Assembly: GCA_041674225.1 (NCBI GenBank) | Contig: JBAYWG010000001.1 | Location: 38,501-102,500 of the forward strand | DNA from: Minisyncoccota bacterium | GTDB lineage: Bacteria; Patescibacteriota; Minisyncoccia; Phycocordibacterales; JAACPR01 | DNA length: 64,000 nucleotides | Direction of reading: 5' to 3' | Part shown: one piece after another, positions 1-64,000 of the stretch | Layout of the letters: every line of letters begins with the position of its first letter | Numbering within the stretch: the first letter of the stretch is position 1 | Notes under the pieces: generated by a model | What the model saw: only the letters and a program-made list of their open reading frames with translations | What the model was told of the DNA's origin: nothing | Databases searched by the model: none | Translations under genes and position numbers: made by a program

Positions 1-223
1 TCAAACAAAAAAAATTGATCCTGCTCCTTCGATTATTTTAGTTGGTAAAAAATACTGGAAAGGTTTGGATAAATTTATAAAGAAAACAGTGCTTAAAGAG
101 CAAATGATAAGTCCTGAAGATTTAAATTTGTACACAATCACCGACGATGAAGAGGAAATAATTAACTTAATCAAAAAATCTCCAGCAAGAGAAGCTACAA
201 TACTGGCTTCAACAGATAACTAG
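1..223 (+). CDS. 3' end of a LOG-family (TIGR00730-like) Rossmann-fold protein; its 5' end lies upstream of the window.
   Basis: The frame is open from position 2 and stops at TAG 221-223. It translates ...ILVGKKYWKGLDKFIKKTVLKEQMISPEDLNLYTITDDEEEIINLIKKSPAREATILASTDN, which resembles the C-terminal region of LOG-family proteins (a VGxxYWxxLxxF-type motif). Confidence 0.45.
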   Translation, partial: QTKKIDPAPSIILVGKKYWKGLDKFIKKTVLKEQMISPEDLNLYTITDDEEEIINLIKKSPAREATILASTDN

Positions 224-325
224 ATTACGAAGAAATATACAGCCACAATTACAGCAATAACGATAGCAAGTGTGATTTCTAATTTATTATTTTTCATATT
301 TTGATTATATTACAGTAAGTAAAAA

Positions 326-859
326 CTACAAACTCGCCATGTTCACAGACTGAGCATTTTGACTTACTGCTTTTTCAATATTTTCTCGAACATTTGCAGG
401 GTTTTCGACACCTCTGATGATAAACTGTTTACTTGTACCCGCATTTTGAATACTCACATCTCCAAAATTTAAAAAAGTTTGAAACATTCCGCGCACTTCT
501 GAATTGATATCTTGAATTCTATTTAATCTGGTTGTGGTTATTTCTCTATGAAAAACACCAAGCTGCTCTACATCAATTAGATTTTTATTTGTCACAATCC
601 ACACATCCAAGTAATAATCCGTCCAAATAACAAAAGCTATCACCCACAAAACCAAAAGCCATATACTATAAAGAAATAAAAATAAAACAGTTATGTTTTT
701 TTCACTTTCAATCACAACAGGCAAAGCTGAAAAAATTGAGTAAATAAACACAGGTAAAAGTGCAGCAGCGCAAATAAAAATTGCAGGCCCCATCATTGTG
801 AACCAGTGTTTCCTCACTTCAAAAATTATGTATTCATCTTTTTCTAAATTTATTGCCAT
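326..859 (-). CDS. Membrane protein with two N-terminal TM helices and a C-terminal bacterial PH-like (YdbT/bPH_2-type) domain
   Basis: The 177-aa ORF has two hydrophobic helices, then DVWIVTNKNLIDVEQ...TTTRLNRIQDI...FGDVSI, the typical bPH_2 pattern. Confidence 0.5.
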   Translation of the reverse strand: MAINLEKDEYIIFEVRKHWFTMMGPAIFICAAALLPVFIYSIFSALPVVIESEKNITVLFLFLYSIWLLVLWVIAFVIWTDYYLDVWIVTNKNLIDVEQLGVFHREITTTRLNRIQDINSEVRGMFQTFLNFGDVSIQNAGTSKQFIIRGVENPANVRENIEKAVSQNAQSVNMASL

Positions 860-862
860 GGT

Positions 863-1099
863 TTATAGGAAATCATAAGATCCAATTAAAAGTATCGCAA
901 TCACGATAAAAGTAATAGCCCCAATAAAATACAGACTCTTAGCAAAGATACGATTGTTCCCTTTTATTCCGTAATAATTCCAATGATGCACAAGCACCCA
1001 ACTAAATAAAGAAAATAAAACCAAGGCAACAAGCAAAATTCCCCACAAAATCTCAATTGGAACATTCAAGGGAATCGTAGTAAGTGCGCCTTTTTCCAT
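863..1099 (-). CDS. Small two-TM membrane protein, hypothetical
   Basis: The 78-aa ORF is mostly hydrophobic and sits 3 nt upstream of the PH-domain gene on the same strand, as a likely operon partner. Confidence 0.4.
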   Translation of the reverse strand: MEKGALTTIPLNVPIEILWGILLVALVLFSLFSWVLVHHWNYYGIKGNNRIFAKSLYFIGAITFIVIAILLIGSYDFL

Positions 1100-1156
1100 A
1101 AATAAATTATAACACCTTTTAATTCTAGAAATAAAAAATTCTGATACAATATCTTT

Positions 1157-2392
1157 ATGTCAAAAAAAATAGGTACTGAGAGCTATAAAGGCGTAAGAGA
1201 TTTTTTTCCTCAAGAACAATTTATACAAGATTATATTTTTTTCGTTTGGGAATCTACTTTAGAAAGTTTTGGATATGAAAAATATCACGCATCTATTCTA
1301 GAGCCGACAGAATTGTATATCGCAAAATCTGGTGAAGAAATAGTTAATGACCAAACATACAATTTTAAAGACCGCGGAGATCGAGATGTTACTCTGCGCC
1401 CAGAAATGACTCCAACGGTTGCGAGAATGATTGCAGGAAAACGCCGAGAATTATCTTTCCCAGTGAGATGGTTTTCAATTCCAAATCTTTTTAGATACGA
1501 AAGACCACAAAGAGGACGGCTCCGAGAACACTGGCAATTGAATGCTGATATTTTTGGTATTGAAAACATTGAGGCAGAAGCAGAAATGATTCAAATCGCT
1601 TACAAAATTTTGCGAAACTTTGGATTAAATGATTCTCAATTTGAAATTCGAATAAATGATATTTCTCATTTAGCACAAACCCTAAAAGATGCGGGTCTTT
1701 CTGAAATTCAAATTCATCAGTACAAAAAACTTTTGGACAAAAAAGATAAGATTGATAATTTTGACGAGCAAGTGAGAAATCTTTTTGGACGACCATTTTA
1801 TCCTGATATCAAAGAAAGTGAATCTGTTGAAGCTCTTTTGGATAAAGTTCGCAATCGTGGAATTTCAAATATAAGTTTTTCACCCAACCTTGTGCGTGGA
1901 TTCGATTATTACAATGGAATTGTTTTCGAAGTTTTTAGCACCGACCCAGAAAACAATCGTTCAATTTTTGGTGGTGGAAGATACGATAATTTGACTTCTA
2001 TTTTTGGAGAAGAATCTGTGCCGGCTGTTGGTTTTGGAATGGGAGATGTCACAACTCGCGATGTTTTAGAAACATACGGTCTTCTACCCAACTATGAATT
2101 CCCTGCTATTTTGAGCATTTGTCCTCTAAACGACGCTTTTTATAATTATTCTTCTGAGCTAGCACAAGATCTTCGAGACTCTGGTATTTCAGTTATCGTT
2201 GATTATTCTGGAAAAAAGATTGGTGATCAAATTACCAAAGCTATCAAAAAAGGTGTGCAATTTATAATCTGTATTGGAGAAGAAGAAATAAATAGAAAGA
2301 AATTTACAATCAAAATTGTGAACAAAAACAAAGAAAAAACTGTGAGCCTAAATAAAATAACAAAATTTGTCGAAAAGAACATCTCACGATAA
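1157..2392 (+). CDS. hisS: Histidyl-tRNA synthetase
   Basis: The 411-aa ORF has class II aaRS motifs (motif 2, FRYERPQRGRLREHWQ), GGGRYDNL, and a C-terminal anticodon-binding domain. Confidence 0.9.
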   Translation: MSKKIGTESYKGVRDFFPQEQFIQDYIFFVWESTLESFGYEKYHASILEPTELYIAKSGEEIVNDQTYNFKDRGDRDVTLRPEMTPTVARMIAGKRRELSFPVRWFSIPNLFRYERPQRGRLREHWQLNADIFGIENIEAEAEMIQIAYKILRNFGLNDSQFEIRINDISHLAQTLKDAGLSEIQIHQYKKLLDKKDKIDNFDEQVRNLFGRPFYPDIKESESVEALLDKVRNRGISNISFSPNLVRGFDYYNGIVFEVFSTDPENNRSIFGGGRYDNLTSIFGEESVPAVGFGMGDVTTRDVLETYGLLPNYEFPAILSICPLNDAFYNYSSELAQDLRDSGISVIVDYSGKKIGDQITKAIKKGVQFIICIGEEEINRKKFTIKIVNKNKEKTVSLNKITKFVEKNISR

Positions 2393-2404
2393 TATGTACC
2401 CTTC

Positions 2405-2989
2405 ATGCGCAAGATTACATTCGATATAGAAACGATAAATACATTCCAAGAAGCCAACTCAACTTTTGCAAAAGATTTAGATTTAGCGGTGGTGTGTATT
2501 CATGATTCTGAAACAGATCAGTACACTCATTATTTTAAAGAAACTTTACACGAGCTTTGGCCGATTATAGAAAAAGCAGATCTGCTTATCGGATTCAACT
2601 CAAATCATTTTGATATTCCACTTTTAGATAAATATTATGCCGGTAATCTTTTTGATATTAAAAGTTTAGATTTGTTGGAAAAAATTCACGCTTCGCTTGG
2701 ACGAAGAATTAAATTGGATGATGTCGCACAAGCAACTCTTGGACAAAAGAAAAGTGGAAATGGTTTGGAATCAATTGTGTGGTGGAGAAATGGTGAAATC
2801 GATCGTGTCGTTGAATACTGCAAGCAAGATGTGAAAGTCACTCTCGATATCTACAACTACGCGATGAAATACGGAAAATTAAAATATCCAAAAAACAACG
2901 CCGGCAAAATGGAGATTGGTGAATTCCCACTTGATACAAGTGAATGGGAAACTAAGGGTGGAGTGCTTGCGCCGACGCTGGGGTTTTAA
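2405..2989 (+). CDS. DEDDy-type 3'-5' exonuclease (RNase H-like fold, PolB-exonuclease-like)
   Basis: Three exonuclease motifs are present: FDIET (Exo I), FNSNHFDIPLL (Exo II) and YCKQDVKVTLDIY (Exo III with Tyr). Confidence 0.55.
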   Translation: MRKITFDIETINTFQEANSTFAKDLDLAVVCIHDSETDQYTHYFKETLHELWPIIEKADLLIGFNSNHFDIPLLDKYYAGNLFDIKSLDLLEKIHASLGRRIKLDDVAQATLGQKKSGNGLESIVWWRNGEIDRVVEYCKQDVKVTLDIYNYAMKYGKLKYPKNNAGKMEIGEFPLDTSEWETKGGVLAPTLGF

Positions 2990-2993
2990 AATA

Positions 2994-3024
2994 AAAAGTG
3001 TTTGGTATCTGAATACCAAACACT
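2994..3024. terminator. Bidirectional stem-loop between convergent genes
   Basis: aaaagtgtttggtat-ctga-ataccaaacact forms a 12-bp perfect stem between the exonuclease gene (+) and the 93-aa gene (-). Confidence 0.5.
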
Positions 3025-3029
3025 AAGAA

Positions 3030-3311
3030 TTACTCAACCAACATCCAGTTGCGAACCCTTTCGATTTGAAAAGAAACACAATTAAATTCAGGATGTCTTT
3101 CTAACATTTCCAGAACTTCAACAGCACCTCTACAGTTGCCACCGTTACTGTATTCTCCACGTATGCACTCTTGGATGTAGGTTTCAACTATTAGTTTTTT
3201 GGTATCCTCCCAGCCTTGCACTGTATGTGTCTCTTGGGGAATAATCAACGTTGTTTCTTGACCTCTGACAGAGATAAACGCAAAAGGTTTTAATTCTTCT
3301 GTAATATTCAT
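3030..3311 (-). CDS. Hypothetical 93-aa protein
   Basis: An ORF with no recognisable motif that is convergent with the exonuclease gene. Confidence 0.35.
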   Translation of the reverse strand: MNITEELKPFAFISVRGQETTLIIPQETHTVQGWEDTKKLIVETYIQECIRGEYSNGGNCRGAVEVLEMLERHPEFNCVSFQIERVRNWMLVE

Positions 3312-3368
3312 ATTTTGTTTTAACTAATTCAAAACAAAACTATCATTTTAAAGAGAATAATCAACCCA

Positions 3369-4178
3369 TTAAACAAAAAACAAAACCGCAATCGCCAAAA
3401 CAAATCTATAGACAACAAACGCATTCATTGTGTGTTTCTTTAAAAATGTCACTAAAAAATGAATTGCTAAAATTCCCACAAAAAACGAAGCGAGTGAGCC
3501 AGCAAAAAGCTCGATTCCAATTGAATTCAAAACTCCGTTTGAACCTAAATCTAAAAGTTTTTTCAAACCAGCACCGAGCAACACAGGAAAAGCCAAAACA
3601 AAAGCAAACCGTGTGGCTTCTTCTCTTTTTAATCCTAAAAACAAACCTCCGGAAATTGTCATTCCAGACCTAGAAAATCCAGGAATCAAAGCGAGTGCTT
3701 GAAAAAATCCAACTCCAATTCCCCTCTTCACATTTAAATCTACATTCTTCTCTGCATATCTTTTGCTAAATCTTTCTGCAAAAAACATAATCAAACCTCC
3801 AACAATCAAACTCATTGCAACTAAAAATGAATTTCGAAAAAGTGTATCCATCGAATCTTCTAAAAATAATCCAATCACTACAGCAGGAATCGTTCCTAAA
3901 ATAACAGCTTTCAATAAAATTAATTCTTTTGGTTCAATATTTTTCCGCGCTACAAATTTAAAAAAGTTTTTCACTAAACCAAAAATATCTTTTCTGAAAT
4001 AAACAAGTACTGCCAAAGTTGTCGCCAATTGAAGCACTGCATCAAAAGCCAAGCTATAAGCCACATTCATACCCAAAATCTCCCTGGCAAGTATCAAATG
4101 CCCCGAAGATGACACCGGAATGAACTCTGTAGCCCCCTGAACTATGCCTAAAATCACTGAATTTACTATTTCCATCAT
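3369..4178 (-). CDS. uppP: Undecaprenyl-diphosphatase (BacA/UppP)
   Basis: The 269-aa polytopic membrane protein has GATEFIPVSSSGHL near the N-terminus and PGFSRSG in the second half, the UppP signature motifs. Confidence 0.85.
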   Translation of the reverse strand: MMEIVNSVILGIVQGATEFIPVSSSGHLILAREILGMNVAYSLAFDAVLQLATTLAVLVYFRKDIFGLVKNFFKFVARKNIEPKELILLKAVILGTIPAVVIGLFLEDSMDTLFRNSFLVAMSLIVGGLIMFFAERFSKRYAEKNVDLNVKRGIGVGFFQALALIPGFSRSGMTISGGLFLGLKREEATRFAFVLAFPVLLGAGLKKLLDLGSNGVLNSIGIELFAGSLASFFVGILAIHFLVTFLKKHTMNAFVVYRFVLAIAVLFFV

Positions 4179-4218
4179 GTTTTGCTATAATATCACTGTT
4201 TATCCTAACAAGTAAAAT

Positions 4219-4944
4219 ATGAACGAAAATAAACTTTTTGTACCAATTTCAATTTTAGTAGCGGGACTGATTATTGCAGGTGCGGTTTTCTTTACTCAAG
4301 ACAGTAGAGCACCAGGTGCACCAACAGACGAAGAGACACCAGTGCAAGTAGAAGTAAAACCAGTGACATCAGATGATCACATCATCGGTGACATGAATGC
4401 AGAAATAGTTATTGTTGAATATTCAGATTTCGAATGTCCATTCTGTGCAAACTTCCATAAAACAATGGATCAAATCATGACAGAGTACGGACCTACAGGA
4501 AAAGTTGCTTGGGTTTACCGACACTTTCCTTTAGATCAAATTCACAAAGAAGCTCGACCAGCAGCGGAAGCTTCTGAATGTGTAGCTAACTTAGGTGGAA
4601 ATGATGCATTCTGGAATTATTCAAAATTATTATTTGCAAATGCTCCAACATCACTTTCTACAGACAATCTTAAATCAAACGCGGTTTCATTGGGAATCGA
4701 CGAAGCAGCTTTCACATCATGTGTTGATGAAGGAAAATTCCGAGATCGAGTAGAAGATAATTACCAAAGTGGTATGGAACTAGCAAAAAATGACAGAAAT
4801 TTTGGAACTCCATATTCTGTAGTGATCACAAAGAAAGATGGTGCACAAATCACAATCCCAGGAGCTCAATCATATAGTGTTTTGAAACAACTTATTGATG
4901 CAGTTCTTGCAGAAAGTGCCCCAGCAGATCAAGCAACAAACTAA
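4219..4944 (+). CDS. DsbA-family thiol:disulfide oxidoreductase (membrane-anchored thioredoxin fold)
   Basis: An N-terminal TM helix is followed by a CPFC active-site motif in a thioredoxin-like context (EYSDFECPFCANFH). Confidence 0.75.
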   Translation: MNENKLFVPISILVAGLIIAGAVFFTQDSRAPGAPTDEETPVQVEVKPVTSDDHIIGDMNAEIVIVEYSDFECPFCANFHKTMDQIMTEYGPTGKVAWVYRHFPLDQIHKEARPAAEASECVANLGGNDAFWNYSKLLFANAPTSLSTDNLKSNAVSLGIDEAAFTSCVDEGKFRDRVEDNYQSGMELAKNDRNFGTPYSVVITKKDGAQITIPGAQSYSVLKQLIDAVLAESAPADQATN

Positions 4945-4951
4945 ATAGAAC

Positions 4952-7945
4952 TTAATCGTTCATAATCTTACGCAAAGCGCAGAATTCACATTCTGCGCTT
5001 TCGCATTTCTTGTCCCAAAAATCAAAATTATAAATTGATTCCAAAGTTTCTGACAAAATAACTTTTAGATTCTCAACATCTTCGAGAGTAATATCGAAAG
5101 CTTCTTTTTTATATTTACCACTGTTTTCATCTGCTTCCACGAAATCAATCACCCCAACATTCATTTGATATTTTGCGTCGTCATAAGAATCTAAAAGAAG
5201 TTTATAGAAAATTAATTGTCGAAAATAATCACCTGTTTCAGTTTTAGTCTCACCCATCAAAGCATTCCGAGATTTCGGTTTTGAAGTTTTGTAATCAACA
5301 ATGGTTACAGTCCCATTGTCATTGAACTCTATTTTGTCCAAATTACCCGTTAGAGTGATTTTATTTTCATTAAAGGGAAAATCTATGCCTGAGACATTAA
5401 ACTCTGTCAGAAGCTGTTGTGGCCACGAATTTTTATAGAAATCAAAATACCCACCAAGAGATTTTTTACCTTTTGCTTCCAATTCGGAGTGAGTTTTTGA
5501 ATCAATCTTTTGTTGTCTTAAATAATAAACAAATTTATCTAGCAGAAAATCTTTTGTTGGTTCTTCACCTTTAGAATATTTTTCGAAGAAGTCTTTCATT
5601 GCCGCATGAACAGATGTTCCGTATTGCTGATATTTTGAATATGCAAAGGGAATTCGGATTAAGTTTGTGAAAAAATATTTCCACGGACATGTTAGATAAT
5701 TGTTTAGAGCTGTGACAGAAAAACTTTGTGCCAAGAATTTTTCTTGTAGATAAGTTTTGTCATGCAAACTAGAGTTAGTTGGTTTTGAATCCAAAATATA
5801 GTGAGGTGTTTTATCTAAAGTTTTTTCAATTTCTAGAGTGTCGATTTTTTCAATCAAATTTTTATCAATCTCATCTATGAAAATACTTGGCATCAGTGAG
5901 CTGTTATCTGAATTTTTGTTTGAATACGAAATGGAAACGTGATCTTTTGCGCGAGTAATTGCAACATAAAAAAGTCGTCTTTCGTCTGCTTCACCAGCTT
6001 CGTCTTCGTCATTCAAAATTTCTGGCAATACAAAATATTCTTTCTTTGGCTTCCCTCCCCATCTTTTATTTGTAACACCAATAATAAATACTTTTTTAAA
6101 CTCTAATCCCTTAGATTTGTGAGCTGTCATAAGTTGAACACCTTTCACTCCACTTTTTTCAATAAAAGGAACCAAGACTTTATACTCTTCCAAAATATTT
6201 ATATGTTTCAAAAGATCTTTTGTTAATACAACTGATTCTGCATTATCAATTTTCTTTATTTCATTAAACAAAACATCCACGGCACTTAATCTCTCGAAAG
6301 AATTTTCTGATTGAAGAATATGTTTAAGCATTCCAGAATCTTTGAAGATCTTTTCTAAAACATTTCCAACATAATCTTGATAAGACATCCTAGACCATTC
6401 GCTTATCATTTGAGTTATATTTTGAAGCTTCTCAATTTCTTTTACACCCAACTCGTCCAAAATATTTTTATCTGTCAAAACATCAATTATCGGCAGATCT
6501 TTTCTATAAGCCCAATTCAAAACTTTATGCGTGTCCACAATATTTATTTCAAAATGCGCGAACAAAAGCATGTTTGAAAGAGATTGATTGTCTAATGGAT
6601 TATCAGCCACACGAAGCATTGTGATTAGTTTTTTCACCTCGGAGTTTTGAAGAAGGTTTCTGTCAGAACGCACAGTAAAAGGAATATCTGACTTTTCCAA
6701 ATATTTCAAAACGTCAAAAAGATCTGCGTTGTTTCTATAAAGCACCGCGATTTCATCTGGTTCTGTACCGCTTTTGATTTCTTCCTTAATTGATTCAAGT
6801 AAAAACTTAACTTCTGAATCCGTATTTTCAAATTCATATAAAGAAATATTTTTGTCCGTCTTATCTGTTCCACTAATTAGTCTTTGTCTCAAAGTCTGAT
6901 CCTCCACCACATTGTTCAGAATCATAGAATGAGAAGCATCCAAAATAGTCTGTGTAGATCGATAGTTTTTATCTAGGTTAATTAATTTTGTGTCTGTGTA
7001 TCTATCTTTAAAATACAAAAAGTTATTTAGAGAAGCACCTTGGAATCTAAAAATGGCCTGCTTTTCATCTCCAACGATAAAAATATTTGGAGATTCATGA
7101 AAACTTGAAAGCAATTCTAAAATTTTATTTTGTGCGTTGTTTGTATCTTGATGTTCGTCAGCTAAAAGATATTGATATTCTTCTTGAAGTGTCAGAAGTA
7201 ATCCTTCTTCTTTTTCCAAAGCCAAAACAACTTCTAGAATCATGTCGTCGAAATCGTATTTATGTGAATCAAATAAATTTTGTTGATATTTTTCATAAAA
7301 ATCTGCAAGCTCCAAACTTTTATCAAGCTTTTGAATTCGATTTTTACTCTTCACCATCAACTCTCCTTTTTTATTGTAGGAATCCGCATCAGCAATTAAA
7401 ATATCTTTTTCCTTTTGCAAAAAGTTTTTGTAATTTTCAGGAGAAAGACCTTCTTTTTTCAAATCTTTAATAATTGAAATAATTTTCCTTGCATAGTAAT
7501 AAGGATCTCCATACGGAGTCAGATGTTCCCATTTATTTTCATCAAGAATTTTTTCGATGATTTGATATTGATCTGTATTTGCGAGATTTTTCCCTCCAAT
7601 AATTTTTGGAAAATACTCTGGATAATTTTGAATTATTTCATTACAAAAACTATGAAAAGTGTGGATTTGAATTCTGTATCCCACATTACCCAAGAGTCCA
7701 ACCAGTTTTTTTCTCATAGCATAAACACCCGACTCTGTGAAAGTCAGTGCCAAAATATTTTCCGGTGCAGTGTCAGTTTTTAGAAGAATTTGAGCAATTC
7801 TTAAGCTCAAAATAGTTGTCTTTCCAGTTCCTGGCCCCGCTATCACCATCACAGGCCCTTCAATTGTGTCTACAGCAAGTTTTTGAGCTTCATTTAAAGC
7901 CTTGTATTGCTTATCAAATTCAGGGGATGTAATTTCTCTCGCCAT
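4952..7945 (-). CDS. UvrD/PcrA-type SF1 helicase fused to a C-terminal PD-(D/E)XK nuclease domain (AddA-like helicase-nuclease)
   Basis: The 997-aa ORF has Walker A AGPGTGKTT, helicase motifs (DEHQDTN, VGDEKQAIFRFQGA, YRS, TAHKSKGLEF) and a C-terminal nuclease-like region with a Cys cluster (CPWKYF...CESAECEFC). Confidence 0.8.
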   Translation of the reverse strand: MAREITSPEFDKQYKALNEAQKLAVDTIEGPVMVIAGPGTGKTTILSLRIAQILLKTDTAPENILALTFTESGVYAMRKKLVGLLGNVGYRIQIHTFHSFCNEIIQNYPEYFPKIIGGKNLANTDQYQIIEKILDENKWEHLTPYGDPYYYARKIISIIKDLKKEGLSPENYKNFLQKEKDILIADADSYNKKGELMVKSKNRIQKLDKSLELADFYEKYQQNLFDSHKYDFDDMILEVVLALEKEEGLLLTLQEEYQYLLADEHQDTNNAQNKILELLSSFHESPNIFIVGDEKQAIFRFQGASLNNFLYFKDRYTDTKLINLDKNYRSTQTILDASHSMILNNVVEDQTLRQRLISGTDKTDKNISLYEFENTDSEVKFLLESIKEEIKSGTEPDEIAVLYRNNADLFDVLKYLEKSDIPFTVRSDRNLLQNSEVKKLITMLRVADNPLDNQSLSNMLLFAHFEINIVDTHKVLNWAYRKDLPIIDVLTDKNILDELGVKEIEKLQNITQMISEWSRMSYQDYVGNVLEKIFKDSGMLKHILQSENSFERLSAVDVLFNEIKKIDNAESVVLTKDLLKHINILEEYKVLVPFIEKSGVKGVQLMTAHKSKGLEFKKVFIIGVTNKRWGGKPKKEYFVLPEILNDEDEAGEADERRLFYVAITRAKDHVSISYSNKNSDNSSLMPSIFIDEIDKNLIEKIDTLEIEKTLDKTPHYILDSKPTNSSLHDKTYLQEKFLAQSFSVTALNNYLTCPWKYFFTNLIRIPFAYSKYQQYGTSVHAAMKDFFEKYSKGEEPTKDFLLDKFVYYLRQQKIDSKTHSELEAKGKKSLGGYFDFYKNSWPQQLLTEFNVSGIDFPFNENKITLTGNLDKIEFNDNGTVTIVDYKTSKPKSRNALMGETKTETGDYFRQLIFYKLLLDSYDDAKYQMNVGVIDFVEADENSGKYKKEAFDITLEDVENLKVILSETLESIYNFDFWDKKCESAECEFCALRKIMND

Positions 7946-7994
7946 ATTTATAGACTTGCATTATAGCAACAAAAACGCCAAGACTTGAGACTTT

Positions 7995-9293
7995 TTAGTA
8001 GTTCTTCAAACGATTTGCCTTTGAGTGTTGTCGGATTTTTTCGTGAGCTTTTGCTTCGATTTGTCGGATTCTTTCACGAGTTACACCAAATTTCTTTCCT
8101 ACTTCTTCAAGAGTGTGTTGAATACCATCATTCAAACCATGCCGCATTTCCAAAATTCTTCTTTCTTTTTCAGAAAGGTCATTCAAAATTTCTTGCACTT
8201 GGTCTGTAAGAATTCTTCGAGAAGCTTCTTGGTCTGGAGACAAAATTTTATCATCCGCTAGAAAATCACCTAGAGAAGATTTATCATCTTCACCATCACC
8301 AATCGGGCTTTCCAAACTAATCGTGCTTTGATCAATTTTTTCAATTGTATAAATTTTATCTACTTCAACTCCCATTTCCACAGCAATTTCTTCTGGCATA
8401 GGATCTCTTCCTAGATCTTGGCTAAGTCGTCGATGAATTTGTTTGTATTTGGCAATCGTTTCAACCATGTGAACCGGTACACGAATTGTTCTAGATTGAT
8501 CAGCTAGCGCACGAGTGATAGCCTGTCTAATCCACCATGTAGCATAAGTAGAAAACTTGAATCCTTTTGATTGATCAAATTTATCTACAGCTTTAAACAA
8601 ACCTAAGTTACCTTCTTGAATTAAATCTAGAAGTGTTAGATCAGGACTTCTTCCTACATATTTTTTTGCAATAGAAACAACAAGTCTCAAGTTCGCTCGA
8701 GCTAAAAGTTTTCTGGCCTCATCATCACCAACTTCAATTCTTTTTGCTAATTCTTTTTCTTCGGCAGCTTGAATCAAAGGATATTGTCCAATCTCTTTTA
8801 GATAAATTTGGATTGAATCGTATTGTGAAGAAGATTGTTTTGAATAATTGTATTTACTCAATTCTGGATCAGGCTCTACGCTAAGTAATCCACCCCCTTC
8901 CAAAACATCAATTCCCATTTGAGTAAACTTTGCGTACATCTCATCCAAAAACAGAACATCAGTTTCAACAGTTGGAAACTCACGCAAAATTTCATCATAT
9001 GTAATATAACCTCGCTCTTTTCCTTTATGTACAAGTTTAGCTAATTTTTTATCTAGCTCTTGCCTTTGTTTTGAAACTTTTTTCTCAACAATTTTAACAA
9101 CCTTTTTTACAGGCTTCTTTTCAACTTTTTTTATAATTTTAGTAGTAGATGGCTTTTTTGTGTTCTTTTTGGCAACACTAACCGGTCGCTTCGTAATTTT
9201 ATTTTTAGCGACTGTCATTTTTTTAGTTTTTACAGGTTTTCCTGATTTATTTTTTATTGATTTTTGTACTTTTTTAATGTTCTTTTTTGCCAT
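7995..9293 (-). CDS. rpoD: RNA polymerase sigma-70 factor with a lysine-rich N-terminal extension
   Basis: Regions 2-4 are conserved ([32 protein letters not shown], region 4 [20 protein letters not shown]). The N-terminal ~75 aa are K-rich low-complexity sequence. Confidence 0.9.
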
Positions 9294-9327
9294 ACAAAAT
9301 GGTGCGTTAATACTACAATTTTTATTT

Positions 9328-11025
9328 CTATATGTCTATACCATCAATACTCAGCGATTCTATCTGTTTTGAAATTTCTTGCAACTCTTTCAGTAAATTG
9401 TCGTGAGATAATTTTTCATTTGAACTTTCAGAAATTTCTAACTCTTTTCTAATCTCAACTCTTCTAGATTCAAGTAATGTTTTTTTGATTCTGACTAACA
9501 ATTCTTTGATTGTTTGTTGTAAAACTTTTATATCAGAATATGCAGACTCAGTTGTAAAAATAATTGCATCAATATTTGGATTTCTTTCTGTAAGCTCGAT
9601 AGAATCTTTACCAATTATTTCTATAATTTTATTTTCCAACTTAAAAACATCTACATCTGGATTTGTTTTTGCTTTTTGCCAAAACAAAATTCCAAGAAGC
9701 TGATCCGTCATTGATTTTTTCTCTTCGCTTTTATTATCATCTTTTCTTTCTTCAATAGAGATAATGTTTTTTACCTCAGAAACTTCTCTCCACAAAACAT
9801 CAGATGAAAGATTAAATTTACGCGAAATTTTTTCAATAAAATGAGATTGCTCGATTGCGCTCTCCAATTTATTTACATAAGGAATCAATACTTTATGAAT
9901 TTCTATTGCCAAAGATCTTCTATCTAATTTCTTTGCATCAATTTGATCGATCAAACAATCAATAATGTGAGAGGCGTTTCTTATAGCCTTTTTCCACTCT
10001 TCAGGAGTATCTTTAACCAAATCTGCGGGATCTTTACCCAGTGGAAGCTTAGCAATTTTCACATCCATTCCTTTTGAAAGAGCGAGCTGCCAAACCTTTT
10101 CAGAGGCTCGAAATCCAGCACCATCTGCATCAAGTGCAATGACAATCCGTGAAGAAAGTCTTGCAAGTTGAGTGAGCTGATCATCAGTCATCGCCGTTCC
10201 AGAAGTCGCCACAGTATTTGTGTATCCCATTTGATGAGACATAATCGCATCAAACTGCCCTTCAACCAAAATACTAAAATTATTTTTTCTAATTGAAGTT
10301 TTGGCCAAATGCAATCCGTACAAAATATGTGACTTACTGAAAAAAGTTGTTTCAGGACTGTTCACATACTTCGCTTGTTTATCATCAGGAATCAAAATTC
10401 TTCCAGTGAACCCAACAACCTTTTCTGATGAATTAGAAATTGGAAACATTATCCTTCCTCTAAATCTGTCGTAGTATTTCCCCTTCTCACCCTTTTTAAT
10501 CAATCCAACTTGTTCTATGTCACGATCTTCAAAACCTAATGTTTTTAAATGATTGTGTAGATCAGACCAATTATTTTCGATGCTTCCTATTCTCCATTTT
10601 TCAATTGTCTCATCAGTCACTCCTCTATCTTTCAAATATTTTTTTGCGCTCTCATTTTTTGAAAGCATATCTTGAAAAAAACTAGTTGCAGAATCTAAAA
10701 CTTTAAATCCTTTATCTTTTTCAGATCGGTCTCCAAATTTTGTATTTGAAAGAGTTATACCAGCTCTATCGGCCAACATTTTCAAAGAAGCAACGAAATC
10801 AATTCCTTCAAAAGATTCTACAAATGAAAAAACATCCCCTTTTTTACCACACCCGAAACAATAGAATGTTCCTCTATCTGGTGAGATAAACAAAGAAGGA
10901 GTTTTTTCATTGTGAAAAGGGCAACAAGCCTTGAAATTTTTTCCAGACTTTTCAACCTTTATATAAGATCCGATCAAATCAACTATATCTGTTCGTTCTT
11001 TAATTTTTTCAACATCAGAATTCAT
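9328..11025 (-). CDS. dnaG: DNA primase
   Basis: A CHC2 zinc finger ([14 protein letters not shown]...YCFGCG) and a TOPRIM domain (EGQFDAI...LDADGAG) are present. Confidence 0.9.
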
Positions 11026-11049
11026 ACGGGTTTAATACTCCGTACTATA

Positions 11050-14000
11050 CTATCGTTCTCTTTCTTCTGCGAGTTTCGCTTCGATTTCAGTTTCAATAGC
11101 TTGAGCTTCGATATTTTTTTGACTACCAGTAAATCCTGTTCCAGCTGGGATCAATCGTCCGATAATCACGTTTTCTTTTAGACCTTCTAATCTATCTTCT
11201 GCACCCTTCACTGCTCCAGCAATCAAGATTCTTGGAGTGTGTTGGAATGAAGCAGCAGATAGGAAACTGTCTCTTGTAAGAGAAACTTCTGTGATTCCCA
11301 TGATCAATTGATTTACAACAGCTTTGTCATCAGTTAATTCATTTGCTTCTTCTACTGCAATGTACTCAGCCACTTCACCTTCTGAGAACTTAGTTCCTCC
11401 AGATGAAACGATTCGTACTCGTGAGAACATTTGTCGAATAATAATTTCGATGTGTTTTCGAGAAACAGCAGCTCCTTGTAGTTCGTAAATTTTATTTACT
11501 TGACTGATGATGTATTCTTGAGTTTTTTCTCTTCCAGCGAATTCAAACAACTCTTGCAAGTCGGCAGAACCATCTGTTAGGAATTGTCCTCTTTCAACAT
11601 GATCACCAGCTTTTACCAAAGGAGTTCGTACTGATGAGAAAGTATATTCAATTTCTTTCTTAGTACTTTTCTTTGCAGCACTTCCAGCGTCTGGAAGGAT
11701 GTGAATTACTTTTTCTTTTCCGTGATCTAGGATTTCGCTAATTGTTCCTGATACTCTAGCGATTACAGCAGGACTCTTTGGCTTTCGTCTTTCGAATACT
11801 TCTTCTACTCGAGGAAGACCGGCTGTAATATCTCCTCCAACTGAGGCTGTACCTCCGGCATGGAAAGTACGCATAGTTAGCTGTGTTCCAGGCTCTCCAA
11901 TCGCTTGCGCAGCCACAGTTCCAACAGCTTCTCCGATATCAACTAATTTGTCTTTTCCTAAATCTAGACCGTAACATTTTGAACAAACTCCGTGTTTTGA
12001 TTCACAAGTAAGTGGAGAAAATACTGAAACAATTTCTGGTGCATTCTTTTCAATTACCAAAGCATCCGCCTTCGTAATCAAATGACCTTTCTTGAATACA
12101 GTTTTTCCTTCAACATCTACTAAATCTTTTGCAAGAATTCGTCCTCGAACTTTTTTAGAAATTGGAACATCGATTCCTGAATCACTATCTCGTTTGATTT
12201 CAATTTGTTTGTTTGTTCCACAATCTGCTTCAGAAATAATTACGTCTTGAGCAACTGAGAATAGTTTTCGAGTTAAGTATCCGGCTTTCGCAGTGTTCAA
12301 AGCTGTATCGGCAAGACCTTTTCTAGAACCGTGAGTTGTTGTGAAGTATTCAATCGGAGTTAGTCCTTCTTTTGAAGAAGAAAGAACAGGGAACTCGATT
12401 GTCTCTCCTTTCGCGTTTTGAATAAGACCTTTCATACCTGACATTTGAGAAATTTGAGATAGAGAACCTCGAGCTCCAGATTTCCACATGTCATAAACAG
12501 ATCCATTTGTATCAAGAAGTTCTGGAATAATTTTTTCAACATCATTCTTTACTCCGTGCCAAATATCAACAATTTTTCTAAGTTTTTCTTCATTAGACAA
12601 AAGTCCTTCGTTGTATTGATCTAGAACAACTTTTACTTTATCTTGTCCGATTTTAATGATGTCCCACTTTCCTGCTGGAACTTTAATATCATCAATACCC
12701 CAAGTCACACCAGCAACTGTTGCGTGTTTAAATCCGAAAGCTTTTATGTCATCAAGAATTTCAACAACTTTAGCAGGACCGTATTTGATAATCATTTCAT
12801 CAATCATCGCACCAAGTTTTCCTTTATCAATTGGTTCGTTAATAAAAGGATAATCGTCTGGCAAGATTGCATTAAACATCAATCGTCCAACTGAAGTTTC
12901 GATCATTGAATCTTCGTAATCAGCAAGTTTACTATTTGGTTTTCCTCGAACTTTAATTTTTGCTCGCAGACTAACCTTTCCGTAATTGTTTGCAAGGATA
13001 GCCATGTTTGGACCAGCGAAAGTTTCTCCTTCACCCATTTGTCCATCCACAGATTTAGTCATCCAATAAACTCCAAGAATAATATCCAAGTTGTTTACAG
13101 CTAGAACTAATTCTCCACTACCTGGTTTCAAAATGTTTTTATCAGAAGCCATGATTTCTCGTGCTTCGTATTGAGCCACTTCAGAAAGCGGTACGTGAAC
13201 CGCCATTTGGTCTCCATCGAAATCGGCGTTGAAAGCTGTACATACAAGTGGATGCACTTGTAGCGCGTTACCTTCAATTAGAATCGGTTGGAAAGCTTGA
13301 ATACCTAATCGGTGAAGTGTAGGAGCTCGGTTTAAAAGAATATATTTTCCTTTAATCACTTCTTCCAAAACTTCCCAAACTTCTGGCACACCTTCGTCAA
13401 TCAATCTTCCTGCTCCTCTAATGTTGAAAGCAAGTTCTCGTGCAATCAATCCAGAGATAACAAAAGGTTTGAATAGTTCAAGTGCAAGGTGTTTTGGTAA
13501 TCCACATTGATTCAATTTCAAATCAGGACCAACCACAATCACAGAACGACCTGAATAATCTACTCGTTTTCCAAGAAGGTTATTTCGGAAAATTCCTCTC
13601 TTACTCTTCAAGTTGTCGGCGATAGATTTCAATGGTCGCTTTTGCGCTTGCATTGCTCCAGCATAAAGTTGGTTTCCGTGACGGATTGAGTTGTCGATCA
13701 AAGCATCTACAGCTTCTTGTAGAATTCTTTTTTCGTTTCGCAAAATAACATCCGGTGCGTGAATATCTAGAAGTTTTTTCAATCGATTGTTTCGGTTGAT
13801 AACTCTTCGGTAAAGATCGTTCACATCTGATGTAGCTTGTCGTCCACCTTCAAGAGCCACCATAGGTCGAAGCCCAGGAGGTATCACAGGAATTCGTGTT
13901 AGGAACATCCATTCGGGACGAATCTTTGCGTTGATCATGTTTTTGATAACACTAATTCGTTTATTCAATTTTTCTTTTGCAGGACCAGTTGCTGTAGTTT

Positions 14001-14754
14001 TTTCTTCTTGTAATGCAACTAGAAGTTTATCTAAATCGATTGAACGACAGATATCATAAACAGCTTCTGCTCCAATTTTTGCTTCGAACAAAGTTGAATA
14101 TCTCATTGAGTATTTATGAAATGCAACTTCATCTAGAACCATTCCAGCTCTCAAACTGTCGATATCTTTTTTAGTTTCAGTGTAAATGTTTTTGATTGCG
14201 TCTTTTGTCTTTTTATCTTGTGAAGATGCAGTTTTAGATTTGAATTCTGATTCTAATTCTTTCATGAATCTCTTTCTTTCTTCTTCATGAACTTCTGTAA
14301 TAAGATATCCGGCAAAGTAAACAACTTTTTCCAAATCTGCCATAGACATTCCAAGAACTAATCCAATTCTTGAAGGCATTGATCGCAAGAACCAAATGTG
14401 TGATACAGGTGTTGAAAGTTCGATATGTCCCATTCTTTCTCGTCGAACGATACTTCGAGTCAATTCAACTCCACATTTTTCACAAATAATTCCCTTGTAT
14501 CGGATTCCTTTGTATTTTCCACAGTAACATTCGTAGTCTTTATCTGGACCGAAGATTTTTTCGTCGAATAGACCATGCTTTTCAGAACGTTGAGTTCTGT
14601 AGTTCATTGTTTCTGGTTTTGTAACCTCTCCAAATGACCACTCTTTAATTCGCTCCGGTGAAGCTACCTTAAGTGTCATTTTTGTAAATACTTTTTGATT
14701 TCGTTTTTTATACATAAGCCTATTCGTTATTTTTATTATCTTCTTCATTTTCAA
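11050..14754 (-). CDS. rpoC: RNA polymerase beta' subunit (true start probably at the Met near 14679)
   Basis: Contains the NADFDGDQM catalytic motif, the zinc-binding Cys cluster and the trigger-loop region. The N-terminal 25 codons of the long ORF overlap the rpoB end and are probably not translated. Confidence 0.95.
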   Translation of the reverse strand: MKMKKIIKITNRLMYKKRNQKVFTKMTLKVASPERIKEWSFGEVTKPETMNYRTQRSEKHGLFDEKIFGPDKDYECYCGKYKGIRYKGIICEKCGVELTRSIVRRERMGHIELSTPVSHIWFLRSMPSRIGLVLGMSMADLEKVVYFAGYLITEVHEEERKRFMKELESEFKSKTASSQDKKTKDAIKNIYTETKKDIDSLRAGMVLDEVAFHKYSMRYSTLFEAKIGAEAVYDICRSIDLDKLLVALQEEKTTATGPAKEKLNKRISVIKNMINAKIRPEWMFLTRIPVIPPGLRPMVALEGGRQATSDVNDLYRRVINRNNRLKKLLDIHAPDVILRNEKRILQEAVDALIDNSIRHGNQLYAGAMQAQKRPLKSIADNLKSKRGIFRNNLLGKRVDYSGRSVIVVGPDLKLNQCGLPKHLALELFKPFVISGLIARELAFNIRGAGRLIDEGVPEVWEVLEEVIKGKYILLNRAPTLHRLGIQAFQPILIEGNALQVHPLVCTAFNADFDGDQMAVHVPLSEVAQYEAREIMASDKNILKPGSGELVLAVNNLDIILGVYWMTKSVDGQMGEGETFAGPNMAILANNYGKVSLRAKIKVRGKPNSKLADYEDSMIETSVGRLMFNAILPDDYPFINEPIDKGKLGAMIDEMIIKYGPAKVVEILDDIKAFGFKHATVAGVTWGIDDIKVPAGKWDIIKIGQDKVKVVLDQYNEGLLSNEEKLRKIVDIWHGVKNDVEKIIPELLDTNGSVYDMWKSGARGSLSQISQMSGMKGLIQNAKGETIEFPVLSSSKEGLTPIEYFTTTHGSRKGLADTALNTAKAGYLTRKLFSVAQDVIISEADCGTNKQIEIKRDSDSGIDVPISKKVRGRILAKDLVDVEGKTVFKKGHLITKADALVIEKNAPEIVSVFSPLTCESKHGVCSKCYGLDLGKDKLVDIGEAVGTVAAQAIGEPGTQLTMRTFHAGGTASVGGDITAGLPRVEEVFERRKPKSPAVIARVSGTISEILDHGKEKVIHILPDAGSAAKKSTKKEIEYTFSSVRTPLVKAGDHVERGQFLTDGSADLQELFEFAGREKTQEYIISQVNKIYELQGAAVSRKHIEIIIRQMFSRVRIVSSGGTKFSEGEVAEYIAVEEANELTDDKAVVNQLIMGITEVSLTRDSFLSAASFQHTPRILIAGAVKGAEDRLEGLKENVIIGRLIPAGTGFTGSQKNIEAQAIETEIEAKLAEERER

Positions 14755-17700
14755 ATTCAGAATGAAGCTCCGCGTCCAATGCTAGACCTCTCATGTTTGC
14801 CATAAGAACATTGAATGATGCAGGTGTTCCAACTTGTCTAATAGGTTGTCCTTTCACGATTGAATCGAAAGCTGCTGAACGACCTTGAATATCATCTGAC
14901 TTGTAAGTCAAAATTTCTCGAAGTGTATGTGCAGCTCCGTGTCCAAGTAGAGCCCAGACTTCCATTTCTCCAAATCTTTGTCCTCCGTTTTGTGAACGTC
15001 CTCCAAGTGGTTGTTGAGTAATAAGAGAGTACGGACCGATTGATCGCATGTGAATCTTGTCTTCCACCATGTGGTGAAGTTTCAAAATATACATATAACC
15101 AACAGCAATGTCTTGTTCGAATTGATTTCCTGTTCGTCCATCAAATAGAGTCATCTTTCCGTCAGCAGCTAATCCTGCGCTTACCAACTCGTCTTTGATT
15201 TCTTGATCAGTTGCACCGGCGAAAGCTGGAACAATGGCTTGGTATCCAAGTGAGTTTGCAGCCATTCCTAAATGTAATTCAAGAATTTGACCCAAGTTCA
15301 TACGACTCGGAACTCCAAGTGGAGTAAGAATAATATCTACAGGTACACCATCTTTGTCATATGGCATATCTTCTACAGGAAGAACCCTTGAAATAACACC
15401 CTTGTTTCCGTGTCGTCCTGCTAGTTTATCTCCAACAGAAATGTTTCTAAGTTGTGCAATTTCAATGTGAATTCTTTTAATAATTCCAGATTCTAGTCTG
15501 TCTCCTTTTTCTCGTGAAAAGATTTTGATTCCAATCACTCTACCTCTTTGGCCCGCCTCAACTCGTTTTGAAGTATCTTTCACATCTCGTGCTTTGTCTC
15601 CAAAAATAGATCGCAATAGTCTTTCTTCAGGAGTTAGTTGAGTCTCTCCTCTTGGTGTAATTTTTCCAACCAAAATATCTCCGGGTCGGATTTCTGCACC
15701 GATACGAATCACACCTTCTTCGTCTAGGTTTTTAAGTTTAGTTTCTGAAACGTTTGGAATATCAGGAGTAGTTACTTCTGGCCCAAGTTTTGTATCTCGA
15801 ACATTGATAACAACTTCTTCCATGTGAATTGAAGTCAAAGTACTATCTTTAACCAATCTTTCTGAAACGATAATCGCATCTTCGTAGTTGGCACCAGACC
15901 AAGAAAGGAAAGCAACTCGTAGGTTTTGTCCTAGAGCGATTTGTCCATTGTCTGATGATGATACATCGGCAAGCAAATCTCCTTTTTTAACTTTTTGTCC
16001 TGGTACAACAACTGGTCTTTGACTAAACGCGGTGAAGCTGTTTGTTCTTTGGAAACTAATCAAAGGAGTTTCAATCATTTTTCCTTTTGAAGTTTCAATA
16101 ACAATTTTCTTTGCATCAGCAACAGACACAACTCCATCTTCTTCAGCTCGTACAAGACGACTTGAATTTCTTAGAGCCAATTCTTCTGCACCAGTTCCAA
16201 CAAGTGGAGCGTCAGCACGCACACAAGGCACGGCTTGTTTTTGCATGTTTGATGCCATCAAAGCTCGACTGGCTTCATCGTGATTCAAGAAAGGAATCAT
16301 TGATGTCGCAATTGAGAAAGCTTGGTTTGTGGCAACGTCGATAAAGTTCACTTCTGATTTATTTACTACGCTTGGTCGTCCACCGATTCGCACATCCACA
16401 TTATCAATTGTAATGTTTCCGTTTTCATCAAAAGGAGTCGCTGCGTGAGTAATGTTGAAATGCTCTTCTTCAAGTGCGTTTAGGAAAACTACTTCTTTTG
16501 TAATTTTTCCTTTTTCAACTTTTACATAAGGAGTTTCGATCATTCCGAAATCGTTTGTTCTTGCGTAGTTTGTAAAACGCAAAATCAATCCAATGTTTGG
16601 ACCTTCAGGTGTTTGAATAGGACAAACACGACCGTAGTGTGAAGGATGTACATCTCGCACATCTAGACCAGCTCTTTCTTTTGTAAGTCCTCCGGGTCCA
16701 AGTGCTGAGATAGTTCTAAGGTGTTCAATTTCTTGCAAAAGGTTGTCTTGTTGCATGAATTGAGAAAGTTGGTTTGTTGAGAAGAATTCTTTAATTCTCG
16801 CTTGTAGAGGTCGAGGAGAAATAAAGTTTACAGGAAGTGTAGAGTCGGCATCAATTGTAGACATTCTGTTTTGAATGTTTCTTTTCATTTGCGCCATACC
16901 TGTTCGAATTTTTTGTTGTAGAAGTTCTCCAACAAATCTAACTCTTCTAGATCCTAAGTGATCGATATCATCTTCCACGGCACCGGGAGTATGATTCAAA
17001 TCAATAACATGATTGATAATAAGCACCATATCACTAAGTGAAATAGTTTTATTTTCTAGATCTTTCTTTCCAGTTGGAAGTCCAAATCTGTTATTAAATT
17101 TAAAACGACCAACTTTTGAAAAGTCATATCGCTCTTCATCCAAAATAGAGTTTACGAAATCTCGCGCGTTTTCGAGATTCACAAGGTCTCCATCTCGTAG
17201 TCTTTTGTATATATCTAGATATGCAGAATCTAAATCTTTGATATCGTCTTTCTTCAAAGTTTTTTCGATAGCTTCTTTTGTTCGAGGAAGTTTATCAAAC
17301 AATTTTACGATTTCTGCATCTGTTTTAGCACCCATCACTCGCAAGAATGAAGTTACTGGGAATTTTCGATTTTTATCAATTTTAATATAAACGATATCAT
17401 CTGCATCTGTTTCCAATTCAATCCAAGCTCCTCGTGCAGGAATAATTTTTGCACCAAAATATTTTCTTCCTCTCAGAAGATTTGTTGTAAAAATAACTCC
17501 GAAAGATCTCGCTAGTTGAGGAACAATTACTCTTTCGATTCCGTTAATAATAAAAGTTCCATGACGAGTCATGATTGGGAAATCTGCCATGAAAATTTCT
17601 TGTTCTTTTTCTGATGCTACATTTTTATTTGTAAGTTTTGCTCTTACTTTAAAAGGAGCCTCGTATGTAAGACGATTTTCTTTAGCAAATGCTTCTGTGT

Positions 17701-17980
17701 ATTTTGGAGATTCAAATTCGAATCCAACGAATTCTAAATCGAACTTTTTCTCTGAATAATCTCTAATTGGAGAAAACTCTTCGAAAACTTTTTTCACACC
17801 TTCTTTGAGAAGCCAATCAAAAGACTCTACTTGTCCTTCGAATAAGTCCGGCATCTCAATAAGAGGTTTTTTGTATTTTGAAAAGTGTTTTTTAGGACGT
17901 GAGCCTACTGTATCTAAATGATACGAATCTTTTTGTGCCATAAAACCGTGCCAGTTAATTTTAAAGTGTACATATAACAT
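14720..17980 (-). CDS. rpoB: RNA polymerase beta subunit (true start probably the MAQKDSY Met near 17942)
   Basis: Contains conserved rifampicin-cluster and catalytic regions (GPGGLTKERAG, NMQRQAVP-like NMQKQAVP, GEMEVWAL). Confidence 0.95.
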   Translation of the reverse strand: MLYVHFKINWHGFMAQKDSYHLDTVGSRPKKHFSKYKKPLIEMPDLFEGQVESFDWLLKEGVKKVFEEFSPIRDYSEKKFDLEFVGFEFESPKYTEAFAKENRLTYEAPFKVRAKLTNKNVASEKEQEIFMADFPIMTRHGTFIINGIERVIVPQLARSFGVIFTTNLLRGRKYFGAKIIPARGAWIELETDADDIVYIKIDKNRKFPVTSFLRVMGAKTDAEIVKLFDKLPRTKEAIEKTLKKDDIKDLDSAYLDIYKRLRDGDLVNLENARDFVNSILDEERYDFSKVGRFKFNNRFGLPTGKKDLENKTISLSDMVLIINHVIDLNHTPGAVEDDIDHLGSRRVRFVGELLQQKIRTGMAQMKRNIQNRMSTIDADSTLPVNFISPRPLQARIKEFFSTNQLSQFMQQDNLLQEIEHLRTISALGPGGLTKERAGLDVRDVHPSHYGRVCPIQTPEGPNIGLILRFTNYARTNDFGMIETPYVKVEKGKITKEVVFLNALEEEHFNITHAATPFDENGNITIDNVDVRIGGRPSVVNKSEVNFIDVATNQAFSIATSMIPFLNHDEASRALMASNMQKQAVPCVRADAPLVGTGAEELALRNSSRLVRAEEDGVVSVADAKKIVIETSKGKMIETPLISFQRTNSFTAFSQRPVVVPGQKVKKGDLLADVSSSDNGQIALGQNLRVAFLSWSGANYEDAIIVSERLVKDSTLTSIHMEEVVINVRDTKLGPEVTTPDIPNVSETKLKNLDEEGVIRIGAEIRPGDILVGKITPRGETQLTPEERLLRSIFGDKARDVKDTSKRVEAGQRGRVIGIKIFSREKGDRLESGIIKRIHIEIAQLRNISVGDKLAGRHGNKGVISRVLPVEDMPYDKDGVPVDIILTPLGVPSRMNLGQILELHLGMAANSLGYQAIVPAFAGATDQEIKDELVSAGLAADGKMTLFDGRTGNQFEQDIAVGYMYILKLHHMVEDKIHMRSIGPYSLITQQPLGGRSQNGGQRFGEMEVWALLGHGAAHTLREILTYKSDDIQGRSAAFDSIVKGQPIRQVGTPASFNVLMANMRGLALDAELHSEFENEEDNKNNE

Positions 17981-18196
17981 TTAAAACACACTAAAATAAA
18001 ACTTAGATAATCCGTAGTGCAAAAATAACCCACTTGAAAATGGGGTGCATTGAAATTACCTCTCTATCTAATTTATAGTGCTCAAAATGTTAGAAATTAT
18101 GTGAGCTTGTAATGAAATTTTAAAACGCGCGTTTCCTCTCTTTACTCAATCCGCAATATAGATACTACCTTATTATAAAATTTTGGTCAAGAAAAT

Positions 18197-18859
18197 CTAA
18201 AGATCTTGTGTGGAAGACCGTCTTTTTGAGCGATATTCGTCGATTGCCTTGTGGTTTCCAGATAGTAAAACTGGTGGAACCTTATATTTTTTGCCCTTAT
18301 ATTCAATAATTTCTGGCCTTGTGTACACATCGTGAGAAGCAACTCTCGCCTCTTCTCTTGAATCAAAATCTCCTAAAACTCCTTCAATTTGTCTCGAAAT
18401 TACATCTACTATAATCATAGCACCTAATTCTCCACCTGTTACAACATATGGACCCACAGAAATTTCTTCCATCTTGAACACCTTTTTAATCCTAGAATCT
18501 ATACCTTCATATCTTCCACAAATCAAAATTAGGTCTGTATTTTTTTTATTTTTAGAAACTTTAAAAGCTGTTTCTGTTGTGAATTGTTTTCCACCAGGAG
18601 ACAAAAAATAAATTTTTACATTTTCCTTTTTACCTTTCGCTTTTTCAATTGCTTTTATTATTGGCAAAGCTTCAATAACCATTCCGGGACCTCCGCCGTA
18701 TGGTTTTTGATCAATTCGCTTGTTTTTATCTTTTGTAAAATCGCGCGGATTGTAATATTTAATTTTTATTTTTTTCTCCTTAATTGCCCTACCAATAATT
18801 GAAGTAGAAAAATAAGATTCAAAACTTTCTGGAAAAAGAGTGATTATGTGAAAAATCAT
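18197..18859 (-). CDS. trmD: tRNA (guanine37-N1)-methyltransferase
   Basis: A 220-aa SPOUT fold with ITLFPE, GRYEGID and the GGELGAM motifs. Confidence 0.9.
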   Translation of the reverse strand: MIFHIITLFPESFESYFSTSIIGRAIKEKKIKIKYYNPRDFTKDKNKRIDQKPYGGGPGMVIEALPIIKAIEKAKGKKENVKIYFLSPGGKQFTTETAFKVSKNKKNTDLILICGRYEGIDSRIKKVFKMEEISVGPYVVTGGELGAMIIVDVISRQIEGVLGDFDSREEARVASHDVYTRPEIIEYKGKKYKVPPVLLSGNHKAIDEYRSKRRSSTQDL

Positions 18860-18861
18860 AT

Positions 18862-19176
18862 TTAGATTTTCAAATCGTCTATTGCTTCATCAATACTTCG
18901 GCTATCAAACTTTTTTGAAACCTCACCTCCATCCGGTTCTAAAACTTTAAAACTCACGTTAGCCTGGTTCTTTTTACCTACAATTTTCAAAAGCAAACGA
19001 ATTGCAACAGCGGTTTTTCCATCACGACCGATTACTTTACCCATATCTTCAGCATCTACAGTCAATTTCAATAAAACACCCATTGCATCCATTGATCTTG
19101 TTACTGTCACTTTCTCTGGTTTACTAACCATTGCCTTAACTACATATTCTAAAAATTGTTGATCTGTTTCTACCAT
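18862..19176 (-). CDS. KH-domain RNA-binding protein (YlqC/UPF0109-like)
   Basis: VIGRDGKTAVAIRLLL contains the GxxG KH motif. It lies between rpsP and trmD, the canonical position of the KH gene. Confidence 0.7.
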   Translation of the reverse strand: MVETDQQFLEYVVKAMVSKPEKVTVTRSMDAMGVLLKLTVDAEDMGKVIGRDGKTAVAIRLLLKIVGKKNQANVSFKVLEPDGGEVSKKFDSRSIDEAIDDLKI

Positions 19177-19258
19177 ATCTGTTGTTAGTATTAATTAAGC
19201 AATAATGAAATACTGCTGTATAAAATCGTGTCAAAGTTGTGAGCGACTGTCAATAAAG

Positions 19259-19774
19259 TTATTCTGCCTTTGCTTCTTCTACAACTTCTTCTGCTGGAGT
19301 TTCTATTTCTGCAGGTGCTTCTTCTACAACTGGAGATTCCTCTACTACTGGCGCTGATTCTTCTGAAACAACTTCCTCTGCAACAACTTCTTCAGCAGGA
19401 GCTTCGGCTACGGCTGGAGCTTCTTCTTTAACCTCTTCTACAGGAACTTCTTTTCGAATAGGAGTTTTTAGTGGTAGAACGTTGATTTTCTTTCCAGCAA
19501 TAACTTCGTGAGTAATAAGTAGGTTGTGAACAGTATCAGAAACTTGAGCTCCTTGAGCAATCCAGTGTTGAATTCGTTCTTTCTTTAATTGAGTGTCAGC
19601 ATTTCGTCGCGCATCATATGAACCCAATATTTCTAAGAATTTTCCACTCTTTGGACCGTTTTTTGAATCTGTTAAAACAACACGAAAAGTTGGCTCGTGT
19701 TTTCGCCCTGTTCTTTGTAATCTAATCTTTAACATAAGTGACAAAGAGAATATCAAACATTTGATTAAAGTCAA
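19259..19774 (-). CDS. rpsP: 30S ribosomal protein S16 with an Ala/Glu/Val-rich C-terminal extension (likely start at MLKIRL, about 19735)
   Basis: The MLKIRLQRTGRKHEPTFRVVLTD core matches S16. The C-terminal ~70 aa are an acidic low-complexity tail. Confidence 0.85.
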   Translation of the reverse strand: MTLIKCLIFSLSLMLKIRLQRTGRKHEPTFRVVLTDSKNGPKSGKFLEILGSYDARRNADTQLKKERIQHWIAQGAQVSDTVHNLLITHEVIAGKKINVLPLKTPIRKEVPVEEVKEEAPAVAEAPAEEVVAEEVVSEESAPVVEESPVVEEAPAEIETPAEEVVEEAKAE

Positions 19775-19802
19775 TGGTCGGGTTAGTATAATCTCAATTA
19801 AT

Positions 19803-21737
19803 ATGCAAAATAATCAAAAAACTATTGAAGCAACGATTGCTATCAGTAAGCCAAGAAAACTAGGTTTTATTAAGAATCCAAACACACAACAAGACGTAGC
19901 AATAAGACTTTCCGACATTAAACACGCCCTTCCGGGTGACACTGTTCGAGTTGAATTGAACGGTCAAAAGATCGAAGAAATGGAACAAGGTGTAGTTGTG
20001 GAAATCGTTAAAAGATTGAAGACAAAATTTGTTGGAACTGCTCAAAAAACAGGCGGCGATTGTTTTATAATTCCAGACAATCAGAAAGTTTATGTTTACC
20101 TTAATTTATCTCCTGAAGAAGCTATAAAAGTAGAGCACAATGACAAAGTTTATGTAGTTTTGGATTCTTGGGATGAAAAGGACGAACGACCTTTGGTAAA
20201 AGTTTTACAAGTGATTGGAAAAAAAGGAGTTCATGAAGTGGAAATTCGTTCAATTATTTTGGAAAAAGGTTTCGATGCAGAATTTCCTGAATCAGTTTTG
20301 CGAGACGCAGATGAACTAAAAAAAGAATGGTCACCTATTCCTGAATCTGAAATTTCAAAGCGTCGAGATATGCGAGGCACTCTTACAATGACTATCGACC
20401 CTATCGACGCCAAAGATTTTGACGATGCTATTTCATTCAAGATTTTAGACAGTGGAAATTACGAAATTGGTGTCCATATTGCCGATGTAGCACATTACGT
20501 GACTCCTGGAACGATTATCGATAAAGAAGCTTATGAGCGTCAATTTTCAGTGTATTTAGTGGATAGAACCATCCCAATGCTTCCTGAAGTTCTTTCAAAC
20601 GACCTTTGTAGTTTGAATCCAAACGAAGAGAAGCTTTCTTTCAGTGCTATTTTTGAAATTAATAAAAATGCTGAAATTGTAGATGAGTGGTTTGGAAGAA
20701 CTATTATTAAATCTGACAAAAGATTTACTTACGAAAATGCTCAAGAAACTCTCGACGCTGGTACTGGAGAATATTTTGAAGAATTAAATACTTTAAATAC
20801 GATCGCAAAAAAATTAGCTGAGAAAAAATTTGCCGCTGGTGCAATTCGTTTTACATCTGAAGAATTTAAATTTGAATTAGATGATAAAGGAGTTCCAATT
20901 GCGATTCATAAAAAACCTCATTTAGAAACTCATTCATTGGTAGAAGATTTTATGCTTTTGGCCAACAGACACGTTGCGAGATTTATTTTTGATCAATGTT
21001 CAAAAGGTGATGGTTCTTGCTCTCTAATGTACAGAGTTCACAACTTGCCTGACAAAGACAAAATTTCTGAGCTTTCTGTTTTCACAAAAGCACTTGGTTA
21101 TGTTTTGAATATAAACAAAGACGGAACTGTGACAGCAAAAGATTTGAATGCCCTTTTTGCACAAGTTGCAGGAAAAGCTGAAGAATCACTTATTACTTCT
21201 GCCGCTATTAAAACAATGGCGAAAGCTATCTACTCAACAGAAAACAGTGGGCACTTCGGTTTAGCTTTTGAATATTACACACACTTCACTTCGCCGATTC
21301 GTCGTTATCCCGATCTTGTGGTGCACAGAATTCTGGCAAAATTAATTGCAGGAGAATCTATTAGTGATGTAGATGCATTATTTTTTCAAAGAGTTGCAAA
21401 CCACGCTTCAGCACAGGAAGTTGCAGCACAAGAAGCAGAACGCGCTTCTATTAAATACAAACAAACAGAATTCATGATGAATCATGTCGGTGAAGAATTC
21501 GAAGGAATTATTTCTGGTGTTGCTCCTTTTGGAATGTTCGTAGTTTTAAATGAAACGGGAGCTGAAGGAATGATTCACATTTCGAAACTTGGTGAAGACT
21601 ATTGGAATCTAGATGAAAAGAAATACCGAATAGTTGGCGAAAAAACTGGAAAGTTTTTCACACTCGGAGATAAACTAAAAGTACGAATTGAAGCTGTGGA
21701 TTTGGATAATAGAAAGTTGGAGATGCGGTTGGTTTAG
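19803..21737 (+). CDS. rnr: RNase II/R family 3'-5' exoribonuclease (RNase R-like, with C-terminal S1 domain)
   Basis: The RNB catalytic region (DPIDAKDFDDAIS, ...SPIRRYPDLVVHR) is followed by an S1 domain. The ORF-track start at 19593 overlaps rpsP on the opposite strand, so the Met at 19803 (MQNNQK) was chosen. Confidence 0.8.
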   Translation: MQNNQKTIEATIAISKPRKLGFIKNPNTQQDVAIRLSDIKHALPGDTVRVELNGQKIEEMEQGVVVEIVKRLKTKFVGTAQKTGGDCFIIPDNQKVYVYLNLSPEEAIKVEHNDKVYVVLDSWDEKDERPLVKVLQVIGKKGVHEVEIRSIILEKGFDAEFPESVLRDADELKKEWSPIPESEISKRRDMRGTLTMTIDPIDAKDFDDAISFKILDSGNYEIGVHIADVAHYVTPGTIIDKEAYERQFSVYLVDRTIPMLPEVLSNDLCSLNPNEEKLSFSAIFEINKNAEIVDEWFGRTIIKSDKRFTYENAQETLDAGTGEYFEELNTLNTIAKKLAEKKFAAGAIRFTSEEFKFELDDKGVPIAIHKKPHLETHSLVEDFMLLANRHVARFIFDQCSKGDGSCSLMYRVHNLPDKDKISELSVFTKALGYVLNINKDGTVTAKDLNALFAQVAGKAEESLITSAAIKTMAKAIYSTENSGHFGLAFEYYTHFTSPIRRYPDLVVHRILAKLIAGESISDVDALFFQRVANHASAQEVAAQEAERASIKYKQTEFMMNHVGEEFEGIISGVAPFGMFVVLNETGAEGMIHISKLGEDYWNLDEKKYRIVGEKTGKFFTLGDKLKVRIEAVDLDNRKLEMRLV

Positions 21738-21746
21738 GAAAAAATA

Positions 21747-21780
21747 AAAGAAAAAAGAGCGGGACTTGAGGTCCCACTCT
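21747..21780. terminator. Hairpin plus U-tract terminator (copy A of a 34-bp repeat). It ends the minus-strand island operon and the plus-strand rnr gene.
   Basis: The stem is agagcgggac/gtcccactct. On the minus strand the hairpin is followed by TTTTTTCTTTTATTTTTT. Confidence 0.55.
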
Positions 21781-21815
21781 TTGTTAATATTCAAAGGTTC
21801 AATCCTAGGAAGAGT

Positions 21816-23435
21816 TTATTTCAACTCTTCCTCTATCTGACTAACCCACAACGATGGTTTGGAAGCATCCACTTTGACTGGCTTCGTTGTCGAAGAGTCT
21901 GTAACAAAAACCTCAATTGAAGATCCGGCTACAAAGCCTTCACCAACATTTGTCTTCGTTACAATGGTTGAAATCCAACAAAGCCTAGTCGTTCCGTTTA
22001 TCTTTCGAATATACGGCCTATGCTCAGCCACATCATTTGCACTCCAATCAACAGTGTTTGCCTTCTGTTTAATGAAGGTCGCTATTGACGACACGCCAGC
22101 AAGGTTTTCATTCCTTTCCGCGTGTTCATAGTAGTACAATTTTCCAACACCGTCAGCCGGAAAGAACACAGAGACGGACAATCCAGACTTATCACGACTT
22201 TCATCTTGATAAGGCTCCAATGCAAAGTAGTGATACAACTTCGACCTAGCATCCCCTTCGCCGAAGCTAAAGAATGTAGTGAAAGGTTGCTCATTTACAT
22301 CACCCGCTAGATCCGGAATGCGGATATCCCGGTAATGCGTTAGTGGGAAAGGAGCAAGGTATCCATAACGAAACCTGAAGCTGTTCGCAACGTGTCTCGA
22401 TACTTCGTACGGTACAAGATTCTGACCAGCAAGCCAGTCATAATTCTTGATATGCTCCGGACGAATCCAATCTCCTTCTCCAACAAACAATCTCTTAATG
22501 AATTTTAAAAATCCACCTTCTGATTGCTTGATGATTACAACCCCACCGAAATGAGGTCTTGGAAAAATAAATCCGTCCCACTTAGTCAACGTCACACACT
22601 GAACCATCTTTCCATCCGGTCCGGGGATGTACTTCATCGCACTGGGCTCATAGGAGAGAAACCTCCAGAAAGCAAAGCTCTGACGCGCCAAGTAAGACAC
22701 GTCTTTTGTGAAATACATCGTCTCACCTGAATCGAAGTTTACCTTGATCTGGTTTTCTCCACCGAACTCTAGCAACGAACTCTGCCCCGGAAGGCTAAAT
22801 ATCCTATCAACTTTTCCGAAGAATCGTTGATGTGGATAAGCTGGTTCTATGCCCACAGTCCAATGAGGATCACCATCACCCCACGAAACATAGTCCGGAA
22901 CTGGGGTGTGCAATGTATCAGCAATACGAGTATTAGTCGCAGTGTGAATCGAATTCAGTGGATGAATCCGCTCAAATCTCGTCTCTGGCAAAGCTTCCAA
23001 GGAAACTTTGTCCAAAGTTTTGAATTGAGCATACAGTGTGTGGTAATAGTGAGGCTTACTATTTGTTGCAATGACTGCAACTAAGCCTGCAATCACAATT
23101 CCACAGATGAGCAATGTTGGTATGTACCTACCTTTTTTAATTAGTAGGCGCATAACCAAGACAAGAATCACAAATCCCAATATTTCAGGGAGAAGAATTC
23201 TTACATTCACAACGAGAGGTTGAAAGTAGGGCTTGAAAACCCAGAATGTTGGCAAGCCAACGCTCAAGAGCACCAGGCTCTTAACTTTATTCCTCCACAT
23301 AACTGATGCGACCCACCGAAGCAAATGGAAAGGCACCCAAAGGATGCTTCCATATTCTTCCGATCGTCTTCTCCAACGACGACGAGGTTTTTCGACCTCA
23401 GCGTTGGTAGTTGCGGTAATTGTTTCTTCCATCAT
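21816..23435 (-). CDS. Hypothetical membrane-anchored protein (about three N-terminal TM helices plus a roughly 400-aa extracytoplasmic domain)
   Basis: The 539-aa ORF has hydrophobic segments between aa ~40 and 125 and shows higher GC and different codon usage than the neighbouring core genes. Its start overlaps the upstream gene's stop by 4 nt (ATGA). Confidence 0.5.
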   Translation of the reverse strand: MMEETITATTNAEVEKPRRRWRRRSEEYGSILWVPFHLLRWVASVMWRNKVKSLVLLSVGLPTFWVFKPYFQPLVVNVRILLPEILGFVILVLVMRLLIKKGRYIPTLLICGIVIAGLVAVIATNSKPHYYHTLYAQFKTLDKVSLEALPETRFERIHPLNSIHTATNTRIADTLHTPVPDYVSWGDGDPHWTVGIEPAYPHQRFFGKVDRIFSLPGQSSLLEFGGENQIKVNFDSGETMYFTKDVSYLARQSFAFWRFLSYEPSAMKYIPGPDGKMVQCVTLTKWDGFIFPRPHFGGVVIIKQSEGGFLKFIKRLFVGEGDWIRPEHIKNYDWLAGQNLVPYEVSRHVANSFRFRYGYLAPFPLTHYRDIRIPDLAGDVNEQPFTTFFSFGEGDARSKLYHYFALEPYQDESRDKSGLSVSVFFPADGVGKLYYYEHAERNENLAGVSSIATFIKQKANTVDWSANDVAEHRPYIRKINGTTRLCWISTIVTKTNVGEGFVAGSSIEVFVTDSSTTKPVKVDASKPSLWVSQIEEELK

Positions 23436-24079
23436 TTTCTGTTTGTGAATTTTTTGAGAATTTCCATGTCATCTTCTTCTGTGTTTTCGACGACAGGCTC
23501 TTTTTCTTGTTGAATTTGAGGTTCAGTTTCCTTTCCAAACCTTGATTTTCCAGTCACTTTTTTCACAAGTGAATTAGCAGCACCAATGACTTTATCAGTC
23601 ATTACATTTCTTGCTTCCTCAACATCTTGAAAAGCTTCTTTTGCGCCGAACATTAGCTCCTCTTGAAGCTCACCAGTTTTTACTGATTCATGAATCTCAT
23701 CGATCTTATCGATTGCCTTGTCACGACCTCTTTTGATCATGAAAGCAACCGGACCAAAGAGAATCCCCGCAAAAACTAGGATCGCATCCAAAATGGAACT
23801 GAATACCTCGACCACAGGATTTGTTCCCATAAACACCACCATAATGATGTTTGTGAGAGTCGAAATTAAAGCCGCCCAAGCGAACTTGACCGCCAGTTTT
23901 CGATTATAGAGAAACCCAAATTCCTCTTCTGGAGCGAGCTCATCTTTGTGAAAGAGATTGAATCTCTTTCTCTGAAATTTCACACCGTAGACTCTGTCAA
24001 CAATGTAACAGTTGAATCCGATGATGAAGTAAACGAGCAACGAGTAGATGATGTATGTTTTGATTGGAATGGTTTCCAT
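23432..24079 (-). CDS. Hypothetical membrane protein (2-3 TM helices) with an acidic C-terminal tail
   Basis: The 215-aa ORF has hydrophobic helices at aa ~8-30 and ~70-110 and is translationally coupled to the downstream gene. Confidence 0.5.
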   Translation of the reverse strand: METIPIKTYIIYSLLVYFIIGFNCYIVDRVYGVKFQRKRFNLFHKDELAPEEEFGFLYNRKLAVKFAWAALISTLTNIIMVVFMGTNPVVEVFSSILDAILVFAGILFGPVAFMIKRGRDKAIDKIDEIHESVKTGELQEELMFGAKEAFQDVEEARNVMTDKVIGAANSLVKKVTGKSRFGKETEPQIQQEKEPVVENTEEDDMEILKKFTNRK

Positions 24080-24096
24080 TTTCTATTTCCTTTCTC

Positions 24097-25374
24097 TTAG
24101 TTAGTCTTTTTTTGTGCCCTCTTCAGGCGGTTTTTTTCAACACATGCTATGGCGTGTTTTTTTCTTGTTTCACTCCACTGCAAGTATTGGTTGAAGAAGT
24201 ACGGCTTATTAAAGGCGTACGTCAATTCACACGGAGACCAAACCAAAGTGACCAAAAGACTCATCAATAAATTGTAGAGAATTGGATCTTCTTCTGATTT
24301 TACTACTGGTCTCAACAAACAAAGTTTCAATTCCTCAGGAATTTTCTCGACATCAATTTCTTCACCATCAACAATTTGATTGTAAAGTTTTTGTAGATCC
24401 CGATAAATCGAAGGAAGATCATCACTTAAAGTTTTTGCGTAAAAATCCTTCTTCGCATCTGTGATTGACGTGATATCAAAAGCTTCATTATTAGCCTCGT
24501 GACCACAAATCACATGTTCCAAGATAGTCTCACGAAGTCGAAGAAGAATTTGTGGCTTTTGTCTGAATACATCCAGACTGAATTCCAACAACCCTTCCTC
24601 TTTAAGTCGAACTAGGACTTCTTCTTTGTCATTAAGAAACATAACATCTCCACGGCCAATGTATTCGGCTTGCGGAGTTTCAAGAATCATTAATGATTTA
24701 GAATTTTTAAGGTTTCCACGAAAAATATAGACACCTCCAAAAGCTTTGATGTGGAAAGAAGAAACTTTCATGTAAGGAATATTCTCAATCACCAATGAAC
24801 GGTAACGAAGATCTCCAAACCCATTTCCACTCTCCTGCAGTTTTTGTCTCAAATCAGAATTCATCCAATTCAATCCTTGACGAATATCTTGGACGAGACA
24901 TCTTTGTGTACGTGCTGCATTCATCAGACTTCCAATCGTGTGAACTATCACGACAACACTGTTGATCATTAAAAGATCTTCCAGAGTCGTATATTGATCA
25001 AACCGTTGATCCATATCAATCCACATTGCAGTCTGAGAAGTCAGGTCTGCAATTTGTTGTGAAGCCGCTCCGAAAAAAGTCTGCATCAAATCCCGATCAA
25101 ACGAATGATGAGGATAATACACAGGTAGTCCTTTTTGCTCAGGTGTTACCACAATCGCATAAGGATTAGCATCACCATTTGAGAGATAATAATTATCTCC
25201 GAAGTCATCTGCTAATTCCGGAGACCAACCTCTACCATCAATGTGAATTTTTTCTCTTTCGGTAGGCTGTCTTCCGACTTCCATCAAACATTTGTTGTAT
25301 AGGCTGATCACGGCGGGACTTGAAATTTCAATTAATCCATTTCCAAACAATCCACTTTTTCTAAGTTGTTCCAT
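24097..25374 (-). CDS. Hypothetical soluble protein (425 aa)
   Basis: An uninterrupted ORF with no recognisable motif that lies 18 nt upstream of the two membrane protein genes on the same strand. Confidence 0.5.
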   Translation of the reverse strand: MEQLRKSGLFGNGLIEISSPAVISLYNKCLMEVGRQPTEREKIHIDGRGWSPELADDFGDNYYLSNGDANPYAIVVTPEQKGLPVYYPHHSFDRDLMQTFFGAASQQIADLTSQTAMWIDMDQRFDQYTTLEDLLMINSVVVIVHTIGSLMNAARTQRCLVQDIRQGLNWMNSDLRQKLQESGNGFGDLRYRSLVIENIPYMKVSSFHIKAFGGVYIFRGNLKNSKSLMILETPQAEYIGRGDVMFLNDKEEVLVRLKEEGLLEFSLDVFRQKPQILLRLRETILEHVICGHEANNEAFDITSITDAKKDFYAKTLSDDLPSIYRDLQKLYNQIVDGEEIDVEKIPEELKLCLLRPVVKSEEDPILYNLLMSLLVTLVWSPCELTYAFNKPYFFNQYLQWSETRKKHAIACVEKNRLKRAQKKTN

Positions 25375-25456
25375 TTTCTCTATTGTTTTTTGTTGTAAGT
25401 TATTGTCAAAGATTTCCGGCTGATTTTAACACGTTTTTAAAAAAAGTCAAAGAAAA

Positions 25457-25489
25457 AACGAGCTAAATCCCAGGGGGATTTAGCTCGTT
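25457..25489 (-). terminator. Intrinsic terminator after the AAA ATPase gene
   Basis: aacgagctaaatccc-aggg-ggatttagctcgtt forms a 12-bp perfect stem. On the minus strand it is followed by TTTTTTCTTTG. Confidence 0.55.
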
Positions 25490-25507
25490 AAAGAGCAAGC
25501 AAAAAAC

Positions 25508-27493
25508 TCAGTAGATAACATTTGGCGAAATGCCAAGATCTGCTGCACGTTTCTGCGCTGCAAGTCGATTAGAGCCTCTTTTCAGCATAGCCGAAATTTC
25601 ACGCTCATCCTCAACCGAACCAATACGGGCAGCATTAACCAGATACGTAATGGCTTCACGGTATATAACATCAGACAATTTCATGCCTTTGACATTATCA
25701 CTCATTAGACCACGCAGTACTTTCAACCTGTCCTCGAATGGTTTTTCAAAAAACAAAGAATGATCATCGAAGAACTCCTCTGGCATATCGAAATCCATCG
25801 CTCGAATATTGACCGCGCTTTGGATGTTTCGAAGGTCGCGAGAACTGAACATTGGTATCACCTTACGCACTTGCATATAGAGCTTTCCAAAAAATTCAGC
25901 TTCGCAAATTTCATGATCTTTCCGAATTTCTTCGAAAATTTCCAAAATCCTTGGATCAGCAATCTGAACTTCACCAGTCTCAATTTCATCCAGAGAAGCC
26001 AACTTGCGCTGACCGCTCATGAACTCGTAACGAGAGATTGGTTTGATGTCCACAAAATCAGGATTACTCTCAGCGAATTTACTCCACCAAAGATAATCTT
26101 GATCAACAAAGTCTTCGACAGACATTGCCCCATCGATAGGAAACTTACTTTGAACTCGCGACATAATCGCAGGATCAATAGTTTCTGGCAAATTGGTCAT
26201 CAAATCGATTGCCCAGTTACCATTGTTGATGGCATATGCACCTTCGGTGTAACGTAGAAATACTCCCATCAGGATTCTTTCACCCTCAGAAACATCATCT
26301 CCACTTCTATTCTTGAAGTAATTCTCTCCATCATCAATCGGACCGTAGATAACTTTGTCACTATCATGGAATCTTTGCATCCACTTTAGCATGTTGGTAG
26401 CACTTTCTCCTTGAAGGCCTGAGACAATGTTGTCCGGCATAGGATGAAATAGGAACGGAATACCACGTTTGTCACACAAGTCCTGCGCATAAGTTGCAGT
26501 AGCCGCAATGATCAAAGATTTTCCAGTTCCAGGATTACCATGACCTAAACAAATTGGAGTTAACCCTTTCATTACATGCCAAGGATTTTTCTTCAATTTG
26601 ACATCATAACAAGCCAATCTCATCGCTTTACGACGCGCAGCGTGTTTTGCGGCCACGTTTCCGACAATGTCGCCGAAATCCACTCGATTGAATTCACGTG
26701 ACACGACCACAACAACCGACTGCATCTCAAAACCATCAATAATAAACTCCTCATCCTCAAGCTTGTAGCTATTGTTTGTGAAGAAGTCCATATACTCCAT
26801 GGCTCCGAGCCTCTTGGACAATTCGTCCAAGACATTCTCGAAATACATCAGACTGAACTTGATAAAAGAAGTCGAATCGCGAACGATATTTCCCCTTTCA
26901 AGATACAGTCCGTAATAATACAGAATACAGTTGGTTGAAACAAAATTGTCAGTCAAATTTATTTCCGGAATCCCTCCGAAAGGCAAATCGATGACACTAG
27001 TTTTATCCGCCTTGTAACTACTCAACTTCCAACGAATGTAAGAAGCGGTAGCAAAAACTGAAGCGAATGTTCCCGTTTGTTTTTGAGAATTGAAAATTTT
27101 CATTTCACTCTCCAACAGCCGACTAGACGTATTCCGAAGAATAAGCTGATCAAGACCAGAAGCTTGGCAGTAGAGTTCGAAAACCCTCATACCAATCATG
27201 AATCCTGTACGAATACTATCCAAGACATAAACAGCGTCTACATCGAGAAGTGATTCGTCACCAAAGATTTTTGCGACAGAATCACGTATTTTCACAGAAT
27301 CTTTTCCCCCACCAAAATCAATCGACGAGGCTGGAAGCCATGTGCCGGGTTGAGCAGCGGTTGAAACCATTTTGTTGGCGGCATCCTTTTTGGGAGTCCA
27401 CTCAACAATCTTGAGCTTCGGATTGACTCGTTCCCTGTGTTCTTGATATTCCGATTTTTTTAGCGGAATGTGTGCTTTCGCGTTAGTTGACAT
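25508..27493 (-). CDS. AAA+ ATPase (classic AAA clade) with a roughly 300-aa uncharacterised N-terminal domain
   Basis: It has Walker A GHGNPGTGKS and an atypical Walker B region KVIYGPIDDGE. The second region of homology, MTNLPETIDPAIMSRV, matches the canonical ATNRPDxLDPALLR. Confidence 0.7.
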   Translation of the reverse strand: MSTNAKAHIPLKKSEYQEHRERVNPKLKIVEWTPKKDAANKMVSTAAQPGTWLPASSIDFGGGKDSVKIRDSVAKIFGDESLLDVDAVYVLDSIRTGFMIGMRVFELYCQASGLDQLILRNTSSRLLESEMKIFNSQKQTGTFASVFATASYIRWKLSSYKADKTSVIDLPFGGIPEINLTDNFVSTNCILYYYGLYLERGNIVRDSTSFIKFSLMYFENVLDELSKRLGAMEYMDFFTNNSYKLEDEEFIIDGFEMQSVVVVVSREFNRVDFGDIVGNVAAKHAARRKAMRLACYDVKLKKNPWHVMKGLTPICLGHGNPGTGKSLIIAATATYAQDLCDKRGIPFLFHPMPDNIVSGLQGESATNMLKWMQRFHDSDKVIYGPIDDGENYFKNRSGDDVSEGERILMGVFLRYTEGAYAINNGNWAIDLMTNLPETIDPAIMSRVQSKFPIDGAMSVEDFVDQDYLWWSKFAESNPDFVDIKPISRYEFMSGQRKLASLDEIETGEVQIADPRILEIFEEIRKDHEICEAEFFGKLYMQVRKVIPMFSSRDLRNIQSAVNIRAMDFDMPEEFFDDHSLFFEKPFEDRLKVLRGLMSDNVKGMKLSDVIYREAITYLVNAARIGSVEDEREISAMLKRGSNRLAAQKRAADLGISPNVIY

Positions 27494-28613
27494 TGAGTAC
27501 TCCTTTTTGTGTGTAGGTTATTGTTTGATGTTGTTTGTAAGGCGAAAAATATTCCGCCGTACGATTGATATTTTGCAGAACACGATGAGGAAGCATTAAT
27601 TTTCTCACAACACTCGTTGCTCGATTTTCATATGCAATCCGGTCATCATTTGGAATGAAGAAAACTTCACGAACTCTACCGCCCCTAGAAAACACTCCTG
27701 AGGTAACTTTACTACCCGTAGAAATTATTTTTTCCGAACGCAGTTCAAGAACGAAATCATTCTCGCCACCGTATTTCCTGAGTAATTCACAAAAATCAGC
27801 ACCACTTTCACTCACGCTTGTCAGCGGAGTAAACAGGGGTCCAATTTGAATCCTCTCCAAAAATTTTGGATGAATAGAATTTGAATGATCATCAATCTGA
27901 TGAATCAAAACTCCGATTTGCGGAACATGTTTACTTGAAAAGGAAACAGTATCCACAAATTGTTTCCAATCATCTCCACCATCCTCAAGGGGCTCACGGC
28001 TTGAATCCTGCTCAAATACCAAACTATGAAAGTAAGGCATATTGCAAATTTCTCCATAAACCGCCCAAGTAAAAATGTATCGACGATGTTCTTTGTCGTC
28101 GGAATCCAATCTTTCAAGACCTCCCATTGTAAAAGGTAGAAACATTCTACTCTCGTCCAAAAGATTCGCGTACTCACTTTTAGACAAATCTGAAAGAACT
28201 TCAGTTGTGTCAGCTCCTGTTGTAAGAAGCTTATCAACCAAAATATTTTTCAGCGTTTCCACACCTGCAACATTACGTGCAAGATCAACCTTTCGATTTA
28301 AATCATTTACAGTTTGGAAAATCGAAATTGCGTGTGGAAAACCAGATTCATTCAAATCCAGAGCCAATTCATGACTCGAATTAAAAGAATACTTGATCTT
28401 CAACAACACAATCGTGTAAAGCAGTCGATCAATCATGGGTTTTAAATCGCGCACAACATGATCCGTCGAGCTCCTCACACCTATCCACTCAAGAACTCGT
28501 CCAAGGACAACAGTCATGAGTATAAAGTATTTCGAGTATTCGTCTGGATTTTCGAGTTGCGCGAAATCTCCACACAATCTTTGTTCATCAATTGTTTTTA
28601 TTTCTCTATTCAA
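27483..28613 (-). CDS. Hypothetical protein (376 aa), translationally coupled to the AAA ATPase gene
   Basis: The ORF has no recognisable motif and overlaps the downstream AAA gene start by 11 nt. Confidence 0.5.
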   Translation of the reverse strand: MNREIKTIDEQRLCGDFAQLENPDEYSKYFILMTVVLGRVLEWIGVRSSTDHVVRDLKPMIDRLLYTIVLLKIKYSFNSSHELALDLNESGFPHAISIFQTVNDLNRKVDLARNVAGVETLKNILVDKLLTTGADTTEVLSDLSKSEYANLLDESRMFLPFTMGGLERLDSDDKEHRRYIFTWAVYGEICNMPYFHSLVFEQDSSREPLEDGGDDWKQFVDTVSFSSKHVPQIGVLIHQIDDHSNSIHPKFLERIQIGPLFTPLTSVSESGADFCELLRKYGGENDFVLELRSEKIISTGSKVTSGVFSRGGRVREVFFIPNDDRIAYENRATSVVRKLMLPHRVLQNINRTAEYFSPYKQHQTITYTQKGVLNVN

Positions 28614-28676
28614 TTTAACCTCCTTGTTTTATTGTTTTATTATTGTTATTTGATTTGAAAAATTTTTCACTAAAAA

Positions 28677-28706
28677 GGGGGCGCAGAGCGGATGCTCCAC
28701 ACCCCC
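28677..28706 (-). terminator. GC-rich hairpin plus T-rich tract downstream of the coiled-coil gene
   Basis: The structure is ggggg-cgca-gagc-ggat-gctc-caca-ccccc. On the minus strand it is followed by CTTTTTAGTGAAAAATTTTTC. Confidence 0.4.
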
Positions 28707-28759
28707 AGTTGAGATAAACCTGAAAGGTCTATTCAATCGTGAATTTACAGCATCAGTGG

Positions 28760-30118
28760 TTATACACCACCTTCGCCATATGACGTTTCAGAAGATGCAA
28801 AAGGATCGAGACCGTATTGGTCCTTGAAACTTAGCACCATTGCATTAATTAGGTCTCTCGTCCGAGCCGCATTTTGAGCGGAGACAATTTTAACCTCTTC
28901 CAGAGACTTACGACGGCCAGGCATCTGAGCCAGCATGTCTGTCATTGCAGCGTCAGCTGCGACAACCATACTAACCATTGCCTCACGGTTGTTTAGATCA
29001 ATCTGCGCTCCGACTTCATCAAGATTCTTCAAAGCCTCCTGATCACTCAGGAGTTTATGAGAGGCGAGCCGTGCCTTGAAGGTTACGGCTCGTTCTTCAC
29101 AGCCACTTTTCAGCTGGATGATGAAAGACTGCAGGTTGCCGACCAATCTCTGAATAGCTATCGTAATAAGGCGAAACTCTTCAGCGTATTCGGTTTTTGA
29201 ACTCGACAAGACAAATGCATTGTTTCTAGCAACGCGAGCCTCCTCAAGTTCTCTACCAATGTTGGCGATGACTTCTTCCTGTTCGGAATATTCAACGCTT
29301 CCTTTGGTGATATAACCGAGCTTGCTCTCTTCTTCCTGCATTTTGTGTTGGAGATCCGCAAGGATACCTTCACATTCAGTAAGGGCTTTTATAGCCATGT
29401 CTTTCGCCTTGAACACAGACTCCATCTGTTTCGTAGCCTCGACGAGCATCTCCTGTCCATTTGCACGCGATTGCTCGGTAATCTCAATAACTTGACGGGT
29501 ACGCGTAATGTAAGCGTCAAAAGAATCTTCCATTGAAGCTTCCTTAAGTCTTTGGCGCGCACGTCGTTTTGATTCAACCTTGGCTTCTTCGACTTGAGAC
29601 TTCGCATCTTCAATCTTGGGAACAAGGCTGGTGACAGCACGATCACGCATAAAGAACAGATTCGTCTTGTTTTTTGCAAGAATCATCTGCTCTTCAAGTT
29701 GTTTGAGATTGAACTCAGCTTCACTGACCAAAGCAATGTCTTCTGGGTTTTCTTTACCCAAAGAAGCATACCCTTCATTGATTTTTTGAAGAACGGTAGT
29801 CATCGCAAGCATTGCATCTGCAAGATCTTTCTCTTCTTGCGCAACGTTTGCACGTACACCGCCAAGTGTAGAGCTCAGAATCCTTTCCCTCATTTGGGTA
29901 AGTTCTTCTGGAGACATTCCTTTTTTGGTAGTAGCTTCGGAAATCTGTCTATCAGATTCCTGCATAATCTCGACGAGTTTTTGAGAACCCATCAAAATAC
30001 CACCCTCTTCACGTGCAGACACAACTTCCTCGACCCTTTCTTCGACTCGAGTGATGTTTTGTCGATCTTGACTGGATAATGCGTCAAAAACATTTATTGG
30101 TTTTCTTGTTTCTGTCAT
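28760..30118 (-). CDS. All-alpha coiled-coil protein (452 aa), tentatively TelA-like (toxic-anion-resistance family)
   Basis: It is highly charged with heptad-like E/K/Q/L/A content throughout. The N-terminal segment GILMGSQKLVEIMQESDRQIS resembles the conserved FGxxaQxxLxxFSDxxL motif recalled for TelA. It is a monocistronic unit with its own terminator. Confidence 0.4.
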   Translation of the reverse strand: MTETRKPINVFDALSSQDRQNITRVEERVEEVVSAREEGGILMGSQKLVEIMQESDRQISEATTKKGMSPEELTQMRERILSSTLGGVRANVAQEEKDLADAMLAMTTVLQKINEGYASLGKENPEDIALVSEAEFNLKQLEEQMILAKNKTNLFFMRDRAVTSLVPKIEDAKSQVEEAKVESKRRARQRLKEASMEDSFDAYITRTRQVIEITEQSRANGQEMLVEATKQMESVFKAKDMAIKALTECEGILADLQHKMQEEESKLGYITKGSVEYSEQEEVIANIGRELEEARVARNNAFVLSSSKTEYAEEFRLITIAIQRLVGNLQSFIIQLKSGCEERAVTFKARLASHKLLSDQEALKNLDEVGAQIDLNNREAMVSMVVAADAAMTDMLAQMPGRRKSLEEVKIVSAQNAARTRDLINAMVLSFKDQYGLDPFASSETSYGEGGV

Positions 30119-30219
30119 TTACTTCTTTTGTTTTTATTTTAACGAACCTCTCCGGGTAACATACCCCTCAATTCATTCAGCAAATTAGCATAATTTATCT
30201 ATAATGTCAACTATTTTAG

Positions 30220-30253
30220 AAAGAAAAAAGAGCGGGACTTGCAGTCCCGCTCT
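30220..30253. terminator. Hairpin plus U-tract terminator (copy B of the 34-bp repeat) downstream of the 154-aa gene
   Basis: aaagaaaaaagagcgggacttgcagtcccgctct differs from copy A at only 3 positions. On the minus strand the hairpin is followed by TTTTTTCTTTC. Confidence 0.55.
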
Positions 30254-30272
30254 CAATAGATTTTTGGTCGTT

Positions 30273-30737
30273 TTACTCGGCAGCAAAACGATAGTATGGA
30301 CTCTCAAATCTCCAAGCATAAAGCCCGTGCCAGTAGCAGACCACACTGTCGCCTTTTGCTCTGATGATAGGCACGAGTTCATTTCCGGCAATGTTTCTTA
30401 TCGCCGATTTCCAGCAGGCAACGAAGTTCTCCGGAAATCTTTCACTGAAAGTTTTAGGGGAAAGATCCATAAGTGCAAACCCGTCCTGTAAATTCAGCGT
30501 TCTCTCAATTTCGTCCGGAAGACTTTGAAATCTTTTCAAAATTTCTTTTCCAGAAAATATCAGCTCTCTTTGATCTGTTGTGAAGTATATGGGTTCCAAA
30601 TCAGAAACCTTATAACTCTCAGGTCCCGACTGTTGAAGTTCTGGGTAAAGAAACTCCTTGAAAGACAACAATGGTTTCTCGATTTTTGTTGGATCCAAAA
30701 ATTCACTACGATCAACTTTTATTTCTATAGGTTCCAT
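30273..30737 (-). CDS. Hypothetical 154-aa protein
   Basis: The ORF lies between smc and the island and is followed on the minus strand by hairpin copy B. Confidence 0.45.
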   Translation of the reverse strand: MEPIEIKVDRSEFLDPTKIEKPLLSFKEFLYPELQQSGPESYKVSDLEPIYFTTDQRELIFSGKEILKRFQSLPDEIERTLNLQDGFALMDLSPKTFSERFPENFVACWKSAIRNIAGNELVPIIRAKGDSVVCYWHGLYAWRFESPYYRFAAE

Positions 30738-30819
30738 TTCTACTATCTACTTTCTTTGTTCAATTGTTTTACAATACTTTCAAAAAGCAGACTACACTCC
30801 AAAATAAATAATGTCAAAA

Positions 30820-33057
30820 CTACTTCGCATACTGCACCCCCTCATCAAATTTAATTGAAAGCAATTCAGAAATTCCTTGCATCATCGTCACGCCATAAAT
30901 CACACTCGCACGAGACATTGTTTCTCTATTGTGAGTAATTAAAATAAGTTGAGATCTGTCAGAAAGTCTCTCAATCATATCCGCGTATTTCTTTGAGTTT
31001 GATTCATCAAGCGCCGCATCTGTTTCATCCAAAATAATAAATGGCGGGGGATTCACAGCAGACATCGCAAATATAAGTGCAATCGAAGTCAGTGCTCTTT
31101 CTCCTCCAGAAAGCATCATCAATCCTTTCACTTTTTTTCGAGGCAATGAAATATCAATATCAATTCCCTCTTCTTGATCCAAATCATCTGGCACGCCATT
31201 GTTATCAAAATCAATATCAGTGTCAGACTTTTTGCGTCGCACTTCAGGTCGAACCAATTTCAAAGCAGCATCTCCACCACCAAACATCAACGCAAAAAAC
31301 TTTTGAAATTCTTTGTTTATCAAATCAACACCTTCTTTAAATCTTTTTGTAATTTCTATATCTAATTCAGAAATTAATTGTTTCAAAGACACAGCAGAAT
31401 TTTCCAAATCTGTAATTTCTTTTATCAAAAATTCATCTCGTTCTGTCACTTCTTCGTACTCTTTCAAAACCTCATGAGAGATTCCTCCACCAAGTTCTTC
31501 GATGCGAATTTTCATTTTCTCCAGCTCTCTTCGCTTTTCATTTTGAACATCTCGATTCTTCTCGACACCTTCCACAATCACAGCAGCTTCATAATCTACG
31601 GCTTCTCTACCAACTAGAACCATCGCTTCTGTTAATTCTCTTTTGAAATCTTCCTCAACACGAATCAACGCAGATTCTTCCATATTAATTCGATTCAATT
31701 CACTCATCAGTTGCCCTTTTTTATTTTCGAATTCAAAAATCTTTCGCTCCACATCGAGCATTGTTGTCTTTGAAGACTCAATTTCGTTTCTCAAAGTCGA
31801 AATATTACCTTCTAAATGTTTTTCTTTTTCTTCTAGAGCTTGAGCTTTTTCTTGAGCGTCATTTTTTTTGTTTTCTAAGTTTTTAATATCTTGCAACAAA
31901 TTCAAATCGGTTTCTTGAGGCATTTTTCTTCTTTCTAAAATAAAATTTGAAAAGGCATCCTTAATTTTCACCAGAGCATTTTTTAAAATCGAAATATCAC
32001 CATTAGCGACATCATCAGAAATTTTATCTATTGTAATTTTTAGGCTTTCAATATCTTTTAAAGAAACACTCACATCTTGTTCTTCTTTCTTTTCTCGCTC
32101 AACAATCCGCTCCAAAGATTTCAACTCACCTTCGATTTGTCCAATCTCTCGAAGCGCATTATTTCTCTCTGTTCGAACATCTGAAAGCTGATTGTTTAAA
32201 TTAGAAAGCTCATCCGTACGAGTGTCGCTTTGTTTTGATTTATTTAATTCTGTTTTAAATTCTACTAAACCTTTTTCGATTGAGTCTAATTCATTTTTAG
32301 GCGCGATTTTAGCTTCTGAAATATATTTCCTAGTTGCATCAATATATTTTTTCTCAATCGCAAGATATGTTCTATACGCAATTCTTAACTGATCTTTCAA
32401 TTCCCTAGTTTGCTCAATTTTTTCAACTTGTTTTTTTAAATATTTAATATGCGGAGCGATTTCTTTTCTCAAAGATTGCACTTGTGCCACATTTTCTTCT
32501 GTCTTTTGCAATCGTCTTTCGCTTTCTACTTTTTTATATTGAAAAACTCGAAGTCCAAGCGCGTCTTCAAGCATTGCTCGACGATCTTTTGGTGTGGCAT
32601 TCAAAATTCTATCAGCTTCTCCTTGAGAAATAATATTGTGCCCAGACGCTCCAATATTTGCTCCAGCTAGAAGTTCTGAAATATCTTTCAAACGAACAGA
32701 AGTACCGTTTATAAAATAATCATTTATACCGTCACGATGCACAGCTCTTTCCAAAACCACTTCATCAAAATCCAAATCCAAACTCCGATCATTATTATCT
32801 AAAACAATTTTCACACTAGCTTTGTTTTGTCTTCCTAGTGCTGTAGTTCCATTGAAAATCAAATCTTCTCCACGCTTTCCTCGCATCGATTTAATAGATT
32901 GTTCTCCCAAAACAAAACGAAAAGCTTCTGCAACATTTGATTTTCCAGAACCGTTTGGCCCGACGATAGATGTAATTGAAGTATCGAAATCTAATCTGCT
33001 TTTCTTAGCAAAAGATTTAAATCCAGCGATTTCTAAAGCCTTTAATCTCATATCCAC
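30820..33057 (-). CDS. smc: Short SMC-family chromosome segregation ATPase (745 aa)
   Basis: It has an N-terminal Walker A (GPNGSGKSN), long coiled-coil arms and a C-terminal signature (LSGGERALTSIALIFA) with Walker B (ILDETDAALD). Confidence 0.8.
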   Translation of the reverse strand: MDMRLKALEIAGFKSFAKKSRLDFDTSITSIVGPNGSGKSNVAEAFRFVLGEQSIKSMRGKRGEDLIFNGTTALGRQNKASVKIVLDNNDRSLDLDFDEVVLERAVHRDGINDYFINGTSVRLKDISELLAGANIGASGHNIISQGEADRILNATPKDRRAMLEDALGLRVFQYKKVESERRLQKTEENVAQVQSLRKEIAPHIKYLKKQVEKIEQTRELKDQLRIAYRTYLAIEKKYIDATRKYISEAKIAPKNELDSIEKGLVEFKTELNKSKQSDTRTDELSNLNNQLSDVRTERNNALREIGQIEGELKSLERIVEREKKEEQDVSVSLKDIESLKITIDKISDDVANGDISILKNALVKIKDAFSNFILERRKMPQETDLNLLQDIKNLENKKNDAQEKAQALEEKEKHLEGNISTLRNEIESSKTTMLDVERKIFEFENKKGQLMSELNRINMEESALIRVEEDFKRELTEAMVLVGREAVDYEAAVIVEGVEKNRDVQNEKRRELEKMKIRIEELGGGISHEVLKEYEEVTERDEFLIKEITDLENSAVSLKQLISELDIEITKRFKEGVDLINKEFQKFFALMFGGGDAALKLVRPEVRRKKSDTDIDFDNNGVPDDLDQEEGIDIDISLPRKKVKGLMMLSGGERALTSIALIFAMSAVNPPPFIILDETDAALDESNSKKYADMIERLSDRSQLILITHNRETMSRASVIYGVTMMQGISELLSIKFDEGVQYAK

Positions 33058-33737
33058 TTTTTAATCTTTAATCCGTTTCTTGCAGATTCTTGCTCCGCAT
33101 CTTGTTTTGACTTTCCACCACCAGAAGCTACGTGTTCGTGTCCGATAAAAACCCCAACGGTAAATTGTTTGTCGTGATCTGGTCCAGTTTCTTCTAGTGT
33201 TTGATACGAAGGCGTCACACCTGTGTGCTCTTGTGCTTTTTCTTGAAACTTACTTTTTGCATCAACCCAAAGAGAGTCCTCAATAATTTTTTCTGTTCTC
33301 GGCAAAAGATTTTTTGAAATAAAAATTTTCACGGCTTCGTAACCTTGATCTAAATAAACTGCACCAATCACAGCTTCAAATGTGTTCGCCAAAATTGCTT
33401 GTCGAGCTCTTCCCATATCTTTTGCTTCTCCTTTTGATAATAATAATTCTTTATTAAATCCAAGTTCACTTGCAACTTCTGAAATTGTAATTGTATTTAC
33501 CAAGGCAGCACGAATCGCTGTCAATTCACCTTCGTTTCTATTTGGAAACTTTTCATATAAGAATTCTGTTGTGATCAATTCCAAAACTGCATCACCAAGA
33601 AATTCTAATCTTTCATTGTGTTTAAGTTTTGTTCCTCTATTTTCGTTTATATAAGAACGATGCGTAAAAGCTTGAATCAATAAATTTTTATCATCGAAAC
33701 TTACACCCACCAATCTTTCTTTGTTTTTTGATTCCAT
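33048..33737 (-). CDS. rnc: Ribonuclease III
   Basis: It has the RNase III signature ERLEFLGDAVLEL and a C-terminal dsRBD. Confidence 0.9.
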   Translation of the reverse strand: MESKNKERLVGVSFDDKNLLIQAFTHRSYINENRGTKLKHNERLEFLGDAVLELITTEFLYEKFPNRNEGELTAIRAALVNTITISEVASELGFNKELLLSKGEAKDMGRARQAILANTFEAVIGAVYLDQGYEAVKIFISKNLLPRTEKIIEDSLWVDAKSKFQEKAQEHTGVTPSYQTLEETGPDHDKQFTVGVFIGHEHVASGGGKSKQDAEQESARNGLKIKKWI

Positions 33738-33739
33738 AA

Positions 33740-34654
33740 CTATGCGTTTACTTTTTCTTGCATCAAAGTTGTTATTGATTGAGTTATTAGAGGCACGATG
33801 TCGTTGTAGAAATTTAAGTCAGCAACATCTTTCACTTTGAACCATTGAGCAGCGTCCAAACCACCTTTTCCTTCTGGAAGTTTAATATCTCCGTAATTTG
33901 ATTCTACTAAATAATATCGAACTTGTTTTCGGTGTTTTCCTTTTTCTGGATGATTCGCTACATATTCTGTTTCTCCCAAAAGAGATTTAACTTTAATTAA
34001 ATCAAGGTTCATTTCTTCCTTGATAACGCGTTTCAAACCTGCTTCATCGTCTTCACCTTCTTCTAATCCACCCTTAGACAAAGTCCAATGTCCAAAAACA
34101 TCGTGTACCAATCCAAAATAAATTTCTCCTTCACTTTCTGCATACACAACAGCTCCAACTTTTTCTTCAATTTTCATTTCTTCAAAAGGAATATCTCTTT
34201 TCTTTTTATTAGGAGCTTCGTCTTCTTTTCCAGGCTCACCAATTTCTTTATACACAGCACCCAAAACACCGTTGATAAATTTTCCTGAAGTCTCACCTCC
34301 AAAAGATTTCCCCAATTCAATAGCTTCGTTAATAGCAACCTTTGAAGGCACTTCTTGCCGATCTACGAACAAAAGCTCAAAAAGACCCATTCTTAAAATG
34401 TTTCTATCTAGTGTAGCTATTTTATCTAGCGGCCAATCCGGAGCTGCTTTTTCAATAATAGAATCAATTTCTTTTTTCTTTTCTAGAACTCCACGCAACA
34501 ACAACTGCATAAAAGAAACATCAGACACACCTGGAGCAAATTCTTCAACATTTCTAATTAGAATATCTTGAACGGTTTTATCGTTGTTTCCATTGAAATC
34601 CCATTCAAACAAAGTTTGAAGAACTATTGATCTTGCAAGGTGCCTGTTTGCCAT
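33740..34654 (-). CDS. nusB: NusB antitermination factor fused to a C-terminal NUDIX hydrolase domain
   Basis: The N-terminal ~140 aa are NusB-like (ARSIVLQTLFEWDF...). The C-terminal half carries a Nudix box, GGLEEGEDDEAGLKRVIKEEMNL (GX5EX7REUXEEXGU-like). Confidence 0.7.
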   Translation of the reverse strand: MANRHLARSIVLQTLFEWDFNGNNDKTVQDILIRNVEEFAPGVSDVSFMQLLLRGVLEKKKEIDSIIEKAAPDWPLDKIATLDRNILRMGLFELLFVDRQEVPSKVAINEAIELGKSFGGETSGKFINGVLGAVYKEIGEPGKEDEAPNKKKRDIPFEEMKIEEKVGAVVYAESEGEIYFGLVHDVFGHWTLSKGGLEEGEDDEAGLKRVIKEEMNLDLIKVKSLLGETEYVANHPEKGKHRKQVRYYLVESNYGDIKLPEGKGGLDAAQWFKVKDVADLNFYNDIVPLITQSITTLMQEKVNA

Positions 34655-34693
34655 ATTTTTTATTGTATCAAAGGTTCTGATTATTGTGAACTC

Positions 34694-34915
34694 TTATTGT
34701 GAACTCTTTTTCGCTGTAATCTTTTGAATTTTCTTTTCTTGTTTTTTTACAATGCTAGCAATCTTCACTCCTTTGTATGTACCTGTTGTAGCGCTCGCTC
34801 GGTGTCGCAAGTGTGGAACTTTAGATTCGTCCAAGCTAACAGCTGGCTTATCTAGCTTGTGATGTGCCCGACGGTTATTTCGGTGCCCTTTTGTATGTCT
34901 CATTCTTACTGTCAT
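34694..34915 (-). CDS. rpmF: 50S ribosomal protein L32
   Basis: MTVRMRHTKGHRNNRRAHHKL...HLRH... has the L32 signature. The start was trimmed to the MTVRM Met. Confidence 0.75.
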   Translation of the reverse strand: MTVRMRHTKGHRNNRRAHHKLDKPAVSLDESKVPHLRHRASATTGTYKGVKIASIVKKQEKKIQKITAKKSSQ

Positions 34916-35019
34916 AGTGGTGGAAATTATACACAAATATTAATTATTGGCAATATTTGATTTGGAAAGAGAAAATCCCCAGCACTGTTGGCCGGGGATT
35001 TTGATTTAGTTTTACTCGA

Positions 35020-35382
35020 CTAGATCGGGAGGTAGATAAATTTATCAGGATAAATCTCCTGAAAAGTAAGCACTTCACTGTGAATATCTGTTTGGTGACG
35101 GACATCCGAAAAAGACACTCTTATCCGAAGGTTTCGAGGAATCCCTTTGCATTTAAGATCTGAATAATTTACATACTCAATCCTGAGGTCTTCCTGATTA
35201 CCAATACGCCAAAGGTTTTCGACACGATCAGTTTTTTTAAGGTATTCGTCAACCCATGGATAATCATTTCTGAAAGTTTCCGGAATTTCACCATTTATGC
35301 CAACTTTTTTAAGGTGTGACACAAATCCGCTGATTGAAGGAATCAATTCTTCAAGTTGGTGTGTTTTTTGTTCTTCTTCCAT
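35020..35382 (-). CDS. Hypothetical 120-aa protein
   Basis: The ORF has no recognisable motif and a downstream hairpin (aaaatcccc...ggggatttt) with a T-tract on the minus strand. Confidence 0.4.
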   Translation of the reverse strand: MEEEQKTHQLEELIPSISGFVSHLKKVGINGEIPETFRNDYPWVDEYLKKTDRVENLWRIGNQEDLRIEYVNYSDLKCKGIPRNLRIRVSFSDVRHQTDIHSEVLTFQEIYPDKFIYLPI

Positions 35383-35474
35383 TTTTAACTTTCTATATTT
35401 GATTGTTGGTTTTTGAAATCACTAGAGAACTAAAGATTTATTGGATATTACAATATATTTCAAAAATGTCCATT

Positions 35475-36083
35475 TTAAATCCTTGTACAAAAAGATTTAC
35501 GGTGTTCGGAAGATTGTCCATGTTTTTTAATTGCTTGAACGTGAGCCTTTGTGCCATAGCCTTTGTTTTGGGTGAAATTGTATTTGGGGAACTTTTTATG
35601 GAGTTTCGTCATTAAGTTATCGCGGTAAACTTTTGCGAGAATGGATGCTAAAGAAATAATTTTTTCGGAGTCGTCACCGCGAATGATTGTTTTTTGGTTG
35701 GGGTATGTGGACGGCGCGCGGAGCGCGCCGTCCAATCTCACTTCAGAATTCCCACCATCAATTCCCTTTTTCTCTAAACTCTTCAAACCATCTGAAATAC
35801 ATTTCTTAATACATTTCGAAATTCCAATTTTATCAATCTCTTTTGCAGAACATTTTTTAATTTCAAAAAAAATCTCCGCTGTCTCCAAAACTTCATTAAA
35901 AATTTCTTCCCTATTTTTCGCTGTCATTTTCTTTGAATCTCTCAGCACGGAAAATTTTGCAAAAATTTTCCGTGCCTTTGCTTTCTCAATCGCCACCACA
36001 CCCACACACACAGGCCCCGCCAAAGGACCGCGCCCCACTTCATCAATTCCTATTAGATATTTGACTGAATTCTCTTTTTTCAT
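35475..36083 (-). CDS. rnhB: Ribonuclease HII
   Basis: IGIDEVGRGPLAGPV contains the RNase HII DEDD motif at its N-terminus. Confidence 0.85.
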   Translation of the reverse strand: MKKENSVKYLIGIDEVGRGPLAGPVCVGVVAIEKAKARKIFAKFSVLRDSKKMTAKNREEIFNEVLETAEIFFEIKKCSAKEIDKIGISKCIKKCISDGLKSLEKKGIDGGNSEVRLDGALRAPSTYPNQKTIIRGDDSEKIISLASILAKVYRDNLMTKLHKKFPKYNFTQNKGYGTKAHVQAIKKHGQSSEHRKSFCTRI

Positions 36084-36136
36084 TTGATAATTTTAACTCA
36101 GAAACAATTAAAAAACTTTTGCTATAATACCCCAAC

Positions 36137-39100
36137 ATGAGTCTAAAACCCTTCACACACCTACATACACACAGCCATTACAGCCTTCTTTCTGCTGTGC
36201 CAAAAATAAAAGAACTCATCTCAGCAGCCAAGAAAGACGGAATGAAAGCACTAGCTCTCACAGACAACGCCAACCTATACGGAGTAATCGAGTTTTATAA
36301 AAAATGTCTTGAAGAAGAAATTAAACCAATCATCGGAATCGATTTATACGTAGCAGCTCGAACAAGAAAAGATAAAGAAGGTCGTGTCGACAACAAAAGA
36401 ACTCGTCTTGTGGTTTTAGCAAAAAATTATCAAGGATACAAAAATTTAATTGAACTCATCACCGATGCCAGTGTCGTGGGTTATTACTACAAACCCCGAG
36501 TCGATCACGAATCACTTCAAACATGGTCATCAGATTTAATTTGTATCGTGCCGTCTTTCAACAGTGAACTAGTTAATGAATTAAAATTAAATGACGAAAC
36601 AAAAGCTAAAGAATTTTTAGACTTCTACAACACAACATATGGCGAAGAAAATGTTTATTTAGAAATTACACATCATCCTGAAATTGAAGGTCATCCAGAA
36701 CTAACACAAAAGATTGTTGATTTCGCAAAAAAATATAATGCCAAATTAGTCGCAGCACACGATGTGTATTATATGAATCCCGAAGATCGCGAAGCAAAGC
36801 AAACACTTCTTTCTGTGCAAGGAACTTTTGGTGGAGGAGGTCTTTATTCTCATGACGAAGACTTTTCTTTTATAAATACAAAAACAGCAAACAAATATTT
36901 TGCAGATTATCCTGAAGCACTAGAAAATAATCAAAAAATTGTTGATGAATGCAATGTAGAAATTGAACTTGGAAAATGGTACTTCCCCCGTTTGGAAATT
37001 CCAGAAGGTACCAACTACGATGATGAACTTAGGAAAAATGCATATGAAGGAATCACAAAAAGAAATCTAATCGAAACAGAAGAAATAAAAGAAAGAATTG
37101 AATATGAATTAAAAATTATTAAAGACAAAGGATATTCTCCATACTTTTTGGTGGTAAGCGATTTACTAAAATTTGCAAAAGAAAATGGAATTTTTGCCAA
37201 CACTAGAGGTTCCGCTGCGGGATCAATGGTCTCTTATCTTGTTGGAATTACAACTGTTAACCCGATTGATTATCAGCTTCCTTTTGAACGATTTCTAAAT
37301 CCAGAACGTCCTTCTGCACCCGATATCGATATGGACTTCGCCGACACAAGAAGAGATGAAGTTATTCAATATGCCAGAAGAAAGTACGGAAAAGACGCCG
37401 TCGCACAAATTGGAACATTCGGTACCATGCTTGCTCGTGGATCTGTTCGTGACGTTGCGAGAGCAATGAACTTTGAATATTCAAAAGGAGATGAAATTGC
37501 AAAATTAATTCCAATGGGTTCACAAGGTTTTCCAATGTCTATCGACAGAGCAATCAAAGAAACTCCTGAACTAAAAGAGCTATACAACAACGATGACGAC
37601 ACAAAAAGAATTATCGACATGGCAAAAAAAATCGAGGGTTGTGCTCGACACATTTCTGTTCATGCCGCTGGAGTTGTTATTGCTCCAACAAAATTAACTG
37701 ATTTCACACCTCTTCAACTCGACCCAAAAGATCCAGAAAAAACAATCACACAATTTGATATGCACGCCGTAGAAGATGCCGGGCTTCTAAAATTCGATTT
37801 TCTTGGATTAAAAAACTTAACAATCATGGCCAACACTGTAAAGCTGGCGAAAAAAATCTACGGAATTGAGATCGATATCGATACAGTTCCACTTGATGAT
37901 ACAAAAACGTACGAGATGCTTGCGCGCGGAGAAACAGCTGCGACATTCCAACTAAACGGAGATGGTATGACTCGTTTTCTAAAAGAGCTTCGACCGTCTG
38001 TGATGGATGATATCAACGCGATGGTGGCACTTTATCGTCCTGGTCCGATGGCTTTCATTCCAGATTATATTGAAAGAAAACACAATCCAGAAAAAGTTGA
38101 ATACTTCGATCCAAAACTCGAACCATTCCTAAACAGAACATACGGAATTTTGATTTACCAAGATGACGTTCTTTTGATTGCAGTGCATCTTGCCGGATAC
38201 TCTTGGGGAGAAGCAGATAAATTCCGAAAAGCGATTGGAAAAAAAATTCCAGAAGAAATGGCGAAGCAAAAAGAAAAGTTTATGAAAGGTTGTGTAGAGA
38301 TCGGAGGATTTTCTGAAGAAAACACAAAAAAACTTTGGGAAATGATTGAGACTTTTGCTGCTTACGGTTTCAACAAAGCTCACGCTGCCAGCTATGGACG
38401 TGTCGCATACCTAACATCATATTTGAAAGCCAACTACCCTATTTTGTACATGGCATCAGTTCTAGATGCAGATTCTGGAGACACAGATAAAATCGCAGAA
38501 ATGGTAGCGGAATGTAAAAGAATGGGAATTGAAGTTCTTCCTCCAAATATTAATGAAAGTTTTGAAGGATTCACTGTCGTAAAAAACAAAGATGGCATTG
38601 AAGAAATTCGTTTTGGACTTTCAACAATTAAAAACTTTGGAGAAGGAATCGCTCACTCGATTATTGAAGAAAGAAAATCTGGCGGAAAATTCACTTCACT
38701 AGAAAATTTCCTTACACGAATCACAGACAGAAATTTAAATAAAAAATCTCTTGAAGCCTTAATCAAAGCTGGAGCGATGCGAGAACTCGGAGATCGAAGT
38801 CAAATGTACGGAAACATTGAATCATTAATCGCATACAACAAAGAAATCGCGCGAGGCCCACAAAATCAAGATTCACTTTTTGGAGACACACTCGCAGCTA
38901 CACCTTTGCGACTAGAACATTCTGTAGAAATAACTTCTGCACAAAAACTCGCTTGGGAAAAAGAATTACTTGGACTTTATATTTCTGGTAATCCACTTGA
39001 ACCTTTCCGAGAAAAATTGGAAAAGCATGCGATAAAGATTTCTGACATAAAAGAAAAGCCACCAAAAGAAACCACGATGATCACAATCGGTGGAACACTT

Positions 39101-39319
39101 GAAGAAGTAAAAGTTATCAAAACAAAAAAAGGTGACGACATGGCATTTTTAAAAATTGCCGATTTTACAGACAGTATTGAAGCTGTGGTTTTCCCTAAAT
39201 TATTCGCAAGCCACAAACTAATACTGACTCAAGATGCTGTTTTGGTTTTGGAGGGCAAGGTTTCAATGAGAAATGATATTCCTAGCGTTATTATCGAAAA
39301 AGTAAAGCGTTTATGCTAG
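36137..39319 (+). CDS. dnaE: DNA polymerase III alpha subunit
   Basis: A PHP domain (HLHTHSHYSLL) is followed by polymerase core motifs (GFDMDF-like PDIDMDFAD) and a C-terminal OB fold. The protein is 1060 aa. Confidence 0.9.
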   Translation: MSLKPFTHLHTHSHYSLLSAVPKIKELISAAKKDGMKALALTDNANLYGVIEFYKKCLEEEIKPIIGIDLYVAARTRKDKEGRVDNKRTRLVVLAKNYQGYKNLIELITDASVVGYYYKPRVDHESLQTWSSDLICIVPSFNSELVNELKLNDETKAKEFLDFYNTTYGEENVYLEITHHPEIEGHPELTQKIVDFAKKYNAKLVAAHDVYYMNPEDREAKQTLLSVQGTFGGGGLYSHDEDFSFINTKTANKYFADYPEALENNQKIVDECNVEIELGKWYFPRLEIPEGTNYDDELRKNAYEGITKRNLIETEEIKERIEYELKIIKDKGYSPYFLVVSDLLKFAKENGIFANTRGSAAGSMVSYLVGITTVNPIDYQLPFERFLNPERPSAPDIDMDFADTRRDEVIQYARRKYGKDAVAQIGTFGTMLARGSVRDVARAMNFEYSKGDEIAKLIPMGSQGFPMSIDRAIKETPELKELYNNDDDTKRIIDMAKKIEGCARHISVHAAGVVIAPTKLTDFTPLQLDPKDPEKTITQFDMHAVEDAGLLKFDFLGLKNLTIMANTVKLAKKIYGIEIDIDTVPLDDTKTYEMLARGETAATFQLNGDGMTRFLKELRPSVMDDINAMVALYRPGPMAFIPDYIERKHNPEKVEYFDPKLEPFLNRTYGILIYQDDVLLIAVHLAGYSWGEADKFRKAIGKKIPEEMAKQKEKFMKGCVEIGGFSEENTKKLWEMIETFAAYGFNKAHAASYGRVAYLTSYLKANYPILYMASVLDADSGDTDKIAEMVAECKRMGIEVLPPNINESFEGFTVVKNKDGIEEIRFGLSTIKNFGEGIAHSIIEERKSGGKFTSLENFLTRITDRNLNKKSLEALIKAGAMRELGDRSQMYGNIESLIAYNKEIARGPQNQDSLFGDTLAATPLRLEHSVEITSAQKLAWEKELLGLYISGNPLEPFREKLEKHAIKISDIKEKPPKETTMITIGGTLEEVKVIKTKKGDDMAFLKIADFTDSIEAVVFPKLFASHKLILTQDAVLVLEGKVSMRNDIPSVIIEKVKRLC

Positions 39320-39329
39320 TATTCTCATT

Positions 39330-41087
39330 ATGAAAAAAGAACAAGATTTGATGCAAAACTTAATGAATGAGAGACATTCTCTTTCTCATCTTTTAGCAGC
39401 TGCCGTATTAGAAATTTATCCTGACGCGAAAGTCACATTGGGTCCACCGATTGATAATGGTTTTTATTATGACTTTCAATTCACATCTGCAGTTTCTAAT
39501 GATGATTTGCCAAAAATCCAAAAGAAAATGCTGGAGCTTTTGCCAAAATGGACAGAGTTCACAAGCCAAGAAGTTTCCGCAGATGAAGCTAGAGAAATTT
39601 TTGCTGGAAATGAATTCAAACTTGAACTTATAAATGATATTGAAAAAAGTGGAGAGAAAATAACTCTTTATACTTGCGGTGGTTTTACAGACTTGTGCAA
39701 AGGAGGTCACATCGAAAATTTATCTTCGATTGATAAAAAAAGTTTTGAATTAAATAAAGTCGCAGGTGCATATTGGCGAGGAGATGAAAATAATCCAATG
39801 CTAACAAGAATCTACGGTTTAGCTTTTGAAACAGCTCAAGATTTAGATGCTTACAAAAAACAACTTGAAGAAGCAGCTGCTCGAGATCATCGCAAGATTG
39901 GAAAAGAATTAGATTTATTTGTTTTTTCTAGTGTCGTTGGAAAAGGTCTTCCTATTTGGACAGAAAAAGGCGCAACAATGCGAAGAGTTTTAGAGAGATT
40001 TATTGTAGACGAAGAAATAAATAGAGGTTATAAGCATGTGTATACGCCAGACATAGCTAATATAGATTTATATAAAAAATCTGGACACTATCCGTACTAC
40101 AAAGATTCAATGTATGCTCCGATAAAAATTGATGATGATGAATACATGCTTAGACCGATGACATGTCCACATCACTACGAATTATACTTGAGTAAACCTA
40201 GAAGCTACCGGGAATTACCAATGCGTATTGCTGAGCTAGCAAAACTTTATCGATATGAACAATCAGGTGAGTTGTCGGGATTAATAAGAGTTCGGAGTTT
40301 CTGTTTGTCAGATGCACATATTATTTGTGCGAATCCAGAACAAGCTCAACAAGAAATTAGCAGTGCGTTGGACTTGATTGAATTTATGGCACACAAATTA
40401 GGTCTTGAATACAAAAAAGATTATTCATACAGATTATCTTTAGGAAACAGAGAAAATGAAGAGAAGTACTACAAAGACGATGCTGCATGGAATACAAGTG
40501 AAGAAATTCTTCGGCAAACTCTAATATCTAGAGGATCTGAATTTAGAGAAGCAGAAGATGAAGCTGCTTTCTATGGACCCAAAATTGATATCCAAATGAA
40601 AAATGTCTCAGGAAAAGAAGATACTGCTTTTACAGTGCAATATGATTTCGTGATGCCAAAAAGATTTGAGCTTGAATACACAGATTCAGATGGAAAAATT
40701 AAGGAGGCAATTGTGATTCACAGATCATCTGCGGGAGCTATTGAAAGAGTGTTAGCGTTTTTGATTGAAAGAACTGCTGGTAATTTCCCTCTTTGGATTT
40801 CTCCTACTCAAATAGAAATTATTACAATTAACGAATCTCAATTTGAATATGCACAAGAAGTTGCAAATAGATTAAAATCAGAAGGTTTTAGAGTTGGTTT
40901 TGATAAAAGTGATGAAGGATTTGGAAAGAAAGTTCGAAAAGCAAAAACAGAAAAGACTCCGTATTTTGTAATCATCGGAGATGCGGAAGTTGAATCAAAA
41001 ACCCTGACACTAGAATCTCGCGATGCTGGAAAAATAGGTTCAATTAGTTTGGAAGATTTAGTTGTTAAGCTGAAGGAGGAAAATTAG
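39330..41087 (+). CDS. thrS: Threonyl-tRNA synthetase (short form without the N-terminal TGS/editing domains)
   Basis: It has a class II catalytic core (FRYEQSGELSGLIRVRSF, CPHH zinc site) and a C-terminal anticodon-binding domain. The protein is 585 aa. Confidence 0.85.
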   Translation: MKKEQDLMQNLMNERHSLSHLLAAAVLEIYPDAKVTLGPPIDNGFYYDFQFTSAVSNDDLPKIQKKMLELLPKWTEFTSQEVSADEAREIFAGNEFKLELINDIEKSGEKITLYTCGGFTDLCKGGHIENLSSIDKKSFELNKVAGAYWRGDENNPMLTRIYGLAFETAQDLDAYKKQLEEAAARDHRKIGKELDLFVFSSVVGKGLPIWTEKGATMRRVLERFIVDEEINRGYKHVYTPDIANIDLYKKSGHYPYYKDSMYAPIKIDDDEYMLRPMTCPHHYELYLSKPRSYRELPMRIAELAKLYRYEQSGELSGLIRVRSFCLSDAHIICANPEQAQQEISSALDLIEFMAHKLGLEYKKDYSYRLSLGNRENEEKYYKDDAAWNTSEEILRQTLISRGSEFREAEDEAAFYGPKIDIQMKNVSGKEDTAFTVQYDFVMPKRFELEYTDSDGKIKEAIVIHRSSAGAIERVLAFLIERTAGNFPLWISPTQIEIITINESQFEYAQEVANRLKSEGFRVGFDKSDEGFGKKVRKAKTEKTPYFVIIGDAEVESKTLTLESRDAGKIGSISLEDLVVKLKEEN

Positions 41088-41114
41088 TTAGTGGAGGAAA
41101 TTAAAGAAAAACAA

Positions 41115-41145
41115 AAGAGCCGGCAGCGAAGCTGCCGGCTCTTTT
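41115..41145. terminator. Bidirectional intrinsic terminator
   Basis: aaagagccggcagc-gaa-gctgccggctcttt is flanked by T/A tracts and lies between thrS (+) and the YG-repeat gene (-). Confidence 0.55.
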
Positions 41146-41202
41146 GCATTATTAAGTTAGATTAGATTAAATTAGTTTAGTTCAAATTAGATTTATCTTT
41201 GA

Positions 41203-42567
41203 TTAAGCAATTTTATTTGCGTTCTTATTTTGTTCTTTAAAATCTGAGATTTTATTAGAAACAACTTTTAGAGATCTTTGTTTCTTGAAATATAGAGCTA
41301 TCGCTGTACTCCATACTGCGATTAGAGCAAAAATTCCAAGAGCTTTTGCAATATCACTTGCTCCTGTATAAGGAACTTGTGATAGAAAGATTGAATCCAA
41401 AGATGAAAGATTACCTGTTGGTGTACCTAAGTTTGTTCCAGTAGTTACTGTAACTCTTCGGTCATCATCATCATTATCATCGTCATCATCATCCTCGTCT
41501 TCTACACGAACATCAGGACATTCGTCAGTAGCTCGGTCGCCATTAGCGTCACGTACTTCTACTGAAACTTCGTATGTCCCTCTTCGGTTGTAACGAACTC
41601 TTTCTTCGTCATCATCTCCAGAGATATCACCTTTCCATTCAATTCGGTATGATGATCTTCCTCCATCGATTTCAACTTCATAAGTCACTGTGTCTCCTTC
41701 CTCGATTCGAGTATCAGAAACTCTACAGATAATATTTAGATCGTCATCATCGTCATCGTTTGACTGAACAATGTGAGTTGTTGTACTACAATTAACATTG
41801 TTTACACTGCTACTTGCGTTACCAACATTACTACAATGAGCATTAATAGAGTTATCTGTAATAATTACATCGTCATCACTGTAGTTTAGATTTAATCCAA
41901 GAGCGTTCATTCCACCACCTTGTGAACCTCCACCTCCACAACCTGATCCAGAACATCCTCCTCCATTAGAACCTCCACCACCTTGTGAACCTCCTCCATT
42001 ATAACCTCCACCGTTAGATCCTCCTCCAGTGTAACCACCGTTAGAACCTGATCCACCTCCTAGGTAAGAATCGATGTAACTATCTGCTACACCATATCCA
42101 CCATAGTCGTAACCAGCGTAGTCATATCCACCGTAATCGTAACCAGCGTAGTCATATCCACCATAGTCGTAACCAGCGTAGTCATATCCACCGTAGTCGT
42201 AACCAGCGTAGTCATATCCACCGTAATCGTATCCAGCGTAGTCATATCCACCGTAATCGTATCCAGCGTAGTCATATCCACCGTAGTCATAACCAGAGTA
42301 ATCGTATCCACCGTAGTCGTATCCACTGTAGTCATACCCACCGTAATCATAACCAGAGTAATCGTATCCACCGTAATCGTATCCACCGTAGTCGTATCCA
42401 CCGTAGTCGTATCCACTTGATCCATAATCATATCCTCCACCGTAGTCATACCCACCGTAGTCGTATTGAGCTGATGCGTTTTCAATATTGAAAACACCGA
42501 AAGCTGTAAATACTACAAAAAGTAATACGAAAGCGTTAATGATGTTTAATTGTTTTTTGATAATCAT
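41203..42567 (-). CDS. Secreted YDYGG-repeat / Gly-rich / Asp-rich surface protein with a C-terminal VPYTG motif, TM helix and basic tail (candidate sortase substrate)
   Basis: A signal peptide is followed by about 25 copies of (G/S/A)YDYGGYDY, then a GGSNGGG region. An Ig-like segment between poly-Asp runs comes next, and the C-terminus reads VPYTGAS...IFALIAVWSTAIALYF-KKQRSLK. Confidence 0.7.
   Translation of the reverse strand: MIIKKQLNIINAFVLLFVVFTAFGVFNIENASAQYDYGGYDYGGGYDYGSSGYDYGGYDYGGYDYGGYDYSGYDYGGYDYSGYDYGGYDYSGYDYGGYDYAGYDYGGYDYAGYDYGGYDYAGYDYGGYDYAGYDYGGYDYAGYDYGGYDYAGYDYGGYGVADSYIDSYLGGGSGSNGGYTGGGSNGGGYNGGGSQGGGGSNGGGCSGSGCGGGGSQGGGMNALGLNLNYSDDDVIITDNSINAHCSNVGNASSSVNNVNCSTTTHIVQSNDDDDDDLNIICRVSDTRIEEGDTVTYEVEIDGGRSSYRIEWKGDISGDDDEERVRYNRRGTYEVSVEVRDANGDRATDECPDVRVEDEDDDDDDNDDDDRRVTVTTGTNLGTPTGNLSSLDSIFLSQVPYTGASDIAKALGIFALIAVWSTAIALYFKKQRSLKVVSNKISDFKEQNKNANKIA
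42091..42470. repeat. Near-perfect 30-bp tandem DNA repeat encoding the YDYGGYDYxG array
   Basis: The unit gtcatatccaccgtaatcgtaaccagcgta is repeated about 12 times, with only occasional a/g and t/c changes. Confidence 0.8.
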
Positions 42568-42733
42568 GATAATTGTTTTATATAAGATAATTTGAACATT
42601 ACACTAAATTTGTAACGTATTTATATGATAACATTTTTATATACAAATGTCAATCCTTATCTTTACTTTAAATAAAAATGCCTCGCCGTCTGAATTAACA
42701 AACGACGAGGACATTGAGCAAGATTTTCACTTA

Positions 42734-43411
42734 CTATTCCGCAAGGATGTACGGCACAACGACCGTCTCATTCCTCGAAGTACTGAAGACACTGAAGGTC
42801 TTGATTTCCTTACCGCTCGCCAACCGACGAACGTCAGGGTTAGTCGAGGCCGATTCCCCATTTACAGGTCCTCGCGGACCGACGAAGGTTTTGATTTTTT
42901 CGCCAGTATCCGGGTGGGTCCCGTCTTCCAGTCTCCAGCCGACGTTGTCACCGATAGTGACAGGGGTACTCGATTGAGCACCACTACCCCTCACAACAGT
43001 CTTGCGAACCACATGGTAAGCACCAGTGGCAGAAGCCTCGAGTTTCTCACCCGGAAACAACTTGTTGCTGGTAATCGCCTTGAAGATCTTCGCGTCTGCA
43101 GGGTCTGGGTCATGCATCAACCCCAACATAAAGACTTCGCCTTCATGCGACCACCCAGCGAACGTGTCCACCGGTTCTCCAACCTTGGTGTACATGTCGC
43201 ACAAGCGGATGATCTGAGGCCAAGCGTTACAATCGGAGCCATAAGCCTCGACGAATTTTTGCCACAAATCCTGTTTCACCAAGCCAGGCTTGACGTCGAG
43301 GACAACCGAAGGATTCGCGTCAGGCATCTTAACGACACCTTGAGCCTGTGAATTACCGGTGATAAAAAATACCACCGCCGTCATGATGATTGCAATTGCT
43401 GCGTTTTTCAT
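42734..43411 (-). CDS. Secreted hypothetical protein (225 aa, signal peptide)
   Basis: The N-terminus MKNAAIAIIMTAVVFFITGNSQAQG is a clear Sec signal peptide. The region has higher GC, and a terminator hairpin sits downstream at about 42681-42712. The opposite-strand ORF at 42647-43351 is judged spurious. Confidence 0.5.
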   Translation of the reverse strand: MKNAAIAIIMTAVVFFITGNSQAQGVVKMPDANPSVVLDVKPGLVKQDLWQKFVEAYGSDCNAWPQIIRLCDMYTKVGEPVDTFAGWSHEGEVFMLGLMHDPDPADAKIFKAITSNKLFPGEKLEASATGAYHVVRKTVVRGSGAQSSTPVTIGDNVGWRLEDGTHPDTGEKIKTFVGPRGPVNGESASTNPDVRRLASGKEIKTFSVFSTSRNETVVVPYILAE

Positions 43412-43521
43412 AATAATCTTAATCTTGTTTTTGGTTTGTGAATGATTCTCTGATTCCCAAATAGCATAGCATATTATACGGATTTGTCAACAGTCACTAA
43501 ATACCCCATACATAAAGAAAA

Positions 43522-43554
43522 AACCGTAATCGCGCATTACACACGATTACGGTT
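43522..43554 (-). terminator. Intrinsic terminator after the FGEIRGG-repeat gene
   Basis: aaccgtaatcg-cgcattacaca-cgattacggtt forms an 11-bp stem. On the minus strand it is followed by TTTTTTCTTTATG. Confidence 0.5.
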
Positions 43555-43562
43555 AGTGATTT

Positions 43563-44600
43563 TTACCTCCTGATTCCAGACATCATTCCATGAATCATCT
43601 GCCCTAGGGAAGGATGATTCTGATGAGAGTCTCTTCCACCTCTTTCACGTTGAAAGTCTTGTAGACATCTCTCCCGATAGTCAGGACGATAAGGTCCTGT
43701 ACGATACATTGGTGACCGCACCGGTGATCGATTATTTGTTGTAAAGAAATTATTTCTTGGCGCCATATGATTCGCCATAAAGAAATTATTTCTCGGCTGC
43801 TCTCTGTAAGAAGTACGGGGATGTGTCGTTGTAAAACAATCATCTCTCGGTAACTCTCTGTAAGAAGTACGAGTAGGTATCACTTCCGCACGATAAATAG
43901 GTTGAGTCCGAACATGTTCTCTCACAACTGGTCGTTCACAAGTAACTTGAGGTTGTCCTATTTCTACACACCCAAGATTCAAGGATGACTCACAATTACC
44001 AACGGTATTTGTCACACCACGAATTTCTCCAAATGTTGTAGAAGCAGCACGACGATTGTCGTGAATGATTGCTGTTCTTCCACGGATTTCTCCGAAGGTT
44101 ACATCCACACTACGACTATCCTCATGAATCATCGTTTTGCCACCACGGATTTCTCCGAAGGAAACATCGACATTTCTGTGGTCTTCACAAATAACGGTTG
44201 CACCGCCACGGATTTCACCGAAGGTTACACTAACACTACGGCTATCATCTTCAATAATAGTCATACCACCGCGAATTTCTCCGAAATTCACAACTGAACT
44301 GCGTTCATCCCGAACAATCTTTATTCCACCATAAACTTCTCCAAAGGTCACGAGGTATTGCTCGGGCTCAGGAGGTTCATCTCCACCGCTCTTGTCCCAG
44401 GGTATACCTGGTGTAGGAACGGGTTTAATATACGGATCACCAAAAAGTGGTATTGGGGGGATTTCGTCGGACTTTTCCGCACCAGGAACTGGTGGAGGAA
44501 GAATGCGACCATCGTCATCAGGCTTTACATTTCCATCATCCGAACTGACATTCACCGACATCATACCAAGCGTGAAAAATATCAAGTAAGTAATTTTCAT
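43563..44600 (-). CDS. Secreted protein with six 22-aa tandem repeats (TFGEIRGGxTxIxEDxRSVxV) and a Pro/Arg/Tyr-rich C-terminal region
   Basis: A signal peptide and Pro-rich linker are followed by the repeat block, then a Cys-containing segment and an R/Y/P-rich tail (SYRELPR.../SYREQPR...). Confidence 0.55.
   Translation of the reverse strand: MKITYLIFFTLGMMSVNVSSDDGNVKPDDDGRILPPPVPGAEKSDEIPPIPLFGDPYIKPVPTPGIPWDKSGGDEPPEPEQYLVTFGEVYGGIKIVRDERSSVVNFGEIRGGMTIIEDDSRSVSVTFGEIRGGATVICEDHRNVDVSFGEIRGGKTMIHEDSRSVDVTFGEIRGRTAIIHDNRRAASTTFGEIRGVTNTVGNCESSLNLGCVEIGQPQVTCERPVVREHVRTQPIYRAEVIPTRTSYRELPRDDCFTTTHPRTSYREQPRNNFFMANHMAPRNNFFTTNNRSPVRSPMYRTGPYRPDYRERCLQDFQRERGGRDSHQNHPSLGQMIHGMMSGIRR
43990..44350. 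repeat. Imperfect ~66-bp tandem repeats (6 copies) encoding the FGEIRGG 22-aa units
   Basis: ccacggatttctccgaaggt..., ccgccacggatttcaccgaaggt... and ccaccgcgaatttctccgaaat... recur at about 66-bp spacing. Confidence 0.7.
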
Positions 44601-44694
44601 ATTTAAATAACTGGGTTGCGCTCGACGTTTTGTCGGGCTATTTCAAAATAAGAATACCATATTTAGCCAGCAGAGTCAAAACAAAAAAATCCGA

Positions 44695-45411
44695 TTACCC
44701 CTTAATCACAGCATCCACCACCCACCTATCACTCTTAGTTCCAAAAGAATTACATGTAGAAATTGTTAGTCTTCTTCCACTTCTACTCAAATCTATAAAA
44801 GCACTCTCGGCATCAGCTTGATACACCTTCTCAATAACATAAGTGTATTTTTGACCGTTCGCATATAAAATAATCTCATCACCTATTTTTGACTTCTCTA
44901 TTCCATTAAAAGTTTTGTAAGCTTGATTGATCACGACTGGCAAACCACTACTGTGTCCAAAAATAAAAATATTTCCTTTTTCAATAAAACCAGAGCCAGG
45001 ATAATACACAGCACCTTTTTGCAAAGCAGAATCCAAGACATCAATCATCGGACTTTGTGGTTGCAAAACGACAGAATCAATTCCAACTGAAGGAATTAAA
45101 ATTCGTGAAGGTTTAGATAATTGTGTCTCTGTTGGTGCCACTGCCAATTGCGAATTGTCTTCACTTCTCAAAATTCTTCCTTCTCGATCACGCACATAAC
45201 TCACCTCTTCTAGAGAATTCGGATCGCTAATAGAGGTATTTGTAGAATAATTTATTTTTTCTTTCTCTTCTTGCTTATTAGTAGTAGTAAATTCTTTTGG
45301 AATTAAATTTTTAGGAAGTAGCCCAAATAATGCAAAAACAAAAATAGAAACTAAAAAAATTCCAGCAGCTTGGGTCCAGAAAAGTGCGTTCTCGTTTTTT
45401 TTAAGACTCAT
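44695..45411 (-). CDS. Sortase-family transpeptidase
   Basis: An N-terminal TM anchor is followed by catalytic-region motifs: FIFGHSSG (His), TISTCNSFG (Cys in a TxxTC context) and a downstream Arg. Confidence 0.7.
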   Translation of the reverse strand: MSLKKNENALFWTQAAGIFLVSIFVFALFGLLPKNLIPKEFTTTNKQEEKEKINYSTNTSISDPNSLEEVSYVRDREGRILRSEDNSQLAVAPTETQLSKPSRILIPSVGIDSVVLQPQSPMIDVLDSALQKGAVYYPGSGFIEKGNIFIFGHSSGLPVVINQAYKTFNGIEKSKIGDEIILYANGQKYTYVIEKVYQADAESAFIDLSRSGRRLTISTCNSFGTKSDRWVVDAVIKG

Positions 45412-45518
45412 TGCTCATCATTATACTGATTTTTCGCAGTTTAGTAAAATTGTTTTTTTAACTTGCTTTAAGTGCTCAATGCAATTATTATAATCAAATC
45501 GTTAATTTAGCGATTTTT

Positions 45519-45604
45519 GCGTAGGTGGCAGAGCGGTCAAATGCAGCGGACTGTAAATCCGCCGACTTCGGTCTACGGGGGTTCGAATCCCTCTCTACGC
45601 ACCA
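45519..45604 (+). tRNA. tRNA-Tyr (anticodon GTA), with encoded CCA
   Basis: Cloverleaf by hand: acceptor gcgtagg/tctacgc, anticodon stem gcgga/tccgc, loop ctGTAaa, a long variable arm and the T-loop ttcgaat. Confidence 0.85.
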
Positions 45605-45643
45605 AAACAAAAACACTCTCATTTCTGAGAGTGTTTTTGTTTT
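45605..45643. terminator. Bidirectional terminator between tRNA-Tyr and clpB
   Basis: aaaacactctc-attt-ctgagagtgtttt has T-tracts on both strands. Confidence 0.5.
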
Positions 45644-48332
45644 ATCCAACTAAACTACTTTCATTAATCTCACTCTCCTTAAACATCTTCTGATGCTTCC
45701 CCTTTGAAATTCCAAAAGTAAATTCTTTTCCAGAAATTCCTACAGCAAGATTATCTCCTTCTCCCAATCCGCTAGCGATTATCAATTGCGCAGCAGGGTT
45801 CAAAATTTTTGTTTGAATTAATCGCTTCAAAGGTCGTGCACCATAATGTGGATCATATCCTTCTTCTGCCAAGAATTTCAAAACAGCAGGAGATGTCTTC
45901 ATCTTGATTCCCTTTTGTTCCAATCTTTGACTCACAATACCAATTTGAATTTCCACAATCTTCTTGATTGCTTCTTTGTCCAAAATATCAAATATGATTG
46001 TCTCATCTAGACGGTTCAAAAATTCTGGTCGGAAATGTTCTTTCAAAGCTTTCTCAACATTTGTTTTTGTTTCATCATATTGTTCGCTGTCTGTCGCACC
46101 ATCATTGAATCCAATTTTTTCCATTTTATCGATATATTCAGCACCAATATTTGAAGTCAAAATAATCACAGTGTTTTTAAAGTTCACAGTTCTTCCTTTT
46201 GCATCTGTTAAGTGACCGTTGTCCAAAACTTGTAGAAGAATATTGAAAACTTCAGGATGAGCTTTCTCAATTTCATCAAATAGAATTACAGCATATGGAC
46301 GATGTCGCACCATCTCTGTTAGGTTTCCACCTTCTTCGTGTCCAACATATCCAGGAGGTGAACCAATCAATTTTGAAACAGAATGTCTTTCCATGAATTC
46401 AGACATATCTACACGTATTAAAGCTTTTTCATCATCGAACAAATACTCAGCAAGAGTTTTCGTTAACTCAGTTTTTCCAACTCCAGTAGGTCCCAAGAAA
46501 ATAAATGAACCAATCGGGCGATTTGGATCAGAAATACCAGCTCGTGAACGACGAATAGTATCTGAAACTTTTTTCACCGCGTCGTTTTGCCCAATCAGTC
46601 TCTTCTTCAAATAACTTTCCATTCGTGAAAGTTTTTCTACTTCTTCTTCGAGCATTCTCTCTACAGGGATTCCTGTCCAACGAGAAACAACAGTAGCAAT
46701 ATCTTCTTCTGTAATTTCTTCTTTCAAAATTTGTCTTGATCTTTGAAGTTGTTGTAATCTTCTTTCTTCTGTTTTTAGATCTTTTTCAAATTGAGGAATT
46801 TCCGCATAACGAATTTCTGCGGCTCGAGATAAATCTGCACGAGTTTCAGCCACATCTGCTTCTGTTCGCAAACTTTCTAAATTTGATTTGATATTTTTAA
46901 TTGAAATAATTGTTTCTTTTTCGTTTTTCCATTTTAGCTCTAGCTCTGAAGTTGAAGCTTTTAGATCAGAAATTTTTGATTCAATTTCAGTCAGACGATC
47001 TGAGGTTTTTTTAGTTTTTTTAGTTTCCTTTTTTAGAGCCTCTCTTTCAATTTCAAGACGCATTATTTTTCTTCTAGCATCTTCAAGTTCTTCTGGCATA
47101 TTTTCTAAACTAATTTTCAAAGTAGAAGCAGCTTCATCTATCAAGTCCACGGCTTTATCTGGCAAAAATCTATCAGTGATATATCGAGACGAAAGTTCTA
47201 CAGCAGAAACGATAGCATCATCAGAAATTCTCACACCGTGATACAACTCGTACTTTTCTTTTATACCTCGCAAAATCGCCACAGCATCTTCTATGTTTGG
47301 CTCTGCTACATGCACAGGTTGAAACCGTCTTGTAAGAGCAGCGTCTTTTTCGATGTGTTTTTGATATTCTTTTATTGTTGTAGCTCCTATAGCTTTCAAT
47401 TCTCCACGAGCAAGAGCAGGCTTCAACATGTTTGAAGCATCCATTGAACCCTCCGCGGCACCAGCACCAGCAAGAGTGTGAATCTCGTCAATAAACAAAA
47501 TTATTTTTCCGTCAGCTTGTTTTATTTCTTTAACAATTTTTTTCAAACGATCTTCGAATTCTCCACGATATTTTGTACCAGCAATAAGAGAACCTAAATC
47601 AAGAGAAACCAATTCTTTATCTTTCAAAGATTCAGGAACATCACCTGAAGCAATCCTGTTTGCAAGACCTTCCACAATTGCAGTTTTTCCAACTCCGGCT
47701 TCTCCTATAAGAATAGGGTTGTTTTTTGTTCTTCGTGACAAGATTTGTATAACGCGATTTATTTCTCTATCTCTTCCAATCACAGGATCAAGACCTTTTT
47801 CTCGCGCTCTATCTGTTAGATTTACAGTAAATTTTTGGAGTGATTTTGTTGAAGCTTGTCCTGATTCGAAACCTTCGTCCGATGACTTCATTCCTTCTAG
47901 AACTCCGACAATCGTTACTCGATTTACTTTAAATTTTTCTAAAATATCTCGCGCTGAACATTTTGTATCTACGATTGATAACAGAAGATGCTCAACTGAA
48001 ACAAATTCCTCACCAAGATCTGCAGCAACCTTGATTGAATGATCAATAATTTGAGCCAAATCAGGAGAAAGATAAAGCTGATATGAAGGAGAAACAGTCT
48101 GAGAACTTTCCGGTGCTTCTATTTCATCCAAAAGTGAATCTGTTAGTAAAACAATATCAACTTTTAGTTTATCCAAAATAGAACTCACAATACTTTCTTC
48201 TTGTAAAATAAGTGCTGTCAGTAAATGAGAAGAACTCACGTGATTTTGCCCACGCTCCACAGCCAATTCGTGCGCATGACGAATCGCTTCTCTAGCTTTT
48301 GTATTAAAATTTTTGAATGGTGGTTGTTGCAT
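45642..48332 (-). CDS. clpB: ClpB-type AAA+ disaggregase (two AAA domains plus a long coiled-coil middle domain)
   Basis: It has a Clp_N domain, Walker [10 protein letters not shown] and GPTGVGKTE, a roughly 120-aa M-domain between the NBDs, and 896 aa in total. Confidence 0.9.
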
Positions 48333-48344
48333 ATTTTTTTGAAA

Positions 48345-49193
48345 TTAAATTCCCATTGATGACTTAATAGAATTTGATGAAATAAATGCTCCTCCGCTTG
48401 CTCCCATAATTCTAATTCCAACAATTTCACCTTTTAATGTCATTAGGATTGATCCTCTAATAATTGTGTCTGCTGAAATTGATGTGTTAATTAAATTAAT
48501 AGTTTGAGATGGTTGTTCTGTAGAAGAAATATTTTCTTCTGAAATTACTCCTGCACTAGATTCTAAACTTGTCACAATACCTGTCGACACTAGATTTCTG
48601 TCTACTCCTCCTAATGCAATGACAGACTGAGCTAGTTTAATATTTTGAGAGTTTCCAAATCCTGCAGCTGTAAAAGTTTTTCCTTCTTCAACACCTTTTG
48701 GCGTAAACACAATCGCACCATTTCTTGGTGGAGTGCTTAAATCAACTTCATAACTTCCTTCTGGATATTCTGCGTAAAACTTCTGACTCATTTCCAAGAC
48801 TGTTGATGAGGTCAAAATCTTTCCATCATTTGAAACGACTACCCCCAAACCTATAAAGAATTTTTCATTTGTTCTGTTTACTCCATAAATTCTCGCTAAA
48901 CTTTTTGCATTTTTTTCTACAGCTTCTACAGTTAGGTCTTCTTGATTTACGACCACAGTCTCTACAATTCTTTCAACAGGTCTAGGGTTATTTGTCGCAA
49001 CATTTGTCACAGACTCCACAACAGGATCCACAACTCTCTCGATTGTTCTCTCTACAACACGATTAATTGTTTGAGCTACAGGCTTAGGAGCTTGGTCTAA
49101 AAGCGAAACAGTAGTGATTCCAGTCGCAACCGAAGACACAAAACTAACTAGTAGACATAGCAGCACGATTTGTTGAGCGTTTAGGTCATTCAT
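48345..49193 (-). CDS. Membrane-anchored secreted protein with a trypsin-like (HtrA-like) beta-barrel signature whose catalytic residues appear unconserved
   Basis: An N-terminal TM helix is followed by GLGVVVSNDGKILTSSTVL (His position occupied by Ser) and GGAFISS instead of GDSGGP. This is a low-confidence call. Confidence 0.4.
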   Translation of the reverse strand: MNDLNAQQIVLLCLLVSFVSSVATGITTVSLLDQAPKPVAQTINRVVERTIERVVDPVVESVTNVATNNPRPVERIVETVVVNQEDLTVEAVEKNAKSLARIYGVNRTNEKFFIGLGVVVSNDGKILTSSTVLEMSQKFYAEYPEGSYEVDLSTPPRNGAIVFTPKGVEEGKTFTAAGFGNSQNIKLAQSVIALGGVDRNLVSTGIVTSLESSAGVISEENISSTEQPSQTINLINTSISADTIIRGSILMTLKGEIVGIRIMGASGGAFISSNSIKSSMGI

Positions 49194-49212
49194 ATGCTCT
49201 ATAATACTGATT

Positions 49213-50427
49213 TTATACCTTTAAATCAAGTTTAAGATTTTCTAAAACCTTAATTACTTTTTTTAATTTTCTTATGTCAGTATCTCTACCAAAAGAAAAA
49301 CGAATCGAGGAACTAGCGCAATCTTTTTTGCCAATTGATTCGATAACATAAGAATAAGAAGTGTCTCCTAAACTCTTGCAAGCCGTAGTTGAGCTAACAA
49401 AAATATTTTTTGCATCCAGTGCCAAAACCAGAAATTCAGCATTGCTTCCCGGAAAACAAATATTTACATTATTTGGAAGTCTTTCTTTTTCATCTCCATT
49501 CAATGTAGCCCCTGGAAATTTGGTTAAAATTTCTTTTATAAAAAAATCTCGGAGTTTTGTTAACCTTTTTGATTCTGATTCACGATTTTTTTGAGTTTCT
49601 TTAAATGCTTCGGCACAACCTACAATTCCAGCCGTGTTTTCTGTACCAGCTCTTAAACCACTTTCTTGTGAACCTCCAAAAATAATTGGTGAAATAGGTA
49701 CTGAGTTTCTTTTATACAAAACCCCAACACCTTTTGGGCCATAAAACTTTCCTGCATCAATAGTCATCAAATCTACACCAAGCTTTTCTACTTGAACCGA
49801 AAAATAATTTACCGCTTGAGATGCGTCTGTATGGAAAAAAGGAAATTGATCTTTTTCTCTGCCGAAAGACTTTTTAAGTTCTATAATTTCTTTTCCGATT
49901 TTTGAAATTGGAAGGATTGTACCGATTTCATTGTTTGCAAACATGATGGAAATTAAAACTGTGTTTGGTTTTATGGCGGCGCGCACCGTCTGTGGATGTA
50001 TAAGTCCGTTTTGCAATACAGATAAGATTGTGACATCGGCACCCTCACTCGCCAATGTGCGCGCCGCTTCCATCACAGCAGGATGTTCAATCTCAGTAAT
50101 AATTAAATGTGGCTTTTCTCCATTTAATTCATTTTTAAACTTCTCATCAAATAAAAATTTTCGTACAACTCCCAAAAGTGCCAAATTCACAGACTCTGTT
50201 CCACTTCCAACAAAATAAACATCTTGCGCTTTAACAGATAATCCACGCGCTATTATTTCCCTAGATTCTTTAATTGCATTTTTAGCTAAAACTCCACCTT
50301 TATGAATTGAGGAAGCATTAAAAAATACATCTCTAAAATACGGTTTCATTTTTTTCAAAACCTTACCCGACACCGGAGTTGTGGATGCATAATCCAAATA
50401 TATTTTGCTGTTATTAAAATTAAACAT
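49213..50427 (-). CDS. Cysteine desulfurase / class V aminotransferase (IscS/NifS-like)
   Basis: The 404-aa ORF has a PLP-fold pattern (SGTESVNLA, the HTDASQA Lys-region equivalent) and a C-terminal active-site Cys region (SSTTACKS). Confidence 0.8.
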   Translation of the reverse strand: MFNFNNSKIYLDYASTTPVSGKVLKKMKPYFRDVFFNASSIHKGGVLAKNAIKESREIIARGLSVKAQDVYFVGSGTESVNLALLGVVRKFLFDEKFKNELNGEKPHLIITEIEHPAVMEAARTLASEGADVTILSVLQNGLIHPQTVRAAIKPNTVLISIMFANNEIGTILPISKIGKEIIELKKSFGREKDQFPFFHTDASQAVNYFSVQVEKLGVDLMTIDAGKFYGPKGVGVLYKRNSVPISPIIFGGSQESGLRAGTENTAGIVGCAEAFKETQKNRESESKRLTKLRDFFIKEILTKFPGATLNGDEKERLPNNVNICFPGSNAEFLVLALDAKNIFVSSTTACKSLGDTSYSYVIESIGKKDCASSSIRFSFGRDTDIRKLKKVIKVLENLKLDLKV

Positions 50428-50456
50428 AAATTAAATACTCGTGCTAAAATTATCTC

Positions 50457-50939
50457 ATGTTCACTATACCGCAAGAAATAATTATCTACATCATTGCTGC
50501 AATACTAATTTTAGTAGCTGTTTTAATAATGTGGATCGTTAGACTTGAATTAAAGTTAAAAACATTAACACGAGGTCAAAATGGTTTTAACATTGAAAGC
50601 ACTTTAAAATCAATTGAATCTGATTTAAATAATTTATTTTTATTTAAAGAAGACATTGAAAAATACTTAAAGAAAGTTGAAATTCGATTGAGACGAAGCG
50701 TTCAAGGAGTTTCAATAATGAGCTTTAAAGCATTCCAAGGATTAGATTCTGGTGGACATCAAAGCTTCGCTTCAGCCTTTTTAGATGAAAATGGTAACGG
50801 ATTAATCATCTCAACTCTACACTCGCGAGACAGGGTAAATGTTTTTGCTAAAGAAATAAAGCAATTCGCATCAGCAGTCAGTTTAACAGAAGAAGAAATC
50901 ACAGCGTTGACACAAGCCAAAGAATCGTGCAAGTTGTAG
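50457..50939 (+). CDS. Hypothetical membrane-anchored protein (DUF4446-like)
   Basis: The 160-aa ORF has an N-terminal TM helix followed by a coiled segment. The DUF4446 resemblance is recalled, not computed. Confidence 0.4.
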   Translation: MFTIPQEIIIYIIAAILILVAVLIMWIVRLELKLKTLTRGQNGFNIESTLKSIESDLNNLFLFKEDIEKYLKKVEIRLRRSVQGVSIMSFKAFQGLDSGGHQSFASAFLDENGNGLIISTLHSRDRVNVFAKEIKQFASAVSLTEEEITALTQAKESCKL

Positions 50940-50957
50940 ATATAACTCAAAACCTAT

Positions 50958-52466
50958 ATGGAAACAGAAACTCAGAAAACGGCAAAAAGACCGCCAGTTG
51001 TGGCAATACTTGGACATATCGACCATGGTAAATCTACCCTGCTTGACTATATTCGAAAATCTAACGTAGTTGCAAAAGAGGCCGGAGGTATTACTCAACA
51101 TATCAGTACTTACGAAATAACTCACAAAGACGAGGAACACGGAGAACAAAAAATAACTTTTATTGACACCCCAGGTCACGAAGCATTCTGCGATGTGCGG
51201 TCTAGAGGAGCTGGAATTGCTGACATCGCGATTTTAATCGTGTCTGCAGAAGACGGTGTAATGCCACAAACAGTTGAAGCAATTAATTGCATCAAAAACG
51301 ACAATGTTCCTTTTATAGTAGCAATAAATAAAATGGACTCTCCTCGCGCAGACATCGATAGAACAAAATCTGCTTTAGTTGAAAACGAAGTTTATATCGA
51401 AGGATACGGTGGAGATATTCCTGTTGTGCCTATTTCAGCGAAGACTGGTGAAGGTGTCAATGAACTACTCTCAATGATTCTTTTAGTTGCAGAGATCGAA
51501 GAGCTGAAAATGGATGTCACAAAGAAAGCATCCGGAATTGTTGTAGAAGCAAACAAAGACGAAAAAAGAGGAATCAGTGCAACAGTGATAATCAAAGACG
51601 GTAGTTTAAAGATTGGAGATTTTGTCGCAGGACACACTTCAATGTCACCAGTGAGAAGCCTCGAAGACACTTCTGGAAATAAGTTCAAAGAAGTTCAAGC
51701 TTCATTGCCTATCGTGATTTATGGTTGGACCTCCCTACCCCCTGTTGGAAGTATAGTTGAAGCTTTTGAAACAAAAAAAGAAGCCGAGGATTATTGCAAA
51801 AATTGTTCTGCTCAAACAGTGGATGTGCCTCAAGAAAAAAATATTCAAAGTAAAGCAGACTTAGCTGTGATTCCAATTATCATTAAAACTGATGTTTCAG
51901 GAACGGGTGAAGCAATTAAATTTGAATTAAATAAAATTGAAACAGAAAGAGTAAAATTTCATATTCTAGAAAACACTACTGGAGTAATTGGTGAATCAGA
52001 TATGAAAAAAGCTCTTTCAGATGCACAAACAATTGTTGTAGGTATGGGAGTTGGTATCGATCCACGAGCAGAAGCTCTACGAGAGAGAAACGGTACAATT
52101 GTGATGACTTTTAAAATCATTTATGAATTAGTAGATTGGTTGAAAAAAGTTATCAATGAAAGAACTCCTAAAGTTATGGTGGAAGAAATTGTTGGCGATG
52201 TAAAAGTGTTAGCAATTTTTAATCAAACAAAGAAAAATCAAGTGCTTGGAGGAAAAGTAACTACTGGAGTAATCTCTTTGGGAAATACAGTAAACATTTT
52301 GAGACGAGGAGAAAAAATTGGTTCAGGAATAATTAAAGAACTTCAACAACAAAGAGTTGCAACAAAACAAGTTCAAGAAGGAAATGAATTTGGCACATCA
52401 ATCGCATCAGAAACAGAAATAGCACAAGGCGACACACTGGAAGTTATTACTAAAATTGAAAAATAA
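50958..52466 (+). CDS. infB: Translation initiation factor IF-2 (short form: G domain plus C-terminal domains only)
   Basis: It has G1 GHIDHGKST, G3 DTPGHEAF and G4 NKMD. The protein is 502 aa and is followed directly by rbfA. Confidence 0.9.
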   Translation: METETQKTAKRPPVVAILGHIDHGKSTLLDYIRKSNVVAKEAGGITQHISTYEITHKDEEHGEQKITFIDTPGHEAFCDVRSRGAGIADIAILIVSAEDGVMPQTVEAINCIKNDNVPFIVAINKMDSPRADIDRTKSALVENEVYIEGYGGDIPVVPISAKTGEGVNELLSMILLVAEIEELKMDVTKKASGIVVEANKDEKRGISATVIIKDGSLKIGDFVAGHTSMSPVRSLEDTSGNKFKEVQASLPIVIYGWTSLPPVGSIVEAFETKKEAEDYCKNCSAQTVDVPQEKNIQSKADLAVIPIIIKTDVSGTGEAIKFELNKIETERVKFHILENTTGVIGESDMKKALSDAQTIVVGMGVGIDPRAEALRERNGTIVMTFKIIYELVDWLKKVINERTPKVMVEEIVGDVKVLAIFNQTKKNQVLGGKVTTGVISLGNTVNILRRGEKIGSGIIKELQQQRVATKQVQEGNEFGTSIASETEIAQGDTLEVITKIEK

Positions 52467-52794
52467 TATGTCTGAACACCGACTAGAAAAAGTAAGCAAT
52501 ACAATAAAAGAGCTTTTAGGAGCTTTCATCGAGGAAAATTCAAATCGTCAATCGATGATTACCATCACAAACATCTTCCTTACAAGTGACTTTAAAAGAG
52601 TTACTATTTTTGTTACAGTATTCCCTGAACACAGCGAAAATGCTGGTTTAGATTTTTTGAAGCGTCAAAGAAGCGAAGCCAAAATGTATTTAAAGAAAAA
52701 GTCTCGTTTAGGCAGAATTCCCTTTATTGATTTTGAACTCGATAAAGGAGAGAAAGCTCGACAAAGATTGGACGAAATTTCAAAAGATTTGTAA
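52456..52794 (+). CDS. rbfA: Ribosome-binding factor A
   Basis: RLEKVSNTIKELLGAFIEE matches the RbfA N-terminus. The infB-rbfA order is canonical. Confidence 0.8.
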   Translation: MKNNMSEHRLEKVSNTIKELLGAFIEENSNRQSMITITNIFLTSDFKRVTIFVTVFPEHSENAGLDFLKRQRSEAKMYLKKKSRLGRIPFIDFELDKGEKARQRLDEISKDL

Positions 52795-52805
52795 TCTTAG
52801 ATTAA

Positions 52806-52877
52806 GGCGTGGTGGTGAAGAGGTAACACCGGAGTTTGCAAAACTTCTATGCGCAGGTTCGATTCCTGTCCACGCCT
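52806..52877 (+). tRNA. tRNA-Cys (anticodon GCA)
   Basis: Acceptor ggcgtgg/ccacgcc, anticodon stem ggagt/acttc and loop ttGCAaa; the molecule is 72 nt. Confidence 0.8.
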
Positions 52878-52899
52878 CAAGGTTGATTAACAACCGAAT

Positions 52900-52981
52900 G
52901 CCCGGATGGCGGAATTGGTAGACGCCCTCGACTTAAGATCGAGTATCGTAAGGTGTGTGGGTTCGAGTCCCGCTCCGGGCA
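52900..52981 (+). tRNA. tRNA-Leu (anticodon TAA)
   Basis: Acceptor gcccgga/tccgggc, anticodon stem ctcga/tcgag, loop ctTAAga, a long variable arm and the T-loop ttcgagt. Confidence 0.85.
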
Positions 52982-53004
52982 CAAGCTGATTTTTTCAGTG
53001 ATAT

Positions 53005-53077
53005 CCGCCTATAGCTCAGCTGGTAGAGCAGTCGCCTCTTAAGCGAACGGTCGTAGGTCCGAGTCCTACTAGGCGGA
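53005..53077 (+). tRNA. tRNA-Lys (anticodon CTT)
   Basis: Acceptor ccgccta/taggcgg, D-arm agctcagctggtagagc, anticodon stem tcgc/gcga with loop ctCTTaa, and T-arm gtagg-tccgagt-cctac. Confidence 0.8.
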
Positions 53078-53239
53078 CAAGCGAGCAAATAAGGAAGTGT
53101 GTTTTACATTTCCTTATTTGCGAGCGCGGACGCCTTGCACGAAGTTCAGGCGGACAAGCGAGCAAATAAGGAAGTGTGTTTTACATTTCCTTATTTGCGA
53201 GCGCGGACGCCTTGCACGAAGTTCAGGCGGACAAGCGAG
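53072..53239 (+). repeat. 77-bp direct tandem repeat (2.2 copies) that begins with the last 6 nt of tRNA-Lys; each unit contains a 15-bp palindromic hairpin
   Basis: Units start at 53072, 53149 and 53226. The third unit is truncated after ggcggacaagcgag. Each unit carries gcaaataaggaagtgt-gtttt-acatttccttatttgc. Confidence 0.85.
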
Positions 53240-53293
53240 TGAAATATGTACAAGCACTGGCGCATTTTATTTTAACTGATAAAATCGCTACAT

Positions 53294-53375
53294 GCCGAGA
53301 TGGCGAAATTGGTAGACGCACTTGCCTTAGGAGCAAGCGGGGTGACCCATGGAGGTTCGAGTCCTCTTCTCGGCA
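53294..53375 (+). tRNA. tRNA-Leu (anticodon TAG)
   Basis: Acceptor gccgaga/tctcggc, anticodon stem cttgc/gcaag, loop ctTAGga, a long variable arm and the T-loop ttcgagt. Confidence 0.85.
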
Positions 53376-53410
53376 CAAATATATACAAATTACATCCAAA
53401 TATTTTCAAA

Positions 53411-53446
53411 GCAAAAAGTGGCTCTGCAGAGCCACTTTTTGCTTTT
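53411..53446 (+). terminator. Intrinsic terminator after the tRNA cluster
   Basis: gcaaaaagtggctc-tgca-gagccactttttgc is followed by TTTT. Confidence 0.5.
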
Positions 53447-53482
53447 AACTCCCCTACTACCTTTTTATCTTATGATTGACTT

Positions 53483-54652
53483 TTGGTAAAAAATGTGCTA
53501 ATATATACACAAATTAAAACGTGCTCAATGTGTATTGAGCCGTGTGGCTCTTTCACAGGTCGAATGACCATGCGCGAAAAACTTACAGAAAAAATGATAT
53601 TCACTACATCTGAACAAGTTCGTGAACACTTGAAAAAAGTTTCACTAAAGCCAGAGTACTCTATTCTGGTTTTGATATCTATATCAGGAATCATTTCATG
53701 GGTAGCATCAATGGTGATCGCCTATTTTTATGAAATGTCCTTTTATGGAGTACTGCCAGGAACAATGTTCTTGGCAATAACCACAATGATCGTCTTCGTA
53801 CTTCTCCCTTTGGGAAAAATACAAATCAAGATGGGTCACAAAGGTATCCCAACTTTCTTGGACAAAAGGCGTTTCGAAGAAAGATATCCTAGAGCAGAGC
53901 TTTGCATACTTGAGGAAGGCACTCACTGGGGAATACCTGGTCTATGTGGAGCTATCAGTGTCAGTTTCGAAGAAGATTCAATTTCCATCGAGAAAGCGAT
54001 TGCAAAAGTACCGATCGATCCAGTACACAAAACTGGAAAATTCAAAACGGCTACTTTTGTTGATATTGAGTTTTCAGAAGGAAAGTTGCAATTCATGGTA
54101 TCTGATCCCTATGCATTTACCAACGTTGGAGCTGCTGGACTGAAGGAGGATTTAACTTCTGCAATAGGAGAAGCAATTCGAGACTTTGCCATAACGACAA
54201 CCACAAAGGCTGTTTATGAGGCGGGTGTAAACGGATTTATCCTTGATAACATCAAGCAGCGTAAGACAGATGGGGTTAGACTAGATACGGAACGATGGGG
54301 TATTCTGCCATTGGCAGCCTTTTTTCCTAAAATAGATCCAGAAAACCCGAAAGTTAAGGAAGCTCTCGAGGGACAGTATTTGGAAGCTTTGAATAAAATC
54401 AAAGAGGTTTCTGAAGCTCAAACTCTGGCAGAAATATTCAGAAAACTCAAAGGTGCTGCTAAAGGTGCATCGGATGAGTTTGTCATGAGTGTCGCAATAA
54501 GAATTGTGGAAGACCTGACTAAGATCGGACAAGATGTGTTTATTCACAACCACGGCTCGGCTGGAAACGGCTCAGTTGATGGAGCTTTGTTCGGAATTGG
54601 TGCAGCTGTACTTAACCAAAGCAATCAAAACAGAGGAGGAACTCCAACATGA
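53483..54652 (+). CDS. Membrane-anchored protein, possibly SPFH/band-7-like (real start probably the MTMREK Met near 53569)
   Basis: Two N-terminal TM helices are followed by a soluble domain. Its segment FMVSDPYAFTNVGAAGLKEDLTSAIGEAIRDFAITTTTKAVYEAG resembles the SPFH core. This is a tentative call. Confidence 0.4.
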   Translation: MVKNVLIYTQIKTCSMCIEPCGSFTGRMTMREKLTEKMIFTTSEQVREHLKKVSLKPEYSILVLISISGIISWVASMVIAYFYEMSFYGVLPGTMFLAITTMIVFVLLPLGKIQIKMGHKGIPTFLDKRRFEERYPRAELCILEEGTHWGIPGLCGAISVSFEEDSISIEKAIAKVPIDPVHKTGKFKTATFVDIEFSEGKLQFMVSDPYAFTNVGAAGLKEDLTSAIGEAIRDFAITTTTKAVYEAGVNGFILDNIKQRKTDGVRLDTERWGILPLAAFFPKIDPENPKVKEALEGQYLEALNKIKEVSEAQTLAEIFRKLKGAAKGASDEFVMSVAIRIVEDLTKIGQDVFIHNHGSAGNGSVDGALFGIGAAVLNQSNQNRGGTPT

Positions 54653-55152
54653 TTGAACCTGAAGTAATTAAAACAAAAGGAATATCTCTAAAAGGTATTA
54701 TCTATTTTGTCGTAGGAGTTGTGATAGTCTTCTTCATTCTTGCTTGGACTTCGTCCTGCAAGAAAGGGGTTGAAGCACCTAAGCCTCCTAAAAAAGTGCT
54801 CGGAGAGGTGAGAACTGAAACGTTCACACTTCTTCCGGGAAAATCCATCGTCTTCTCGACAGTGGATGAAAAAACGGGTTTGCTCTGCAACTACATTCCA
54901 ATCTGGGATACGTGGACAGAAAAGTCTGAGCTTCGCCACACCACCCACAAGCGGTTTGGTCAGGACGGTGTTGGTAGTCTGGACTTGGCGGGATATTTAT
55001 TCCCCAAAGACAGAAGTACCTTCATCAAAGGTGACTCCGATCCTATCAATGACACCATTCACTATGTGATGGTAGAGAACATAGGACCTGACACGGTAAC
55101 GTTTACCGTAAGGTTCATAGGATGGCGGTTACCCCCCATCAAACCACTGTAA
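54649..55152 (+). CDS. Hypothetical membrane-anchored protein with a beta-rich C-terminal domain
   Basis: Its start overlaps the upstream stop (ATGA). It has an N-terminal TM helix and a downstream terminator. Confidence 0.45.
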   Translation: MIEPEVIKTKGISLKGIIYFVVGVVIVFFILAWTSSCKKGVEAPKPPKKVLGEVRTETFTLLPGKSIVFSTVDEKTGLLCNYIPIWDTWTEKSELRHTTHKRFGQDGVGSLDLAGYLFPKDRSTFIKGDSDPINDTIHYVMVENIGPDTVTFTVRFIGWRLPPIKPL

Positions 55153-55174
55153 GTGCTTCGCGCACAATAACCAA

Positions 55175-55211
55175 AAGACCCGGATCGCTTGCGCGGCCCG
55201 GGTCTTTTTTT
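55175..55211 (+). terminator. Strong intrinsic terminator
   Basis: aagacccgg-atcgcttgcgcg-gcccgggtctt is followed by TTTTTTT. Confidence 0.6.
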
Positions 55212-55253
55212 CTTTATCTTTCTGTTAGTTTTACTAGTTTTTCAATCCGATTT

Positions 55254-55499
55254 TTAAGCTCCAAAAATAGATTTCTTAAAAGCTTCCAGGATTGCAACTG
55301 CCGACAACATAATAAATATTCCTACTAATCCCCACAACATATGCTTAGCACCTTCTTCTCTTTTTCCTGGTTCATCTGCTCCGCGTATGTATTGAGCGAT
55401 ACCCCAAACAAATATCAGAATAGCAAAACCAAACAATAATGTTATCGTCGGGTCTAAAATTACTTCGGCTATTTTTTTTACTAGTCCAGATGCATCCAT
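55254..55499 (-). CDS. Small two-TM protein, VirB2/TrbC-like pilin paralog 1
   Basis: The 81-aa ORF shows TM1 ...FGFAILIFVWGIAQY, a charged loop, then HMLWGLVGIFIMLSAV. This shared module is found in all six genes of the array. Confidence 0.5.
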   Translation of the reverse strand: MDASGLVKKIAEVILDPTITLLFGFAILIFVWGIAQYIRGADEPGKREEGAKHMLWGLVGIFIMLSAVAILEAFKKSIFGA

Positions 55500-55514
55500 T
55501 TTTCTAAACTTTTA

Positions 55515-55901
55515 TTATCCTTGAACTTTTGGAATAGCTGGAGCTGTAGGTGTGCTTGTATTTAATTCTAGAGAGTCTCTCAAGATATTTACAAGTCCCC
55601 ATACAGATACCATCACAAACAATGCAATGATTCCCCAAAGCATGAAAGTTCGTCCTTCAGCTTTTCCAGCATCACTTGAATTCAAAACGTATTTCAAAAC
55701 TCCCCATAGGAATACAAGTACTCCAAGTCCGATAACGATAGGAATCAAAGCTTGAACAATTCCTCCTAACATTCCGATAAGTTTTTTTATACCTTCATCC
55801 CCACCTCCTTGTTGTGGCAATTGTTGAGCCAAAGTGATTACAGGTAATGCAAATGCAAATGCAATTACAGAAAGTCCTTTTACACTACTAATTTTTTTCA
55901 T
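55515..55901 (-). CDS. Signal-peptide plus two-TM protein, pilin-like paralog 2
   Basis: The 128-aa ORF has a signal peptide followed by LIPIVIGLGVLVFLWGVLKY, an SSDAGK loop and FMLWGIIALFVMVSVWG. Confidence 0.5.
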   Translation of the reverse strand: MKKISSVKGLSVIAFAFALPVITLAQQLPQQGGGDEGIKKLIGMLGGIVQALIPIVIGLGVLVFLWGVLKYVLNSSDAGKAEGRTFMLWGIIALFVMVSVWGLVNILRDSLELNTSTPTAPAIPKVQG

Positions 55902-56008
55902 AATTAAATTATTATTTTTATTTACAATAAACCGGATATAACGGTATGAATAAATTATAGCACTTAAAAAACTAATAAAACTAATACCAGCGAGAGCTGT
56001 GGAATATT

Positions 56009-56308
56009 TTATTTTCCAGCGGCTTCGGCACTTTTAAACTGCGGTATATTTAATCCTGATTCATCCAACAAAGATTTTTGCAGAAGTAGAACCAGACCCC
56101 ACACCGCAATCAAAACAAATAGAGCAACTAGTCCATAAGTTATTGTTTGAACACTCTCCGTTCTTTTTGAAGCGTTATCACTATGTGTTAAATATTTCAC
56201 AATCCCAAACAAGAAAAAGAATAAGGCTACTGCAGCACCTAATCCTGTAAGGTTTTGTATTATTACTAAAATATTTTCTACAATTGTTGCGTATGATATG
56301 TCTTTCAT
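56009..56308 (-). CDS. Two-TM protein, pilin-like paralog 3
   Basis: The 99-aa ORF shows LFFFLFGIVKY, a HSDNASK loop and ITYGLVALFVLIAVWG. Confidence 0.5.
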   Translation of the reverse strand: MKDISYATIVENILVIIQNLTGLGAAVALFFFLFGIVKYLTHSDNASKRTESVQTITYGLVALFVLIAVWGLVLLLQKSLLDESGLNIPQFKSAEAAGK

Positions 56309-56312
56309 AAAA

Positions 56313-57377
56313 TTATTGTATAATTAAAGAGTCTATTGGTATATTCTGTTTACCGAGTGTTGGTTGCTGCTCTAAATTGATCCCGACAGTATCACCAATC
56401 ATTTTTGTAAATCCCCAAACACCAGCCAAAACTAATAGTAGTATAATTCCCCAGGTCATGTAAGCAACAGCTTCCCCTTTTTTCTTTGCATTTTCTGTAG
56501 TGGTGTATTTAAAGACTCCCCACAGAAACAGGAATATTCCAATTGTCACCAAAAGAGGTAGAGCAGTTTGGACTATATCCATTAATTTTATAATAGAAGT
56601 ATTTATACCAGCTCCACCGGCAGAATTAGTCTGTGTGGGCGGGTCAATTGTAGGTTTTGTCGTAAGATCTTCGACTGCTTCACCTGAGCTCCCTGGTTCA
56701 GCCGGATTTGTATCGCTGAAAATTGTTTGTTGCAAAATAACCACAAATCCCCAAACAAAAACCATCACCGTAATAGCGACGATTCCCCAAGTCATAAAAC
56801 TTCTCGCTAACTCTTTGTTTTTGGCATCCGTAGAAAATGCATAGCGCAAAACTCCAAAAAGAAACAACAGAACAGCAAGCAAAATTACAATCGGTATAAC
56901 ATCCGCAACAATATCTCCAACTATTTTCAATCTATCCAAAATTGGTGTACCCCCAGATAATCCAGAGCCCTCTGATTTTGGAATTTCTTTCAATCCAGCA
57001 ACTTCTTTTTCAGGAGCACGACTATTATCAGTCCCTCCTAAAAATGCATCTTGTAACAAAAACACAATTCCCCAAATAGAAACCATGACAAAAAGAGAAA
57101 TAATTCCCCAAGTCATAAATCCTATTGATTCCTTTTTACTTTTCGGATCAGGAGAAGAAAGATATTTCAAAATTCCCCACAGAAATACGAGTAAACCAAG
57201 ACCAATAACAATCGGGATCAACCTTTGTACAGCATCAGCAATAGTTTCCAAAATTTCTGTAGCTGTTTTACCAGAAGAACCACCTACCCCTGCATCAGCT
57301 GGATTTTGAGCAAATGAAATTAAAGGTAGTAGTAGTCCAGCGAGAGTAAAAATTGTTTTTTGAATAATTTTTATCAT
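56313..57377 (-). CDS. Triple tandem fusion of the pilin-like two-TM module (354 aa, signal peptide)
   Basis: The LIPIVIGL...FLWGILKY...SxDxKxK...FMTWGII...VWG unit occurs three times, separated by Gly/Pro/Ser-rich linkers. Confidence 0.55.
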   Translation of the reverse strand: MIKIIQKTIFTLAGLLLPLISFAQNPADAGVGGSSGKTATEILETIADAVQRLIPIVIGLGLLVFLWGILKYLSSPDPKSKKESIGFMTWGIISLFVMVSIWGIVFLLQDAFLGGTDNSRAPEKEVAGLKEIPKSEGSGLSGGTPILDRLKIVGDIVADVIPIVILLAVLLFLFGVLRYAFSTDAKNKELARSFMTWGIVAITVMVFVWGFVVILQQTIFSDTNPAEPGSSGEAVEDLTTKPTIDPPTQTNSAGGAGINTSIIKLMDIVQTALPLLVTIGIFLFLWGVFKYTTTENAKKKGEAVAYMTWGIILLLVLAGVWGFTKMIGDTVGINLEQQPTLGKQNIPIDSLIIQ

Positions 57378-57381
57378 TTTT

Positions 57382-57747
57382 TTATCCAGAAATTTGTTTT
57401 ACAGTATTGTCTATCACTCGACTCAAAACATGAGCTCCTAAAATAACCATACCTCCAACAATTACCCAGAAGAAAGTTTGTTTTGCTTTTTGCAATTCAC
57501 TTTCATTTCCTTGAGCTTTAACAAAAAGAAATCCAGCATAGATAAGAAAGAACACTGCGATAATTGCACCGAACTCTACAACCACTTTAAGAAACTTTTC
57601 CACCAACTGTTTTAGATCTGTCGATTTGATTGGATTCGGAAAATTGATTGTTTCTGCATGTGCAGATGAAAAAATTACAAAGTTCATGAATATTGAGGTA
57701 AATAACCCTGATGTAATGTATGTAATTTTTTTAATTTTATTTTTCAT
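57382..57747 (-). CDS. Signal-peptide plus two-TM protein, divergent pilin-like paralog 5
   Basis: The 121-aa ORF shows AIIAVFFLIYAGFLFV, a QGNESELQKAK loop and FFWVIVGGMVILGAHV. Confidence 0.45.
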   Translation of the reverse strand: MKNKIKKITYITSGLFTSIFMNFVIFSSAHAETINFPNPIKSTDLKQLVEKFLKVVVEFGAIIAVFFLIYAGFLFVKAQGNESELQKAKQTFFWVIVGGMVILGAHVLSRVIDNTVKQISG

Positions 57748-57755
57748 AAATGTAA

Positions 57756-58169
57756 TTAAAATCCTGTTGGTAAAAATGTTTTATCTACCTCTAATGTCTT
57801 TGTGATTGCCTGCACTATAAGCCAACCAGCAGAAGCTAGGAAAAATCCAATCACAACATTTTGCAAAATTCTATGTGCTGTTTGTATTTTACCAGTATCC
57901 CCAGCTGCTGTTAAATATAATCCACCTGCATACACAATAAATATTACAGATACAAGTACGGCAAGTTGCAAGGCGTAATCTTTGACTTTGTTAATCATTT
58001 CTTTAAAAGCATTCCAATCACAGCTTTTTACATCATTACAGTTTACCAAAGGATTATTTGCATTCACTTGAGTTCCGGAACCAGATTGAGCCGAAACCAC
58101 AAATGGCACAGTCATGATCAAAATCACCGCGAGAATAGTTAGATTTGAAATTAGTTTTGATTTAATCAT
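57756..58169 (-). CDS. Signal-peptide plus two-TM protein, divergent pilin-like paralog 6
   Basis: The 137-aa ORF shows LAVLVSVIFIVYAGGLYL, an AAGDTGK loop and ILQNVVIGFFLASAGW. Its stop overlaps the start of the SBP gene. Confidence 0.45.
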   Translation of the reverse strand: MIKSKLISNLTILAVILIMTVPFVVSAQSGSGTQVNANNPLVNCNDVKSCDWNAFKEMINKVKDYALQLAVLVSVIFIVYAGGLYLTAAGDTGKIQTAHRILQNVVIGFFLASAGWLIVQAITKTLEVDKTFLPTGF

Positions 58170-59473
58170 GGTTGTAATAAATTAATTTCTCCAGCTGCGC
58201 GAACCACAGCTTCTGAAGTTGTAAGCCTTCCAGAGACTACAGATTCTACAAGTCTTTGGAATATCTTATCAGTTTCTTCTGGATTAAAATCGTAAACATT
58301 TTTAGAAATCAAAGCAGAATCATGAAATGTTTGCATAAATGCATTCCCAGAACGAGTTGCCAGAAGATCTCTACGTACAGGAGGTAAGAAAAGAACATCT
58401 GAAATAAAAGCATTCACTTCAGGCTCTATCAAATGTCTGACCAATGCATAAGACCTCTCAACATTTGGTGAGCTTTTTGGAATTGCTAAGGCCAAAACTT
58501 TTCCATAAGTCGAACGAGTACCACTTCTTGATTGAGGCATTAGAGCAACATCAAAATTTAAGTTTGGATTTTTTTGTCGCACTGTCGCGAATTCACTCGC
58601 ATAACCAAAATACATAGCAACATCACCGGCAATAAAAGAATCCAGAGAATTTGGTAGAGACCTATTCCACGAATAGACAGTTCGCGAAGGATTGGCGAAT
58701 TGTGTATAAAAATTTACAGCAGACTGAGAAGGTGATGTAGCAAAATCAAAACTTTCATCCAAAACTACAGAGTAGGGCGGAGTTCCGGGGTCTGCAATTA
58801 GATTTCTCACAACAATCTTATTTCCAGCCTGCATCAAAAGAGTTGTTAGAATTTGTTTAGCGTGACTTATATTTCCATAATCTCCCATTGCCACAGCTGA
58901 TTTTTTAATAGTCAAATCTAAATCAGTCTCTACAAGTTGAGGAACAGTTGTTAGCATTTCATCCCAAAATTTTGGTGGTTGAGATAAACCTTTTTCAGTA
59001 AAGAAAGATCTGTTCCAATACATCACAATTGGGTCAATTAGAAACGGAAAGGCAAAAATTCCTCTTTCATCTTTAAAAATCTCTCCGGCTTCTACAAAAG
59101 AATCTTTGTACAACCTTTCTGGAAAAAATTCATAAGAGATTTGGAAAAGTTTTTTCTCGTGACGCACAACTTTATCGTCGGTAATCAAAACTAAATCAGG
59201 ACCAATACCTTCAGCTAAAGCTGTTGTGAAAACAGTATCAAATTGAGACGGTTCAATATAACGGTAATCTACAGTTTGCTCAATTTGTTTTTGACTTTTT
59301 AGATAATCTGAAACTAGAGTAAAATCAGCATCGGTAATAGTACCCCACACCACAACATTTCCAGCTTGTGCACTTGTGCTAGATTTTGAAAATGCAAAAA
59401 TAACAACCCCAATCACAATTACGATTCCTGAGACTACTAACAATATTGTTTGAAATGGTGAAAGGTTTTTCAT
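58166..59473 (-). CDS. ABC transporter extracellular solute-binding protein (family 1, sugar-type), orphan
   Basis: The 435-aa ORF has an N-terminal TM/lipo-anchor and an SBP_bac_1-like organisation. No permease or ATPase gene is nearby. Confidence 0.65.
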   Translation of the reverse strand: MKNLSPFQTILLVVSGIVIVIGVVIFAFSKSSTSAQAGNVVVWGTITDADFTLVSDYLKSQKQIEQTVDYRYIEPSQFDTVFTTALAEGIGPDLVLITDDKVVRHEKKLFQISYEFFPERLYKDSFVEAGEIFKDERGIFAFPFLIDPIVMYWNRSFFTEKGLSQPPKFWDEMLTTVPQLVETDLDLTIKKSAVAMGDYGNISHAKQILTTLLMQAGNKIVVRNLIADPGTPPYSVVLDESFDFATSPSQSAVNFYTQFANPSRTVYSWNRSLPNSLDSFIAGDVAMYFGYASEFATVRQKNPNLNFDVALMPQSRSGTRSTYGKVLALAIPKSSPNVERSYALVRHLIEPEVNAFISDVLFLPPVRRDLLATRSGNAFMQTFHDSALISKNVYDFNPEETDKIFQRLVESVVSGRLTTSEAVVRAAGEINLLQP

Positions 59474-59477
59474 ATTT

Positions 59478-60002
59478 TTATTTTATAAATATCATACCGT
59501 AATGATGGTCTCCTGCGCGAATTTCTCTTAGTAAAGAAAAACCAGCTTTCTCAAAAATTACCTTACCTTGTTCAGGTTTTATAATTCTAGAAGGGTGTGG
59601 ACCAAGTCCTCCAAAAGAATCAGACCAATCAATTAAAAGTGCTGTGCATTTTGGTTTTAAAATTCTGTAGGCTTCTTTTGCCACAGCCTCTTTATCATCT
59701 GTTTGAAAAAGAGTATTTGCAATCAAAACTCTATCGATAGAAGAATCTGCCAATCGTGTGCTATTTTCTTCATCAATATCTCCCCAAATAATTTCTACGT
59801 TTTCAATTCCCTTTTTAAAGGCTTCATTTTTTAATTTCAATAAAAGATCTTGTTGCACATCTACTGCAAAAACTTTACCGGTTTTTCCAACAAAATTTGC
59901 TAAAACCAGAGAATAGAAACCCGCTCCAGAACCCAGATCCACTACTTTCATTCCCGGATCAACAGCAAATTGTTCGATATTTTTTTCTGGTTGCGAAAAC
60001 AT
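59478..60002 (-). CDS. Class I SAM-dependent methyltransferase
   Basis: Motif I VVDLGSGAGFYS and post-I acidic residues are present in a 174-aa ORF. Confidence 0.75.
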   Translation of the reverse strand: MFSQPEKNIEQFAVDPGMKVVDLGSGAGFYSLVLANFVGKTGKVFAVDVQQDLLLKLKNEAFKKGIENVEIIWGDIDEENSTRLADSSIDRVLIANTLFQTDDKEAVAKEAYRILKPKCTALLIDWSDSFGGLGPHPSRIIKPEQGKVIFEKAGFSLLREIRAGDHHYGMIFIK

Positions 60003-60064
60003 TGTTGCCTTTATTATAGCAACTTAAAAACAAACAAAGTAAAGTTATATACAAATTTATAGAC

Positions 60065-62548
60065 TTAGAAACAAACAGATGAAGCAATAGAATCTCCTGG
60101 TCGCAATTTCATAATTTTTACACCTTGGGTTTGTCTTCCTAATGTTGGCACTTCATCAAGATTCACTCTCACTACTTGGCTTTTCTTTGAGATTGTTACA
60201 ATTTCTTCCAAATCATCTGTGATAACAGCTGCAGAAATTAGTTTTCCAATTTTTTCTGTAACTTTTGCGGTTTTGATTCCTGAACCTCCTCTTTTTTTAA
60301 CTTTATATTCTTTAAGTTCTGTTTGTTTTCCATAACCTTGTTCTGAAAATACTAATAGAGTTTTGGCTGTGCCTCCTTTATGAATTACATCAGTACCAAT
60401 AACATAATCTTTTGATTTCAGTGTTAGACATCTTACTCCTGTAGCTGTTCGTCCCATTTGTCTCACGTCAGACTCTTTAAATCGAATCGATTGACCTTCT
60501 GAAGACACCACAATCATTTCATCTCCCTTATCAACAAAAGTTGCATTCACCAAACGATCTCCTTTTCCTAGAGTTATAGCAATAATTCCGCTTCTTCGAA
60601 CATCATGGAAACTCTTTGCATCAACTTTTTTAGCCACACCGTCTCGCGTTATCATCATTACTGAAAGATTTTCACTGTTTTTCAATTCTTTCGGCATCGG
60701 AATCACAGATGTTACTTCTTCTTCTGGTGAAAGAGAAATAAAGTTCATTATAGATTTACCTTTTGTAGCACGACGCCCTTCTGGGATGTCATACATTTTG
60801 ATTTGATAAACTTTTCCAGCATCAGTAAAGAAAAGCAAGTCAGCGTGAGTTGTGGTGTGTAAAAACATTTTCACAAAATCCTCATCTTTTGTATCCAAAT
60901 CTACCACTCCTACACCTCCTCTTCTTTGTTGTTTATATTCGTTTGGATTTGTTCTTTTGATGTAACCACCCTTTGTTAGAACAAGAACAGAATCTTCATC
61001 TGGAATTAGATCTTCAGCAGAAACGTTCTTCACACCTCGTTTCATAACTTTAGTTTTTCTGTCATCACCATGCTTTTCGCCAATCTCTATCATTTCTTTT
61101 TTAATAAGATTTCGCATTCGTGTTTGAGAAGCTAGAAGTTCTTTCAAATCCTTAATCAAAGCTTGAATTGCTTTCAATTCATCTTCGACTTTTTGTCTTT
61201 CAAGACCGGCAAGTTTTTGCAACCGCATTTCCAAAATAGCTGTAGCCTGCAAATCAGAAAGCTTGAACTTTTTCATCAAATTTTCTTTCGCAGTTGGAGT
61301 GTCTTTTGAAGCGCGAATAGTTTTAATAACTTCATCAATATGATCAAGCGCAATTTTTAATCCAATCAAAATATGTTCTCGAGCTTCTGCTTTTGCTAAT
61401 TCAAATTTAGTACGACGAGTCACCACTTCATATCGGTGTTTTACATATTCTTCGAGCGCTGCCTTTAGAGAAAGCGTTTGAGGAGTACCTTCAACTATCG
61501 CAACCATGTTGAAGTGAAAAGTTTCTTCTAGTTGAGTGTGCTTATAAAGAAAATTTAAAATATTTTGAGGATGAGCAGAAGGTTTAACATCGATAACCAC
61601 GCGAACATCTTCTGTTGATTCATCACGAAGACCTTTGATTCCTTCGAGTTTTTTCTCGTGTACAAGCATTCCGATTTTTTCTACCAAATCAGATTTAGTT
61701 ACACGAAAAGGAATTGAAGTGATAATAATTTGGAACATTCCATTTTTTAATTCCACAATTTCGGCTTCACCTCGACAAAGAACACCTCCACGGCCGTTTG
61801 CATAAGCTGCATGAATATCTTTTTCATTAAAAATCATTCCTCCGGTAGGGAAATCTGGACCTTGAACAAAATCTAGCAGATCTTCTGTGGTTGCTTTTGG
61901 GTTTTCCAAAAGATGCACTGAAGCATTGATCAATTCACGAAGATTGTGCGGTGGAATATTACATGCCATTCCCACAGCGATTCCTAAAGTTCCGTTTAAA
62001 AGAAGGTTTGGAACAGATGTTGGTAAAACAACTGGTTCCTTTAATGTGTTTTCGTAGTTTGGACGGAAATCAACAGTGTCTTTGTCGATATCAGCAAGCA
62101 TCGGCAAAGCTAGTTTTGAAAGTTTGGCTTCTGTATAACGAGGTGCAGCAGCATTGTCTCCATCAAGAGAACCGAAGTTACCTTGTCCGATAACAAGTGG
62201 ATATCTAGTACTAAAAGGTTGTGCAAGTTTTACCATAGCTTCATAAACAGATGCGTCTCCATGAGGGTGATACTTTCCGAGCACTTCTCCGACAATGGCT
62301 GCAGACTTTCTAGTCTTAACGTTTGGAGTTAGTCCCATGTCGTACATCGCATAAAGAATTCTTCGATGTACAGGCTTTAATCCATCACGAGCATCAGGCA
62401 GAGCACGCATAGTGATAACAGACATCGCATAGTCCAAGTAGGATTTCTTCATTTCAGAAACAATAGAAACATCAAGAACCTGTCCAAATTTCTCTGGCTC
62501 TCGATTTGGATCGTCTACTGGTGCGTCTAATCTCTTTCTCGCTGACAT
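60065..62548 (-). CDS. gyrA: DNA gyrase subunit A
   Basis: The N-terminal region has the active-site Tyr context ([11 protein letters not shown]) and a QRDR-like segment ([11 protein letters not shown]). The C-terminal domain is a beta-pinwheel. Confidence 0.95.
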
Positions 62549-62568
62549 AATTGAAATTTATGATAACA

Positions 62569-62961
62569 CTATTCGATACTTGATTCAATTTCTAAAGTTG
62601 TTGTGGAGTTTAAGTCGTTTGTTCCTGCGGTTGTAGTCGACAAATTAGTAATTGTGGTTGTACCCCCTTCAACTTCAGGAAGTTCATAAATATCCCCTTC
62701 TTCAGAATCAAATTGTGACATCAACTCTCCAAAAATTGTTCTAATCTCACCTACTTGTTCTCCAATATTTGAAAGAGGTGTCACTTCATCTGCTCTTTTT
62801 ATTTCGGTTTCTTGTTTTACTTCTTTTTCATCTGACGTAGAAAAAACAACAGTAAGCCATGTCACAACAATTACAAAAGTTAAAACTAACGCAAAAACGA
62901 AACATATAACTAATTTCTGAGCATCACTTTTCTCTCTTAGTTTATCTAAAAAATCCCACAT
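62569..62961 (-). CDS. Hypothetical membrane-anchored protein with an acidic/Thr-rich C-terminus
   Basis: The 130-aa ORF has one TM helix and is located downstream of gyrA. Confidence 0.4.
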   Translation of the reverse strand: MWDFLDKLREKSDAQKLVICFVFALVLTFVIVVTWLTVVFSTSDEKEVKQETEIKRADEVTPLSNIGEQVGEIRTIFGELMSQFDSEEGDIYELPEVEGGTTTITNLSTTTAGTNDLNSTTTLEIESSIE

Positions 62962-62973
62962 TTTTTATTTTAT

Positions 62974-63708
62974 TTAATTTGAAGATTTCAAAACGACTAT
63001 TTCTCCTTTCTTTCCAACCAAATCTTTTGATTTCACTGTAAATTTTTCTATTGCCTTCACATCTTCTGAACCTCCTTCTTCTAAAAACTTTTTAAGTGCG
63101 TCTTTTTCCCCAATAGAACCAAAGTGAATTGGAATAATAACCTTTGGCTCTCTTTTTACAGCTAGTTTGTAAGCTTCTTGTGCATCCAAAACTCCTTCTC
63201 CTCCGATTGGAACAAATAAAATATCAATATCACCAAGCTCTTCCTTCACTTCATTTGAAACATCTGGCTCACCATGAGCTCCTAAAAACGCGATTTGCAT
63301 TTTATCAATTTCTAAAGCGTAAATAGTGTTAATTCTTTCTTTGCCGTCATAATTTGATTTTGAAAGAAAACCTTCTATAAACATTTCTCTAAACTCGTAC
63401 TCTCCTGCTCCTTTTATAACGAAAGGTTGTTTATCACCTCTTGCAACAGTTTCTGCACCATTCATGTCTGGGTGGTTTGTTGTGATCAAGCAAAGGTCTG
63501 CACCAAAGCTAGAGCTCTTTAATTTAGAATCTTTCGAAATAGGGTTAATAGCAACCGTTAAATCTCCGTGTGTAATTTTTACAAACTCTGCTCCTTCAAA
63601 TGTGATTATCATAAGTTCACAAAGTATAACAAAGTTTTTATAAAAATCGCAGTGTTGACTTGGAAAATTTCTAATGTTATTTTGATTTGGCTTGATTACA
63701 AGCTTCAA
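62974..63708 (-). CDS. MBL-fold metal-dependent hydrolase (real start possibly the MIITFEG Met at 63612)
   Basis: It shows the beta-lactamase-fold pattern: ...DLCLITTNHPDMNGAE (the HxHxDH-equivalent region), GAHGEPD and IPIHFG. Confidence 0.65.
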   Translation of the reverse strand: MKLVIKPNQNNIRNFPSQHCDFYKNFVILCELMIITFEGAEFVKITHGDLTVAINPISKDSKLKSSSFGADLCLITTNHPDMNGAETVARGDKQPFVIKGAGEYEFREMFIEGFLSKSNYDGKERINTIYALEIDKMQIAFLGAHGEPDVSNEVKEELGDIDILFVPIGGEGVLDAQEAYKLAVKREPKVIIPIHFGSIGEKDALKKFLEEGGSEDVKAIEKFTVKSKDLVGKKGEIVVLKSSN

Positions 63709-63801
63709 AGAGCGTTAACCCTGTATCACGACTAAGAAATATATAGTCCGCAACTAAGGATTGTATTGAGACACTGGCATACAGATCACTCGGAGAAAAT
63801 A

Positions 63802-64000
63802 ATTTAAAAATATGGATAAAGAAAATTTGATGGTGAAACTGACAGCTGATGCTGTGGTTCCTCCATCTGAAGGAGATTTAGTAGAAGGAAATGTTATTGC
63901 TTTAGATAAGTCTGCTGTTTATATTGACTTGCCTCCTTTTGGAACAGGTATCATTTATGGACGAGAATATATCGTTGCGCGTGACTTAGTACGAAAATTA
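63802..64000 (+). CDS. rpsA: 5' part of an S1 RNA-binding-domain protein (likely ribosomal protein S1), continuing beyond the window
   Basis: MDKENLMVKL...GDLVEGNVIALDKSAVYIDLPPFGTGIIYGRE matches the start of the first S1 domain. Confidence 0.45.

Follow-up and report, generated by a model that had tools for sequence, protein, structure and literature searches.

An element under structural constraint, confined to one clade of Candidatus Paceibacterota and joined to the tRNA-Lys(CTT) 3′ end

A precedent for RNAs derived from the spacers of tRNA operons is the 3′ETS-leuZ sponge of E. coli glyW-cysT-leuZ (PMC8383071, citing Lalaouna et al., 2015). The sponge has several points in common with the locus considered here: both lie in the spacer of a polycistronic tRNA cluster that includes Cys and Leu tRNAs (transcription of the present one being judged from its position), both have ends at tRNA-processing sites (predicted ones, in the present case), and both are structured and about 75 nt long. 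It has no sequence or structural similarity to the present element, and is not known to have either a flanking duplicated tRNA 3′ end or a pairing with an acceptor strand, both of which are part of the element here.

Duplicated tRNA 3′ ends are also found as the attL/attR partial tRNA copies of genomic islands and prophages. Like those, the present locus has a direct repeat that contains a tRNA 3′ end, and relatives with a precise empty site. Unlike them, its repeats enclose 62 nt rather than kilobases, with no integrase and no foreign cargo; what they enclose is conserved and under structural constraint; and the genes on either side are ancestral. The locus also shows that duplication of a tRNA 3′ end is no certain sign of an integrated mobile element, a point of use where tRNA fragments serve to delimit genomic islands.

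Short helices copying a tRNA acceptor stem and its discriminator form a further group, comprising the plant mitochondrial t-elements, the mascRNA from MALAT1 and acceptor minihelices. The helix predicted here is, like these, placed where tRNA end-processing enzymes could be recruited to set the end of an RNA; unlike them, it has five acceptor-identical pairs (8-9 bp with a bulge) and no T-arm. We know of no acceptor-mimic signal of this kind described at a tRNA trailer in bacteria. Intrinsic terminators share with the locus a hairpin downstream of a stable-RNA gene, but the stem here is long and AT-rich, has no U-tract, and is followed by another tRNA of the cluster; canonical GC-rich hairpins with U-tracts are found elsewhere in this genome (after tRNA-Tyr, and at 53405-53448). 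As for the tandem doubling of the unit, there is nothing unusual in it by comparison with short tandem duplications produced by slipped-strand events or unequal crossing-over: these likewise consist of exact head-to-tail copies bounded by a pre-existing repeat (15 bp here), with copy number varying between otherwise identical genomes.

The unit, not described before, is restricted to one clade, is under structural constraint and is joined to the 3′ end of tRNA-Lys. It belongs to one group of Candidatus Paceibacterota, the candidate phyla radiation lineage to which IF-2 hits assign the organism, and lies directly behind tRNA-Lys(CTT). It is probably best read as a clade-specific structured RNA in a tRNA operon spacer, carrying a mimic of the tRNA-Lys acceptor stem, with a function that we infer; the probability that it is a selected, non-mobile structured RNA element we put at roughly 0.7. 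Bacteria of this radiation have a reduced RNA-processing toolkit. To our knowledge, very few non-coding RNAs are known in them, and neither a partner RNA nor an Hfq-type chaperone. An element welded to a tRNA 3′ end and reusing both acceptor strands would exemplify the co-option of tRNA-processing signals to make or regulate another RNA.

Anatomy and copy number of the array

The window (the whole 64-kb stretch of DNA analysed) has, on the minus strand, genes for ClpB, a trypsin-like protease and an aminotransferase, and then, on the plus strand, genes for a DUF4446 protein, a short IF-2 and RbfA. These are followed, also on the plus strand, by tRNA-Cys(GCA) (52806-52877), tRNA-Leu(TAA) (52900-52981), tRNA-Lys(CTT) (53005-53077; Rfam RF00005, 64.1 bits), the repeat array, and tRNA-Leu(TAG) (53294-53375), the downstream boundary of the spacer; all four tRNAs were identified by both ARAGORN and Rfam. 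The gene rbfA ends at 52794, and the tRNA cluster begins 11 nt later. Repeat and terminator scans reported no terminator between rbfA and 53405, where a GC-rich inverted repeat with T-runs (53405-53448, given without strand; 22-nt arms, 95% complementary) is the first canonical terminator-like hairpin after the cluster. With the 11-nt gap after rbfA and the first such terminator only past tRNA-Leu(TAG), co-transcription of the spacer with the tRNAs is most likely. Beyond the hairpin lie an SPFH-like gene, a gene of 167 aa with no Pfam family and a run of PF18895 pilin paralogues, then genes for a solute-binding protein, a methyltransferase and GyrA. None of the four clustered tRNAs has an encoded CCA, and all are followed by CAA; directly 3′ of tRNA-Cys(GCA) and tRNA-Leu(TAA), as of tRNA-Lys, this is CAAG. 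A repeated 3′ end was found at none of the other tRNAs of the window.

Tandem Repeats Finder places the array at 53071-53239 (period 77, 2.2 copies, 100% matches, 0 indels, score 338), and a repeat search gives two exact 77-mers, at 53071-53147 and 53148-53224. The layout is A-B-A-B-A, with A of 15 nt and B of 62 nt. A (AGGCGGACAAGCGAG) is present in three exact copies, at 53071-53085 (A1), 53148-53162 (A2) and 53225-53239 (A3), all on the plus strand; 0.03 copies of this 15-mer are expected, and 0 of 100 shuffles reached three. It consists of the last 7 nt of tRNA-Lys(CTT) (AGGCGGA, 53071-53077, with which A1 opens) and 8 nt of trailer; AGGCGG represents 6 of the 7 bases of the tRNA 3′ acceptor strand, and the A after it is the discriminator. 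A2 forms the junction of the tandem duplication and corresponds to A′ of a single-unit allele; after A3 comes the ancestral trailer TGAAATATG..., whose orthologue flanks the empty site in relatives.

B consists of a 16-bp hairpin and a 27-nt module. The hairpin (HP1; 53085-53121, and again at 53162-53198) has one G.U pair and the loop GUUUU, is closed by G53085-C53121, and extends into an irregular rod of 30 positions, up to an outer pairing AGGCG/CGCCT. Its palindrome occurs twice in the whole 64-kb window, with 0 occurrences expected from shuffles. The module (CGAGCGCGGACGCCTTGCACGAAGTTC in its first copy, 53121-53147; second copy 53198-53224, located by the repeat search and by comparison with a single-unit contig) contains CGCCU, which is the complement of the AGGCG in A and reproduces positions 2-6 of the tRNA 5′ acceptor strand. 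A single unit can be described as four pieces: a trailer of 8 nt (CAAGYGAG); an AT-rich, perfectly paired hairpin whose length is 11-16 bp, depending on lineage; a module of 27-28 nt that includes CGCCU(A), a copy of the tRNA-Lys 5′ acceptor strand; and A′, a second copy of the tRNA-Lys 3′ acceptor strand with its discriminator and trailer.

The preliminary description of this DNA had recognised the 77-bp period and the 2.2 copies correctly, but started each unit one base too late (the Tandem Repeats Finder starts being 53071, 53148 and 53225). It was likewise right that the tRNA 3′ end is copied and that the palindrome forms a stem with one G-U pair, but the copied end is 7 nt rather than 6, and the stem, with the closing pair G53085-C53121 included, 16 bp rather than 15. 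Its remark that no U-tract follows the hairpin agrees with both the sequence and the terminator scan: an intrinsic terminator was considered and rejected, the AT-rich stem being followed by GAGCGCGG and unreported by that scan. The ORF at 53097-53279, which it had called spurious, can indeed be set aside as a coding sequence; no gene is called there in an otherwise identical ENA contig, and relatives show no coding conservation across it.

That contig (ERZ27247358 k141_1090819; L001) has 0 mismatches to the window over 8190 + 5319 nt (13.5 kb), and lacks exactly one 77-bp unit: it reads A-B-A where the window has A-B-A-B-A, with unique flank directly after the copy matching A2. The doubling in the window must have happened very recently, between the 15-bp repeats, or else reflect a difference in assembly. 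In the single-unit allele the spacing from A to A′ is already 77 nt (8114 to 8191 in the contig), so that slippage or unequal exchange between them predicts precisely the sequence of the window. The second unit would be the product of slippage during replication, or of unequal recombination, involving the 15-bp A repeats; run in reverse, such an event would leave empty sites, and cycles of gain and loss would keep A and A′ identical. The signs expected of such an event are all present: exact copies, a short direct repeat that existed beforehand, and a copy-number polymorphism between near-identical contigs, although an assembly origin is possible on the same evidence.

An artefact would mean that the true genome has A-B-A, as in the ENA contig, and that two contigs sharing a 77-mer overlap were joined untrimmed or a graph loop was walked twice. 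Several facts are compatible with this: the MEGAHIT contig that ENA has for this strain carries a single unit and differs in nothing else; 77 is a standard SPAdes k-mer size; the two units are 100% identical; and many independent assemblies break inside this tRNA cluster. Against this, recombination between repeats with a native spacing of 77 nt yields exactly the observed product, while an arbitrary 77-mer join would fit only with the end of the contig inside one particular interval of 16 nt. Furthermore, the junction from the end of B through A to the start of B (GAAGTTC-AGGCGGACAAGCGAG-CAAATAAGG, within 53140-53170) is impossible for a de Bruijn assembler without supporting reads. An artefact is accordingly rather doubtful, and would in any case bear on copy number only, not on the element itself. 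A real doubling, mediated by the direct repeats, is what we consider likely, and the suggestion of slipped-strand duplication made in the preliminary description holds for the second unit. The tandem doubling as such reflects the ordinary behaviour of direct repeats, or else perhaps a fault of assembly. That such a doubling and a selected, non-mobile structured RNA element are both real has slightly better than even odds.

Distribution and shared fold of the unit

Loci of relatives (77-87% IF-2 identity) were gathered through IF-2 homologues and one DNA-pattern scan. In a comparison of their tRNA-Lys/tRNA-Leu spacers, which the preliminary description had proposed as a check, an orthologous single unit occupies the same locus in five further Paceibacterota lineages (L021, L023, L026, L027, L032), and five have a clean empty site, where a single A leads into the same flank downstream (L016-L019, L024, L028, L029, L030). 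Half of the related lineages thus lack the element, which is therefore dispensable, a point against its being selected. In all five filled lineages the order of the parts is the same: tRNA-Lys end, CAAGYGAG, perfect hairpin of 11-16 bp, CGARCG(AA)GGACGCCTAGSACGWAGTTC, and a second (A/T)GGCGGA, which in four of them is followed by the same trailer again. The direct repeat reaches into the trailer and is 15-22 nt long in these relatives. The tRNA cluster of L030 contains an inserted 318-aa ORF with no Pfam family.

Filled sites fall in two clades of the IF-2 tree, with one empty genome nested among filled ones, and this pattern is most simply explained if the unit has been lost repeatedly, through deletions between the direct repeats. 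The L021 and L032 elements are more alike than the tree suggests. Contigs of six relatives (79-86% IF-2 identity) extend as far as the SPFH-like and pilin genes, and all six share the order rbfA, tRNA cluster, SPFH-like gene, 167-aa gene, pilins; three of them have a unit (L021, L023, L027) and three do not (L024, L028, L029). Since this order is independent of the unit, the genes were not delivered by anything inserted here.

Other copies, for which the preliminary description had proposed a search, did not appear: a covariance model of the unit detected it nowhere else in the 64-kb window, nor in about 109 kb from the loci of relatives. A pattern for the module and A′ found one locus in JGI metagenomes (that of L026), in the same tRNA-Lys/tRNA-Leu spacer; this pattern contained GGCGGA, and so was blind to copies beside other tRNAs. 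In GTDB genomes, a pattern for the hairpin core matched unrelated perfect palindromes (in Firmicutes, and in one Spirochaetia MAG) and no relative. In Rfam 15, only the tRNAs reach gathering thresholds; a search to E ≤ 10 gave nothing better than E = 1 within 53060-53300, and the matches, all of them far short of gathering (such as miRNA precursors and the hsp17 thermometer, at 12-16 bits), are noise. The literature on structured RNAs and tRNA-processing oddities in these bacteria yielded nothing specific.

All six units are predicted to fold into the same architecture, with fold z-scores of -4.2 to -6.2. This is a rod composed, from the outside inward, of an outer stem (U)AGGCG/CGCCU(A); tandem G.A/A.G pairs and one C-G pair; a small internal loop; a two-pair step (G-C, then Y-R); a second set of tandem G.A/A.G pairs with a G-C pair; and the AT-rich hairpin. 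Covariation was counted on the covariance model's alignment of the six units, which come from six lineages, some of them close (L026, L027), and are aligned by fitting to the structure model. In this model-guided alignment, 97.8% of cells form pairs, against about 36-47% when the 3′ partners are slid; both sides have changed in 9 of 25 pairs, a count matched by 0 of 500 shuffles (again with n = 6 and the alignment fitted to the model).

Individual changes are easily followed. The hairpin's base pair reads C-G in the window but G-C in other lineages; at position 7 of the stem, A-U, U-A and C-G all occur; the window has GG/CC where other lineages have AA/UU; and the lengths of the hairpin arms change together, by matched indels. 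Outside the hairpin, columns 14 and 58 (U-A in three units, C-G in two, U-G in one) link the tRNA trailer (CAAG-Y-GAG) with the module (CGA-R-CG). The clearest non-Watson-Crick pairs within helices (the G.U of the window hairpin and a U.G in L021) are G.U in the tRNA-sense orientation; each would be an A.C mismatch on the other strand, which points to an RNA of the sense strand. Mean identity among lineages is 89% for the module and 72% for the hairpin, with 62-71% for the neighbouring spacers of the cluster.

Pairs are kept in orthologues through compensatory changes, as is generally looked for in structured RNAs, here in six sequences with a model-fitted alignment. A small structured RNA, one of several alternatives listed in the preliminary description, is thereby the best reading of the unit. 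One argument against it is that perfect palindromes which stay perfect could equally be kept at the DNA level. The outer stem, moreover, is invariant and the mimic hairpin nearly so, and neither pairing has covariation support; the outer stem never varies because one of its sides is the tRNA itself.

Other readings of the repeat

Among the possibilities raised in the preliminary description was duplication of an att core, or a decayed att site of an element that had delivered the downstream SPFH-like and pilin genes. A and A′ would then be the attL and attR cores left by site-specific integration into tRNA-Lys, with B the last remnant of the element. The direct repeat does include the 3′ part of the tRNA-Lys gene (its last 7 nt), the empty site is precise in relatives (L024, L028), and partial tRNA copies are typical of integrations (PMC9897764). 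However, the 62 nt between the repeats compare with kilobase-scale elements in known cases (PMC9897764); B is conserved and shows compensatory evolution; and the SPFH-like, 167-aa and pilin genes are present in L024, L028 and L029, where the site is empty. The preliminary description had itself pointed out the lack of an integrase, and a Pfam scan of the ORFs between 45.6 and 63.7 kb of the window bears it out, with no tyrosine or serine recombinase there or in the Pfam lists of related loci. Nor was a matching attP found: INPHARED phages, PLSDB plasmids and IMG/VR yielded neither the unit nor the tRNA-Lys 3′ end with its trailer (blastn of 53040-53300 served for the phages and plasmids, and in IMG/VR the patterns represented the hairpin, the module, and the end of tRNA-Lys with trailer). 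Integration into tRNA-Lys is accordingly very improbable, and the proposal is largely refuted in either form. The patchy presence and absence on the IF-2 tree, the resemblance of the L021 and L032 elements beyond what that tree suggests, and a perfect palindrome inside flanking direct repeats of local sequence might instead be explained by a small MITE- or REP-like element, palindromic and either selfish or mobile with outside help, which duplicated 15-22 bp of target on inserting behind tRNA-Lys and has come and gone with no host function. Deletion between direct repeats explains the patchiness equally well, though, and the unit is always at the same locus, with no second one in the 64-kb window or the approximately 109 kb from relatives. 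Transposons do not usually duplicate 15-22 bp of their target; in place of terminal inverted repeats there is a palindrome in the interior, separated by 8 nt from the end of the tRNA and by 27 nt from A′; and one covarying pair joins the resident tRNA trailer to what would be the insert. An insertion of this kind seems improbable.

The remaining alternatives do without mobility. Direct repeats together with palindromes are typical operator layouts, and the conserved module, the repeated AGGCGGAC and the palindrome could form a DNA-level site for a protein controlling the promoter-like sequence of tRNA-Leu(TAG), 30-110 bp downstream. This sequence (53257-53293, plus strand; read from the sequences, and also an inverted repeat) lies directly upstream of tRNA-Leu(TAG), and is conserved in species with and without the element: relatives have TTGGCA-17-TAGAAT, with arms GGCAAATTC/GAATTTGCC where the window has GCGCATTTTAT/ATAAAATCGC. 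It is absent from the list produced by a consensus promoter scan. In the palindrome it is the pairing that is kept, not the sequence, unlike what a sequence-specific dimer site would require; the asymmetry of the G.U pairs points to sense-strand RNA; and the promoter-like sequence is unchanged in the five lineages without the element, so that a regulatory site of this sort has only a slim chance of being correct. A decayed tandem duplicate of tRNA-Lys, whose body was lost by internal deletion to leave the acceptor strands and trailer as a neutral relic, is suggested by the match of CGCCUA in the module to tRNA positions 2-7, by that of A′ to positions 67-73 with up to 15 nt of trailer, and by a unit length (72-80 nt) near that of a tRNA. 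Yet ARAGORN and Rfam detect no tRNA in the unit, local alignments of the tRNA body to it score as shuffled sequences do (759-1926 of 3000 shuffles equal or exceed them), and a hairpin that covaries, with a module at 89% identity amid spacers at 62-71%, would not be kept by a neutral relic; such a relic is unlikely to be the explanation. The structured-RNA reading is compatible with the unit having originated when the tRNA end and its trailer were partly duplicated in tandem, which the sequence makes plausible.

A possible role in RNA processing

The element would act as RNA, co-transcribed with the tRNAs, as its position suggests. Its module could then pair in either of two ways: with the tRNA's own 3′ strand, giving the rod, or with A′, giving a short hairpin that would copy acceptor pairs 2-71 to 6-67 and the discriminator A. 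When folded without the tRNA, the unit gives the AT-rich hairpin and a CGCC(U)/(A)GGCG hairpin ending in GA, which in most lineages is followed by the same CAAG trailer. Because the tRNAs have no encoded CCA, endonucleolytic 3′ processing is needed; a tRNA 3′-end endonuclease would cut both ends, at the tRNA and at its mimic, freeing one unit as an RNA of about 75 nt (72-80 nt). A two-unit transcript would yield two such RNAs. Alternatively, the rod might compete with the acceptor stem and so tune the maturation of tRNA-Lys.

One argument against processing of an acceptor mimic is the shortness of the helix: five acceptor-like pairs are few for a tRNA 3′-processing substrate, and the 8-9 bp in all include a bulge and, in the window, one inner U.U pair. 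We regard this specific mechanism as a tentative possibility. In its fullest form, the unit would be a tRNA-end mimic, the module and the duplicated 3′ strand making a miniature tRNA-Lys acceptor helix at which RNase Z (and possibly the CCA-adding enzyme) would excise each unit from the operon transcript as an RNA of tRNA size, made of rod and minihelix, with the module alternatively capturing the real tRNA 3′ strand as a two-state switch on the maturation of tRNA-Lys(CTT). This more elaborate proposal is, in our estimation, unlikely. If there were a true tRNA-end mimic for RNA processing, the copy number of the unit could represent a rapidly evolving dosage control in bacteria with reduced genomes. 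In the minimum-free-energy fold calculated for the whole precursor, the rods take A, and the tRNA 5′ strand pairs with the last copy of A instead.

Gene gain and assembly breaks at the tRNA cluster

The tRNA cluster downstream of rbfA is a site of gene gain, although the 77-nt repeat behind tRNA-Lys(CTT), which the preliminary description considered as a possible integration footprint, is not an att scar. This follows from the occurrence at the cluster, in three relatives, of an opposite-strand ORF of ~290-340 aa. At locus L030 (5049-6005, minus strand) it sits as an insertion between tRNA-Leu(TAA) and tRNA-Lys; at L031 (4555-5418, minus strand) it comes after tRNA-Leu(TAA), and at L026 (9376-10398, opposite strand) it abuts tRNA-Lys, with the two tRNA genes not both visible at either of these loci. 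No Pfam family is on record for any of the three ORFs, and none was found in a scan of the L030 copy.

Many independent short-read assemblies stop within the cluster (relatives' loci L016-L020, L022, L025, L033, and L035), likely because of tRNA sequences common to co-occurring relatives. These breaks bear on the judging of assembly artefacts at the locus.

The second copy of the direct repeat

The copy of the direct repeat at the far end of the unit matches the first exactly, in step with it, except at L021 (6212-6225) and L032 (about 4722-4736), where it is degenerate in the same way (TGGCGGA.A.TGAAG). The IF-2 proteins of these two loci nevertheless belong to different clades; the common degeneracy hints at concerted evolution or at exchange between lineages.

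Features of the clustered tRNA genes

Within the cluster (window 52806-53375), tRNA-Cys, tRNA-Leu(TAA), tRNA-Lys(CTT), and tRNA-Leu(TAG) all four lack an encoded CCA; each is directly followed by CAA(G/A), as in relatives. The tRNA-Tyr gene (window 45519-45604), which includes the CCA, is served by a canonical terminator of its own. Position 55 of tRNAs is normally an almost invariant U; in tRNA-Lys(CTT) of the window strain (T-arm 53053-53065) and of L021 it is C (GGTCCGAGTCC), the remaining relatives having the usual TTC (GGTTCGAGCCC).

Immediately 5′ of tRNA-Leu(TAG) is a promoter-like sequence (window 53257-53293; TTGGCA-17-TAGAAT in relatives), found in loci with and without the repeat element. 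It doubles as an inverted repeat, whose arms vary among lineages with their complementarity kept.

Other features of the window

Two long tandem repeats, one of 30 nt in 10.8 copies with 88% matches (42093-42415) and one of 63 nt in 3.3 copies (44080-44285), probably lie within coding sequence. Typical bacterial IF-2 has a long N-terminal region; the product of the IF-2 gene here (50958-52466) is only 502 aa and therefore lacks it, as is the case clade-wide. Six consecutive small minus-strand genes (55254-58169), a run kept in relatives, have matches to the type IV secretion system pilin family PF18895.

Follow-up and report, generated by a model that had tools for sequence, protein, structure and literature searches.

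The Patescibacteria account for a large share of bacterial diversity and are dependent on host cells. To our knowledge, a pilus has never been seen for any Patescibacteria T4SS. VirB4 has been recorded in 2,417 of 3,035 Patescibacteria assemblies (80%), and 441 arrays of 2-11 VirB2-like genes have been described from 383 assemblies, with a paralog identity that averages 25% and reaches 54% at most (Quinonero-Coronel et al. 2025 Microb Genom, PMC12102498). In Southlakia epibionticum, an array of six pilins has proved essential (Wang et al. 2023 Cell, PMC10633639; PMC12857230). In Gram-positive systems conjugation requires the VirB2-like protein PrgF, for which a pilus seated on a VirB6 pentamer has been modelled (ter Beek et al. 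2025, bioRxiv 10.64898/2025.12.18.695078).

We report the analysis of a 64-kb stretch of DNA, referred to here as the window, in which six adjacent minus-strand genes (55254-58169) encode, in six ORFs, eight copies of one two-helix membrane hairpin. NCBI lists the exact sequence of one of the proteins, P4, under the name 'MAG: pilin', with a Candidatus Paceibacterota bacterium as its source, which bears out the CPR/Patescibacteria affiliation implied in a first-pass annotation of the sequence. The published definition of an array (at least two adjacent PF18895/PF04956 genes with divergent paralogs in Patescibacteria; PMC12102498) covers the six adjacent matches found here, and in this locus Paceibacteria have their own version of the VirB2-like pilin array already known from Patescibacteria. 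It shares with the published arrays its tandem PF18895/PF04956-type genes and low paralog identity and, with S. epibionticum, the number of six pilins. It differs from them in lying outside a T4SS cluster, within a block of gyrA, a methyltransferase and a solute-binding protein (SBP), and also in its coupling to the SBP, in the fixed positional classes of its genes and in the fusion of three modules in one gene; none of these features is mentioned in PMC10633639 or PMC12102498. From the first position to the last, the genes are:

57756-58169, minus strand: P6, first-position class pilin, 137 aa (PF18895, 36.3 bits)
57382-57747, minus strand: P5, second-position class pilin, TrbC/VirB2-like, 121 aa (PF04956, 31.5 bits; PF18895, 30.6 bits)
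56313-57377, minus strand: P4, triple-module pilin polypeptide, 354 aa (PF18895, 51.7 bits, three stretches)
56009-56308, minus strand: P3, middle-class pilin, 99 aa (PF18895, 37.6 bits)
55515-55901, minus strand: P2, middle-class pilin, 128 aa (PF18895, 29.3 bits)
55254-55499, minus strand: P1, last-position class pilin, 81 aa (PF18895, 36.6 bits)

In a Pfam profile search all six proteins pass the curated gathering cutoff of PF18895, T4SS_pilin (26.6 bits), with scores of 29.3-51.7 bits. The cutoff of PF04956, TrbC/VirB2 (27.9 bits), is passed by P5 only (E 2e-7), there being no match to this profile at E<=1 in the other five proteins, and most P5 orthologs carry matches to both. P5 is tied to the other array members at the profile level only (hhalign probability against P4 module 1 of 94.9%, E 4e-8). 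In the AF2 models of P4 and P5 each ~70-residue hairpin consists of a pair of long hydrophobic helices with a short polar loop between them, the P5 helices spanning residues 45-77 and 82-120 (pLDDT 79.6). Judged by profile similarity, all six proteins are members of the T4SS pilin family, and the VirB2/TrbC-like assignment of the first-pass annotation holds.

Comparison with the described families places the array close to several of them. As in TrbC/VirB2 of the Gram-negative T4SS (PF04956), there is a long signal-peptide-like N-terminus, a two-helix hairpin and a short basic loop; in contrast to that family, only one protein of the six passes the profile, VirB3, VirB4 and VirB6 are not adjacent, and the organism is a monoderm. 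Solved VirB2-family pilin structures gave no detectable match at the level of sequence or fold, the hairpin fold being too simple for such tests, and a tblastn search of 72,556 plasmids found no P5 homolog. The Mbov_0395 family of pilin-like proteins from Mycoplasma ICEs (NF045849) aligns with all six proteins over nearly the full 80-residue model (21-38.9 bits, the best being P4; E 5e-10 to 2e-4), but every score lies under the curated cutoff of 40 bits and the proteins are hence not members. PrgF is likewise a small two-TM VirB2-like protein of a monoderm T4SS and, by analogy, a PrgF-type short pilus on a VirB6 pentamer would be the most plausible working model for the array proteins, although PrgF is a single gene beside virB6 on plasmids whereas here eight modules of four classes are chromosomal and away from T4SS genes. 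The Bartonella and Anaplasma VirB2 clusters also hold several tandem paralogs; those are read as variable surface antigens, whereas the orthology, classes and dN/dS of the present genes argue for subunits that are fixed and non-redundant.

The first-pass annotation had described one module common to all six genes. This is true of the profile, since PF18895 matches all six, but not of the literal motif F(L/V)WG(I/V)LKY ... FM(T/L)WGI ... VWG, which is present in P2 and all three P4 modules, weaker in P3 and P1, and absent from P5 and P6, where (I/V)YAG(F/G)L stands in its place. Pairwise identity in an alignment of the eight modules is 6-50%. The loop carries a positive net charge in seven of the eight modules and is neutral in P1, while the N-terminal segments are neutral or acidic. 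As for the proposed signal peptides, whose cleavage sites were to be checked, signal-peptide-like N-termini read from the sequence end in AxA-type sites in P2, P4, P5 and P6 (TLA/QQ, SFA/QN, AHA/ET and VSA/QS, respectively, the slash marking the putative cleavage point), but are lacking in P1 and P3, which begin directly with the module, as well as in P4 modules 2 and 3. In P6 the predicted signal peptide is followed by a head with a conserved Cys pair (CNDVKSC), of a type that recurs across arrays, and then by the hairpin; in P5 the predicted signal peptide and hairpin are separated by the head motif FPNPIKSTD. P3, which starts 4 nt past the P4 stop and ends in the tail LNIPQFKS, is a separate gene in all orthologous arrays. 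P2 is the most conserved and most consensus-like member (70-87% identical to its orthologs), and P1 belongs to a class with a median length of ~89 aa and a head of ~7 aa.

P4 contains the module three times in one reading frame, as the first-pass annotation had noted, with three PF18895 stretches and, in its AF2 model, three helical hairpins (39-74/78-113, 145-181/185-222 and 258-293/297-330) and two low-confidence linkers. A single predicted signal peptide precedes the following segments, and a C-terminal tail completes the protein:

57039-57272, minus strand: P4 module 1, residues 36-113 (module alignment and tree; groups with P2)
56952-57038, minus strand: P4 linker 1, residues 114-142 (tail motif LKEIPKSEG, then GGTPILD)
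56718-56951, minus strand: P4 module 2, residues 143-220 (module alignment, tree, AF2)
56616-56717, minus strand: P4 linker 2, residues 221-254 (acidic, Pro/Gly-rich, less conserved; low pLDDT)
56382-56615, minus strand: P4 module 3, residues 255-332 (module alignment, tree, AF2)

The fusion is not an assembly artefact, because the copies are only 61-78% alike in DNA and near-identical repeats are absent. Approximately 15 full-length P4 orthologs are found at 42-80% identity, and the triple-module gene is a real, conserved and apparently undescribed variant. The view that a triple pilin is unusual does not extend to the family as a whole: multi-module genes are rare within the syntenic array type, with one two-module gene among 375, but 145 of the 150 best representatives of the wider family hold at least two modules, and poly-pilins with up to 9-11 modules are found elsewhere, one cluster having an Altiarchaeales member. 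Linker 1 keeps the C-terminal tail motif of the middle class and continues into a GGTPILD segment that resembles a mature N-terminus; the tail motif [G/N/A]-I-P-x is common among middle-class pilins, with [IVL]P in 123 of 154 tails. In P4, complete mature pilins are strung together end to end, an arrangement that suggests co-assembly and for which the literature searched contained no earlier description.

The array forms part of a larger block, whose remaining features are:

59478-60002, minus strand: small SAM-dependent methyltransferase (methyltransferase Pfam families, precomputed gene tables)
58166-59473, minus strand: solute-binding-protein-like gene, 435 aa (SBP_bac_8, E 8.9e-18; SBP_bac_1, E 6.2e-15)
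55954-55962, minus strand: TGCTATAAT, extended -10-like, candidate internal promoter
55173-55204, no strand assigned: GC-rich hairpin GACCCGG...CCGGGTC

The genes of this block are tightly packed: the methyltransferase, the first of them, is separated from the SBP gene by 4 nt, and intergenic spacing from there through P3 is -4 to 8 nt. Among 75 related loci, 51 have the methyltransferase next to the SBP, and it is 88-96% identical to its orthologs. The SBP scores above both of its profile cutoffs (SBP_bac_8, 65.5 bits against 27; SBP_bac_1, 56.4 bits against 26), has an N-terminal TM helix but no lipobox Cys, and is under strong purifying selection, with a dN/dS of 0.05 against the closest relative; there is a 4-nt overlap between its stop and the start of P6. 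Its neighbours are the methyltransferase, gyrA and the pilins, with no ABC permease or ATPase next to it. A pilin array lies directly downstream of the SBP in all 65 species-level loci that could be counted (related loci with at least 1.5 kb of downstream sequence), a linkage for which we found no earlier description in the literature searched, and the locus sits within a gyrA housekeeping block in 64 of 66 loci. The sole sizeable intergenic gap, 107 nt between P3 and P2, holds TGCTATAAT, a possible internal promoter for which a consensus scan gave no call. Beyond P1 the GC-rich hairpin, with an A-run before it and TTTT after it on the pilin strand, lies between the convergent genes P1 and orf167 and is likely to terminate transcription in both directions; the automated scan missed it because its loop is 14 nt.

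In a module tree of three genomes the eight modules fall into eight separate orthogroups, with 1:1 orthologs and no lineage-specific expansions. As read from this tree, the duplications and the fusion are therefore older than those lineages and are ancient. Gene order and gene sizes remain syntenic in relatives whose fused protein is as little as 29% identical. Position 1 is best matched by P6 in 26/26 six-gene and 16/16 seven-gene arrays, the P5 class occupies position 2 in 41 of 42 six- and seven-gene arrays, and the P1 class is last in 16/16 seven-gene and 21/26 six-gene arrays, while P2 is the best match of most middle-position genes of other arrays. These positional classes, each with heads and tails of its own, stay fixed over 48 arrays, giving a conserved architecture of SBP, P6-type, P5-type, a variable number of middle-type genes and P1-type. 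dN/dS, which like the module alignment had been suggested in the first-pass annotation, is 0.07-0.28 for the six pilin genes against the closest relative, and the array is under purifying selection. The pilins nevertheless evolve faster than the neighbouring housekeeping genes (P4 is 47-57% identical where GyrA is 89-94%), P4 and P6 being several-fold faster than GyrA, IF-2 and the methyltransferase. The six-gene operon is old and stable. An earlier claim of rapid paralogous diversification is not supported in view of the 1:1 orthologs of every module, the fixed positional classes, the dN/dS values and the long-range synteny; the divergence of P5 and P6, cited in its support, is that of two ancient classes and not recent change.

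As had been noted at first pass, VirB4, VirB6 and VirD4 are absent from the ORFs of the window, and neither VirB3 nor any T4SS ATPase was found among them. T4SS genes are equally absent from the ~20-kb gene tables of five relatives and from shorter relative contigs. Of seven named related genomes with the locus, six are VirB4-positive, including the complete genome GCA_001029775.1 (Table S1, PMC12102498); the one listed as negative is a 440-kb partial assembly.

We consider it reasonably probable that the region is a chromosomal Paceibacteria operon of VirB2-like pilins for a T4SS coded elsewhere, together with a coupled SBP homolog. The eight VirB2/TrbC-like hairpins would be co-transcribed with, and translationally coupled to, the membrane-anchored SBP homolog, and every hairpin would lie in the cytoplasmic membrane with its positive loop inside and both termini outside. 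Insertion would be Sec-dependent for the four signal-peptide proteins and YidC-like for P1 and P3; since each module has an even number of helices, the three P4 modules would share one topology behind a single signal peptide. A Gram-positive-type (MPF-FATA-like) T4SS elsewhere in the genome, powered by VirB4, could then extract pilins from this pool and polymerise them into a short pilus or conduit of heteromeric make-up at the host-cell contact. Three features, namely positional classes that are fixed, orthology that is 1:1 and three neighbours fused in one chain, argue for paralogs that assemble together as non-redundant subunits and against interchangeable antigenic variants.

The unvarying partner of the array, an SBP, is no T4SS component, and this is counted against a T4SS pilus, as are the absence of a nearby T4SS gene, of a solved-pilin match and of a plasmid P5 homolog. 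The hairpins might instead serve the SBP, the VirB2 fold having been recruited anew for a T4SS-independent envelope complex such as a scaffold for receptors or a device for ligand capture or uptake. The invariable linkage, retained at a fused-protein identity of only 29%, the start/stop overlap, the SBP dN/dS and an SBP with neither an adjacent ABC permease or ATPase nor T4SS genes nearby all speak for such a complex. We regard it as unlikely, given the homology to T4SS pilins, the VirB4 of most genomes with the locus and the comparable Saccharimonadia array that lies inside a T4SS cluster and is essential (PMC10633639; PMC12857230); synteny in the gyrA block, moreover, could partly be genome stasis. 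A more remote relationship, to an unrelated two-TM family such as the holins or bacteriocin-immunity proteins named in the first-pass annotation, draws on the generic nature of small two-TM proteins and on structure searches that bring back only generic helical hairpins. It is extremely improbable: the curated Pfam pilin thresholds are passed, relaxing the search to E<=1 brings up neither a holin nor an immunity family, the context is a housekeeping block conserved in at least 65 species without phage or bacteriocin genes, and there are no PADLOC matches nearby.

Two further readings concern the paralogs themselves. That they are a rapidly diversifying set of surface variants, exchangeable for one another and serving host range or immune evasion, as has been proposed for the VirB2 paralogs of Bartonella and Anaplasma and suggested as a possibility for Patescibacteria arrays (PMC12102498), agrees with their low identity and with the pace of P4 and P6, yet it is largely refuted, and we hold it to be very unlikely: the three genomes compared show 1:1 orthologs without expansions, class-specific heads and tails are fixed over 48 arrays, dN/dS is low in all six genes, no near-identical DNA repeats are present to drive recombination, and three paralogs in one chain are incompatible with expression as alternatives. 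The other reading is a variant of the T4SS-pilus explanation and not a separate function. P4 may be a polyprotein precursor whose linkers are cleaved to free three mature pilins at 1:1:1 stoichiometry, which we judge possible if somewhat unlikely. C-terminal processing is known for TrbC and VirB2, and the linkers mirror the tail and head of free-standing pilins; P4 residues 114-144 have undergone zero nonsynonymous change against the closest relative despite a pS of 0.43, and P122 and P133 of linker 1 are invariant in 16 P4 orthologs. However, no AxA-type signal-peptidase site is evident past the internal TM2 helices, the operon has no dedicated protease gene, conservation of linker 2 is far lower (dN/dS 0.33 over residues 223-256 against the closest relative), and subunit contacts explain the linker conservation equally well.

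As an instance of a published array type the window is otherwise ordinary. The T4SS and pilin array of Patescibacteria is the one such system demonstrated to be essential to growth, namely in S. epibionticum, and fixed, class-specific, non-redundant paralogs favour a heteromeric structure over antigenic variation. That three neighbours can be joined covalently through outward-facing termini with function kept restricts the packing of the subunits, and structural work could take the P4 fusion as a ready-made construct. In Paceibacteria an orphan SBP invariably accompanies the array, which hints at a capture or import role for the appendage, and the SBP linkage offers a simple marker for the locus. 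More tentatively, and with considerable doubt, the operon may encode one obligate heteromeric appendage of fixed subunit order (P6-type, P5-type, several middle-type, P1-type) with the SBP homolog as its ligand-binding component, which would be a T4SS-type pilus peculiar to Paceibacteria that captures nutrients or signals; covalent poly-pilins would be a general, undescribed way to build VirB2-type filaments from pre-linked neighbours.

The six adjacent minus-strand open reading frames P1 to P6 lie at exactly the positions where the first-pass annotation placed them, and all six encode members of the T4SS-pilin family it had proposed, since every protein exceeds the curated Pfam cutoff for it. 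Scores against PF18895 (T4SS_pilin) run from 29.3 to 51.7 bits, with a cutoff of 26.6, and P5 also passes PF04956 (TrbC/VirB2 pilin) at 31.5 bits, with a cutoff of 27.9. All six also match NF045849, the Mycoplasma-ICE pilin-like model of NCBIfam, but with sub-cutoff scores. A PDB sequence search with an eight-module profile and a 34-sequence P5 profile returned nothing significant, structure searches gave generic helical hairpins alone, and tblastn of P5 against 72,556 plasmids found no match.

Features of the pilin operon
57756-58169, minus strand: P6, ORF with PF18895 match
57382-57747, minus strand: P5, ORF with PF18895 and PF04956 matches
56313-57377, minus strand: P4, ORF with three separate PF18895 stretches
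56009-56308, minus strand: P3, ORF with PF18895 match
55954-55962, minus strand: TGCTATAAT, extended -10-like sequence and possible internal promoter, within the 107-nt gap between P3 and P2
55515-55901, minus strand: P2, ORF with PF18895 match
55254-55499, minus strand: P1, ORF with PF18895 match
55173-55204: GC-rich hairpin and T-run, after P1

The AlphaFold2 model of P5 consists of a signal helix and one hairpin (pLDDT 79.6), and that of P4 of a signal helix and three helical hairpins, with two linkers of low confidence between them. The sequence motif first described as common to all six genes applies to P2 and to all three modules of P4, loosely to P3 and P1, and not to P5 or P6; P5 is joined to the other modules at the profile level only (hhalign 94.9%, E 4e-8). 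Similarly, the N-terminal signal peptides or hydrophobic segments ascribed to every member are signal-peptide-like only in P2, P4, P5 and P6. The gene call on the source contig gives P5 (57382-57747 of the window, 9691-9996 of L001) as a 101-aa protein (P0172) with an internal Met start and loss of the signal peptide; its orthologs are 119-127 aa long, which makes the 121-aa form the likely product. Protein identity between array copies is 6-50% and DNA identity 61-78% in the best stretches, with no near-identical repeats, which rules out an assembly artefact as the origin of the triple gene P4. The NCBI entry identical to P4 is titled 'MAG: pilin [Candidatus Paceibacterota bacterium]' and lies on a 476,459-bp contig.

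The genes form a tightly packed block that begins with a methyltransferase gene (MTase), followed after 4 nt by that of a membrane-anchored SBP_bac_8/SBP_bac_1 protein (SBP; 58166-59473), which overlaps P6 by 4 nt; the subsequent gaps are 8 nt (P6-P5), 4 nt (P5-P4), 4 nt (P4-P3), 107 nt (P3-P2) and 15 nt (P2-P1). The SBP is an orphan, with no ABC permease or ATPase gene nearby. Convergent with the operon are a Band_7/SPFH-like gene (53483-54652, plus strand) and an overlapping gene for a 167-aa membrane protein (54649-55152, plus strand). Their products are 23% and 43% identical to the counterparts in the closest related locus, where the SBP is 94% identical, and BLAST detects neither gene in the 49 more distant loci. 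The stretch 53483-55152, flanked by the pilin operon and a tRNA cluster, is a hypervariable or repeatedly replaced locus. The adjoining cluster of four tRNAs (Cys, Leu-taa, Lys-ctt, Leu-tag; 52806-53376) may be a hotspot of integration or recombination.

A search with an alignment of the SBP gene recovered relatives from at least 523 species genomes of GTDB. Eighty loci were retained, and all their ORFs were searched with an HMM of the window's eight modules. Two or more pilin genes lie directly downstream of the SBP in all 65 loci having at least 1.5 kb there, and GyrA lies upstream in 64 of 66. Where 5 kb or more of downstream sequence is available (49 loci), the array has six pilin genes in 24, seven in 15, five in 5 and two to four in 5. 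The loci mostly bear Parcubacteria/Paceibacteria-type names in NCBI titles, and all seven checked against the GTDB column of PMC12102498, one of them the complete genome CP011215.1, belong to class Paceibacteria. One Paceibacteria-type locus sits on a contig binned as 'Nitrospira sp.' (L063, JBEBJM010000007.1), which suggests binning contamination, and the names of many loci prefixed CAY or CAZ, titled 'uncultured Candidatus Saccharibacteria' although they too carry this Paceibacteria-type block, look unreliable. In the metagenome contig L002, gyrA is split into ORFs of 182 and 640 aa (4841-7320) and infB into 154 and 342 aa (15562-17069); these are frameshifts or sequencing errors.

Across the arrays compared the pilins fall into classes fixed by position. 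The first gene is of P6 type, and its product has a signal peptide and a head containing Cys; the second is of P5 type, with an 'NP[ILF]' head, and the last is of P1 type, about 89 aa long and devoid of a signal peptide. All genes between the second and the last resemble P2 and the P4 modules and share a C-terminal [G/N/A]-I-P-x tail ([IVL]P in 123 of 154 tails).

The rapid paralogous diversification originally suggested is not borne out: each module has a one-to-one ortholog, the classes are fixed and selection is purifying. Synteny extends over the whole block in all five relatives examined, and gene sizes match; when the 24 modules of three genomes were placed in a neighbour-joining tree, the eight modules formed eight separate orthogroups; all duplications, and the fusion, are therefore older than the three lineages. 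Identity to orthologs is 47-93% for the pilins, 89-94% for GyrA and 88-96% for the MTase, so the pilins evolve faster. Values of dN/dS (Nei-Gojobori, against the closest relative), rough because dS is 0.3-1.2, are 0.27 for P6, 0.07 for P5, 0.11 for P4, 0.09 for P3, 0.28 for P2 and 0.12 for P1. The span of P4 linker 1 (residues 114-144) shows no amino-acid change from the closest relative, at a pS of 0.43.

Nor is uniqueness of the triple fusion, first described as unusual, supported, given some 15 full-length P4 orthologs (353-372 aa, 42-80% identity) and numerous multi-module proteins in the wider family; there is additionally a three-module relative at 29% identity. Within the syntenic array type fusions are rare, with 374 single-module genes against one of two modules (L008); L005 and P0016 likewise have two-module versions. 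Linker 1 of P4 combines a middle-class-like tail (…LKEIPKSEG) with GGTPILD, which resembles a mature N-terminus, and P4 therefore consists of whole mature pilins set end to end, modules 2 and 3 having lost their signal peptides. As each module has two helices, all three would share a loop-in, termini-out topology. One-to-one mapping of P4 modules 1-3, P3 and P2 to single middle genes failed, P2 being the top score for all; P4 may have arisen either from adjacent genes that became fused or from a mature unit that was duplicated.

An exhaustive HMMER search of the wider family yielded 39,671 representatives at E<=1e-3. Among the best 150 of these, 145 have at least two modules, a lower bound on the number of such proteins and not a frequency, because ranking by total score favours them. 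A stricter recount of the same 150 gave two modules in 76, three in 29, four in 18, five in 9, six in 7, seven in 4 and nine in 2; HMMER's own maximum there is 11, and the median linker is 25 aa. Tandem hairpin proteins with 2 to 11 modules in one chain are represented by P0020-P0166. One 11-module cluster (P0112/P0167) includes MCK4491598.1, assigned by NCBI to Candidatus Altiarchaeales, and poly-pilins seem to reach into Archaea.

The window is otherwise ordinary chromosome (rpoB/C, rpoD, dnaG, dnaE, gyrA, smc, clpB, infB, aminoacyl-tRNA synthetases and five tRNAs). Between about 21800 and 30100, G+C is 0.39-0.43, whereas large parts of the window are at about 0.35. This possibly acquired island contains genes for a DUF6638 protein (24097-25374) and for an AAA ATPase (25508-27493), together with four ORFs of 215-539 aa for which Pfam, NCBIfam and PADLOC gave no significant match. 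A second G+C peak lies at about 41200-45400 (0.44 at 42-44 kb). ORFs at 41203-42567, 42647-43351 and 43563-44600, which lack a Pfam match, adjoin a sortase gene (44695-45411) and may encode sortase substrates or surface proteins.

As first noted, VirB4, VirB6 and VirD4 are absent from the 64-kb window, its no-Pfam ORFs included; when these ORFs were screened with NCBIfam and PADLOC for T4SS or defence genes that had been overlooked, no relevant match emerged, the sole match being to a benzaldehyde dehydrogenase model, far sub-threshold. Every related pilin neighbourhood retrieved proved to be the syntenic block seen here, likewise devoid of VirB4. We infer the link between the array and a T4SS from homology and indirect co-occurrence: six of the seven named genomes with the SBP-pilin locus, the complete genome included, are VirB4-positive (Table S1, PMC12102498), and the only negative one is a 440-kb partial assembly. 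The main alternative, in which the array would form a T4SS-independent complex with the SBP, accords with the constant coupling of their genes, and beside the pilin homology and the VirB4 co-occurrence we regard it as unlikely.

Pilin arrays are already on record. Using the same two Pfam models, Quinonero-Coronel et al. (2025; PMC12102498) reported 441 arrays, each of 2-11 VirB2-like genes, across 383 Patescibacteria assemblies; paralog identity averaged 25%, pilin genes lay near virB4 in 1,135 of 1,948 assemblies, and VirB4 was present in 2,417 of 3,035. Wang et al. (2023; PMC10633639) described a predicted pilin series within an essential T4SS cluster of S. epibionticum; a 2025 review (PMC12857230) counts six pilins there and emphasises how remarkable a pilus would be in a monoderm. 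In a 2025 preprint the Gram-positive VirB2-like PrgF is needed for conjugation and is modelled as a pilus that sits on a VirB6 pentamer. Arrays of this kind are therefore known, and the window contains a Paceibacteria example. The literature searched returned nothing relevant on the SBP-pilin link and no paper describing poly-pilins (fused or tandem VirB2 domains), absences that do not prove these points to be unpublished; SBP coupling, positional classes and an end-to-end poly-pilin together make a variant not found described there.

In the T4SS-dependent reading, the hairpins would be inserted into the membrane with the basic loop inside, and the pilins would be extracted and polymerised by a VirB4-type T4SS encoded elsewhere, to give a pilus or conduit of heteromeric composition. 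That the classes are fixed and that modules are covalently joined argues for subunits that co-assemble and are non-redundant.
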